The position numbers and the translations under genes were made by a program. This document shows positions 1 through 64,000 of a stretch of DNA of 64,000 bases, one piece after another. The stretch is from Gonapodya sp. JEL0774 (Eukaryota): contig JADIIX010000027.1 in assembly GCA_027604505.1 (NCBI GenBank), positions 62,001 to 126,000 of the forward strand. Direction: 5' to 3'. Below the pieces are notes generated by a model. That model had not been told where the DNA came from. It did not search any database and was given only the letters and a program-made list of their open reading frames with translations. The stretch's first letter is position 1; every line of letters starts with the position of its first letter.

Positions 1-1140
1 AGGCTGCAAAAGAACTTCTCGAGGAGCTTCAAACTGCTCTAAAAGCAAATGGAAGCTACCCTGTGGAAAAAGTCGCTGGGTTCATCAGGGAGCGGCTCAA
101 CAGCATGCCATGTAAAAATCAGGGGTACATTCTCGACAGTTATCCTGCAACGATGGAGGATGCTGGGATGGTGTTTAAGAGTGGGTCAAGTAAATCGAAA
201 TTCGATCGAAGTGCTTCAAGTGACATTCGTTCATGGTGGAATCGTTCCACAGTTCTCGATGACGATGACTCAGGCGACGACAAGAAAGCGAAATTTGACG
301 AGATCGTGATGCCGGAAATCGTAATCGCACTGGAAGCGTCTGACGACTTCCTTAAAGATCGAGTAATGAAACTTCCGGAGACAGACGATCTCAAGTCCAA
401 GTACGCGGAAGAAAGTAAGGGTCATATCAAACATTTTTCTACGTATTACGACCAATGATTGATCAACATGATGTTCCCCAAGATTTCTTGAAGTCTCTTG
501 AAAACTACGCTAAAGTCAATACACCGGACACCACTGTCCTCAACTACTTCGACGAGAACGAAGTTCATCCTCTTGCAGTCAGTGCGGAGACTGCGGACCC
601 ATTGAAACTACAGGAGGATGTTATTTTGAAAATCGGGAAGCCCAGAAACTACGGTGCAACAAAAGAGGAGATTGGGGAACGAAACAGAATTCGAGATGAA
701 GAGAAGGTCTGTCATCGTTTTGTGGAACCATGTCAAATCAAGCTGATTTGTTTTCAGGCTCGAGAAGCTGCTATTGCTGCCGAGCGCCAGCTCCTTCGTG
801 AGCAAGAAGAATCGGAGAGACAAGCTAAAGCTCTAATAGAATGGAACCTCCGTCTTGAGGAAGTCCGCAAGCAAGAACGGGAGGTTCTAGAGGCGCAGAG
901 TATCCCCCTTCGCAATTATTTGATGAAATATGTCATGCCAACGGTATCACAGGCCCTAATTGAGGTTGTGAAAGTAAGGCCTGAGGACCCGATTGATTAT
1001 TTAGTGAGTTGAATTGGGCAGCTAGTTTTGCTCAGGCGCCTTAATTTTTTTGTCCCGAGAATTCACGCTGTGGGTCGTTTGGTGGCCAGGCGGAATACCT
1101 CTTCAAGCACGCAAATGCATCACCCCCATCTTCCACATGA
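1..1140 (+). CDS. AK7: Adenylate kinase 7-like flagellar protein, 3' part (multi-exon, 5'-truncated)
   Basis: Exons give CKNQGYILDSYP (AK GFILDG(F/Y)P-like), PEIVIALEASDDFLKDRV, KIGKPRNYG, and a C-terminal Dpy-30 motif PLRNYLMKYVMPTVSQALIEVVKVRPEDPIDYL|AEYLFK; stop TGA 1138-1140 after a GT-AG intron. Confidence 0.88.
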
Positions 1141-1366
1141 TGAAAGTGGACAAGAGAGTCGAATCTGTGAAGACTTATTATGTACTTCACAATGCATCCA
1201 TTGGTCAGCATCCGCAAAAAAATGTATTTCACTTCCTGGTAAAACAAATTTCAAGACGTAATACATAATCGAAATCATCAAAGTACAATCTACACTTCAC
1301 CTCGAGTGCTCAACCACATAGGCACTGGGCCTCGAAGCATTATGAACATTGAGGCTTCCCTACACG

Positions 1367-4300
1367 TCAAAAGTAACTCGACTTTCCTGTACTCTTCCCC
1401 GACGCCACACCCACTTCCCCTGCCCTGGTCGGACTGGAGCGTTTTGCCGCAGCACCTGCTCCCAGTCTGAATGACACCTGTGGGATCGTGGCGCCTGGCG
1501 CTGGAACTGGAGATGAAACTCGAGACGCAGGGCGTGTGGGGTCGTACGGGCGGTTGGTATCGTAAGGTCGAGAGGCAGGATCATAGCTGGAACCGGGGCG
1601 GGTCTGAATGGGTGGTATCCATAGCGTCCGCGATCACTCTCCCGGCTGGGACCACGAGTTAATCCATACACATGCAATTCCAACTCACCTTGTATTCCCT
1701 GCCCCCTAATGGAGCGTATTTGTCAAAATCCAGCTCGCCCACACCACCAAGTCCGCCCAATCCACCTAATCCGCCTGAAGTCCCACTGGCGCCTGCCCCA
1801 CCTAGCCCTGCCGAACGGGAATACCCTGTTGAGATTCCGCTAAAACCACCGAGGCCGCCGAGTGGACGGTGTATGGGGTCCTCGTTGAGCTGCTTATGAA
1901 GCCATTCGATAACTAGGGAATGAGGATCCGGCCCGTCGTTTTAGCATACCACAGCTTGTGTTCAGGCCAACCCCCTAGTACACGGGACACTGACTTACCA
2001 TTATTATTATCTTCAATTGTTTTTCGACCCTCCTCCACTTGTCTCTCCAATTCTTTCAGCCTCTCCTCTACTTTCCCTCCCTCCTCTTCCCTCTTCTTCA
2101 CCTCCTCCCTCAACTGCTGCACTTCCCTGGTCAAAGCTTCCACCGCAACCTGTCGTTCCTCTAGTAACTTCTCCTGTTGCACGGTGACGACATTTTTGAG
2201 CTTGAGCTTGGACTTAACGGTGCGCAGGTCGGTTTGCAACCGGCGGATGATATCGTTGCCCTTGGCAATCTCTTCAGAGGATTGTTTGAGGGAGGCTTCG
2301 AGGCGAGCGGTTTGGGCGCGGTACAAGGAAAGAGATTCCTCGAGTTTCGCCTGTAGTTGAAAGGGATTGTTTGAAATGAAACGGATGGTTTGAACAGGTT
2401 AAGCGCACGGGATGTACACATTGCAAGCATATGTGACAAGGAAAGCAATCCACATCCTGATTCGAGAAACCAACCTTACTTCCCCCTTCCACCTCCACCA
2501 CCCCACCTAGCCTCCTCACTTCTCCTTCGGCGACCTCTGCCCTCCTCTCTGCCTCCCTTCCCCTTTCCCTCTCCCTTTCCCTCTCCCTCCCCTCCTCCTC
2601 CCTCTCCCTCTCGAGCTTCTTGTACCGTTTATCCGCCGTGTCCAATTGCTCGCGGAATTGGGTCAGTTGTACTTGAGCGGCGGAGAGGGAGGCAGTGGTG
2701 GACGTTAGTTGGGATTCGAGTGAGGCTGTGTGAGAGACGAGGTGGGCGTTGGTGGTAGTGAGGTGCTCGGATTTCGAGTTGAGAGCCTTGAGCTAGGTGG
2801 GTGACGTTGCAGGCAGTGTAAGGGCGAGCACAATCTTCAGAAAATGCCCCAAAGAGAAGAGCGACTTTGGTTGTCCAGCAATTGCCAATGAACCGGGCTC
2901 CTTTCACATTGCGAATGCCGCCAGAACAATTCGCCAGTCACGGTTCTTCTTCCAAACTTGCGTCAAACTAGAGTTCAGAAACCAGATCCTTGCTCCCGCC
3001 CACTTGGTCAGCAGTGCCAGCTGCCAAGGCAACATGGCCGACCAAAATGCTGGCACTCCTTCCTCTCCAACCACCGCTGACCCTACGAATCGCCAAACTC
3101 ACCTGCTCCTCGAACTTCACTGCCATCTCCTTCCTCTCCCTCCCCCACCTTTCTCTCTCCTCTTCCCTTTCCCTCTCCCACGCCCTTCTCTCCCTCTCTC
3201 TCTCGTCCTCCCTCTCCGCCCTCCACCGCTCCCTCTCCTCCCTCCGTGCCTCTCTTTCTCTGTCCAGCTCCCCCGTGACCCTTCCCATAGCCTCCTCGGA
3301 CGCCGCAAGCCTACGTGTCAAATCAATCACGGCCTTGTTCGAGTCGACGGACAAGGTGGACAAGTGGGACGTGAGCGAGGTGATGCGGTCCGAGAGGTGG
3401 CGTTTGAGCGCGGAGTCGGGGGCGGGGAGCAGAGGGAGGTGGAGGTGGACAACGTGGCGGAACGGGGTGGTTTCGAGGAGAGTAAGGTGGGATGGGCGAG
3501 TTGGGTGGGTAGCCGGAGGGAGAGTCAGGATCACGAGGAACTTTCCCTGCGCCTGTCCCATCCCTTGTCCCTGTCCCAGTCCACCACTTATTCTGCCTTG
3601 CAACTGCTGCGCCCCATTGTGCCCCTGCCCTTGGGCCATGGTCCCTGCCATTCCTCGTTCCGGTGTCCCACCCGCCCTTTCAAGCATCTCCCCGACCATG
3701 TTTCCGAACCCGTCCCATTCCACGACGAGCTGCTGATCACGGGCGAGTTGCGGGTACTCGGATTCGGAAACGCGGAACAGGTAGAGGAAGAGGGGATTGG
3801 ACGGGTCGAGGAGGTGGAGGTGAAGGGACTAAAGGGCAGCGGGTGCGGTGAGGACACAATTAGCGACGTGCGACGGGGAGTAAGACGGGATTGTGAATGC
3901 AGTCAGTCTTTCATGCCGAAGTCGACTCCCACGTTCACCTTCTCGCACGGTTTGCCTCCCACACCATCACCTTCACGTCTACGTTCGCCCATCATCCCGC
4001 TTGCACATGTGCTTCCTTTTGCACTATACCTCCCTTAGACTCTCAAATAAACTCCGATTTTCGTGCCCTCACCAACGCAAACTCCTTCCCACCGACATCC
4101 ACTCCAGTTCCAGTTCCGTGTTGACCCCTCCCCTCCTCCAATGCCTCGTCGTATGGTGTAACTCACCTTAGAGCCTGTCCCGGCGCCATTTCCCGGCGTG
4201 GAGGGACTTTTCACGAGTTCCAGTCGAAAAGTAATTCCGGGATGTCTGGACTCTGAAAAGTGTTGCGGCTGGGGGTTGGGGTTTGGAATGGAGAAATTGT

Positions 4301-4805
4301 TGAGGAGAGCGGGAGGAGGCAGGGCGGAGAACGGGGCGAGTGGGGAATGGGGGTGTTGGGGAGGTGGTAGAGGGGATGCGGAGGGTTGTTGAGGTGCATG
4401 ATGTTGGGCCAGTGAAGAGGCATAGGGTGCCGAGTATGCGGAAGGGGAGTCGACGAGGGTGCGGATAGTGACTGGAACGCGTTTTGAGAAGAGCAGATTA
4501 GATATAGGAGAGGTGGAAGAACTAGGGGAAAGGGAAGGGGACGGAGAGGGCGTGGAAGGAGAGGGAGCGAGGGGAGAAGCGATGGCGGGAGGGGCGACGG
4601 AGGGGTTTGAGTAGAACATTGGGTTGAAATGAAGGACAGATTGCTGAGGGGCGAGGGAAGAGAGTGAAAGGCTGGAGGGTTGGAGGGTTTGGAGGGGTTG
4701 GAGGGGTGGAAGCGATTGCTGTGGGGCTGGATTGTCGAGAGCGTGCGGAGTCTGGTTGTCCAGTGCGGGCAATGGGAACGAGGAGAACGCGGATTCGGAT
4801 GCCAT
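1367..4805 (-). CDS. SAS6: Spindle assembly abnormal protein 6 (centriole cartwheel), multi-exon
   Basis: Head domain SLHLHLLDPSNPLFLYLFRVSESEYPQLARDQQLVVEWDGF...LLETTPFRHVVHLHLPL, coiled coil with EIAKGNDIIRRLQ...KLKLKNVVTVQQEKLL, IEWLHKQLN, and C-terminal SSYF-stop (1367-1369). ATG at 4805. Confidence 0.88.
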
Positions 4806-4968
4806 AGACAGTGTGTGCGTGTAAGTTCCAGTGTCTATGAGAGTCTGTGGATTCGGCGCAGTGTGGTGCGGATTATGATGATGACAGGTTAAACAGCTTG
4901 CCAAACATCTCCAGCACTCCGCGAGAATCACTCAAGAGTCCAGGCTTTGTTTTAGACATGTGAAGTCC

Positions 4969-5057
4969 TTTCGAGTCTCAGATTCCCGTTCTGTCCATCG
5001 CGGCCGTACCACATTCTCCGTTTCACGCTCTCCAACCAAACCTCTGACGTACTTTTC
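4969..5057 (+). repeat. ~90 bp dispersed repeat, copy 1 (inverted relative to copy 2)
   Basis: TTTCGAGTCTCAGATTCCCGTTCTGTCCATCGCGGCCG...CCAAACCTC matches the reverse complement of 14053-14142 with roughly 8-9 mismatches by eye. Confidence 0.9.
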
Positions 5058-5751
5058 TCTTCAATTTCTTCACGTTCTGTCGCTCGATTCCTCAGTACTC
5101 GTTGATTTGATCCCGGTTCTTCAGTGCAACATCCGGGATCCCTTCAAATCTCACCGGAATGTAGTGCTCCTGCTAAATACATTATCGTGCTCGGTGCCCG
5201 ATTGTCACTTTGAGCGATACCTACCCTCCCGAAATGCAGATCACGTTCGTTTTCGAATGGACTATGTCACTCCTAATCCAAAGCAATTCAGTGTCCGCGT
5301 GTCTTTGCAATATATATGTTATGATGAATGACCAGGTTAGGAAAGAACAATCCTAGAGAACAAATACATTGGGTCGGCCGATTGGCGCATTGATCCGGCT
5401 ACCACTCATGATCGTGTGTGTTAAACTTGTGGTTTGTATGCCGATCCACCCCAGCCGTCGGTGGCAAGAGGATCGTGACCGGTGACAGTCACGGGGGGGT
5501 AATCTTTGGAAAACTACAACCTCTCCGCTGCGGGGAACTTGCAAAAACCAGTCGAGCCTCCTCCACTGTAGTGCTCATATTCGTTCATGATGTCGCGTCC
5601 ATTTGTGTACCATGACGTCAGCCAATATATCACATGTTCGTGCCAGCAACACCCTCACCGCTTTCTCATTGCTTTCATTTCCGATCGCGCTGTACTCATT
5701 TTTTTCATCCCCACTCAAACTTCTCGCGCCGACTCCTCACTTGACAAAATT

Positions 5752-7484
5752 ATGTCTGCCGCCTCTGCCGAATCATCCTCTGCGGGTCCCACTGCAAACC
5801 CAATCCCGAGCGACATGAGCGGACCCACAGCAACTAACCAAGAGAACATGTCCGTGCTCCAGAAGCATGTGACATTCTTTGACAGGTGCAAGTCTCACTG
5901 GTCTCTTCGTCTCGATCTCCTTCTTCTTCCCTGCCCAGGTCCCCAGTTATGACTTACCGTCTTTCCATCCTCTCATTCTAGAGACCACGATGGCATAGTT
6001 TCCCCGTTCGACACCTTCCGCGGGTTTCGCGATCTTGGATTCAAGTAAGCTCGAATTCTGGATTATTTGTTCGCCTCGAAGAAACTACGCAAACTACTTC
6101 CTCTGACCTCCATTTCACATCATCTCCTTTCCCACCCTCGCCATGCATATTCCAGCCCCTTGTTCTCAATCCTCGCCATGATCATCATAAATCTCAACTT
6201 TTCGTACCCCTCATCGGACTCGTGGATCCCGGTGAGTTCATGCAAAACGTGACTCGGGGATGCATACTCGACACGTGCTTCCCGCCCGTTTAAGTCTCCC
6301 TATCGGTCTTCAAACTCCACTAATGACGTTGATTGCTATTTTTATCTCTCTATGTCAGGACCCCTACTTTGGAGTCAAGATCAAGAACATACACCGGGTT
6401 CGTTGAAACACTCACTGCATGGTGCGAATGCTTGCTCGTCCCCTCTCAATCCTGACCCGCGCACTGGTTCATACCACCCCCTGCTTTCCTTATCCAATTT
6501 TCACCCTTTGTCTGACTCGGCAACTCAACCGTTATACCACTCTACCAACCATTGGAACTCCCACCCCGACATTTCCCACACGGACATTTCCCCTGTGTTC
6601 CCCGCCACTCAGGCGAAGCACGGCTCCGACTCCGAGTGCTACGACACGCTGGGTAGATTCGTCCCGGAGAAGTTCGAGGAAATCTTTGACCGCTACGATT
6701 CGTGAGTGGCGTTGGAGTTTCCGAATGGCGGGACAGGTGGTCGAGCAAAGGGCGATCTATGGTGGAACATAAGGGAGTTGTCGAAACCAAAGCTTCCAGC
6801 TACAGAGACATGACTTGCGTGATACTTTTCTCGACAAATTCTGTTGTCTCCTCTGTTCATTACCTACATACCGGGGACACTCAATTGTTGCCTGTACCCA
6901 TTCGCACAACCTCACCTCACGTCTGTACCAGCAAGGGCGGCCTCGACCTCTTTGAGCTCGTCAAGATGGGACGTGACATGCGTAATGTAGTGGATCCCTT
7001 TGGGAGGTACTTAACTCGCGTGTGAGGGGGCACTGCATCCATGACGATCGCCGTTCCTCTCAATCCCTTCAATTCTTTACCGATCGATCATCTGGAACTC
7101 CAAACTTATCAAATATTCAGGTTCGCGGCCTTCTTCGAATGGGGCACCCTCTACCTCCTTTGCGCCAAGAACGGTGTGGTGCCCAAAGATGGAGTGAGGA
7201 GGCAGTACGACGGGTAATTTATCTACGGATCCGAGGGGGCAACGCGGGGGTCGCTCTCTGATCTCGAATTTGACCGTTTCGTTTAATCATCGAAAATCAT
7301 CGAAATATGGACAACTATCGCACTGCCCTGGCGCTAACGCCGTGTTGAATTCTCCGTCCACTTCCGCCAAAGCTCCCTTTTCTACGCCATTGAAGATCAG
7401 ATCAAGTCCACGAAGAAGAGGGATGGCGCTATGCCCCACGGAGTCTCGTATGCAGAGAATATGAAGCAGTACAAAATGCAGTGA
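5752..7484 (+). CDS. Caleosin/peroxygenase, multi-exon
   Basis: LQKHVTFFDR|DHDGIVSPFDTFRGFRDLGF (EF hand), SYPSSDSWIP|DPYF (proline-knot-like), NIHR|AKHGSDSECYD.GRFVPEKFEEIF, DPFG|WFAAFFEWG; stop TGA 7482-7484. Confidence 0.92.
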
Positions 7485-7856
7485 ACAGTTCAAGTTGGCT
7501 GGGATGCTAGAAAACAAGGTTGGAGGGCTAAACAAGGTGGTTGCACGAAGTGGTGATTGGTTGTTGTTTGGTGTGGTCTGATCTCAGACATGTTGGTGGT
7601 GTTGTGGGCGGAAGAATGAAGTGTGATTGGTGTGGTGCTGTGGCTAACACCGCCCCTGAAATTTAAGAATGATTTTAGAAATGAAACAAAATGGAATACA
7701 CATGAGAATTTTCAACATGTAGCGTGACCACTCTGATTGTGTTCACAAGTCCTTGAATGCAAGGTTGTATTCAAAACCAGCGGATAAGTCAAACCCAACA
7801 AAATAAAATTACGAAGATAATCCCATATTATCATCTGTGTGGTAAAACAAATCCCC

Positions 7857-8531
7857 TCATGCCACCTTAACCAGTTCGCCAGTTTCAACCTTGTAAATGA
7901 AACCCGAAATAGCAGTCTCCTTGAGAATCAGTGGGTGCTCTTTGAGAAAAGCAATGTCGTCGCGGACGCTCTTCTCCACATCGGAGAACTCTAAGGCGGC
8001 TATAGATTCCACAGCAGCGACTTGCCCCGGTGTGAGCCCCGGACGGGAGCGGAGTTTCTCGTGAAGATCAGTTGTCTTGAACGTTAGCATACCACAGTCA
8101 CTGATTGTTTCAAGTGCCAATGGTGCCCGTTATAATCGAAGGAACGAAAACAGAATTGATTTATATCATCGACTCACGTGTGGTGGATGATGATAATCTC
8201 CCTGGTGCCCAAAAGCTCCTGCGAGATAACAAGCGATCGGATCGATTCCGAGACCCTCCCCCCAGCGTTTCGGATATGGTGGGCGTCACCCTCGTGCAGC
8301 CCGGTCACAGCGTGGGTGTTACTTCACTCAAATGAAATGATGGCGATTCGAGAGGATGACGACCATGACTCAAAAAGTTCCAATGAAATACACATGGACT
8401 CACAGTCGCGCATCCATGCAGCCAACGATTGCGATTTTCTTGCCGGGAGGAAGTGGCAAGCTCCCTTTGTCACCGAAAGCTGCGACGTAGGCCGCATTGG
8501 CCGCGGGGAGGTTGGTGACGGCGTAAGACAT
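7857..8531 (-). CDS. Beta-class carbonic anhydrase (clade D-like), 3 exons
   Basis: [44 protein letters not shown] zinc ligands, [14 protein letters not shown] 8531. Confidence 0.92.
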
Positions 8532-8956
8532 GATAATTCCTCTTGGTTTTTTGCTCTAGTCTTTGTGAAATACCCAATTAAGAGCAATGTAGGCGGTGTT
8601 TGTTATATGTCACACAAGTGGCCTCGAAAATGATCACGCGATATTGCAAATTGCGGGAACATGGATCGGGTGGATCGATCGGCTGGGACTGCTCACAGTG
8701 GCGGGACTATCATTGCAATGAGATCAATATGGACAGCGGTTATGAAAGCATGCAATGACTTCCCTTATTTAAATCTCGTTTTTGTGGCTGCAGGCGCCTC
8801 CATGTATGGGGCTGAGACAGCGACAGATTTCATTCCAGGATCACCATTGCAGAGATTGAGAGAGAGCGAGTGCAGTACAACAATACTGGTACTTTGCTCA
8901 GCGGGAGTGCTTGCCAAGTGTACAACAAAACAAAACCACAGCAGGAGGAAAAACAT

Positions 8957-9039
8957 TGAGAGAAGTGGGATTCGAACCCACGCCTCCGAAGAGACCAGAA
9001 CCTTAATCTGGCGCCTTAGACCAACTCGGCCATCCTCCC
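8957..9039 (-). tRNA. tRNA-Leu(AAG)
   Basis: Reverse complement GGGAGGATGGCCGAGTTGGTCTAAGGCGCCAGATTAAGGTTCTGGTCTCTTCGGAGGCGTGGGTTCGAATCCCACTTCTCTCA: A/B boxes, CCAGA/TCTGG anticodon stem with AAG, long variable arm, followed by a T5 Pol III terminator. Confidence 0.97.
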
Positions 9040-9324
9040 TGTGTTATCCGTGCCGGACAAGTAGTAGCTAAATAATCAATAAAATTATTAGCACAAATAG
9101 AGTGTTCTCTGCTTGTTTGACGATCACCGTTTTCGGGGGCAGGCTCCTTGGCGACTGAAAGGAAGGAGCCAAGGTTTTGACTGCATGTGGTGTTTTTCGT
9201 GTTTTTCGTTCGTTTAGTGTTCAGAACGCCAATGTTTCAAATGTATTGCAAGAGAATTACTTTGGTGAATGTTAGTTTGTCATGAAATTTTCAAGCTCTG
9301 TCATGCGTGCAATATTCCACCATC

Positions 9325-12300
9325 CTACTCGATGTACATGGATACCTGCAAGGTCCTTCCAGAACCTGCTACCACCTCGTACTTCACAGTTCCCGCTGCC
9401 ATACTCGACGGAGTGGTGGACAGGTTCGTTTTGCCAGGCTCGGCCTCGTCAAAGAGTACGGTCCGGAGCGAGTTCAAGTACGTGGCAGATGTTCTGTGTT
9501 GTCACATGAAAGAGGAAGCGTCGGCAAAGATTATGCAAAGGTGGGACCAGGTACGTTAAAAAAAAAATTCTCAAGTCGTTCGACGATTGACGTGGCTTTC
9601 AGTTTCACACCTTAGCAACGCATCTCCCTTCAGGTTTTTCTTTTCTACCTCACAGTGGGTGTACAAGGCCAGAGCAGCCAAAATGCAGTCAGGAACACCG
9701 CGTCGAATACATTCGCTTAGAACCGCTGAGGGGACAGCTGGGAGCGTATACACCGGGAAGAGCTCGTGGGCATTTGGATCAATGTTGAAGTCTGCATACG
9801 TTGCGGGAGGGGTTACGTAAAGTTTACCGCCACCGAACACGTACGAAATACTGACGAACGTTGAATCTAGCCAAACGAATCTTCACCGGCTCTGCACAGC
9901 GGGGCGAGAAGAGTCGAAGCACAGCACTGTCAGTCTGTAACAGGGAGTGAGGATGAACGACGAGTTTACAATTTCAAAACAAAACGTGACTTGACTCACG
10001 GCTGGAACTCCTGTCCCCATCGCCACGACGGTACCGATTGCATCTGGTTCATCATCGTCTTCACTTCCATCAACTGGAACTTTTACTTCAGCGGCTGAAT
10101 CCACCTGCATCGTACCAGCACCACCCTCCGCTTTAGCATCTGCTGACCCAAGTTCCACTTCCACGCCTCCGGCCTTCCCCAGCCTCTGCGCCCAGTCTCT
10201 CGCCCAGCTAGCAATTGCTGCCCACACCTCCGAGTCGTTACCGTCAGCCCAGTTAGCGAAAGGGTTGACGGCATCTCCAATGAACGGCCGCCGCGAAGCA
10301 ACAACAGGCGGTACCAGCCCTGACTCGTAGAATGAATACGGGGCAACCAAATTGAGGTGCGAGGGACGAGCGAGGAGAACCAGACAGTGAAGGATATTAT
10401 GAAAGAGACCGGGTGGAGGGCTCGGAGGCCGAGCAAGCTACGTACCAATAAAAGAGTAATCAGTCGCTTATTTAGTACAGCATGATTGAGTTCATACCTC
10501 CTCCCATGCTCCCCTCGCAACCCAGTCGCACATTTCTTCCACATCCCTCAATGTCTTGTCGACGGGCCAAATGTACGCCATCATCATGAACTTCAAAAGC
10601 TTGGCAGCCGTCCTCCAATCGACGTCATTGTTGTTCAGCACCTGCTGAGTGCCCGAAGTTGTTGCATTCTCTCTAGTATCTCTTTCTCTCATCCGCTCTC
10701 TCGCTGCCCACCGCGCACCTTCTCGGGCGTACCAAGAACTCCAATCCCACACCGCAGCTCTCTTCTCCCATTCTGGAATTGTGCTAGCCGGGTTCAACAC
10801 CTCGGACATGTATCGTTCCAGATCTTGACGTTTTACTTCAGCACAAAGAACAACGTCGAAGGGCTGGCCGTAGTAGAAGAACGTCACGCCCGCATGAGTT
10901 GACCTGATGTTCTGCACAGCATCGCGGCGGCTCCGAGAGGCTGCGAATTGCTCTGCGGCAATCCGCAAAACTTGAAGCAAGTGGCTTGTCGGCCGGAGGG
11001 AATCCAAGCGGGGGTTTGGGGGTGCCTGAAGGTACAATACAACCTTGGTGGGATGATTAAGGATCGTAGTGTGCCGGCAATAGCTACAACAGAATTCTGA
11101 GTACTCGCACAGGATTGTTCTTGGACAGACCAACCCACCTTCCCCATCCATTGGCAGCCACGACTTTCACCCTGTTATCTGCTTTCGCTACCTCGTTGCC
11201 CAGCTGCTCTTCAACACCTTTCACCTTTTCCTCCGCAATTCTCCTAATAACACCCCCTCGACCAATACTCTTTGCGAGTGCCATCATAGCCTTGTTCCAA
11301 TCCTTCACACTCTCGAGTGTCATAGCATCCTTTTGTTCCCTAGAAACTGTGTCAACACCACCGACTTCCCCACTCTGGATCACCCCCAGCTCTAATAGAG
11401 CCGATCTCGCCGCTTCTTCTTTGGCTGCTTTTTTGGAACCGTGCCACGCACTCCATGGCATATCCTTATTACCGACGTTAGCTCGCTGGCGATAGCGTGG
11501 AGCACCGCCCTCCCTACTCTCTTCAAGGTAGAAACTATGACCCATCCTGCGACGCTCACTGTACTCTTTGAGCCTCGATACTGGGTGTAAGTGTGGTGCG
11601 GCAAGAGTTCCTCCCCCTGGAGCGGCGGCGTTGGGAGCGGTCCCGACAATTGGTTCTCCGACCCTCAGCGGCGCAGCAGGGATGTTGATCCCCCTCGCCC
11701 TCACCGCATCAGCAAGACCTCCTGATCCCACTCTGGCTGCTTCAATATCGATCCATACCAGCTCTGCCACGTCTTCCCTCGCATCTTGCTTTCTGCCATA
11801 GCAGAATCTGCTTTCGTAAGATTTCCCCAGAAAAGTGTCCCGACAGACCCATCCACCATGGGGTAACTGGACACATTCGAGTGCAGGACGGACTCCAAGC
11901 CCCATGCGCGCACACGTCTCCATAAGGCGGCTGATAGGGCTTACTGCAGTGGAAAGTGGTGTGCGACCTCCTGGCAAGACTGCCGCTGTTGGCACAAACG
12001 GTCGCGAGGAGAAAACTGGAGCGCCAGAAATGAGAGCTTGTTGAGCAGCAGTATAAGTGGGCAGAACACCGCGCAAGCTGGGAGACATTTGCGCAAGGAA
12101 TGTAGAGGGATCCGCAACCAGAGGTTCCTGCGCCGTAGCACCTGAGGTGAGCAATGAAAAGGTCAAGCTTTGTCTCTAAAACTTGCAGTCCTCTTGCTCT
12201 GCACTTCCACTCTCCGAATACAAAGTTCCGAAATTCAGCAAATAGGAAAAAAACATCGAGTTCAAACCGACAACGATTTGAAGGCAATTGCTCCTCGAAC

Positions 12301-13909
12301 GCTTGCTCTTTTCAGAGCAGCAATCGAAAAACGACTGCGGACTGATTGATCAACATCATGTCCGAATATCCGGTACCGAAATGGGGCTGGAATCCCTTCC
12401 AGTGCAACACCTCGCACCCATATGCATAGCAATGGGTGGAAGATGATGCTCCCACAAAGACACGAACAAGAGTAACTTTCGAACAGATGGGGAAAAAAAG
12501 ATATGTCGCACCGATCATCCGGACAGGATTCCGAGGGCCAACACATGATTCCGATAGTTAAACCAACGGCCGAGACCAGGTTGTTTCTTCCAAACGATCA
12601 AAACGAATGAGGCTCCGCAGCCACAAAAGTATAAAATGTTCAGGAAGGACACAAGTGTAGATCACAGAAACATCCTCCTCTACCCACCGTCACCGGCAGC
12701 AGCCACTGTTGTTGGAACAAGAGGCGTGGGTGTCGGCCCCCCAGTGTTGCGAGCGAAGTGCGCGCCAGCAGTGGTGCGTTCCTCGGTCTTGATGGATTTG
12801 CTTACCCGCTCGAAAGAGCCAGGGGAGTCGACAGCTGACCTTTTGCCAGAGTTAGCAAGCGAATTCACCTGCGGCTCAGAGGTTGGCGGCTGGAGGGGAT
12901 TCGGGGTGTGCGCTTGCACTGCCGCTTGGGATTGCCCAGGTACTGGAGGCTGCGCAAATGTCGAAGCGATCGCACTCGCAAGGTCCGCTGACCCGCCGCC
13001 AGCCTGTGGAGCTGGGCGAAAGGGGACAGGGGAACCATGGAAGGGCGCTGCAGGGGATGGTGCGGGTGTGCTGGACGCGGTCGTGGCAGCCGCAGTCGAT
13101 GCAGGGAGCGCAGAGGCAGTCGTAGAAGCGAGAGGCGATACTGCATTTGTTGCGGAAGAAGGTGGGGGTTGTGCAGTGGCCACACGAGGTGTCGCTGGAA
13201 TGTGAAACATCTTGGCTTCCTCCGATGTCATGTGCCCCTCCGTGACAGCTTGGCCAACGCAATAGCGAAGAACTTTCGCAGCGACTTCCTCTTTTGCAGC
13301 ATTTGGGTCCACATTCGGTGCGGACGAGAATGTGACCCCTTCCTCAGCAGAACAGAAAGCCTTGTTTAGTCCGTCTTGTAACTGGGTCACAATAATCAGC
13401 GGAAGAGATTCGCCATTATCCATGAGTAGGAAGAAAGCTGCAAGTCGCTTTTGTGCAGAGTTCGGGGACGCAGATAGGCGTGTAACGGGGGGTGGAGGTG
13501 CGAGATGGTTCTCTGTTCCCGCAACAGGGGAGCTCTGTGCGGAGACCGGGGCAGTCTGAGGAGACGACAAACTCTCTGTAGTAGTGAACGAAATTTCTGC
13601 CTTCACATTGCTCAGGTTTGATGGAATGGTACCCGGATTCATGCTCTGGGTCAGAGGAGATACGACGGCCGATCCAAGACCAGAGAAGAGGCCAAGACCC
13701 GCGTTCGCAAAAGGATTGATCCTCGGGGTAGTTGAGGAATGAACAGGTTTCTGCTGGGCCTCCAAGCTGGAGTTGGCTGATTGGCCATTAATCCCCTTTG
13801 ACTCGATGGATGACAAGTTCCAGTTGGCAAGAGGAGACGCAACTCCTTTACGCTCGGAATCAACAGCAGAGAGAAAATCTTCCAGATTTTCCACGTCCAG
13901 GTGGGACAT
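9325..13909 (-). CDS. Multi-dsRBD protein fused to an OAS/CD-NTase-like nucleotidyltransferase fold (DxD degenerate), multi-exon
   Basis: dsRBD-like repeats (KRLAAFF...AAKEEVAAKVL; PISRLMETC...RKQDAREDVAELV; HPVSRLKEYS...GSKKAAKEEAARSALLEL). Removing intron 11084-11138 gives GWGSYCRHTT...VVLYL, then FDVV, AAKLLKF, AWEE, GLFHNILHCL and RPFIGDAVNPFANWA. The 12680-13915 ORF can join by a phase-compatible intron 12143-12687 (inferred). Confidence 0.7.
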
Positions 13910-14052
13910 TGTCAAATCGAGATGGTGACGAATTTTTGATCACCGTACACCAGCTCCCACAACCGTTCTGCTGACACATTACTTTTCCACTCCCAGCTCC
14001 ATGGCCTTCTACTTCACCGGCGAAATTGTCCAGTCTGTAAAATGTACCAGTG

Positions 14053-14142
14053 AGAAAGTACTTTGGAGGTTTGGTGGGAGAGCGTGAAATGGAGAATGTC
14101 GAACGGCCGCGATGGACAGAACAGGAATCTGAGACTCGAAAA
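14053..14142 (-). repeat. ~90 bp dispersed repeat, copy 2
   Basis: Reverse complement about 90% identical to 4969-5057; lies about 145 bp upstream of the ATG at 13909. Confidence 0.9.
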
Positions 14143-14969
14143 CACTTGACGTCAAAGACTTGAAATTTTCGTGCGTTTTCTATCTCATTTCTAAACAATT
14201 GTCCAGGTACTACGAGGAATGGGATAAACCCAAACGCACAGCAACAAAACGTTACCTCTAGACAAAACCACACCACACAAAGCCAACTACCACATAATCC
14301 TTCCAAGTATTTGTTTCCTCTACCTGGAGCTTTTGGATGTTAAGCGACTTGGAACATGTGTATGTACACATAATCTGACTTTTGATCTATGGTGTTGTTT
14401 CAGCAAGCGAGGCAGCTTGGCATTGATACAGACTTTTGGGGGAAATGAACTATACAAGCGTTTTGCGGAGTTTCTAATATTTGGGCGCACAAGGTGTTGA
14501 TCAGGGCATAAGATGATGATCGGAGAATCGCCGTCCGTCTGTGGCCTTCCAGCCGTCAACCTATAATTCTGCTTTGATTTGGACATGACGTCGCACCGGC
14601 AGCAGTCATCTCTCCCGCTATCGATTACCACAATGACAGGTCGGTAGAGTCATGAATAATAACTGTGCTGGTGGATGGATGCCGAGGTCGCCAGTCTAAC
14701 GTGCGCAGGTGTGAGAATGACAGAGCCGACCCTCGGACAGGAGGCTCCCAGAGAGTCTGTTTCTTGATAGAGATAAAGGAATCAGTTTGTTGATTGGAGC
14801 TATGGCGCATATGATACCGGCTGATGGGAAAAGTTTGCGTGCAAATCATGGATCGGTACGAGGGCAAACGAACGCAAACAGATTGCAAATGAGACAACTT
14901 TGCCAGCTCAGTTTGAATGGGATTACTGCAGGAGTATCGTTGCGCTGACTGAATTCCGTCTTCGAAACA

Positions 14970-17216
14970 ATGCTTCAACTCCAACCGCTATTCACAACAC
15001 TGTTCGGCAAGGCCATACGTTTACTCTGCGTGCTGACCCCAGTGATACCATCGCCGATATAAAGGAGCGGCTCTGCACCTCGCAAGGACTTCCCGTACAG
15101 GCCCAACGGCTCCTCTACCGGAACACCGAACTCTCGGACGAGTTCAAGAGCCTGGAGGACTGTGGAATCAGATCGGGAGCCAATTTAAATCTTGTACTGA
15201 ATCTTGTCTCCGGTGGGTCGCAGTGGAGCAAGGAATCGTTGGTGTCACCGACTTCTGCTCTGAATTTTTTCTTCCTCTCTCAATCCAATGGAAACAGGAA
15301 CTGCCCAGCAGCTCCGGCAACTCCCCAAGCCCGAAACCCCCGCCGGCTTCTACCTGTTGTTTTTGAAATCGGATGACGATGATATCTACCTCGAACTCCG
15401 CAACGGTACGGGCACCGGGCGGCGGACGCCAGTTCGGCACCGTATCAATATAGCAGGCATCGGTGCAGGAACTGAAGTGGCCGGTGGGAAACGGTCAGCT
15501 GGATCAAGGGGAGACACGGGAGGTTTGGTGAGGATGGGGCCCAGTGGGGAGTTGGAGCTGCTGCACGCGGCTTCTGTCGACTCCGGTGAAAGCACGCCCA
15601 GAATGAGGAGTGCGGGTAGGGCTGACGTAGACGGCGACGGCGATCGAGACCGGACAGGCTCCACACCGGGCACCGCAACATCGGAAGATTCGTCAGACAT
15701 ACAACAGCACCCCTCCCGAATCCGGCCACTGTCAAGTGATTCGCTCTCCTCATCCACATCCACATCCACCACATCAGCTTCTACAACCTCAGTCTCTTTA
15801 ACCTCCTCGTCTCTGTCACTTTCTGTTTCCTCCTCCGTGCCTCACTCCGCCTCGTCCGCCCCTTCCTGCATCCGGCGCTCCCTCGCCACCACAGCCGCAT
15901 CTTCATCACCCCCCTTTGCGCGACCACCATCCTCAGCAGCCACGTCTCGGACCACTCGTACCGCAGCATCGTCACCGTTACCATACCTTTCATGTGCAGC
16001 ATCTGGAGATGATTTATCACTCTCTGCAGTCATGGGCATTCAGAGACATGGACTCAAAAGCCACAATGGGGCCGGATGTGATTCGATGGTAGCGACAGTG
16101 GCGCGATCTGGGAAGAAGGTATTGCCTTGCGAGCGTGAACTTGAATTTGAGTTCCAGTCCGCAGCTGTACCGATCGCGGACACCCACGGCGGTGGCATCG
16201 TTCCCCCTACTATTCGAAGGACACAGCGTCTCCGCCCCGCCACAACGATTGGTTTGAAACGAGTGACTCGATGTGTGGGCGACGTGGGCATCATAATACC
16301 GGACACGAGGCCCGCAAGCGCAGAAACAGCTGGAGCGCGCAGAGCGGGGTCCGAGCTCGACTCAGCAAGGCTGGCCGAGGTGGTTGCCGAGGCGGAGAGG
16401 GCATTAGAAGAAGCGGAAAGGGCAATGGAAGGTTTGGCTCAAAGGGTGGCGGACATGGTAGTGGGAGTGGACCAAAATGGTCAGACAATGGAGTTTGGGT
16501 TTGGCTCTCGGTCCGAACCTGGTTCCGCAAATCTGACGTTAGAGAGGCCGGCCAATCCATCACCACCAACAACAGCAGGGTCTGCTGGTGGGCTAAAGTT
16601 GAGTTCGACCAGCACATCCGCCTCTACCTCGACTTCAGACTTGGACTCTCCGCAATCATACCCATCCCTTCCAACCACGCCTGGACCTCATTCTATGCAT
16701 AATTTTACGGTACCATTTGTGGAACAAGAAGGTTGCCCTCCCCGATCTCCCGTTGTGGCTGATGTGGTCTTTCTAGGACCAGTAGATGAGACCCGAAGAT
16801 CCGGCAATTCACCAACCGTAGTTGCAGCGATACGAGTCAAATCGAAACCGAAACCGAAACGAAATGGGACCGGCTATGGTGGGTCCGCATCACCACCTAC
16901 CCCCGCTTCATCAAAGTCAAGTTCAGCATTGGGGAGGACAGTTGGGAGAAAACCATCTTCGTTGTCGCGGGTTGTGAAACAGGCGAACCCTGTACCACCT
17001 CCAGCAACACATTGCGTACGCTGCCGCGCGAAGTTGAGGCCGGCGGCGAGTTTCCCGTGTCGATTTTGCCCCACACAGGCAAGGTTCTGCGGCCCTCATC
17101 GGATGCCAGAGACACACGGCTGTGTTGGGTACAGAGAAGGGTACCGGAAAGAAGGACGCGAGAAATTGGGGAAAGAGCTTGTGATGGTCAAAGCAGAAAA
17201 GGTTGGGAAGGTGTGA
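14970..17216 (+). CDS. Ubiquitin-like + AN1 zinc-finger protein (ZFAND4/ANUBL1-like); start uncertain
   Basis: GHTFTLRADPSDTIADIKERLCTSQGLPVQAQRLLYRNTELSD...LNLVLNLVSG (Ub-like), long low-complexity linker, C-terminal CVRCRAKL...CRFC...FCGPHRMPETHGC...VKAEKVGKV (AN1). Confidence 0.82.
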
Positions 17217-17619
17217 ATTACCCGAGACTTGCGTGCTGCTTCCGACCATGTGCGTTGCATTTATACCCACTGGCAAATCAGGAGTTTTTGGTTTATGGAG
17301 TCCATTTTGCGACGTTTCTTACCTCCTGGGATCATGTATTTATGTCGGACGGTCCTACTTAGTTATGTAAAGAAGAGGCACTTTTCGTGGTCATCGGACA
17401 ATATGACGGGGCCATTCGCATACAAGTACATAGTAGAAGCAGACACGACTGATCAATAGAGATGGAAAGTTTGTCCCTTGCCCTCCGATTCTCGAGCTCT
17501 ACCCCACTGCGGCCTTCTCCGCCAATCGCGATCTATGTCCACAGAACCCACCACTCCTGTCTCAACCAAACCAGCTGAACCATTCTTTTTCCTTATCAAT
17601 TTGCAATCGTCTCTATTCC

Positions 17620-19171
17620 ATGTACAACCCGATTCTGGACGCTCTAAAAGTCGTGGTAGGGATCGCTGGCAAAGTTCTGTCACTCATCCGAAATCCGCTT
17701 CGAGAAACTTCCCTCGATTTGATCCAAAAACTCACTCCAAATATATATAAATGGTCTGTGGAAACGATGGTGCGAACCAAGTCGAAGCATGCAAGTCCAA
17801 CCCCAGCTCCTGCACCTGACTACACCGTCAAGACCTACGCGTACGCACCTGCACGTACTGTGAACGACGTCTTTGTCAAGTATCTGCCTCAGCAGCCGGC
17901 GTTCGCCGACGATAAGTTTTTCCGGATCGTTGGGCGACCTCGTTCCACGACTCCCTACTCCCAACGCACCCACGTTACAAAACAAAGTAGGACAATCGTT
18001 GATGGATCCAGTGAGTTGACTGGTGTAATATGGTTGAATTCACGACCCCTAACCCTACACACATTATGCTCAGTTCGAATGTTCTTGCGATTGGAGTTCT
18101 CATTGGGTTGCAGGAATCAACTACATGAAGGTCCGTGAGCCAATAGGCGTCAGAAAATTTGGTCTTGTTCATAACTTCTCTGTCTCAATTCTGTGTCTGT
18201 ACATGGGGTGAGTCTTCGTGTGCACGTCGAGTCATTTGACGAAAATCAGGACAGGAGGACGCCGCAGAGCACGTGGGGGATTTATGCACTTGAGTACAAA
18301 GCTTGGTCTAGAAGTAAATCCTATCTCTCAGCTGTGTCTCTCCATACATTTTCAACACACTCACAGAATCGCCAGATTTCGTTCCTTCACGTTTACCACC
18401 ATTTCTCTGTTTTCATTATGGCGTGGGTCGCGTGCTGGAGCTGTCCCGGCGGGAGACTACGTATACAATGTATGGTTGAACTCAGCGGTACACGTCGTCA
18501 TGTATGGTAGGTGTTGTGGCATTACGAGACAGGGCCATGGGAAACCTTGTTATTCACATGTCACTCTGCCCTGGCTCTCGATACTCCTGTCCCATTCAGG
18601 CTACTACTTCCTGTCCATGCTTGGGGTCACGAAAGTTTCTTGTATCAAGGTTGGTTCTTGTGTCCACACTCCCTGGCTAGTCTGTCTTGTTCATCTCACC
18701 ACGTCATTTAGCGTTACATCACCCAACTGCAACTCCTCCAATTCTCCACGTATCTCGGCGGGGAGAGCTACCCTCTTCATGGCAGCGCGAGGTACACCGA
18801 CGGGGTTTCCCGAGGTTTTGTGCTGGATCGAGGTTGCGTGTGAGTACAGGAAGGAGGACGAGGGTCGCCATGGTGTCCTCGCGGTGGCAAGGCGGTGGCA
18901 ATAAGACAGTCTGGAAACTGCGTGTGTTTTTCTTTGGGGTGAGAGAGTGTCCTTTGCCATCTTGAGTGCGGAGCTTTTTTCGGTTTCGTTCTCTTGCTTT
19001 CTATTCGTTCCAACCTCGGTGACGTGGTGTTCTGGACCCATCACATCGCCGTTATCGGACTACACACACGCTGTTTCCATTACACTACTTTTCGTCAATT
19101 TCTATGACGTCGAGTACTGGGTCAAAGGTGCTCGGAAGGAAAAGGTTCAGAAAGCAGAAGGAGTTCCCTAG
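17620..19171 (+). pseudogene. GNS1/SUR4 (ELO) fatty acid elongase, apparently disrupted
   Basis: Motifs LVHNF, ISFLHVYHH, NSAVHVVMYG|YYFLS, YITQLQLLQF and LLFVNFY are present, but there is a 1-nt frameshift at about 18451-18454 and no recognisable KxxExxDT exon. Confidence 0.65.
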
Positions 19172-19402
19172 ATAAGAGCCAGAACCAGAACATCCCGCCC
19201 GCAGGAGAGGTATTCTAATAGAAAGAATAGAAATAAACGTCCGTTCAGGAGTGTGTGACTTGATGCGAATTGCGTCCCGAAAACTCACTGCTGCGAAATC
19301 ACTAATTTTTAGTGAAAGTTCGGTTGCGACCAAAAAGCCGGGGTGGTTTTCGTCAGGGTTGTGCAGTGTCTTCGCAAACTCGATCATGTTCTCCGCTTCC
19401 CG

Positions 19403-22400
19403 ATGAGCGCAGCCCCTGCTCCTGCACTCTCACCGGGAGATGTGCAAGGCACCAGAGCTTTCCCATCCGATGCCGTTTTCTCCCTCCGGATCGTAAGCAT
19501 GGACACTTATCAGTCACCACCACATCCTTGGGGCCATGCCGTTAGCCGACCATACGCGTTCGCACGCGACGGAGCAAAACATGTAGGAATACGCTCTGTT
19601 CCGACGATACGCGTTTTTGGAATCACCCGTTGGGGGCAGAAGGCGACGATGCATGTCCATCAGGTGCGTGTATGCACATGAATTGCCCCATAGTTTGTTT
19701 TGGAGTCGACTTTTGCCGGAGCTTTATCTGACTAAACTGAGGGACGATTAAATTTATCGTTTCCATGCCTGTTTATTCTCAGTGTTGGCCGTACTTTTAC
19801 ATTCCATATGAAGGAAGCACAGAACACCACGCAGGTAGTGGGATGTCCCATTTGAGAGACCAAAGTACCGCTGACATCACTCAATTCCTAGTTTCTCTGT
19901 TTGCCCGACATCTTGCCGTATCCCTCAATCACGCACTTGCTATTGCTCGCAACACGGACCCCAACAACCCTTCACGCTCACAGCATGTTCACTCTATCAT
20001 TCTCTGCAAAGGAATCCCATTCTACGGACTCCACACCTCGTACACTCTGTTTCTTAAGGTTTCTTTCATAGACTCCTTTTCGTGCTCACGTGCAGCCGAC
20101 CTCCTGTCCTCTGGCGCAGTTCTGGGCCGTCCCTTCCAGCCCCATGAGGCCCACATACCTTACCTCCTTCAGTTCCTTCTGGACCACAATCTCTTTGGCA
20201 TGGATTTTATCCACCTCCGCAATGTTCGCTTCCGTACACCTATCAATGTCGCACCACGAGACCAACTCGCAGCCCTTCAATCCTCCCTCCCTCCAAATGC
20301 CCTTCTCCATACAGAAACCACAGTCCCCGCAAACTTAATCTGGCCTCCATCTTCGAAGCCTCCGCCTCGTACCTCATATTCTGACCTCGAGCTGGATTGT
20401 TGGTGTGCCGACATTCTCAACCGGATTTCAGTTAGCGAGCGGCCCCACGAACCTTTACTTCGCATCCCTCGCTCTCCACAATCCACTGCTCACCCCACAC
20501 CCTCATCGTCGATACAAAATCTATCTGTGAAACAACCTTATGTTCCCTCCCTGTCGGCCATATGGTCTGACGAGGTCGCCCGTAGATTGCGGTCGGGGCT
20601 TCCCACTGATCTCTCACCCCAAATATCACAAGAGCCACCTCGCACGACTCCAGAGGATTGGGATATTGAGCCAGAGCTCCGCCAATCGATTGAAGAACGT
20701 TGTACAGCGGCTGCTGTGAACCGAATCGCCGGTGGACAACTGGATGGTGATGGTCCAGCCGGTAGCAGGGGTGTCCAACAAGGTGTTTTGCAAGCACCTA
20801 CTGTCGAATAACAAGAATGTGAGACAATGACTGACACGCCGTACCTCACAGGCGACCCTTATCCCGGAGTTCCGACCGCTTGGCGCAGCACTGAGCTTGC
20901 TTGGTCAATGCCCGGCGCTCTGACAGTCCCAATTGTGAATGACAACACGGGAGTAGCCGCGAATGACCTGGGTAGAGTGCATCGGGAAGGTACATGGCTT
21001 GACGGACAGCTTGGTGGGGCTTCAAATCATTTCGCTGAGGGGCAGCGTCGCATCCCCGATGTCGAACCAATCATCAATGAAAAGGTTCTCTCTCAGCACT
21101 TATCTCAAGGCGCTGCTGCGAGCTCACAGGGCATGGGGCGCAACTTAAGAGGAAGAGACGAACGGTGGGGTTGTGGGTTGGAGGGTGAATCGGAGGATCA
21201 GGATGCTTTTGACAGGGAGACGCTTGAAGAAGGGAACCCTGGGAGTAGGAAAGTGGACAGTGATGACGACACGGCAGCTATATTGGACTGGATGCGCAAA
21301 AATAGTGGCACAAGTGGTGCCACCATTAGTCAGGAGGAGAGTGACAATCGTGCTGGCGAAGGCAACGAAGAGGAGACGCCTGCTCAAGAGACCATGTATA
21401 TGGAGAGCTACACAGATGAGGACGGTGAAGATGTCGGGGTGGAGGATGTGTCAGATTGGTTCGGGGACGCAATTGACGGGGTTGGAAACGCGGACCGCGA
21501 TGCCGAAGCAAGCTCGGACTCGAATTCCGAAGATGATGCCGACCTGCAGCGGAGTAGAATTGGTACTCCCGACATCAACTTCCACCAACCTAGATCGGTG
21601 CAACCACGGAGCGGAACGGAAGAGAGTGTGGGCGCCCTATGGCCCCCTGTGATCCCTCAGTACGATGGGGCAGGGGATGATGATGAAAATGAGAACGACG
21701 GCATGAACGATATAGATGAAGGAGACCAGTGGGAAGCGAGTTGGGACCTCGCAGATGTGCCAGTAGAGGGACAAGAAGTGGTGGGTGAATCGAAAGGGAA
21801 GAGAAAGGCGTTTGGAATGACATGGATGACTCAGGAGAATGAGGAGAGGAGACCTTCGAAGGTGAATATCCGCTTTACGGATCATGCCATACACTTGCTT
21901 ATGGTAGATTGTCACTTGCAGCGCAGAACCACCGAAAGGAACTTGCACTCCTTTCCACCCAATTTATTTTCGGAACATTCTTCGACCGTTGGTTTACCCC
22001 GCCAGCGCTCCCTGCTGCGGTGGAAGATTCCTCGTCCCAAGTCATCAACTGTGGTTCCCCCATCAAACTCCCTGCCACGCGTCTCTGTGGCAGCCGTTGA
22101 TCACGCTCATAGCGTTGATGTGGTTGAGGATGATGATGACGAATCCTCAGCTCCTGCAGCGAACCGACCTCGTGTCTCCCAGGAACAGGAGAGGCGAGAG
22201 AACTACTCCGCTTCAGTAAACGGCCTTCCAGAAGATGAGATAGAGATGGGGTCGTCTGATGATGACGAGGTGCTGCCGTCGTCGCTACCGAAGCGAAAAG
22301 ACAGGGTGCAGACAAGGCAGACGGGTGTTGGCATTCCAGACGTGGATTTGATTCACAATGAAGTACCTCGGGCATCGACCTCTATGGCGATGCCTCTATC

Positions 22401-25400
22401 TTTGGTGCCTGTTTCGTCGCTTGCTTGGCGGCAAAGGTCGATCGGAGTTGGAGTTGGAGGACCAGAAATTCTACCATCTCTCGGGGAACTGCACAATGCT
22501 CAACCAAACTTGGAGACGCGAGGTACCAGCCAATCGAACTCCGTGTCGCAACAGATGTCGGTGGTGGAGAGTACCTCATTTGTGGCCTCAAGTTCTACGC
22601 TGCCTCAACTATCTCCGATAGCGATAGAAAGCGCGACTCTGGCTCTTCCCGAATCGACGCCATCTTGTGATCTCCAACTCCCCACGCCCATTCACTCAAC
22701 CGATGGGAAGGCATCTAACTTCCTCTCACAGGGATTGTGGTCACCGCCAAGAGCCGATCGAATGGATGACGAGTTTCTGTCTGATAAACCAGCCTTTTTG
22801 TGGGATCCACCGAGGCCGTGGTCTCCTTTACGAACATCAGAAAATAAATTTGATGGAGGGGAGGGCATGGGATTGGCAGAGGTGGGCACTGCTGGCGATG
22901 GACTTGAGCTAGGAGAGGCTTGGCGCCTCCGAGAGTCAATTCGCGAACCCAGCCCAGAGCTGGAGGGTGATATCATTGTTCACCAGAGGACTATCACAGC
23001 TGCTGTATTCCGAGCACCTGAGAGAGACGCCTCCTTACCAGAGAGGCAAAGAGATCGTGAGGAGGTGGAACGATTGGATAAGTCTCAAACCGAAAAGTCG
23101 GTTAGATCCACTTCTGCCCATCCTCTTTCTGTAGGGACGGGCCATTTATTCCCATCTGAATCCAGAACGCGAGGAACGTGGTGGAAGTACTCAGTGGATC
23201 CACCCAGCGTTGGTTACATTGCCCGCAGTTGCAGTGAGCTTAACGTCCCAGAGACGGAGTATAAAGGTATATTGCAAATCTACAATTGTCACTTCAAATC
23301 GGTTATTGGAGCCTTCCTGATATCGGTTGTGCCAGATGCCCACTACTCCAATCCTGCAGATGTTCCTCTTCGACCAAAGATATTTGCTGGCAAGGAGTGG
23401 CGTCTGAAATCTCTCGCCCTATCAGAGTTGCCGGAATGGGATTTCTCTATACCGCTTCTCATATCCAATCACGTTCCAGGACTTCGAAATGATACTGAAA
23501 GTTCTTTTAAACCTAGCTGGATGACAGTGACCGCAAATGGGCGGCGAAAGTGGTGGACTCCCCATTTCCCCCCACCTAATCGAGGCGAAATTGGAGTTTG
23601 GTTGCGGAAGAATCCACAAGGACAGCATGTGGAGGGTATTTCTGAGGAGGATTTGGCTGATGTAGAAATCGAGACGTTGCAGATTGAGACGAAGGCAGAC
23701 GGTACGTGAATTTACGAAAGTGACGTTCGAAATGCCCGATCGGTTCAACAATTGGTATATTAGAGTCCAGCGCACGGGGCATCCTGGCTACACAAGTGCC
23801 GATGCGAGATATTAAAGCGGTTTCGCAAGTGTGTTGGATGCGCCAGACTGCGAACTCAACCGTTTGATTGTTACAAATTTATTCCACAGATCGAAGCTCC
23901 AACTCCGAAAAACCCTTACGGTTTCAAATTTGAGGCCGAGAAGTCTCATTCATCTGTGACTCACGAAAGGCAGTATTACAGCATGCTAAGCTTGGATGTT
24001 TTAGGTAAGGTTCAGTCCTCCCTTTGCAGCTCTTTGTGTTGAGCTGGTCTCGGCTTTAAGCTGGTTGTGCAAAGGATATGTTGCCTGATCCTGCCAAGGA
24101 TTCCGTACGTGGTGTTTTTTTCTGTTTGTATATTGACGGACTCAGTCTGCATAAATCGAATGGCATCAAGAAAGGGTACGTAGAAGTGAAACCCAAGTGC
24201 TTTTTTTGGTCTCCATCTCCCGTTCTTGGCATACAGATTTCATGTTGGAATCATAAAAGTAGACGACGGCATCGAAGTGAAAAGAACAGGGATTACAGGT
24301 GACTACGATGAAATCGCTTTGTTCTTGCATTGTGTATGTGAAGTGCTAATATTCCATGTCAGGCTACCCAACTGAGATCGTTTCCGACGAGCGGTCTTTG
24401 TTTGAGGCACTGGTGGCAAAAGTCCGAGAATTTGACCCGGATATTATCCTCGGTTATGAAATTCACAATTCATCGTGGGGTTATCTCGTTGAACGGTCCC
24501 ACGCAATAGGTAAGCTTGCTTCTCTTTCATCAGTTCCCCCGATTCCGAGAGCTAATAATCATCCCCTTCTCAGCATATAATCTATTAGAGGAGCTTTCTC
24601 GCACGAAGGCTCATGCAACCACAAAGCACTCCCGCGACGAGGACGAATGGGGATTCAATCAGACGACGAGTGTTCACGTGACTGGCAGAGTGGTCCTTAA
24701 CGTCTGGAGACTGATGCGCGGAGAGTTAAACTTGACATCGTATACTTTCGAGAATCTGGTTTATCACGTTTTACATCAACGGTGCGCGCCTCCCACCTTC
24801 TCTCACTCTCAGAAGAAGCTCCATTAATGGAAAGACTGTTTTAGTGTGCCCTATTTTTCACCCTCTACTCTATCAGCGTGGTACGAAAGATCGGCTTTGT
24901 GGCAATGGCGCGTGGTTCGCTATATGCTGGATCGGGTGCAAAAAACGGTGGAGCTGCTTCTCGAGGTGGATATAATTGATCGAACGAGGTTTGACTGCCA
25001 TCGAGCCCTGCATTATTTTGTGGTGGTGACTGATATGCGGAATCCCAAAAAGTGAATTTGCTCGTGTGTTTGGCATTCAATTCTACTCAGTTCTTGACCG
25101 TGGATCTCAATTCAAAGTCGAATCTGTGATGGCGAGGATAGCGAAGCCACAAAATTTGATCATGTTTTCGCCCAGCAAGAATCAAGTGAGTTGAGAAGAA
25201 CACTGTGATCACAACAGAGAAGTGATACTTGAACCCTCCATCGAAGGTCGCGAGTCAACGAGCAGCGGAATGTCTTCCTCTCATCATGGAACCAGAGTCC
25301 CAATTTTACAACAGCCCACTTTTGGTGTTAGATTTCCAATCCCTTTACCCGTCTGTTATGATAGCGTACAATTATTGGTGAGTGGTCGTTCGACAAACGC

Positions 25401-27683
25401 TCTGGTCTTATTGTTTGGTCACTTCGCAGTTGCAGTTACTCGACTTGCTTGGGGAGAATACAAAGCATAGGCTCTACTCACCGCTTTGGTGCTTCTGATT
25501 ATGAAATACCTGTGGACATTGCATCGGATCTCAAGGATCATTTGAATGGTAGGATCTGCAACACTCCTCACCTCTCAGAAATTTGCAAGCAAAAGCCTCT
25601 CGTCCACAGTCTCACCGAATGGCTTGGCATTTTTGAAATCATATGTACGAGAAGGGGTGTTAGGTTCGTGGTTACTGCTTGGATGTAGCTCCCTCACAAC
25701 CTTCTCACAACCGGGTGCAGGTAAAATGCTCTCTGAAATTCTGGATACGCGAGTGATGGTTAAAAGCTCCATGAAGTTGCACACAGACGACAAGGTTTGT
25801 AGGCCGAGTAGTTCACTCTGAATCTCACTGACGGCTTTTCAATCAGGCACTCATGCGTCTTCTGGATGCCAGACAGCTCAGTCTGAAGTACCTGGCGAAT
25901 GTGACTTACGGATACACCAGTGCTTCGTTCAGTGGTCGAATGCCTTGCAGTAAGTGAATTTCGTGCTCGCTGTAACCAAGTGCTGCAAGTCTCAACACCC
26001 CATTCACCAGTCGACATTGCCGATGCTATCGTCCAAACGGGTCGGGAGACGTTGGAAAAGGTAAGTGAAACCGTTCAGCGAGCCGTCTGTCTTGGGAGTT
26101 TCCTCTCTGATCTTTTTGCAATTGTGAATTAACATATAGGCTATAAAGCTCATACACTCCACACCAGAGTGGGGAGCACGCGTTGTGTATGGTGACACCG
26201 ACAGTTTGTTTGTGTACTTACCAGGGGCGTCTAAGGAACGCGCTTGGAAGGTTGGCAAAGAGATTGTCGACGAAGTTACAAACCGAAATCCATATCCAAT
26301 GAAACTGAAGTTGGAGAAGGTCCGTCTTAATTGCTGACGAATCCGACTTGCCCATTGTGTGACATGCAGCTAAAACTGATCACTCGGATAACTTCGACAG
26401 GTTTACCTTCCATGCGTACTTCAGACGAAAAAAAAGTATGTTGGTTGGATGTATGAGACAGAGGATCAAAAAGATGCGACTTTTGATGCCAAGGGGATAG
26501 AGACTGTCCGCCGTGATGGATGCCCGGCAGTCACGAAAATCCTAGAGCAATGCTTGAAGTGAGTGATTGCGAATCACTCACGTTGGCAGCTAACGTCTTC
26601 TAATTCCACAATTGGCAGGATTCTGTTTCGTACCCAAGACATCTCCATGGTGAAAACATTTGTAGTGCGTCAATTTTCTAAGATCATTACCGGGAAAGTT
26701 TCCATCCAAGATTTTATTATTGCAAAGGAGGTTCGATTGGGCACATACAGCGACAAAGGCATTCCCCCACCTGGTGTAATTGTTGCGAAAAAGAAGATGG
26801 AGTTCGACAAGCGTGCGGAACCACAGTACGGCGAGAGAGTGCCTTTTGTCGTTGTGAATGGTGGACCAGATTCGAGGTTGTACGAGAATGTCGTATCTCC
26901 CGAAGAATTGTTGAAAAGCAGGTGCCTTCTTTTTCGTACGAGCACTTCTCTGTTTTTGATTTTCATCACGCGTCGTCACCATCCCCCTTTTCTAAGATCT
27001 CTTCGATTGAATGCACATTACTACATCACCAAACAAATCATTCCAGCGCTTGCGCGCACTTTTTCTCTGATGGGTGTTGGTAAGTAAATCTTGAAGGTGA
27101 CCTAGCTGCAACTTGTCCCTCATGCCTACCACAATGCATCGTAGATGTCCTGTCTTGGTTCTCAGAAATGCCTAAAAGTGAACGAGCAATACGCTACTCG
27201 CTCACACAAGTAGCCTCCTCCCAAGGAGCACCTTCACAGGCACTTTTCTCCAGTCAGAAACGTACACCTCATTCTCGGAAAAGGAGATCTCGTGGACCGC
27301 AAACAATCGAGAAATTTTACGCCACGAAGCATTGCGTGGTTTGCCAAGATCTCTCGCCGCATGGTATGCTTATCAAGTGGAAGTATTCCATAAATACACT
27401 GACCTTTCCATCACTCAACTCCCACTCCCCTTCAGATGTCTGTCCTTCGTGTCGAGCAAATCATCAGGAATCCCTCGTGGCACTCATTGGTGAAGTCCGG
27501 CGCTGTGAGCATAAGTACACAAATCTCCTCAAGGTCTGCCGTTCTTGTACCGGTCACATCCCACCGTTGGAAGAAGATCCACAGTGTGAGTCACTGGATT
27601 GCTCGATCTTGTACGCCCGTGTGACCGCGAGGAGTAAGGCGAGGTACGCACAGAAGTTGTTGAAGGTGGCACAAGAATTTTGA
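19403..27683 (+). CDS. REV3: DNA polymerase zeta catalytic subunit, multi-exon
   Basis: VPTIRVFG...HVHQ, PHEAHIPYLLQFLLDHNLFGM, DPDIILGYEIHNSSWGYLVER, RGSQFKVES, LDFQSLYPS, KYLANVTYGYTSASFSGRMP, YGDTDS, KGIETVRRDGC, EPQYGERVP, C-terminal Cys clusters. Confidence 0.96.
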
Positions 27684-27850
27684 GGGTGTACAGGGCAACA
27701 CAATCAGTTTTGCAGTCGATACTCCATTAGCATGTTAATATGGCACATGAAATTATAAATCTTGATGCTAGGGAGGTAGACGATTATTGATGTTATCGAG
27801 CAATCTACCGGTTTATCAACAAAATATAACAATGCGTCAGAGTCTCAAAT

Positions 27851-29764
27851 CTACCGTTTCTTTCTCCCACCACCCCTCCTCGCCTCGTTTGGATTCTTCT
27901 TGCCAAACCCAATCACAGGTCCCTGCACACCTCTAGATCTCGCCTGTCTCAGCGCTCTCTCTCTGTCCACATCTTCGGCAAACATGTCAGGCACCCAGTC
28001 TGGATCCATAAAGTGTGCTTGGCTTTTCATCTCTTTACGGATAGCCCATTCTTGAGTTTTGAGCGCTTTTTGGTACTCGCGTTGATCTTCAGCACGGATA
28101 AGATCGGTACTGTTGCGGCCTCCTTTTGGCATAGGTACATCGTACTGCGACAAAGGAGTTGGATGAACAACGGCAGCAGGTGTCACTGTCACGAAACAGC
28201 CATTAGTCCGCTGACGCAGCATAGCATACCTTCGTACCCCTCAAGTTGTACTGGAAGTTCTTTTTCAAAAACACACGCAGGTTACCATTCTTGTCCACCT
28301 GCGACGTCGTCCTCATCAGGGTGTTTCCGCCACACGTGGGGCAGAAGCGCTTATCCATGGCGGTTGTAATCCTATGGAAACATTCCGAAAGGGAAGCCAC
28401 CCGAGCGATGAAGAGATGACACAGCTTAGGTGAGGTAATTCTGGTGCGAACAACTAAAGAAGAGAAGACGGAATTGGGCAACTCACTTGAAGCAGGCATG
28501 GCACCGAAGGACAAAAGTCTTGATCTTGGTAATGGCGATGCCATCAAACGAGAGTAGTCTGAGGTTCATTTGCAGCAGCACATTCTGCATGGCGAGAACA
28601 ATCAGAAAGCATCACATCCACGTATGTACTACAAACAACTGACCTGTATTGCAAAGTCTGCCGTCATACATGCAACCGTACTCTCCACCACCTTGACATC
28701 ACCGGCAGGTTGTGCTTTCGCTTTGAACTTGTGGATGTTGGCTGGTGTGATCCAGCCATCATCAAGTTCTGTGTCGTGAGCAATTGGGCTAGATGGGATG
28801 TTGGAAGGGGTTGAGGAAGAAGTGTCGGCAGCGGAAGGAGTGGCCGGAGTTTCGGTGCTGAGGGATGGGGGAGGATCGTCTGATGACCCGACTCGTGATG
28901 GGGCCTGCGATAAAATGGCATCGTCTTCGGCAGCATTTTGTACGTCATGATCCGAGAAGTCACTTTCGCTTTCGAGAGGGTCTTCTGCGCCCGCGTCGTC
29001 CGCTTCCTCCGCGTTTGAAGAGTTCGGTTCCGTGGAGTTCAGTTCCGTGGAGTTCGGTTCCGTGGAGGCTTCCACAGTGCCAATCTCAACCTTTCGGACT
29101 TCAGCCCCGCTGGGCTCCGAGCTTTTGCCTTTGCTCATTTCTATCGCTTCCACAACGGGTGTTGGCGAAAGTGGTCCGTTCGTCGACGGATTGTATGAAA
29201 TCGGCGATGATCCCTTTGTCTCGGCAGCAGGTGAGGCGCGCGCAAGTTCAGTTTTCTGGGGATTGGACGGCGCTGCGCTTCCAGGGTTGACGACAATTGG
29301 AGATTTGGGAGCGGTACGGAGGTGTGCGATGCCATTGACCTCTTTCTCCAGCATCCACGTCAGGGCGAGCACCTTCAAGTCCGTTACTGAAAGAACAGAG
29401 AAGTCTCCGGTTTTCTTAGAGAACGAAGTTACTGATGACGCCGATCATTACGATGTAGGAGGGTGATTTGTAGTTTTAACATGCAACTTTGAGATCAAAT
29501 CCGCATGAAGAGCTCACCTGCGGCAAACGCTTCCTCTGAAGGATTTCTAACTGCGATCGGCACTGGAAGCATTTCTAAATTCTGCTTCGCGCGCTTATCT
29601 CTGACCTCGTTAAGGACTTCAGGAATGGTGACGATGGTTGCTCCATCTTCAGTCAAGGAAGCGAGCTTCGAAGGCGGCAGACGGAGGAGAGGACCCGCGT
29701 CCAAGACAGTTGTTTTGTTTGGCGCTTTCGGTTTCGCTACGGGGACAACTGGAGTACTCGACAT
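27851..29764 (-). CDS. NOB1: 20S pre-rRNA D-site endonuclease, multi-exon
   Basis: PIN VLDAGPL...EVRDK, LSVTDLKVLAL, DDGWITPANI, CMTADFAIQ, LRCHACF...FCPTCGG zinc ribbon, LIRAEDQREY, GKKNPNEAR. Confidence 0.95.
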
Positions 29765-31791
29765 TGCTGGTGATAAAATTTCTCTTTTCTGCGACCGGCT
29801 TGAGGCCACATCCGATCACAGTAGAGGCAGCAGGACAGAGGACACCATTTGTGAATCTGTACAGCAATCCCGGTTCAGCACACCCAATCTCTCAGCAAAA
29901 GTTATTTTACTCTGGGCCACTTTATTCCGTCCTCTCTGTAGGTACTTAGTCATTAGTGGTTTGAGCCCGATATCTACCAACCTGAGCGGCCTCCATCACC
30001 ACGGGGCACCCATTCCAAGAGTCTTCTATATATTTTCGCCAAGTTAGTTTGAGAGATTTCAGTTTCTCCACTCCCCCTCTCCGACCATTCAAAAAAGAAA
30101 TTTCTAACCGCCTTCTTCCAACCCGATCATCACCGGCGCTTTGATTCTCCTCTTCACTCTACACAAAGGTACCTTGCACTTGCTTGGTATTACAAACGTC
30201 GATGTTCCGCAACATGAGCACACCAACCACGCCGGGTATCCAGGTTGCAGTTGAAAGGATTAGAATGAGAGTCTGGCATCGCTATACGCGCTTTGAATGG
30301 CGATTCGAGACTCGAGTGGGTGAGACGATTCGGTATGATGACTGCACTGGGAGGTCCGAGTAAATCGAAGATGAACTAGGAAGTTCCTCAACCGGAAGGA
30401 TACTCCTCGAGCTTAGCAGGAATAACGCTCTGCCAGATTGCCGAGGTCGCAATGAGGCTGATAGCTCCGCCAATGTTGCCAAATGTTGGTACCAATTGCG
30501 ATTCCAGGTTTCTTTCACGCAGACACACACACATGTCAAGATAGGGCAAACGTGAGCAAGGTTGAGCGAGCATGGAAAGAGCGAGCTATGAGATATCCTG
30601 TTTCACCATGCTGCGAACTAGGCGAAGCACTACAAGAACAAATATATCGCGGACAATTTCTGGAGATCTTGAGACCGGGTAAATGATAAATGATCATATG
30701 TTTCTTTGGCCACCGCGTTGGCGCAAAACAATCCCTTGACGAGCTTCGACTCCGTCAAAGCGCCCCGGTTCGCCTCGTTCAGATTCCTCTGTTCACGCCG
30801 AAAGTCAGCATTCTTGTGTCAGGGTTCCGGCCTTTTTGGACAATCGATTCGCTTTGTGCCGCTTTGTGGCGGTTGTTCATTTGTAGATCGTCGCGAAAAT
30901 TAGATACAGGAACACGAGTCTACTGGCCACCATTGTCAAACGATCTGCATTCCCATTCTCAGTAGCAGAGTTTAGCGGCATCACCGTCATCATCAGGAAC
31001 AATCTTGAATATATGGCTACAAACGATTTTCTCGTACCAGCTCTTGAATAGCTGAGGCGATACATCAATCGTCATGTACCTTCATTCTTTTGCTTCGTTT
31101 TTTGAGATCTGCAAGATAGAATCGACGATTCCGGTCCATGCTCATACGGGATCCATGAACATACATGCTCATAGTGAGCGTGCGTCATAAAATTTCTTCG
31201 CACTCATATAAACTGGATTCGTTGCTTGGGACACCTGGACGATGCACATGAATGAACGATAAACGGACGGGGCAAATATGAAAGCTGCAAATATTGTGAA
31301 TACTGTGTTACATGAACACGCATATGGGTGGACAGCATGCAACATGTCAGTCCATGCAAACGAGCGTGTCTTTGGTGTTTTTCATGAACTCACTCGCAAA
31401 GCGCTGTCCTCTCCAATGACCCAACCGCATCGAGCAAGCTCAGTCACGTGCATGGAACACAAAGCTTGCGGCGCGGAAAACGAACCACTCCACTCAAGAA
31501 GAGCATCAGACACGGGGATGTTCACCCAGTAGAAACACCTAACGGTGTCCGTAGATATCACGAATGATGCAGTCGACTTGATCAACATTTCTCAAACAAA
31601 AGATTGTTGGATTGGCGTTGCGTGGATGCGCGGCGGAGCTTGACGTTCACAGAGACAGCGAAGATTTATCTGTTTACTGAATAGAAAGTGTGGACAGAAT
31701 ACAGGTTAGCAGTATGTCGACGATCTGAAACCACTCAAAGTCCTCCTGAGCGAGAAACTCCAAACTCGTCCTTGCATTCCCCGTTCATCAA

Positions 31792-31862
31792 TCAGACAAG
31801 GCTGAAATTAAGGTGGTCGACACGTGTTCGTTCGGAATTACCCAATCATGTTTCGTCATCAT
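31792..31862 (-). ncRNA. Box C/D snoRNA, snR41-like copy b (18S Gm1126 guide) with a second 18S guide
   Basis: ATGATGA...GATTGGGTAATT-CCGA...GTGTCGA...TTTCAGCCTTGT-CTGA; D guide complementary to 18S CAAGGCUGAAA, D' guide complementary to 18S AAUUACCCAAUC. Confidence 0.88.
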
Positions 31863-32135
31863 CAAAATGGGGATTGCAGGACGCAAGCGCGGTGATACAG
31901 TGAGGAGGAATGATGAAATACTCACCAAAATAAATACACGTTCCAATCCGTGCCGTGAGGAGAGGATGCTCACAAACTCGACGACGGGATAGCGACACCT
32001 AATCGAACAAGCATTACACAAACAGCGTCATGTCAGCACATATCACCGAAAAGTGTGCGTTGAACAGTGCCGCTCCGTCCCCACGGTTCGGGCAATGAAC
32101 CCATCTCCCCCCACTCAATTCGGCTCCTCAACGGA

Positions 32136-32212
32136 TCAGCAAATAGACATTCGACATCGTGCTGCCCCCCCCGCGGGGGGCATTCCGTCCGCCCGTCTAT
32201 AGTTTTCGTCAC
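32136..32212 (-). ncRNA. Box C/D snoRNA, snR70/U43-like (18S Cm1639)
   Basis: GTGACGA (C variant)...GACGGGCGG-A-CGGA (D')...GC hairpin...ATGTCGA...CTGA; the guide pairs with 18S CCGCCCGUC and the +5 rule hits the yeast C1639 equivalent. Confidence 0.85.
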
Positions 32213-32502
32213 TTCCACTGGATTATCGCGGTCGCCTTCCGCACGGAGACGAAATAGGCGGAATGGTGCTGTGGGGGTCCAAAACTCACATATTTTCAGA
32301 GCGAGAGACTTGTCTGGGGACAGTATGATGGCGGGAGGTGGGGATATGAGATGGCAATGAGACTAGCATTTCGGACACCAGTAAATTGTTGCAGTGCGGG
32401 TTGGAGAAGTGGAAAGATTGGAATGAGACCACCCAGCGCAAAAAGACAAGACGGAGAATCTCCGATATCTCAATGTCCACTCGTCCCACAACATCGCGTT
32501 CT

Positions 32503-32594
32503 TCAGGAGTACATCTGGTTTCTTCGACACCGATCTAAGAGTTCGAACCACGAGTGGTCACACTCAAAGTTCCGAAAGATAACATGATCATCAT
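32503..32594 (-). ncRNA. Box C/D snoRNA, candidate snR68-like (25S Am2640)
   Basis: ATGATGA-TCATGTTATCTTT-CGGA...GTGTCGA...CAGATGTACTC-CTGA; D' guide would pair with LSU AAAGAUAAC(G) if this species has that variant. Confidence 0.72.
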
Positions 32595-32866
32595 TCACGT
32601 TTTGGAGTGGTGAAGAATGCGGCCAGAGGTCACAAGGATGGCACGAAACAGGGGAGGACTTTACTCACAGTAAGGGAACGGGTTACAGGTCCGGCAACAT
32701 TTAAAGTGAGTTGAGAGGTGTGGTCCAACGGTGTGCTGTGAGGTCAACGGAGACTTCCGAAAAGGATTGAAAAAGGATGGGGCAAAGAACAGAGGAAGTC
32801 AGTACTAATTTAAAGAACAGAACCAAATGACATCACTGCGGGAAGCAGGAGAACGATGGATCGGCC

Positions 32867-32945
32867 TCAGTGAGAAAGGTTGCAATTTGGTTTGTCGACT
32901 CGTGTTCGTTCCGAGTAATTCAATTTAAGTGATATTGGTCATCAC
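32867..32945 (-). ncRNA. Box C/D snoRNA, candidate guide for the LSU A upstream of the sarcin-ricin loop (SNORD119-like site)
   Basis: TCGGCC/GGCCGA terminal stem around GTGATGA...TAAATTGAATTACT-CGGA...GAGTCGA...AACCTTTCTCA-CTGA. Confidence 0.8.
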
Positions 32946-33198
32946 AGGCCGACCAGTTCGTGTGAAGAGGCAGTCCGGAGGGGGACGCAGAACTGGGCAT
33001 TCGGCGGAAACTCACCCAGGGGATTCCCAGGAGGATGGTTGAGGTGGAACAAGGAACCTGGCGGTGTGGTTTCGCGGAAAATGAAAAATGAGTCATCAGC
33101 GAGGTTGGAGCGAAGGGTGAGAATAGAAAAGATTGAACGGGGATCTACGAGAGCAGCTTGACCGCTGCAAATGAAGATTCCAGACAACTCTCTCCTCC

Positions 33199-33272
33199 TC
33201 AGACAAGGCTGAAACTGTTGCAAATTGATTGTCGACACGAGTTGTTCGGTGTAATGGTATGCAAGTCATCAT
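33199..33272 (-). ncRNA. Box C/D snoRNA, snR41-like copy a (18S Gm1126)
   Basis: ATGATGA...CCGA...GTGTCGA...AGTTTCAGCCTTGT-CTGA; 13-nt complement to 18S CAAGGCUGAAACU, with the +5 position on G1126 (yeast numbering). Confidence 0.9.
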
Positions 33273-33535
33273 GTACGTTGTCGCTGGTGGAAGCCTGAGG
33301 AGTTGGAGTTAGATGGTAGAGAGTCTCACCATTCGGACGTGGAAGAGAGTCCCGAACTAAGGATCCTGGTAAATTAGGCGAGAGCTTTCATGTTGGGGCA
33401 AAGCGTTGATCCTTGAGAACCTGGAACCGGCAAATTGGTATGTTGGTGACAATCTGACAATCGGATCAATGCTCCATCATCGCCTTCCCGGTATTCCCTC
33501 GGTCACAAAGGGAACACAGATTGATTTCAAGTCCA

Positions 33536-33607
33536 TCAGTTCTCCAAGGTGAACATAAAAAGTATGGAATTTTCGACATCGCGGAGTTCGGAAAGGAGAA
33601 TCATCAT
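33536..33607 (-). ncRNA. Box C/D snoRNA, U55/SNORD55-like (LSU)
   Basis: ATGATGA...CCGA...ATGTCGA...TGTTCACCTTGGAGA-A-CTGA; 15-nt complement to conserved LSU UCUCCAAGGUGAACA, same register as the U55 guide ACCUUGGAGA.CUGA as recalled. Confidence 0.88.
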
Positions 33608-33801
33608 GCGGATGGCTGGCTGACAACCAACGTGTCCTGACTGGGGAGCGGGATGTTACTCACGATGGGGAGTGGAAACACGGGTGTGATGGAGAGATGT
33701 TAGACAATTTCTTTTGTTCATCATGAGAACGAGTGGTCTGTGCACCGACCACAGCTTCTCTCCACTTGGAAAGAAGAAACTCAGGACGAATTAATTAATA
33801 A

Positions 33802-33809
33802 TTTATATA
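33802..33809 (-). promoter_or_regulatory. TATA box of the snoRNA host gene
   Basis: TATATAAA on the minus strand in an AT-rich patch about 140 nt upstream of the first donor. Confidence 0.6.
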
Positions 33810-35210
33810 TGATTCCCTGGTCATAATGAATTGAGAGGCTGAGACTTAGTATTCTGATCAGATCTCAGGAAGACACTAGACTGCCCTGTGTTCATGGAGA
33901 GTTCTTTCTCGTCGATCAAATGACTTTGAATGAATTCCCGAAATGGTCGCAAGACGATGTCTTGGCACTATGTACGTAAGCGCGTAAGCGCTGCATTTCA
34001 ATTGCTGCTTCGGCTTAACTAGTTCTCACTAGAAGAGAGATCATTCAAGATCCAGATTTGCGGTAATAAAGTTGAACGACTGCCTCATAGGACACGATGG
34101 GGACCGTTATCTATCAACATTGAGCACGACCATCTTCGCGTCCATGCCTGACAATTCCTACATAATCAGTCCAGCGTGAAGCGGGAGGTCTGGTATCATT
34201 ATGTATCCCCACATGAGTCCATGCATTTCCCAAACACATCACGTATCCTGCCCCTTCAACGCTGTGCACTCAGCCACTAACTGGATACTGGACGGTAAAT
34301 CCTTCATTCGTATTGGATCAGGTGCTCACTATTAGTTGGTTATAGAAGGTGCATCGGGCACCAACCTGTCAGCGCATTTGTGGAAAGACCTCTCGTTCCC
34401 AATCGTATGTTCCAGGAACTCTGAGAGATAAATTCACCAGCTTATTGAATGTGACAGTTAATGTAACCTACTTCACACGTTCAAAGTGTCCACACAAACT
34501 CAGCGAGGGCATTTGAAATCCGTATGCGTCCGCACCACCGAAGAGCTACTGCTATCTCACAACGCCACGGCCAAGTGATGGTGAGTCGAAAATTTTGTTG
34601 CTGCTACGAATGCAGATATAATACTGGTACAATATGATGCTTCGCAGCCGTCATCGCTGAATACTTCGGGAAAGAAATTACCACTTGTTTCATTCCCGCC
34701 AATGCTCGCTTGTCACTGCCGTTCTTGGAAAGTTCGCTTGAGTGTTGAGTCCTTCACGGCAGAACCGGAAGAGCATCCTCCGCCACAACATAACCCAGAG
34801 CCAGGATTCATACCAACACCAACAACCCCCAGTCCTCAACCACCGCCAATCGGCAATGTCTCTACCGCCTCCTCCCTCTTCCACGCGACCCGCCGGACTT
34901 TCACGAAAGGTTTCCCAGCTGCGGGGACCCGGAGAGCCTCAGGGGCTCTCTGCCCCTCCAGGAAGGGCAGACGCGGGTGCTTTTGGTGTGTAGGAAGCGT
35001 GATGTGGTATCAGGCATGTCGTTTTGTTGGGCTTCGTGCGAGTGTGGTGTATACTGACATCGCCAGAACGTGGAACTACTGTCAAATGGAACCTTTCCCC
35101 AAGTTTCTGGCACACCATCACTCGAGCATAATCCCCCGACTTGAAACTCGGCTAATTTCATCTCATCATCTATCCTTTTCCCTTCGATCCAATCATACAA
35201 ATTCCAAAAC

Positions 35211-38200
35211 ATGCTAGACCCGTCGTCCCTGTCCCTCTCGGCAGACGACCTTTCAATCTACTCTCAACTTTTCCATATCGGTGACGTCGAGAAACGTGGT
35301 GTCATTTCAGCTGCGACTGCTGTGCCGCTCTTGACGAGGTCCAAATTGCCACAGACGACTTTGGCTGAGGTGAGTTGGAAGGCAGCGATGCCTTTTCAGA
35401 GGACAAAGTTATCTCTTAAGTTGAATTCGAGGACAAGATTTGATGTTGGAGTTGCAGTTGTATTTTTCTCGATGGCGGTATTGTGGTGGGGTATGGGGTT
35501 GCCTGTCGCAGCACGTGTCCCTCTCCCATCGTCAATTGGAACTTCTGCCCCAATTGTCGCTTCTTTTCGATTGTTGGAGCACCATGAAGGAACCTGTCAT
35601 ATTTTTTGCCCAACCGGCTGGTGCAGTTCCCCCGGGCCCCGTCGGGGCGAGCACCCCAGAATGTTCAGGATCATGATCGACCAGACTATCACTCGGTTGA
35701 TCGCTGGATTTCTCGTGGAACCTCAAGTGAAATCCGATGCGGGTATATCTGGTGTGTGGGAAACGAAGCATGCCCAAGATGAAGCCAACTTCGTCAGACA
35801 CTGGCCAATCGAGGAACTCAATTCTTGGCGTCCGTAGTGTCATTTCAGAGAAAGTAACTCAAACTGCCTTTTCCACATAGATATGGCAACTGGGTGATCC
35901 CGAGGGCAAGGGATACCTAACTCAACAGGGTTTCTATCGAGTCCTCAAACTAGTTGCTGTTGCGCAAATGGGACAACCTGTTATGCTAAATTTGCTCAGC
36001 ATGAGTGAGTTATATGGGGTGGTGGCTATGCATAGTACGGGGAAGCAGTTGGAACAGGAATGCTTGTGGCCAGCTTAACCAGGGAGCACATTCTGAGTTG
36101 AGAAGAAGCGAACGCGAAGAAGCTGAAAATTGATTATTTGGCTGAACGAACTCTGGTGATGTGGAAATGGACGCTTGGGTGGGGTCGAGTACCCTTGGAG
36201 AGCTGCATGAAATCTGGGGAGTCAAATCTGACCCTGTCTTTGACAACAATCAACTCCACATTGACATCATCTTCCCCCTATGACCACTCCCATCACCTCA
36301 TCTCGTCCCCCTCTTTCGTGCGGACGTTTCTGATTCTTACCTTAAAGAAACACCACCCCCTACATTTGAGGGCCTCGAACTTACCCCCTCTCCTGCCCCG
36401 TCGCCTGTCGCAACTCTAGCTCGGCGTGACACTGCGTCATCGCCTCCTCCTCCCGACCCCATCTTCTCATCACCAGCACCGACCTCCTACACTTCACCCT
36501 ATGCGGGAGCTTCGCCTGCAGCAGGTGCTATGGCGCCCCCACCACCGCCTCAAATATCTTCAGAGGACAAAGCAAGATGGCAGGCGGCGTTTGTGGGGTG
36601 TTCGCCCACCGCGGGTATGGTGGGGATAGAACAGGCCGGGGCAGTGTTCGTACAGAGCGGGTTGCCACCGGACACTCTCAGGACTGTGCGGTGAGTAGGG
36701 TGTGGGTGAACATCAAGGGACAGATGTAGCTCTTGTAGCAACAGAGTATCACGTTATAAACGCGACCGGTGAACCGATGTCTTCGTTATCGTAACGTTAC
36801 TCACAATGTTCGGGCCTGTCTCCAGGAACCTTGTGGACCCCACCGCCTCCAACCGCCTCTCTCTTCCTTCCTTCTCTGCCGCAATGTACATCCTCTCCCG
36901 CTTGCGATCCCATGAGCTAACATCCGTGCCAACATCACTTCCATCGGGTCTGCTTGCGCAGTTCGAACACTACACAACACCGTCGGCGGCTTCTCCCGCT
37001 TCCGCTCAACCCGCGACCCCTCCCGCATACACACAGCCCTCTCCACTGCCGTCGCAGCAGCAGAGTTTGGGCTCCGTGGTACTTGGTCAGTCCCGACCCC
37101 CTTTCCAAGCGTCCTCTGCACCTCCTGCCGCACCTGGCCTGTCGTCGATATCTTCGGGGACTTCTTTCGCGTCGCCAGGAGCTACGGTGGGTCTTGGTTT
37201 TGGGAAGATGGACTCATTTTCGACCGCGACATTGGGAGGGCAAGGTGGTCCTCCCGCAGCTCCAGCTGCAAGACCGGCTGCATCATCAGTTTTGGGAACT
37301 TTGGGCGGACTTGCTCAAAACGACGGTTGGATAGTACCGCAGGCGGATAGAGGAAGGTACGGCGAGATATTTGACCAGACGGATGGAGGTAGGAAGGGAT
37401 ATCTCACTGGTGAGCTTTCGTTAGTCCCGTGTCCCAGCACATATCTCTCGAATATCCGCTCCTCACTGGCTTCATCGTTAACTTCTTGCGTCAGGCGAAG
37501 AGGCGGTGAACTTCTTCGTAAAATCTAACCTGCCTCAGGAGCAGCTGGCCCAAATCTGGTGCGTACACAGTCATCGAACATATTTTGACGCCGTTTAGAG
37601 AAATATAGATGCCTTCTCGTGTTCTTTTCGCCTTTCACCTCATTTTACACTAGGGACCTCGCAGCGATCCGCAAGATTGGTCAGCTGTCTCGAGACGAGT
37701 TTTCGGTCGCAATGCACCTCATTCGCCAAGCACGCCAAGGGATTCCTCTCCCGACCGTCCTTCCAGCTGATCTTGTGCCACCTTCTTTGAAGCCTGCGGC
37801 TCCAGTTCCAGCTCCTGCCCCAGTGCCACCCCAGCAAACCCAGAGTGTGAAGGATTTGTTCGACTTTGGATCACCTGCTCTGACCCCCGTGCCCGCTGTG
37901 GCTAAGCCGCCGGCGATGGCATTGGTGGATGTGAAGGGAGCGGGATCGGGTGGGTTGCGTGCCTTTGCACTCGAAGGACAAATAAAGCATTCTTAGTTGT
38001 GCACACACAGGCTTCGGTAACCTGCAAGCAACCTCGGCGCTGTCCTTGTCCAACCTCTCTCCATTGTCAGCACCTTCTGCTGGCCCGCCTGCTTCTTCAA
38101 TGACCACAACGGCTTCACCGTCCCTACTCTCTTCCAGTCCCCCGTCTTCCTTTGCGGCCACGCAAAATGCGGGACTTGAAAGTATTCAAAAGGACTTAGG

Positions 38201-40633
38201 TCGGGCTCGCGTCGACATCCGCCTCGGCGAATCTCAGCTTGCCGACTCGCAGCGTCAGGTTGCCGAGTTGACGCATGCACGTTCTACACTCGAAATGGAG
38301 TTGAGACAGCTTGGCGAACAAAAACGTGAAGTTTCGATTCGCATCGCGACAGCGAGGAGCGAAGTCGAGGCCAGGCGGAGGGCAAATGTGGAGCTCGAAG
38401 CCGCGGTGAGGAGGGAGCAAGCTGAATTAGCGGCTGCCCAAGACGAGGTGTCCAGAAGCAACAAAGAGGCGGAGGAGATGAGAAATGCCGGGGAGGCCGT
38501 TGAGGCTCTGTTGGCAAAAACCAGGGCAGATGGTGAGAAGGTCAGGGCAGAGATTGCAGCGGCAGGAGATCGTGCTGCGGTGTTGAGAGTTCAATTGGAG
38601 AAGCTTCGAGCTGAAGAGAGGCAATTGAGGACATATTTGGAGCAGGCGAGACAAATGCAAGCCACTGCAGTCCAACATGCAGAGCAGCTGGCAAAAGAGA
38701 AAGTGGACATGGAAAAGTCCAACGAGGCGCTTAAAGCTAGTATTGCCGCCACAGCAGCAGCTGCTGTTCCCAAACCGAGTCCACCAGCCACAACGCTGGG
38801 AACGCCGGGGCCTATTGCTCGTCATCCGCCACCCCCGCCACCTTCGTCAGCTGCGAAGAACAATGACTTTTTGGGTCTCGACATCGCTTCTTCTGCAGCT
38901 GGGTTGGGGCTGGCAGCTCCCAAGAAAGACTCAGTTGGAGCGACGGCGTCTGACAAGGGGAAAGAGAAGGAGCCGCTACGGGACTTACCAGGAAAGCCCG
39001 TTCAGGCTAGTCCATCGACTTCCAGTGGTACACTACTATCCCCGCCCAGCTCCATGGGCGAGGCTTTGCGCGGCAACACTCCTAGTCCGCTTACAGAGTT
39101 CCAGGCGAAGTTCCCTGAAATGCCTATGACGGTGAGGATGATTTGGGGTTCTGCTATCCAAGTGTGCGAAGAGATGTGACGTGGCTTTTCAATCCACAGA
39201 GCGATGCCGAAGATCCATTTGCTGCAAACGAGTTCGATGCACCCAAACCAGTGCTAGCCGATAGCTTTGCGGTAGCGGCTAAGTCCCCGCCGCTCCCCGC
39301 AGCCTTTGAGGCCGATTTTTCAAGCGCGTTTGGTAGGGAGGCAGCAGCTCCTGCAGTGAGCGCTTCTCCTGGGGCTACGACAACCACTTCCTCACTCACC
39401 CAGTCCCGAGAGTCACCGGTCGCCCCAAACTCGTCCGCGGCTAAGGACTCTGAAAACGTACCAGTCGCCACAATTCCTTCATCTCCTGTGAAAGAACAAC
39501 TTCCATCGAACGTTGCATCGCCTGATTCCGCACCCAATGAATCGTTCCCGAGCATGGAAGATTTTGAGGCTGAGTTTGAGAAATCACCAACCCATCACCC
39601 CAGCTCTGCTCCACCGCCGATGTCCCCTGTTGCAGCGTCGTCACCAGGAACTGGGCCACCACCTGTCCCTCCATTGAGTTTGAAGCCGATTTCACCAGGC
39701 ACAAGGCCAGGCCACAGTCCACAGCCGTCGGGCTCATCAGAGTTCGACTCTGCGTTCGGTATGCCATCGAATACCACGGCAAGTGTCAATCGTGCTAAAA
39801 CGCCGGATCTGGAAACTGAATTCAAAGCTGCTTTCGGACCCGGCTCCGGGGCACCACCTTCGGAGCTCGCATCTGTCCCCAAGCTCAATGCTGGAAAGGA
39901 TTTGGCTGCGTTCGACTTCGAGGCTGAGTTTTCGGATGACGCTTTCAAGTTCACGCCCGACTTCGGCGGTGCCGTAAAGCCAGGCCCACCGCCAGCACGT
40001 CCGGCTCCGCCGAAACCACCGGCCATGACCGCAGCCCAATCTGCTGCTTTTGAAGCCGATTTCGGCTCTGCTTTCAGCGAGCCGTTTCCGTCAATTGCTT
40101 CGCCTGGGATCGGACAAGCACCTGGTTCTGATCCCTTCGCTGCGGCTTTCGGGCCGTCCCAGCCAGTTTCCTCCAACTCTGGTGGAGCACGAGCCTCCTG
40201 GGATCTCGATACTGTGTTCGGCCCGGGACCTGCATTTGGTGGGATGACCACTGGTGTAAATGGCAAGGATCCTTTTGGGGCGTCACCGACTTTCGGTCCA
40301 ACAAACTCCACACCTCCTCCTGCCTACAGCGGTGCCGCTGATAATGCCTTTATAGCAGACTTCAGCTCGGCGTTCGGTCCTGCTGCTCCTGGAATTGCGG
40401 GAGCAACGGCCTTCCCCACAGAGTTCGCCCAAGCGCCAACATTCTCTCTGCCCTCCACGTTTTCGCCGGGTCCCTCTCGGCAACAAGATAATCAGAGCCC
40501 AGACGGCAAGGATATTCCGGCAGAAGTGAAACAAGTGATGGAGCTAACTGGCGTTGGCGCAGAGAGGGCGATGGAAGCACTAGTGAAGTACGATATGAAT
40601 GTGGAGAGGTCTGTGAACCACATTCTTGGATAG
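35211..40633 (+). CDS. EH-domain endocytic scaffold (Ede1/Eps15-like) with C-terminal UBA
   Basis: Three EH domains (RSKLPQTTLAE|IWQLGD; QSGLPPDTLRTV; KSNLPQEQLAQIW|DLA..LSRDEFSVAMHLI), coiled coil, DPF/xDF-rich tail, UBA (VMELTGVGAERAMEALVKYDMNVERSVNHIL). Confidence 0.9.
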
Positions 40634-40752
40634 ACTCTGAGATTACAATTTGCGAAATAAAATGCATCGGAATTTCAGTTTTGGTGTTTGTTGCTTCGGC
40701 ATACATGCAGCGTCTTCGCATTCTGTTCAACACACACTCTGAACTCTTTCGG

Positions 40753-42780
40753 ATGTCGTTCCATTGTCCCCTTTGTGATGCTTCATTCGAAGATATTCTG
40801 ACATTAGACACACATGCAGATTCCCATTTTGATGTTATCGATAGCGCCCACACGGCAGCAAAGGATTCTCCTCCGCTGAAACCGGAGCTATCGGACAGTT
40901 CTGCCCACGTTTCCACGGAGGTCAGCACGGGCTTGGAAAATTCAGACTTCCTCTCAGTGGGTGGAGTCACCTTCGCTCGGTGCTCAGAACTGCATTGTCA
41001 GGAGCTTCTACCAGTTGGAGATTGGAACAACCACTTGTCTATGCATACTGCGGAGGTGAGAAGATTGCGGTCATTATATTTCACGTGCTATCTCTCTCTT
41101 ACTTTCCCCTTTTCTGCGTATTGCGTGTATATCGATCTCAGAAACTCCACGCAGAAGAGGTTGCCGGCCGCGGCGCCATGGAGGCTGCCTCCTTTCGGTC
41201 TCTCAAGCGCCGCTTTGAGGGTGTTGCAGCAGATGACGAATTTCGATCCGCTCCTTCGCCTGCTCCATTCCTCGCAACTGCTTCCACAACAGGAGGAGCA
41301 TCAGTTCCCCTTCCTTCCTCCGGGTATGTCCATCAATTTCGCACCGCGCTTCAACGTGACCTTCAATCTGGCCGTATCACGTCTTCCGAATACGACCGAG
41401 AGATTGAGCGGCTCGAACATAATGCCCGGTCTGCAGAAAACACTCTCCGTCTTGCGCTGAATGAATCAGCAGAGGCTTCAGACAACCCAGACGATGACGC
41501 GCTCTCTGATGAAGAATCTTCCTCACCGGCTCAGCCTTCTTATGACCCTTCATTTCCGGAAAAGACTCTCGGCCTCGTCCCCCATATCTCCATGCTATTA
41601 TCCACGGTCGGCATGACTAAAAGACGTGTGTCTGCTCGACTATGCAATCCAGGGGTTGTTCATCATAGCTGGGACCCTGGTGGTGAGTGAACATATATCG
41701 TCTGTTGCACATTAGAAGAATGGACGGGTCCTGTTGGCAACAACATTCGAGGACCACTGACTTCTTTGTCATATGCACTCGGCAGACCGCCATTGGGGTT
41801 GTGGCTACCGTAACATCCAAAATAGCTTATCTTCTCTTCTATGCATCCCTGAGTATTCTTCTCACCTTCGCATGGAGCTTAAGAAGAGGAATGGTACCGA
41901 GGATGTCCCATCCGTTCCGACAATACAAGGTTTGATTGAGAGAGCGTGGAGAGAAGGTACGCAAGTACATGCGGTGAGGGAAGCAGCCGTCCCACTTACA
42001 CAGCTCAAGCACTTGGAATTGGTTCCAGGCTGGGACCCGTCAGGGTCTCTCCAGCTGTCCAATCGCCTCTCTGGGACTCGCAAGTGGATTGGAGCTACCG
42101 AATGTGCAGCATTGCTCGGCTCACTAGGTGTAAGGTGGGATTTCCTTGAAATGGAGCAAGATATTGACATGGTTGAAACCTTCCACTCCGCACCATGAAG
42201 ATTCGAGGTCATCGACTTCCACCTTGCAACAGGCCCAAATCGATCCCATCCCCTCCTCTTCGATTTCGTTGAGGACTTCTTTTTCGGGAGTGTGCAAGCT
42301 GAACATAAGCCGATTGCCCCACTCACTTCGAGTTCACATCGCCCTGTTCAGACGCCAGCAAAATCAGCTTACGCAGCTTTAATGACAGCGTCAGCGGCCG
42401 GTAAAGAGGGTGTTCGAGCTCTGACTAACAGGCCTGCTCTTTACTTCCAGCACCAAGGTTGGTCCTGTTTCAGGTTGGGGTTGGTTGCAGTTGTCACACG
42501 TGATGTATCACCGCTCTCTGAACCAGGTCACTCTCGCACAATTGCCGGCATTACACTCACTCCCAACTCTGCAGGATCTGCGACTCGACATCTCGTCGTC
42601 TTGGATCCTAGCCGTCGATATAACCCCGCCTCCCTACCTCGCTCTGCGCAAGGTTTTCGTGTTCCCATGGAGAGGGCACGACATGCACAATACCAAATCG
42701 TGATACCACGTGGGGTCGGCTGGCCCAATGAAAGTTGTAAGAGGAAGGAGATGGTGATTGAGAGCAGAAGGATACCATAG
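40753..42780 (+). CDS. ZUP1/ZUFSP/Mug105-like deubiquitinase (peptidase C78) with zinc fingers
   Basis: CPLC..HADSHF and CSELHC..HLSMH zinc fingers; DRHWGCGYRNIQ, IERAWREG|WDPSG, GTRKWIGATE, LYFQHQG|HSRTIAG, LDPS, QYQIV. Confidence 0.88.
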
Positions 42781-43056
42781 TCGGAGCGTGCGGCATGGAT
42801 GGGGCGCGTGAGAGGGTGGAGTGGAGCATGCAGATGGACTTTCGATGTGTATATACGAGACGGTATCTCATTTCGAGACGGATATCTCAATCCGTCTCAT
42901 TTTAAGTCACTAAAACAAAATGAAAACGCACCCAAGACCACAGAAATAATAGCAACCTTCAAAAGAAACCAATTAACTATTCGTTGTGCCCCACGACTAC
43001 CCACAAGCGTTACAGTGAGGTTTCCAACGACCGCCACTCGAGCATTAGTTATATCA

Positions 43057-45882
<2,826 letters not shown>

Positions 45883-47390
45883 CTGTCGAGAGTGTAATAT
45901 TGGTTAATCACGGTCGAGTATTGAGCAATTTCTCAACCGCGGGTAGATTATGGGATGGGGGGTGCTTCATATGTATCAAGAAGGAATCCACCTCCACTGA
46001 TAATCAATAGATGGGGCAAGTGGGTCGAATCTTTGCTTAAAGAGGTGTTGATTCCACAGCTCCTTTTTCTCGTTTTTGCAACGATGACGTCGAGAGAGAT
46101 GTGATGCCAAATCAACTCAAACAAACCCACAAAGCTGTGAATCCGATCAAGGAAGCAGTAAAAGCCCCGATGAGGGCAAGTCTGAGTCCAGTGCGCGATA
46201 GATCGGTGGAAGGGTGGGTGCTGCTAACTTTATCGACCCCTCGTTCGGTTTGATGTGTACCGTGTTTGGGTTGACTCGGGATTCACCACCATGATAGCAC
46301 AATAATGCCAAATCCCCTTTTCTTGATTATCTTTGAAATAACAAAAGCACCATCCAGAAATTTCCTGTGTAAAGCGGATCTCCGTTGTCGATCACGATTT
46401 GGAAAGACAATACCTGTTCTCATTGTATAACCACGAGACTACAACCATAGCGGGAGTTATCGGACAAAACTTACTTCATATTGGGGTTATGGGAGTAGTT
46501 GTCGGCTCCGATTTCAAAAGAACCTTCAAGCGAGTGAGCGTGGACAGAGTGCCGCACAGCCACCAGAATCAATACCGGGACACATATAAAAAGCCCGCCT
46601 TAACACTCTGTTCTCACGAAAACGAACCTTCGCGCACAAACACCAGTACAATGGATCTAATTGCTCGTGACTTACTCGGTGACCGACTCTTCCACCCGCT
46701 TCCCCATCGAAGGGAACCACTATTCCATTTGAGCTGAAGGAAACTCCACCGATTATTTGATTACAGCGTGAATATACGTAAATGATATTTTCTTCTGTTA
46801 CATAATAGATCTGCTCACTTACAAAGTACACCACTGCACATTCGTGTGTGTGAAACAGAGACTTGCAACGTGTCCCCCGGGAATCCATTCAAGTTGAGGC
46901 TCTCGAGGATGTGCTCACGATTCGAGCAGAATGCAAGGTGGATGCAAAGGAGGAAAAAGAAAGAAGGCACCACATCATGGAGAGGAGTTACGGTAATTGG
47001 TGATCGGCCCACAGTTTCAGGCACTCTCAACCCTTTTCTGACTCTTGCACATTGTTTCCTCTCAGGCAAAATCGAAAGAAGTTTACGTCTCCTTGCTGAC
47101 AAAGGTAGTGAACTCAGCAGATTTTGATGATACGATAGCTGGGAGCTTGTGCCTGTTGCTTTCTTTGAGAGTCCGCAGACAAGGGAAAACGCAAAGGGGC
47201 TGATCATGGATATAGTTTGCTTTATTATTTTGCGTATACATATAATTCTGAGTTTGCTGCCAGAGTCGCTGCCCAGATTCGGTGCCAGAGTCGGTGCCCA
47301 ACCTCCCCGACAGCGACGGAAGCTAATTGTAATACCGACAATCCATCCCATCCACTACTGAGGAATCCCATTCAACTATCGCTCGCTACA

Positions 47391-49767
47391 ATGGCCGCAC
47401 CCCCATCAGAAACTCTTGCAACCCCTCTCACTAAGTTGCTGGGCATTAGGGTATGTTGTCCGCTCAGCGGAACGATCGACTTCACTTCGACTGTTCTTCT
47501 GATCCCCATCTTTCTCCGCTTTTCGCTCGTTTACCGTCCATCCATCGTGCCTGTGCCCTGATGTACCTTAGTATCCCATTTTACTCGCTGGTGGGGCTGA
47601 TTTGGATGACGTTCCTGTTTCCTTGTTCCGACCTCCTGTTCGTCTCTTTTCTCTATCCACTGCTCATTTCAATATCTAATCGGATGACGAAACTTTCATT
47701 GCATCTTAAATTGCGCCAGGAATGGTATGTCTATTCCCTTTGTTGGTGTTCACGACGAGCATCTGACTGTACCGTCCATTGCAACTTCTCAATCCTTAAT
47801 CAGGGCGCTGTCAGCGGCCCCGAGCTTGCTGCTGTAAGCTTCCTTTCCTTTGTTTCTCTTTAAAGTTCTCCTCATCAGCTCCTCGTCACACCTTCTAATC
47901 AACTCCCATCTACTCACAGGCAGTTACCAAGGCCGGGGGACTGGGAGTCATGGGTGGCATTCGATGGAGCCCCGAAGCTCTTCTATCTGCTATTAAGAAG
48001 CTGAAGGAGGAGCTCAATGACGAGAACGCCGCGTTCGGTGTCGATTTGCTACTTCCACAACTTGGGGGAAACGCTCGAAAGACGAATTACGACTACACCA
48101 AGGGTCAACTCCCCGCCTTGGTTGATATTATGATTCAGGAGAAGTGCAGGGTTAGTAAATTCGGGTGTTGAATGTGTGTGTCGTCCTGATTTCAATAGCA
48201 CAATCTCATGTTCTTGTTGCCTAGTTGTTCGTCTGTGCTGTCGGCGTCCCACCAAAGTGTGAGCGTGGTCTGTTGATAGTCCCTTTTCACAGCAATGACG
48301 TAATTCCGCATCTTCAGGGGTCGTCGACAAACTTCACGCTGCCAAGATCCCCGTTAGTGAGTTCTCCTTGCTCACCGCTGATATTGTCTCATTTGCTGAC
48401 AGGGTATCACAATTTGTTTAGTGAACAGTGCGTGATTCCTCTGATGTGCCCGACGATTGAATCGTTCTTTTGATGTCGCTGTTTTGAAACAAATTTAGTG
48501 ATCGGGGCGCCCAAGCATGCAATCAAAGCGCTTGCCGTTGGAGTCGGTGAGTGCTTTTTTCTTCTCTGTTCTTTTTTGGTTTTGACATCTACAGCCGATT
48601 TTTCAGATGCTATCTGCGCTCAAGGGTGGGTCTTCATCGTGGTGCCACCTGAATGCACTCCTCCAACTCACACCTTTACAGCGGGGAAGCCGGAGGTCAC
48701 ACTGGAGAAATTCCCACTTCCATTCTTGTTCCTGCTGTTGTAGATGTGTGTCGGGGAAAGAAGAGCCCCCTGACGGGTCAACAGGTCTCCGTGTGAGTAT
48801 GCGACTTATGAAAGGAATTTTGTTGCGATTCCTTTGTTAGAACAGTTTCTTCTTTTGACTTCAAACCGAACCAAATGCGCCCCAGCGTCGCTGCCGGTGG
48901 AATTTTCGACGGACGTGGTCTCGCCATGTCCCTTTGCATGGGTGCTGAGGCGGTTTGGGTTGGGTATGTTTGACATGGCGTTTGCTTGTCATCATATTCG
49001 TTTCGCTCATTGTAGCTGGTTCGGATTTACGATGAAAGCACCCGATTTGTGGCGGCAGCCGAAGCTAACTCATCCCCTCGTCACAAGCGGGCGATTGTCC
49101 AAGGTGGATACACGGACACAGTCAGGTGAATTATTTACGATGAGTGTATTCTCCGTTACGAGCAACCAGTTAATCACGTCCGGTGCTTATTTTAGGACGC
49201 TCATTTTCTCCGGTCGGCCAATGAGAGTTATCAAGACGCCATACATCGAGAAGTACGTGCAAACGTCAGACTGTTGACTAAACAGTGTCTTTGATAACCG
49301 ATATCCCTCATGAAACTTCACACAATAGTTGGGAAGCTAATCGACAAGCCGATATTGCCGCGCTCACTAAAGAAGGTCTTATTCCCTACGAATGGGAAAT
49401 GGACGAGAAGCAAAAGAAGGGGGAAGAAGTGTCCGCCGAGGTCGTCATCCAAAGCACACGGATGTTGGCCGGGCAGGTTTTGGGCGCCATCGATGCCGTC
49501 AAACCTGCGGCAGAGATTGTAAACGAGGTGAGTCCTCAGCTAAATTGCTCATCTGTAGACCTGTCTCTCTGATTTGTTCTCCCGCCTTGATCGTGCTGCA
49601 ACTCACGACTGCGAATTTCAGATGGTGATGTGAGTATAGTGGACAGATTCGCTGCTTTCAATTGTCCCAACGCACATTTTTCTGATTTGTCGTCTTTGTT
49701 TGTCAGTGACTGTTTGAGAGTGATCAGGGAAAATGGATCAAAGATCGCCCCTGTTCCGAAGCTTTGA
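47391..49767 (+). CDS. Nitronate monooxygenase / 2-nitropropane dioxygenase family, copy 1 (many introns)
   Basis: YPILLA|G|M, AGGLGVMGG, FGVDLLLPQLGGNARKTNYDYT, CAQG..EAGGHTGEI, VAAGGIFDGRG, FSGRPMRV, LAGQVLGAI; ends PKL-stop. Confidence 0.92.
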
Positions 49768-50689
49768 AGTGTGCTGTTTCGTGTCCCATGAGAATTACTC
49801 ACAACTGAATACATATACGTCACTTTACTGTAATGAAGTTGTTGTCACAAAAACGAACTCTGCCACACTGACAACCGTGGAATATGCTTTCGTAGGCGCT
49901 CTGGTTGGCCCTGTAAAGATATGCCTGTACAAAATTATCAACCCAAACTAAAGTGAGTAACTTGGGATCCCGCCACATAGTACGTTCGAAAAGGGTTACT
50001 CCTTTGGGCCAGATTGTACTGGATATGCGTTCTGTCGACGTTAGCTTTGAATGCGAAGGCAAGAACAATAACCATGAGCCATGTGGCTACCAGATCACGA
50101 AAAAGCTTCCATTGTGGCTGCTTTTGCTCTCTTTGCCTTGGTGGGAGGGTGGGAACTTGGTTGAAACTTTGGTTTTGTTGTTGCTCAAACGTCTCACCAT
50201 CGAGGAGCACGCCAACCATATACCCGATATGTACAGCCACGCAACTTGTGAAACTCGCCAAACTTCACCGGAGGATGCTAACTTTAGGGATAAAAATCAA
50301 GTTCTTCGTCTGATTCTGAGCAACTTCTCCACCGAACATCACACCTGACTTCGTGAATATTGCGTAGACAGATACATTTCTGATATTGCGATCAGAACAT
50401 CCCAGCTGCTACAAGTCCAGATATTGGCAGTCCTGACCGCAAAAAAATCAGAGACGACAATTTGTTAGTAGACTTAATGTTCCACAGATGAACTTTACAG
50501 TGTGTTTTGGGCTCATGGGGATGCCACTGACCCCAACGGGGGGTGGGGGAAAAGGAAAAACAAGAACGTTTCCGAAGGGATCGGTGTTGCGGAAAGGAAT
50601 CTGCCGAGTGCATAAAGAGAGAGACTCCCCCACACTTTTGCACCATCACCTCATTTTCCCCCATCACATTCAAACCCATTTCTATCCAA

Positions 50690-52907
50690 ATGGCTCCATC
50701 TGAAACCGTCTCTACTCCCATCACTAAGCTCCTCCGCATCAAGGCAAGTGCCTGCTGAAATCTTTCATCGTTCTGTCGGAATCTCTAGCTCACCAATTTT
50801 GAACTCGCAATTCAATCTACTCACGAAATGAACTCAGTACCCCATTCTCTTGGCTGGTATGTTTGCTTTTTCCTCTTGTGGAATGGTCGGAAGCTGATTC
50901 TCTTCGGATCGGAACACGTGTTGGGCACTTCAGGAATGGTTGGTTTTCGATCGTTTTCGCAGGCCCTTCCTTACCACAAAACTTACATATAACTTATTCG
51001 TTCAGGGAAGTGTTGCCGGCCCTGAGCTCGTCGCTGCCGTTTCCAAGGCCGGAGGACTCGGAGTCATCGGAGGTATGAGTCCCAGGTGATGATACATTAC
51101 GATCCGACATCTCAATACCAATTCAATCGCCCGCTTCAGGCATTGCCTACACCCCCGAGGGTCTTAAACAGGCCATTCGTCAGGTCAAGGACGAGCTCAA
51201 GGATGAGAACGCTCCATTCGGTGTCGACCTATTGCTTCCCCAGGTTGGCGGTAACGCGCGTGCCACCAACTACGACTACACCAAGGGAAAGCTCGGGGAC
51301 CTGATCGACATCATGATTGCGGAGAAGTGCAGGGTAGATAGAGAATTCGGCGATTGCATCTCGGTGAAAGTATCCTCACCTTCGTCAATCGTCACATTTT
51401 CAGCTCTTCGTATCCGCTGTCGGTGTTCCCCCCAAATGTGAGTGGTGGAACTCTCTTCATGTCCTTGGCAGCGATTTTGACACGGAATCTCTCCAAAGGG
51501 GCTGTCGATAAATGCCACAAAGCTGGCATCCCCGTCAGTGAGTGCTATTTCTGTTGATTATCGCTTCTGGATCGAATTGCGCTCGAATGATACCACGTCC
51601 CACCAATTCTTTTGCTTCGTCAATCTTTGAAACAATTAGTGAACAGTAAGTTTATACTACAAATTTGTTTCATTCTTCTGAATCCTAATCCTGATTTTCA
51701 GTGGTCGGTGCTCCCAAACACGTCACGAAGGCTCTTTCGGTTGGCGTTGGTTTGTATTTTCCTTTTTTTTTTTGTATAGCTTGTTCATATTCAGCTAACC
51801 ACTTTTCTGCATCCTCAGACATCATTTGTGCTCAAGGGTGAGCTTGTGTCAGAAGTACGCGGCGGTTCATGTCAGAATAACCAAATCTTTTGCCCCTTCA
51901 TTAAGTGGCGAAGGTGGTGGCCACACTGGTGAGATCGCCACATCTGTCCTCATCCCCAAGGTTGTCGACATTTGCAAGGGCTACAAGTCCCCCTTGACTG
52001 GTGGCCCCGTCAGCGTGTAAGTTCTCAAACTGATCTCACTTCACATGAACCGCTTTTTCACTACAAATTTTACTTCCAGTGTCGCTGCCGGTGGTATCTT
52101 TGACGGTCGTGGTGTTGCCATGAGTTTGTGCATGGGTGCCGATGCCGTTTGGGTTGGGTTAGTGTTCAGTGATCAGAAGTTGCCCTATTCGTAATGACCG
52201 AACTGCCATCATTCTCTACTCAGAACCCGTTTCGTCGCTGCCAAGGAGGCCAACTCTTCCCCCATGCACAAGCGTGCTGTTGTTGATGCCGACTTCACTG
52301 ACACCATCAGGTATGCGACGATTGGTGTTGGAACTCTCGTTTCCACAATTTGAGATTACTGAATAACGAACGCATGTGATCTCCAGGACCATCATCTTCT
52401 CTGGTCGTCCCATGCGTGTGCTCAAGGTAAGTTAAATTAAAATGAATATCGATTAATGGAATGAAACATAACTTTCCAATTGATTGTAGAACCCATACAT
52501 CATCAAGTATGCCTCTATCTTCAATGCAGGCTCTGTGTCATGTTCAGTCTCACTGATTGAATCATCTTTCTTTTTAGCTGGGAAACAAACCGCGCTGACG
52601 AGATCAAGGCGCTCACGTCCAAGGGTATCATTCCCGTTATCCACGAGCTGGACGAGAAGCAAAAGAAGGGCGAAGAACTTTCGACCGACCTTGTCATTCA
52701 GTCGAGGCCTTTCCTTGCCGGACAGGTGTCTGGTGCCATCTCGTCCATCAAGACTTCCGAAGAAATTGTTAACGAGATGATGACGTGAGTGACATTGGTC
52801 GATGGTTCCCCACGCAAAGATCCATTCTTAATATGTCGCTTTCCAGTGACTGTGTCAAAACTCTGAAGCACGTGCAGACCCTCATTGCACCCACCCCCAA
52901 GCTGTAA
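50690..52907 (+). CDS. Nitronate monooxygenase family, copy 2 (tandem paralog)
   Basis: Same motifs and mostly shared intron positions as copy 1 (LLPQVGGNARATNYDYT, GEGGGHTGEIATSVL, AAGGIFDGRG); ends PKL-stop. Confidence 0.92.
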
Positions 52908-53112
52908 ACCAAGCTACTCTGTATACGATATGAATGACCAATATAGCACTTACTGCATTGATTCATTGTTATACGCAGAAAGAATAGTTACAATTTCGCA
53001 AAGAACTTGAGATTGTGATTGACCGGGTGCCGGAGTCCAACACATCAAACCACGATACCTGCTGCCCTCTGCCCAACCTTTTTTCCGATTCTGTTGTCTT
53101 ATTCTCTACTGT

Positions 53113-55310
53113 ATGCCGGCTCCTATTTCTGAAGGCATGGAAACCATGGCGGGGATGCTTGCAGACTACATATCAGGGACTCTTCCTTCATCTCAAGAAA
53201 GATTCACGGGAGCTGGCCGAGTTCAAATCGTCGAGCACCCAGATGACGGTCGCGACGACAGAGTTTTGGTGGCGAAAGTGGCTTTCAAGGCACGAATCAC
53301 AGGAGCGATTTCGTTCTTCACTTGTTCACTCATATGCTCTTTCTGACCAGCCAGGAGACATTATTTTCACCGAGCGACCTCTTCTGCACACCTCTTTCAG
53401 CAATGCGCGCAATTTCCGTCCGGATCCCGCTATACCAACCCTCGCCCCGGATTTTCAGCGTATCTTGTTCGACTTCTGCAAACGATGGCGTATCTGGAAG
53501 AATCGCTCTGAAGCCACCAGCGCCGACCTAAATACGTCGTCCGATACTCTTCTCTTTGATCTTGCTATGAGCTTGCTCTCCACCGATGGAGTGGAGGGTG
53601 ATATGGCAAGGGAAGTGGATCCTCGCCGTGACAGGGATTATGAAAGGGGAGTTCGCGCATTCATCAAAACTTTCACGAATCTCGTTAGAGAGAGTCAAGA
53701 TAGATTTAGAGATCTCTCCGGGGCTGGGGAAGGACCTGAAGGTCGCACCGATGCACCAGTCCACGTAGGAATGATCCAAGTTCAACCTGAGGCTCCGTCA
53801 ACTCAGAGAGACGTCCCAAAAACAGGTACTAAACGCTCAGCTGATAAATTTAGTAGTTCGGAAGCTACACTACGCCGCGAGGGAGCTTCTCAGGGATCTT
53901 CGACCTCGTCGAAAAGGCGCAAGTTGACCCACCGAGACTCATCAGCTGCTGGCATTTCGGAACCTTTGATGCCTTCTGAGAAAGAACTTCTTCACTTATT
54001 GGCCGTCCTCGAAACAAATTGCCACTCGCGCGCTGTCGCGCCATCGATGGGGGGAAGTGTTAGTTCTGACGCCGACGACCCTGATCCGCCCCGCGACGAA
54101 TCAGTCGGACTTTATCTTGCGGGATCATTTATGGACCATTCATGTGCTCCAAATGCAACCGTGTCTCTGTCTCCGCCGAAAATCGATCTTGAACCTGCTC
54201 AGACGGAGGGTAATCTCACCCTTCTCTGCCTTCGTGCCATCTCCCCGGGGACGCCCATCACCATCAGCTATTCTGACAATGAGTTTGTTCCCACTCAAAG
54301 CAGACGCCAAGCCCTGCTTCGACGTGGTTTTCTCTGCACCTGCGATGCTTGTTCATGTAGGGATGCCTCGAGGGCCGGCTCATGTTTCGGAACCTGCGAT
54401 GGCACTGGAATACTGGCCCCAAGACCATCTGATAACGGGTCTGATGATGATGATGGAGAAGAGGAGGGGGCAGTTGAGGATCCGTCCGGGGAAGTTTTAG
54501 TGTTTGAGTGTGACATTTGTGATACGAGGTGCTCAACTGAGGAGGCACAAGCATTCATCGCGGCAGAGATTGAAATAGAGGACGACGTCGAGCAACAACT
54601 GCGCATTGTTGAGGGGGTCCTGGAAGTTGTGCAACAGTGGTTAAGTGGGTCTGTTGAAAGTGGATTCGAGAAGAAACTGGACGATTGGAGTGGCCTCGTA
54701 GCGCCGCGATTGGTGGTTAGCCAGTGGCAAAAAGACCTTCTCCAGAGAGTTGGATCGCTATCGATGAAAGCGAAATCAAAGAAGAAGGGCTCATCCCGAA
54801 CGGACAAGGATCGGGTATCAGGGTCAGGGCAAGTTAGTCGGGCAGCGGTTGAGCTGCACATGATTCACTCGACCTTCTACCAGTTTGTCAAAGAAAATTT
54901 GTACTCTGTAAGTGATCGTCTTCATCTATACCACCGTCCGTTGGCAATAACAGATGTGTTCCCCCTCATGTTTCTAGAATCCCAATTTTCGCATCGTCTT
55001 CACACATCCTGAAGCTCCTCTCCATGCGACCATATACCTTGCTGCAGCTTGCCTTCGTATCCTCGACCTCTCCGCCTCCGCTTCTGGTGAACTCACACCA
55101 CTCGCGAATTCCAGCCTACCTGAGACTGCCCGGGTGGTCTTTAGCGAAGATCTGCGACATCATTTTGTTTGGATGGCTAAAATGGCAAAGCTGGCTCGGA
55201 AGACTGTCCTGGGACGATGGGCTGCGGGGCTGGCAGAGAAGATGAGCACAATAATGTACGGAGAGGATAGCGAAGAAAGGAGAGAGGCCTCTGAACTTCG
55301 GACAATGTAG
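53113..55310 (+). CDS. SMYD-like SET-domain methyltransferase
   Basis: RVLVAKVAFK|PGDIIFTERP (via a GC-AG intron), LETNCH, GLYLAGSFMDHSCAPNA, LRAISPGTPITISY, RRQALLRRGFLCTCDAC post-SET; stop TAG 55308-55310. Confidence 0.85.
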
Positions 55311-55454
55311 ATTAGGCACCTCTGATTCTGTACCCTCTAAATACGAAACCGCGCATTTTCAATATCTGTTGCTGAGAATAGCTCCGAACAATGGGAAGTT
55401 ACAATGATAAACTGATAAGAACGCAAGTTCTCGGTTTCACACGATGTTTGCTGT

Positions 55455-58400
55455 TCAAGATGATACCACGATCTGGGTCTTCTCTCTTTTTCGTCGCTTC
55501 TTTGTTTTCGTGCCTTCCGTATCTGCCTCTCCCTTGGTTGCTTCTGTCACCTCCACCAATTCCTGCACCTCGGTGACGTCTTTGCTCTTCCTCTTCACTT
55601 TTGCACTAACCTCCACCGGCGCTGATTCGGATATCGCCAGGGCTGAGTCTAGTTCCCGCTCGGCTTCCTCGGCTTTGCGTTTTTTCTTGCCTTTATTGGC
55701 AAGCAAAGAAGACCCGCTGGTCAAACTTGCGTTAGGTTGGGAAGGCTTGCAAGAGCAGAACAAGGGTTAGAAAGGTCATTAGTCTTCTAAACACAACCAA
55801 AAGTGAAGAAAACTCACTTCATTCGACTCTTCCAAATCGTCTTTCTCGTTACTCCCCTTTTTCTTTTTTCTCTTGACCAACCCCTCTGGAGAAACTTCCT
55901 TCTCCCGAGTCCCTACGGGAACCACAACTCCATCCTTCCCTCGATCATCCTTGCGAATCTTTCCCCCTGCACTCGGACCACTCGATGAAAACAAAGCGTC
56001 TATTTCGTCCTTGGCAGCGGGGTCAGGCTGGCCAGAACAGCGGTGAAAAATGACGGCGTCAGGGTCGCAACCAATCATTGCTCCACCCCCAAACCGGACT
56101 CACCTTCTCCTCTGCACTTTCCTTCTCTCTTTTCTCTTTCTTCTTCTCCTTCTTTCCGTCCTGATTCAATTTCGTCTTCTCTCTCAGCACCAAACTTGTC
56201 CCAGCCAACAGACCTTGTACTGCCTCTTCGTCCACTGCGGGTAAGTTCACGTCGCCATCGTGGGTACGTTGACCCACATCAAGTTTCCGTTTACTCGCCA
56301 CGGTATTGTCTTTGGCATTCTGTACGGTTCTCTGCACCTCCACAAACCCAAATCCTGGGGTGTAAAATCTTCTTGTGGAAGACTCACTCTCTTCCGCTTT
56401 GGACCCGTGCTTTCCCGCTTTCTCTTCCCCCACAATCTCCTTGAACATCTCCCTTCTCCTCTCCCTGCCTTTCCACGTCTCTGTCCATCCCCGTGGATCC
56501 CTGAGTCGATCTTCCAGGCCCAGATTGCGAGCCACAAACACCCCACAGTGGTTCTGGGAGAGTTTGCGGAGATGTGGTTGAAGGAGGGACGCGAGATGGT
56601 TCTGTGGTGTTTTTATTGCAGTGGTGGGGCGGGTACGAGGCGCCGAGCACGGGGAGGGAGGGGAGGTCATATCAATGGTTCAACTCTCCCGTCACAAATC
56701 AACATATGCTCGCGTCTCACCTTGTCCTCCCACCCGGCGACTCCCCACCACGCCTCCACCACATGGCTTCCAAACTTATCCATCGCATATTGGACCCACT
56801 TGCTTTCAATCTTGGTTGCGAATTGCTTCTTCCCGGAGCGAGGCACGTTCGCGGATTTGAAAATGGATTCGACGAGGCGGGAGCCGGAGGGGTGAACAGG
56901 TAGGGAGATGAGCAAGGGCGGGGGCAGAGAGAGGAGGCTGAGAGGGGTGCGTGTGATTGGGGTTTGGGCGGGTTGTGAGCACCATCATCCTCCACCAAGT
57001 GAAGTGAATCGGCGCGCAAGGGTGACCCCTCATACAAAGAAAACATACCCACCCCTCGATGACCCCTTTTCCAGCATCTTTGACAAACGCAATCACTTGA
57101 GCAGCCACCGAACACCCGTACGAGTCCACTTTCCACACCCCCACTCCCATGTCTTCCGTATTGCCCCCTGACTCGGTACACCACATGCCCCATCGCTTCC
57201 CCGACACCATACAGTACGCTAAATCTTTCACCCGGTCTGGTGCCAATGCCGTGGGCGTGGTAGTGGAGGCGGAGGTGGAGGAGGAGTTAGCTGTCGGGTC
57301 GCATCCGAATGTAGAGGCGAGGTGGGCGAGGTGGGTGCGTTGGAGAGCCGGAGAGCCTCGGGTGGCGACAGAAGTTGTAAGTGCGAGGACCAGGGCGGGG
57401 CGGCGGGAGGTAACTAGGTATTTAGTCGGGAGGGATGTGTGTTGTTTGGTCGGGGACAGGGGTGGCCGGGCAACGGAATGTTAAATGAGTTCGTACGCAC
57501 AGCGTATTCACCTGGAGATCCGACACCAGCTACCCTTCCCCTGCTCCTACTCACACCAAATCTCCGCCCCCGCTTTCCCCACCTCCTCGACACACGCCTC
57601 CAATTCTTTGCCCTCTGCCCTCGCGACCACCTTTTGCGCCACATAGTTCCCCACTCCATCGCGAGCGAGAAGAACCACGCGGCCGGCCAGGTCGCGGTTG
57701 AAGATGAAGGCGAAGTGGGTGTAAGATGTGTGCAGCAGGATCTTCTCGGCGAGGTGAGAGGCCGTGGGGTGGGTCAGGAGGGTCGGGAAAAAGGGTGTCG
57801 GCGGATCGTGGACTGGAAGGAAGGAAGATATGGTTAGTATGGTCCTTGAGTCATAGATGTTTACCATTACACCGCCATCCCCCTAAGGCAAAACACCCAG
57901 GCCCCCGACCCTTCTTGCGCCCCCCCACACTCACTCCCATCCCCCACATCCACAATTCTCTCCACCACCGCCCTCCCAGCCTCGCCCGCCTCCACTGCCA
58001 CTTGCATCGCCGGACTCGCCGTCACGTGCACGCACAAGTCCCGCACCTCGGCGTCCGACGCCATCACCACGGGGTCAAGCATCTTTGCCAGCACTGGGGA
58101 AAACGTGGGCGGTACCGAGCGGACGCGGGAGAGGGACGCGGGGCTGGGGGGGAGGTGGGTGGACGGGGATTTGCGGGGGTGAAGGGGGCGTTTGGTAGTC
58201 GTTTTGGCGGAGGAGGGGGATGAGTCGGGGGTAATGGGGAGACCAGAGAGGATGCCGAGGATGGTGCGGAGCGGGTGGGATGCGTGGCGGTCACGGAGGA
58301 GGGGGATGGTGTGTGGGGCGAGATTCTGGGGAAATGAGGGTTGCACCGGTAACAGAAGCCGTGTGTGGTGAGATCACCGATATCCACATAAAGAATATGA

Positions 58401-60446
58401 GCAAGACGTATAATCGAGCTTCCCTACTCACCTCGCACACCTTCAAAAACGAGTTCGTCATGCTCGGCACGTCACCGCCACTCGGCTCGCCTTGGTGCTC
58501 TACCGAAGATTCACCCTTGAGCTTTGACGTGAATTCGGTAGCGGGTACCAGGAATTGGGGGGGAGTGGGGGTTTTGAGGTGGCAGAGGGGTGGAGACACA
58601 GCAGGTGAGTTTGGTGTCGCATCACACACAGGACCACCTTGACGGGCCAGTTGACACCGCCACACCCCGTCCACGTGTCTCACCGCATCCTAGCCACGCT
58701 CACGCCCGCCTCGCCCATGGTGTGAGGCCGAATTGGACCCCGGGCCGAAGCCCGCCACCAACACAGACACACACAACTACTAGAGACAAAGATGGCACAT
58801 CGGTTTTGTCGGTGTGTCCGGTGTGTCCCGTGCGCTTTCCCGACTTTGAACATGGTCATGGACATTCACCCACCTCGCGTTCCATCACGTCCGCGGCGAC
58901 GAGCAAGAGGGTTTGGCACACGTGGGAGGCGAACTGTTGGCGGAAGAGGTCGAAGAATCTGGGAAAGGGGTGGCGGATGGTGGGATGTGAGGGACAGTGC
59001 GTGCGGGTGTATGTGGAGAGAGGGTCCAATTGCCTTTCGATCGTTTTCATTGTTTTCTTCCGATACAGTGCGGTGCGAAGGTGGTGGTGGTGACGGGTGT
59101 GTTCTCTTGTGTGGGTGTGCGGGTCACACCGCCCCATGTGGGGGCCGCCCAAGGTTGACTCGAAACGAAGACACCCTGGGATTGCACACCGCCCACGCAC
59201 ACGCGTGCCGCCACGCCCACGGTACACCACGTTCGTGGCGCTCCTTCGCCACCCTCCCGCACGTGGCGCTCCTTCGCCCCCCTCCCGCGAATCCGGTTCC
59301 CCGTTCCCCCCACCGCCACTCTCGCCCCCGCCGCCCGTCGCCCAGACCAGCCCTCCCCCCCCCCCCCAGCCCCGGCGACCCACCCACCTCCCCCCAACTC
59401 TATCCATCAACACTCGTAACTGCCAATCGTCTGAAAACCTGACGACACATTCGACAGCCCTGCTGGTGACGGGGTCCGCGAACAGAGGGAGTTCGTGGCC
59501 TTCGAGGGAGGCGTAGGCAGAGGAGATGAGAGTGGGAAGGGCTAAGGGTGGTGGGATAGAGATGTGGCAGCGTGTCGGTAAGGTTAGTGGAAGAGTTCAC
59601 ACGTGACGGTGTGTAGTGGTCTGGGATCCAGGGGAGGAATGATTCCGAGGAGCTCAGATCACGTACAACCCCAACGCGGGCATCTCAGTACCAGGATCGT
59701 GTCCCGTTTGCCCATTGACCGATTGTGTGGCTTCTGGCCGCGGTGAATGATCGTGTTGTGATTCTCGATAGTCTCCCCACGAGGTGACATGAGTGCCGTT
59801 CAATTTCACCCACGATCTCCGGCATCCATTTTGAGTCAATCTTCCTTGGGAAGTTGATGTAGGCAACAGCTCTCGCACAGGACTTGCATAAAACGATCCC
59901 ACGAGCCACTCGGGCTCTCCTGTTCGGAGCAGGCATCCACACACGCTAACAGAAGGCAACCGACTCTCAACTCTCACCATCCTCATCTTCACGGTCCACT
60001 TGATTTTCCTTGATCAAGGATTCGAGTTTGGCAAAGTAGGAGGCGAGCTCGAGGGATGGTTTGCCGAAAAAGTCGATGGGAAGCGCGTGTCTGAGCTGGA
60101 AACCACCCCCAACACCCCCACCAGGGGGACCACCGGGCCCATCTGCACCTGTTACCCCACCCGTGTCAGTGCGCTGTCTTTTGTTTGAGTCTGGGAATGC
60201 GGATGGATCGATGTCGTGCCGGGGTCTTTTTCCCCGTTGGGCCCACGCGTCGAGGCCTGTTGTGGAGTCTGAATGGGCGATTGGATTCTGTATAGTACTG
60301 TCGTCCGTCTGGTCGTCGCCTTTATCGTCTGCATTGTCTACGAGTGCTTCGTTATCGTCCTTGTCGGCCAAGTCTACGTCGTTGCTGCTTTTGGCGTCCT
60401 TTTGTTTCTTCCCTCTGCGTCCGCGTCTTCTGACTGTTCTCGTCAT
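55455..60446 (-). CDS. NOP9: Nucleolar protein 9 (PUF-like repeats), multi-exon
   Basis: MTRTVRRRGRR N-terminus, FFGKPSLELASYF, QQFASHVCQTLL, RDRHASHPLRTIL, THPTASHLAEKIL, DGVGNYVAQKVV, MDKFGSHVVEAWW, K-rich tail; exact exon boundaries uncertain. Confidence 0.85.
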
Positions 60447-60942
60447 CGGTGATTGATATGGGGAATCGGATACGGGGGCTAAGGTGTCACAGGGTTTCTG
60501 CGAGTGTCATGCAGTTAGTGTCACCACAGGCAAGTTTCTCTCAACACTTGCGGACCACAGCTGTCATGCACGGTCCACAAGCTCCAGAGACCACAGCCCG
60601 TCTTTGAGAGCTTCTCGTCGGCATTTTCTCTCTCGTGTATTGTTTACCTGCGACCTGTGTTGTGGTGAGCAATTGATATCTCAGCCAATGGGCTGCATTC
60701 CTCTTTTCTCGCCACCTTCTGTATATAAACCACAAGATCAGATAGCGCCAAGATGAAATGTGATTCAGTTTTGTCTCTCCATGCCGATATCGAGTTCGCC
60801 AACGAGACGTGACGAAGTGTGTGGTTGGGGTGAGTGAAAAGAGAAAATAAGTGTTGTGGTCACGCACAGAGCCCGTTGCTTTTTTGCTCTTGTGCTCCCC
60901 CGGTCACTTTTCATTGCAACCAAACCCAAAACACAATCTGAA

Positions 60943-62281
60943 ATGGCTCCCCGTGAGTTGGATTAGCTGGCACGATGATCTTCTTACTTTTTACCCCGGC
61001 TGTCTTGAATCTGACTGGTTGTCATCGCCTCCGCGGTTTCGTTTGCTCCTCTTCCATCATATGCTTTCGAAACTCCTCACTGTCCTCGATTCCCACCTCG
61101 CTAACTCCCAGCTGGACGCGGCGGTGGAAGAGGAGGTGCTCCTGGTGGTCGGGGAGGCTTTGGAGGTCGCGGTGGTGGTTTCGGAGCTCGAGGTGGTGGT
61201 GTTACCCGTGGAGGAGGCCGAGGTGGATTCGGTGGCGCTCGTGGTGGCCCCCGTGGTGGAGGCCGTGGCGGAGGTCGTGGAGCATCGGCTGGCCGCGGTG
61301 GACGTGGAGGAGCTCGAGGTGGCAGGGGTGGAGCAAAGGGTGGAGCAAAGGTCGTCGTCGAGCCCCACCGACACGCGGGTGTATTCGTAGCAAGAGGTGG
61401 AAAGGAGGACCTCCTTGTAACCAAGAATTTGGTGCCCGGCGATTCTGTGTATGGAGAGAAGCGGATGACTGTGGAGGTAAGGAACCCGCGCAACTTAACG
61501 ATCTTGTCCCTCTTTTCTCAAGACGGGCCTGAATGTATTATTGCAGAATGCTGATGGTACTAAGACGGAGTACCGTGTTTGGAACCCATTCCGGTCCAAG
61601 TTGGCTGCTGGAATCCTGGGAGGTCTCGACAACGTCCACATCGCCCCTGGCCTGAAAGTACTCTACCTTGGAGCCGCAAGCGGTACCTCAGTATCGCACG
61701 TAGCAGATATCGTTGGTCCCGTGAGTTTTGTCAGATTGTGCGTGTGTGATCTTGTCTGGAAATCATGCTCCTCTTCCTCACAATAGACTGGTCTTGTTTA
61801 CGCTGTCGAGTTTTCTCACCGGTCAGGGCGTGATCTTATCAACGTTGCCAAGAAGCGGACAAACGTTATTCCCATCATCGAGGATGCGCGACACCCGCAC
61901 AAGTACCGCATGCTCGTATCCATGGTCGACGTCGTGTTCGCTGACGTCGCCCAACCGGATCAAGCCCGTATCATTGCCATGAACTCTCACATGTTCCTTA
62001 AGCAGGGTGGTCACATCGTCATCTCAATTAAGGTGAGGAGCGTTCCCCATAATCGATTGGCGCTCGAATCTGACCCCCATTGACCGCGTAATCGGAACAT
62101 ACACTTATAGGCTAACTGCATTGATTCGACCGTAGACGCCGCCACTGTGTTTGCACGTGAAGTTAAGAAGCTACAAGAGGAAAAGATCAAACCTCGTGAG
62201 CAGCTGACTCTGGAACCTTATGAGCGGGATCACGCCATTGTGGTTGGAGAGTACAGGTCTCAGAAGAAGAAGGACAAATGA
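60943..62281 (+). CDS. NOP1: Fibrillarin, rRNA 2'-O-methyltransferase
   Basis: RGG-rich GAR domain, [54 protein letters not shown]. Confidence 0.97.
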
Positions 62282-62546
62282 ATGATTGGAAGGTAACGGG
62301 CATTACATGGCGGTATACGTGCACTTTGCTAGTCTTTTGGAATTTGGAGCCTTCGGGCGTTTGTATCAATTGCAATCATTTTAGAAAATGATCCATTTGT
62401 CCGTGACCCTCGAGGATACCGAGTATGACAAAGGAACAACTGCCACCTTGGCTGCAGTGCCTGATCGATTGGCGGCCTCACCTGCACAAATCCACAATCC
62501 CACTGCCACTGCTGGATGCTCAGCAGCCTCAGATTGTCTTATTGAT

Positions 62547-64000
62547 ATGGGTAACCTTCTTGGGAAGGAAGAGGAAATCGATTACGAAGGAGAAGGTAAG
62601 ACTTCAGTCCCATGGTGGAATCTGGGACGGGACTGCCCCTGGGGTTGGGAACTTCCGATCATCCATGAAATCAAGCGAATTATTGAATGCGCCTCGCATC
62701 TGAAAGCGATAATAAGACAGTGATTGGTGCTTGCATGGTCTGGGACTCACCCCACAAGTTTTCCCTTTGTGGTCTTGCTGATATCCCCTCTTCACCAAAA
62801 CTTCTCGACCATCAAATGTTTCACGTCATTTGGGATTCGACGCATTACTACCTGTCTAGTCGATTTAAACTGGTTCAATCTGCTGCGATGTGTCGGGAAG
62901 GGTGCGTTTGGGAAGGTGAGCAACGAACTCGGATGTTCACACACTGGAAGAGGTGGCGCCGTGCGAACTCGCTGAAAAGGTTCTGGTTCAGCGAATTTCA
63001 CGCTGATGTATGAACAGCTTCTTCGGCGTGCCAACCTTCGGGTCTTCCTATTCGTGGGGAAGGCTGCAAAAGTTGACTGAACTTGATGTTCGTTGTTGGC
63101 ACCGAAATATCTCAACCAGGTCCGAATCGTGGAACGTCGAGACACAAAGCAAATCTACGCGCTCAAGTACATCAACAAATATCAATGCATCAAAATGAAA
63201 GCAGTTCATAACATTCTGCGAGAGCGGGCGCTTCTCGAAGAACTCCAACATCCGTTCCTCGTCAACCTTCGCTACGCATTCCAGGACGATGAAAATATGT
63301 TCATGGTGATCGATCTCATGATGGGAGGAGACTTGCGTTTCCACCTTGATCGGACTGGGGGTTTTACAGAGGCGCAGCTTCGCTTTTACGCTGCCGAAAT
63401 CAGTCTTGTGCTTGCTTACATGCACAAACGGAGAATTGTGCACAGGGACCTGAAGCCAGACAATCGTAAGTCTGTTCGCGTGAGGGTGAACCTTGGGTGG
63501 TGTTGTCATCCGTGGTTTTCCCGAAGTCTTATTGGATGAGCGTGGACATTGCCACATAACGGACTTCAACATAGCTGCTCAATTTGATGAGAGCAAGTTG
63601 CTTAAATCACATAGTGGTACCCTGGCTTATATGGGTAAGTGGGCGTACCTGTCTCTCACTTTTTCATTGCTCTCATACCAACATATCGCTGAACTTGTCA
63701 AGCCCCAGAAGTGTTTGAGTCAAACGGCTATACCTACACAGTAGATTGGTGGAGCTTAGGCGCCTCTTTATATGAATGCTTATACGGACGGGTATGTTTA
63801 GTCCGACCGTATTTGGGCGAAAGCAGCTTATCCCCATGTTCTTCAATGTTAGCGACCATTCCATGGAGTTACCAACGAAGAGCTGACGAACAACATCCGT
63901 ACCAAAACCCTAGAGTTCCCCACCCACAACTTGGTAACGAAAAAATCCCTGAACGTGTCCAAGGACTGCATATCGTTTGTGCAAGGCCTGTTAGAACGCG
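62547..64000 (+). CDS. AGC kinase, STK32/YANK family (3'-truncated)
   Basis: MGN start, FNLLRCVGKGAFGK|VRIVE, YALKYINK, HPFLVNLRYAFQDDENMFMVIDLMMGGDLRFHL, HRDLKPDN, HITDFNIA. Confidence 0.92.

Follow-up and report, generated by a model that had tools for sequence, protein, structure and literature searches.

Does a fungal gene that joins double-stranded RNA-binding domains (dsRBDs) to a unit resembling 2'-5'-oligoadenylate synthetase (OAS) encode a true OAS relative and, if so, a working enzyme? The question is raised by a minus-strand gene of Gonapodya sp. JEL0774 in the window, the whole 64,000-nucleotide stretch of DNA analyzed here. A survey of OAS in 174 species, including 15 fungi, describes relatives in amoebozoans, choanoflagellates, and animals, with no fungal member listed (PMC10400998).

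A seven-exon gene encodes a dsRBD-OAS fusion

The gene extends from an ATG at position 13909 to a TAG at position 9325, exactly the limits given by a first-pass annotation of the window, and its predicted splicing joins seven exons across six GT-AG introns into a 1225-residue frame with zero internal stops (Table 1). Every motif named in that annotation is found, in the order stated. The 55-nt intron 2 it proposed is in phase, and its removal yields a G-W-G-S-Y motif. The G. prolifera ortholog P0002, whose annotation is independent, contains both this GSY motif and a helix that are missing from the NCBI model P0001; because P0002 carries both stretches mis-spliced in P0001, the proposed introns are supported. 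The same splicing aligns to P0002 with 911 bits and to the paralog P0003 with 112 bits, versus 870 and 88 bits for the NCBI splicing. A two-paralog profile scores the spliced OAS unit at 83.3 bits, the NCBI version at 56.7 bits, and the reversed unit at -2.3 bits, with a top score of 3.7 bits among 500 shuffles, 318 of which returned a score. The dsRBD and the OAS unit reside within one protein in both Gonapodya species, as the proposed dsRBD-nucleotidyltransferase fusion implied.

Table 1 Features of the dsRBD-OAS gene, in window coordinates
Feature	Position	Strand	Remark
Exon 1, aa 1-407	12688..13909	-	ATG, open frame, phase matches exon 2; low-complexity Ser/Pro/Ala region, doubtful dsRBD-like stretch
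dsRBD1-like stretch, aa 150-219	13253..13462	-	degenerate or no dsRBD (Pfam and shuffle results in text)
Intron 1, 546 nt	12142..12687	-	GTGGGT...CAG; T-rich; stops in all three frames
Exon 2	11139..12141	-	dsRBD2, dsRBD3, start of OAS N-lobe; aligns to P0002
dsRBD2, aa 475-540, probable	11744..11941	-	dsrm sole Pfam match, 12.4 bits, E 0.25
dsRBD3, aa 593-660, clear	11384..11587	-	KKxAK motif; Pfam dsrm 29.6 bits, E 1.1e-6
OAS N-lobe, Pol-beta nucleotidyltransferase fold, aa 686-860	10729..11308	-	ungapped match to paralog P0003
Intron 2, 55 nt	11084..11138	-	interrupts G-S-Y motif; spliced reading present in ortholog P0002
Exon 3	10498..11083	-	65% identity to P0002
Catalytic D-x-D position, reads P753-T754-K755	11044..11052	-	register from profile alignments
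D818, probably third catalytic acid	10855..10857	-	register by eye, uncertain; kept in P0002
Arg/Glu-rich insertion between lobes, aa 861-895	10624..10728	-	in P0002, not in P0003
OAS C-lobe, OAS1_C-like, aa 896-1025	10174..10623	-	spans intron 3; exon 4, paralog P0003
Intron 3	10438-10497	-	within OAS C-lobe; gene model
Exon 4	10000..10437	-	end of C-lobe and acidic linker; gene model
Exons 5-7	9934-9856, 9791-9611, 9493-9325	-	C-terminal domain, then stop codon

Exon 1 has the codon-position bias typical of coding DNA. It is rather unlikely that this exon sits on a transcript of its own, or on an alternative one, with the protein starting near exon 2 and carrying two dsRBDs. Such an arrangement would fit the missing counterpart of residues 1-340 in the G. 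prolifera P0002 model, the length of intron 1 (versus 55-117 nt in the other introns), and an in-frame Met early within exon 2, but the phases match, introns 1 and 2 share the donor GTGGGT, and the NCBI model P0001 makes the same exon 1-exon 2 join. A search of intron 1 against Rfam gave no match. The dsRBD-OAS fusion is unaffected by the status of exon 1.

dsRNA-binding domains

Three dsRBDs had been annotated; dsRBD3 is clear and dsRBD2 probable, although below threshold, whereas the exon-1 copy is doubtful. The Pfam dsrm cut-off is 23 bits, and dsRBD3, which exceeds it, has the α-β-β-β-α fold with the KKxAK motif. The predicted fold of the ortholog dsRBD3 has a pLDDT of 70-86 and resembles ADAR1 dsRBD3 (Foldseek E 1e-4; Z 10.5, rmsd 2.5, 77 aligned). 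In dsRBD2, 52 of 66 residues are identical in the ortholog. The dsRBD1-like stretch finds no match in a Pfam search and is missing from the P0002 model; its 2.7 bits cover the last helix only, a score reached by 2 of 1000 shuffles of the whole exon and by none of 1000 local ones. The dsRBDs lie N-terminal to the OAS unit in all family members. The suggestion of a dsRNA-recognition protein has good support.

The C-terminal half descends from OAS

In the order of best matches, OAS ranks first by sequence profiles, Atlas features, and Atlas structure, with DZF and bacterial CD-NTases lower, in agreement with the family originally suggested. The paralog P0003 provides the bridge: it passes the Pfam OAS1_C cut-off (37.2 bits versus 19.9, E 3e-9), aligns to OAS1/OAS3, and is homologous to the OAS unit of this gene over 278 columns (hhalign 98.7%). 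Exon 4 alone has OAS1_C as its sole Pfam match (E 0.15), and 125 of the 175 N-lobe residues are identical in the ortholog. Searched against the PDB, the family profile matches OAS2 (E 7e-8), OAS1 (E 6e-6 over chain residues 47-328), and OASL (E 5e-5), and OAS matches are the only ones under E 0.5 (6 of 9 sequences listed). Chains of DZF proteins, cGAS, and bacterial CD-NTases are missing from the matches listed in the PDB profile searches, an absence from the list only. Single-exon and single-ortholog searches gave no relevant PDB match and did not reach OAS, a Pfam search of P0001 and P0002 gave no OAS match, and the Atlas leads for exon 3 alone all fall below 0.9; none of these blanks bears on the fold.

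At the structural level, an OAS1_C cluster matches the ortholog in its Atlas model (TM 0.71 over 304 residues), as predicted for a Pol-beta nucleotidyltransferase/OAS1_C fold, in a model with a mean pLDDT of 0.50 over the whole protein. AlphaFold2 models of the OAS unit are of low confidence (mean pLDDT 41 and 34); the former, built from a 4-row alignment, has no Foldseek or VIA-align match and is uninformative on the fold. The full-length AlphaFold2 model is confident in dsRBD3 only.

These comparisons make it very improbable that the protein is a highly divergent member of the DZF family (NF90/NF45/ZFR) with reversed domain order and no OAS derivation. DZF proteins are indeed pseudo-transferases joined to dsRBDs, and DZF clusters account for 5 of the 30 matches in the Atlas feature list, scoring 0.92 (157 features shared), but OAS clusters score higher for the ortholog OAS unit (0.94, 173/256 shared) and come first by structure. 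P0003 also lies over the curated OAS1_C cut-off, and in profile searches the family aligns along the whole of OAS1. Pfam assigned DZF to no family member. The GSY motif, previously taken as a pointer to CD-NTases, turned out not to be specific to them: its aromatic position holds Phe in inactive OASL and either Phe or Tyr in poly(A) polymerase (PMC4446440).

Two of the three catalytic acids are lost

The D-x-D position reads P-x-K in this gene, R-x-K in P0002, S-x-E in P0003, and S-x-D in P0005. At the third acid, Asp occurs in this gene and P0002, and Ser, Ser, and Lys in the paralogs, in a register that is uncertain, as HMMER shifts that strand; of the triad, this gene thus keeps Asp818 at most. 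None of the family members has a complete catalytic triad. PMC4446440 describes the triad as needed for catalysis and the loss of one acid as contributing to OASL inactivity. With two of three catalytic acids lost, the OAS unit is likely a pseudoenzyme, judging from these residues, and a working 2-5A or cyclic-nucleotide synthase is unlikely. The loss of the D-x-D pair, like the conserved C-terminal domain described below, had been overlooked in the first-pass annotation.

The same residues bear on the possibility of a working enzyme that dsRNA switches on to make 2-5A or a cyclic oligonucleotide, with basic residues standing in for a metal at a non-standard active site. Retention of the G-S motif, Asp818, and Lys906 in both species and an N-lobe identity of 71% would suit an enzyme, yet neither D-x-D position holds an acid, whether the register is read as P753/K755 or as T754/V756, different acids are lost in different paralogs, and two-metal catalysis requires three acids; we regard this possibility as highly unlikely.

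The RNA groove may also have changed, judging from the part of it with a register in the alignment, which leaves out the OASL R196/K200 region. Charge swaps of OASL K63 and K66 abolish OASL function (PMC4446440). The corresponding positions are A736/G739 here and A/A, E/E, and D/E in other members, all neutral or acidic. The position of OASL R45 is Gly in this gene and Arg in P0002. With Arg745 and a basic-rich insertion also remaining, the OAS unit may still touch RNA.

The C-terminal domain

Downstream of the OAS unit, a domain of ~140 residues belonging to no known family is common to four of the five proteins. It is identical at 79 of 142 positions in the ortholog and also occurs in P0003 and P0004. 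All three C-terminal domains searched matched zero Pfam families at E 10, with no ubiquitin match; the same library detected the ubiquitin domain of a neighboring gene at E 2.5e-14. A PDB search gave no match under E 0.3. A remote β-grasp fold is possible.

Family distribution and conservation

The family consists of five proteins (P0001-P0005), all from Gonapodya, including three dead paralogs within the G. prolifera genome. Three of the eight matches in a search of 1.84 billion sequences (P0006, P0007, and P0008) were dropped as repetitive members of unrelated Pfam families. Word-index searches returned known proteins only (2/1208, 2/7991, and 1/222 candidates, the last search being weak and missing P0005). 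Neither a peptide-pattern search of viral and metagenome contigs nor a plasmid search found relatives, and sequence searches found the same domain order in no other protein. A second OAS survey (PMC10732462) scored as OAS-negative G. prolifera, the very fungus in which an OAS-derived family is now found. Gonapodya was probably missed because the family is divergent and has lost the catalytic motif, which suggests that fungal OAS absences may partly be detection failures.

The N-lobe is 71% identical to that of the ortholog and each of the two dsRBDs 79%, versus 12-50% in the linkers, so the dead OAS unit is kept under constraint. This high two-species identity, a raw value read without a genome-wide baseline, is not what a fast-evolving defense gene would show. 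The neighboring genes are housekeeping genes. A complex prediction for the P0002 and P0003 OAS units, which combines two species and uses no alignments, scored 0.01, a value that speaks neither for nor against pairing.

Proposed function

Domain architecture, descent from OAS, and loss of catalytic residues are plain observations; on this basis, we propose that this dsRBD-OAS fusion with an unclassified C-terminal domain probably acts as a non-enzymatic dsRNA adaptor. DsRBD3, aided by dsRBD2, would grip long dsRNA, taking over the role of the OAS groove with its lost lysines. The OAS unit would serve as a scaffold that makes no 2-5A, perhaps with a nucleotide still bound at Ser742 and Lys906, both of which are retained. 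Clustering on dsRNA could then make the C-terminal domain available to a partner, in the manner of the ubiquitin-like tail of human OASL, a step drawn by analogy only since this domain has no family assignment. An antiviral role is plausible; that it is the main role is a tentative view, somewhat short of probable.

A housekeeping dsRNA factor without a part in defense would share this molecular mechanism and differ in its RNA target. It could be an RNAi cofactor of the TRBP/Loquacious/DRB type or an NF90-like regulator of structured RNAs made by the cell itself, with the dead OAS unit reduced to a paralog dimerization module. The similarity of dsRBD3 to domains of TRBP, Loquacious, ADAR1, and HYL1, the strong domain conservation, and the several dead paralogs in the G. 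prolifera genome, reminiscent of NF90 plus NF45, all point this way. However, the dsRBD3 matches name no pathway because all dsRBDs look alike at such distance, and the OAS unit is of OAS rather than DZF descent, leaving this explanation unlikely. Equally doubtful is a Monoblepharid relic of ancient OAS immunity, remodeled into a novel type of dsRNA receptor, with dsRBDs that would detect viral dsRNA, a dead OAS unit that would function as a switch or as a receptor for a nucleotide, and a C-terminal domain that would be a new signaling or effector module; if true, fungi would possess a dsRNA pattern-recognition pathway outside RNAi. Fungal dsRNA sensing outside RNAi becomes testable with a defined protein.

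Comparison with known systems

Bacterial CD-NTases (SMODS) and eSMODS are active enzymes not known to carry dsRBDs. They share the fold in the Atlas comparison (TM 0.68 over 281 residues) and rank below OAS by features and structure; SMODS scores in the paralogs are weak (E 0.08 and 0.15).

OAS1, OAS2, and OAS3 have the same nucleotidyltransferase plus OAS1_C unit, alignable end to end. The non-catalytic OAS unit of OAS3 reportedly serves RNA binding. In the architectures given in PMC10400998, at least one unit of these proteins keeps all three acids, and a dsRBD is absent.

Human OASL, an inactive OAS-like protein and a precedent for the proposed adaptor (PMC4446440), likewise combines an OAS unit with an incomplete triad and an extra C-terminal domain, and its F70 aligns to Y743, placing an aromatic residue after the G-S motif in both. 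OASL relies on a groove of its own (K63 and K66) to bind dsRNA, whereas in Gonapodya these lysines are lost and dsRBDs added; the OASL ubiquitin-like tails act on RIG-I, whereas the Gonapodya tail has no ubiquitin match.

NF90-NF45, the second precedent, also combines a pseudo-nucleotidyltransferase with dsRBDs, which drive its dsRNA binding, and NF45 still binds NTPs (PMC3467086, PMC11952958). NF90-NF45 belongs to the DZF family with dsRBDs after the nucleotidyltransferase; the Gonapodya protein has dsRBDs ahead of an OAS-type unit, and the resemblance probably arose by convergence. The protein is best read as an OAS descendant that operates in the way of OASL or NF90. It adds to these two a third example, probably of independent origin, of an inactive nucleotidyltransferase put to new use on dsRNA.

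Gene structure and splicing

The dsRNA-binding and OAS-like segments belong to a single minus-strand gene of 1225 codons, with no internal stops and six GT-AG introns; the first two have the same donor sequence, GTGGGT (at 12687 and 11138). A homolog search returned its public counterpart, NCBI protein HDU93_004681 from Gonapodya sp. JEL0774, and a 910-residue ortholog from G. prolifera (P0002). The NCBI model is mis-spliced at 11084–11138, where its reading runs into intron 2, and at about 10300–10497; the G-S-Y motif and a C-lobe helix are absent from it. Both disputed stretches are present in P0002 as the first-pass annotation had joined them, and that splicing outscores NCBI's against P0002 (911 versus 870 bits) and the Gonapodya paralog P0003 (112 versus 88). 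The splice junctions adopted here rest on homology. Models of two further paralogs, P0004 and P0005, also appear incomplete, and mis-splicing in public models may conceal the dsRBD-OAS family in other genomes.

Exons of the target gene and neighbouring genes in the window
Feature	Position	Strand	Remark
Exon 1	13909–12688	-	spliced model
Exon 2	12141–11139	-	spliced model
Exon 3	11083–10498	-	spliced model
Exon 4	10437–10000	-	spliced model
Exon 5	9934–9856	-	spliced model
Exon 6	9791–9611	-	spliced model
Exon 7	9493–9325	-	spliced model
tRNA-Leu(AAG) gene	8957–9039	-	same strand as target, 286 bases beyond its stop codon
Gene with ubiquitin domain and AN1 zinc finger	14825–17216	+	head-to-head neighbour of target
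Spliced gene	about 7400–8555	-	carbonic anhydrase-like motif
Family B DNA polymerase	19741–27683	+	
PIN-domain nuclease	28629–29444	-	
SET-domain gene	52988–55012	+	

Ancestry of the OAS unit

Queries with the window exons or the ortholog on their own failed to retrieve OAS. A profile of the OAS unit run against 1.84 billion representatives (E up to 0.001) gave eight matches: the two orthologs, the Gonapodya paralogs P0003 (E 3e-18), P0004 (4e-12) and P0005 (2e-9), and three repetitive proteins, which were discarded. P0003 lies above the Pfam OAS1_C cut-off (E 3e-9), matches OAS2, OAS3 and OAS1 in the PDB over both lobes, and aligns with the target OAS unit over 278 columns (hhalign 98.7%). 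A four-protein family profile aligned OAS1 residues 47–328 (E 6e-6), and a P0003 + P0005 profile scored the window OAS unit at 83.3 bits, against 3.7 for the best shuffle. In the Atlas, whose feature and structure searches count as one source of evidence, P0002 residues 335–690 retrieved OAS first both by features (0.94; DZF 0.92) and by structure (TM 0.71 over 304 residues; best SMODS 0.68), from a model of mean pLDDT 0.50; our own AlphaFold2 models of the unit were too poor to bear on the fold.

The P0003 OAS1_C match, the OAS1 profile alignment and the Atlas ranking bear out the OAS-family reading first given to the C-terminal half. By domain content the target is an OAS superfamily member. 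It is probably not a DZF member; with a DZF feature score of 0.92 and OAS first in both searches, we regard that identity as unlikely. Since all seeds were Gonapodya proteins and canonical OAS escaped these searches at the thresholds used, further fungal OAS proteins may exist beyond Gonapodya, the only genus in which these searches found the dsRBD-fused variant.

Catalytic site and RNA groove

In alignments to OAS1, the D-x-D position falls on P753-T-K755; the ungapped alternative register gives T754 and V756, likewise non-acidic. For this pair P0002 has R-x-K, P0003 S-x-E and P0005 S-x-D; the stretch is missing from the P0004 model. D818 is the probable third catalytic acid: P0002 retains it, and the paralogs carry S, S and K there. 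This register was set by eye, because HMMER shifts that strand. The three-acid triad, which two-metal catalysis requires (passages of PMC4446440 and PMC3467086), is complete in no family member. Judged by sequence, the active site is probably broken and the target catalytically dead; an active enzyme, which would have to work without the triad, is improbable. Ser742 and Lys906 are retained. In our reading they correspond to the Ser and Lys that, in a passage of PMC3467086, orient the phosphate, and the target may therefore still bind nucleotide, as NF45 does.

Charge swaps at K63 and K66 abolish OASL function, according to a passage of PMC4446440; their counterparts are A736/G739 in the target, A/A in P0002, E/E in P0003 and D/E in P0005. 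The counterpart of OASL R45 in P0002 is Arg, which counts against groove erosion, and an Arg/Glu-rich insertion in the target blocks the register of the R196/K200 region. From these residues, the groove looks eroded in the target, and the simplest reading is that RNA binding was transferred to the dsRBDs.

dsRNA-binding domains and C-terminal domain

dsRBD3 (aa 593–660) exceeds the Pfam dsrm cut-off (29.6 bits), and its P0002 counterpart has a predicted fold at pLDDT 70–86 that superimposes on ADAR1 dsRBD3 (Z 10.5, rmsd 2.5, 77 aligned). For dsRBD2 (aa 475–540), the sole Pfam match is dsrm at 12.4 bits, under the cut-off, and 52 of 66 residues are identical in P0002. The dsRBD-like stretch of exon 1 has no Pfam match and is missing from the P0002 model; with a profile built from the remaining dsRBDs of the family it scores 2.7 bits over the last helix only, a value equalled in 2 of 1000 exon shuffles. 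Thus, of the three dsRBDs initially proposed, the third is clear, the second probable and the exon-1 copy doubtful.

After the acidic linker lies a C-terminal domain of about 140 residues, identical in the ortholog at 79 of 142 positions and also present in P0003 and P0004; the P0005 model stops short of it. None of three members has a Pfam match in this domain, nor did it give a meaningful PDB match.

Proposed function and neighbourhood

The analysis demonstrates a conserved architecture of dsRBD(s), an OAS-type unit without the triad and an unclassified tail, with identities to the ortholog of 71% in the N-lobe, 54% in the C-lobe and 12–50% in the linkers. On balance we favour a protein that would grip dsRNA via its dsRBDs and produce no 2-5A, the OAS unit and tail serving as a scaffold that recruits partners. 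A housekeeping or RNAi role with identical chemistry is the main rival and a lesser, though real, possibility.

OAS ancestry and several diverged paralogs argue for a defence role; the housekeeping neighbours and the strong conservation, read without a baseline, argue against it. The head-to-head neighbour is by architecture presumably an ordinary ZFAND-type gene. The gene at about 7400–8555, with two exon pieces free of Pfam matches at E 0.001, carries a Cys-x-Asp-x-Arg motif by which we take it to resemble beta-class carbonic anhydrase; the polymerase, nuclease and SET-domain genes are an ordinary neighbourhood. Also in favour of defence, giant-virus capsid genes occur in two genomes of the same phylum (a passage of PMC12247965 in which Gonapodya is not named). 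It is less likely than not that the protein will prove to be a receptor for dsRNA in fungi whose effector domain is new.

Comparison with known systems

One survey of 174 species, 15 of them fungi and Gonapodya not necessarily included, reported OAS relatives in amoebozoans, choanoflagellates and animals (a passage of PMC10400998). In tables of PMC10732462, G. prolifera (EP00132) has an OAS score of 0 in all three, and the part of the supplementary files covered here contains no CD-NTase row for EP00120–EP00159; its supplementary file 1 scores STING in this species as 1 in the combined table and 0 in the genome and Venn tables. Literature searches, with most subscription journals outside coverage, found no paper linking oligoadenylate synthetase with Gonapodya and no title on fungal OAS or a dsRBD-OAS fusion, and OAS goes unmentioned in a 2025 review of fungal cell death. 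P0003 already bears an automatic OAS1_C label. The dsRBD-fused OAS variant is real and likely previously undescribed. Bacterial CD-NTases are active enzymes and are not known to carry dsRBDs. The target is probably not an active synthetase, and it is not OASL, which carries ubiquitin-like tails, whereas the C-terminal domain here occupies the equivalent place without a ubiquitin match.
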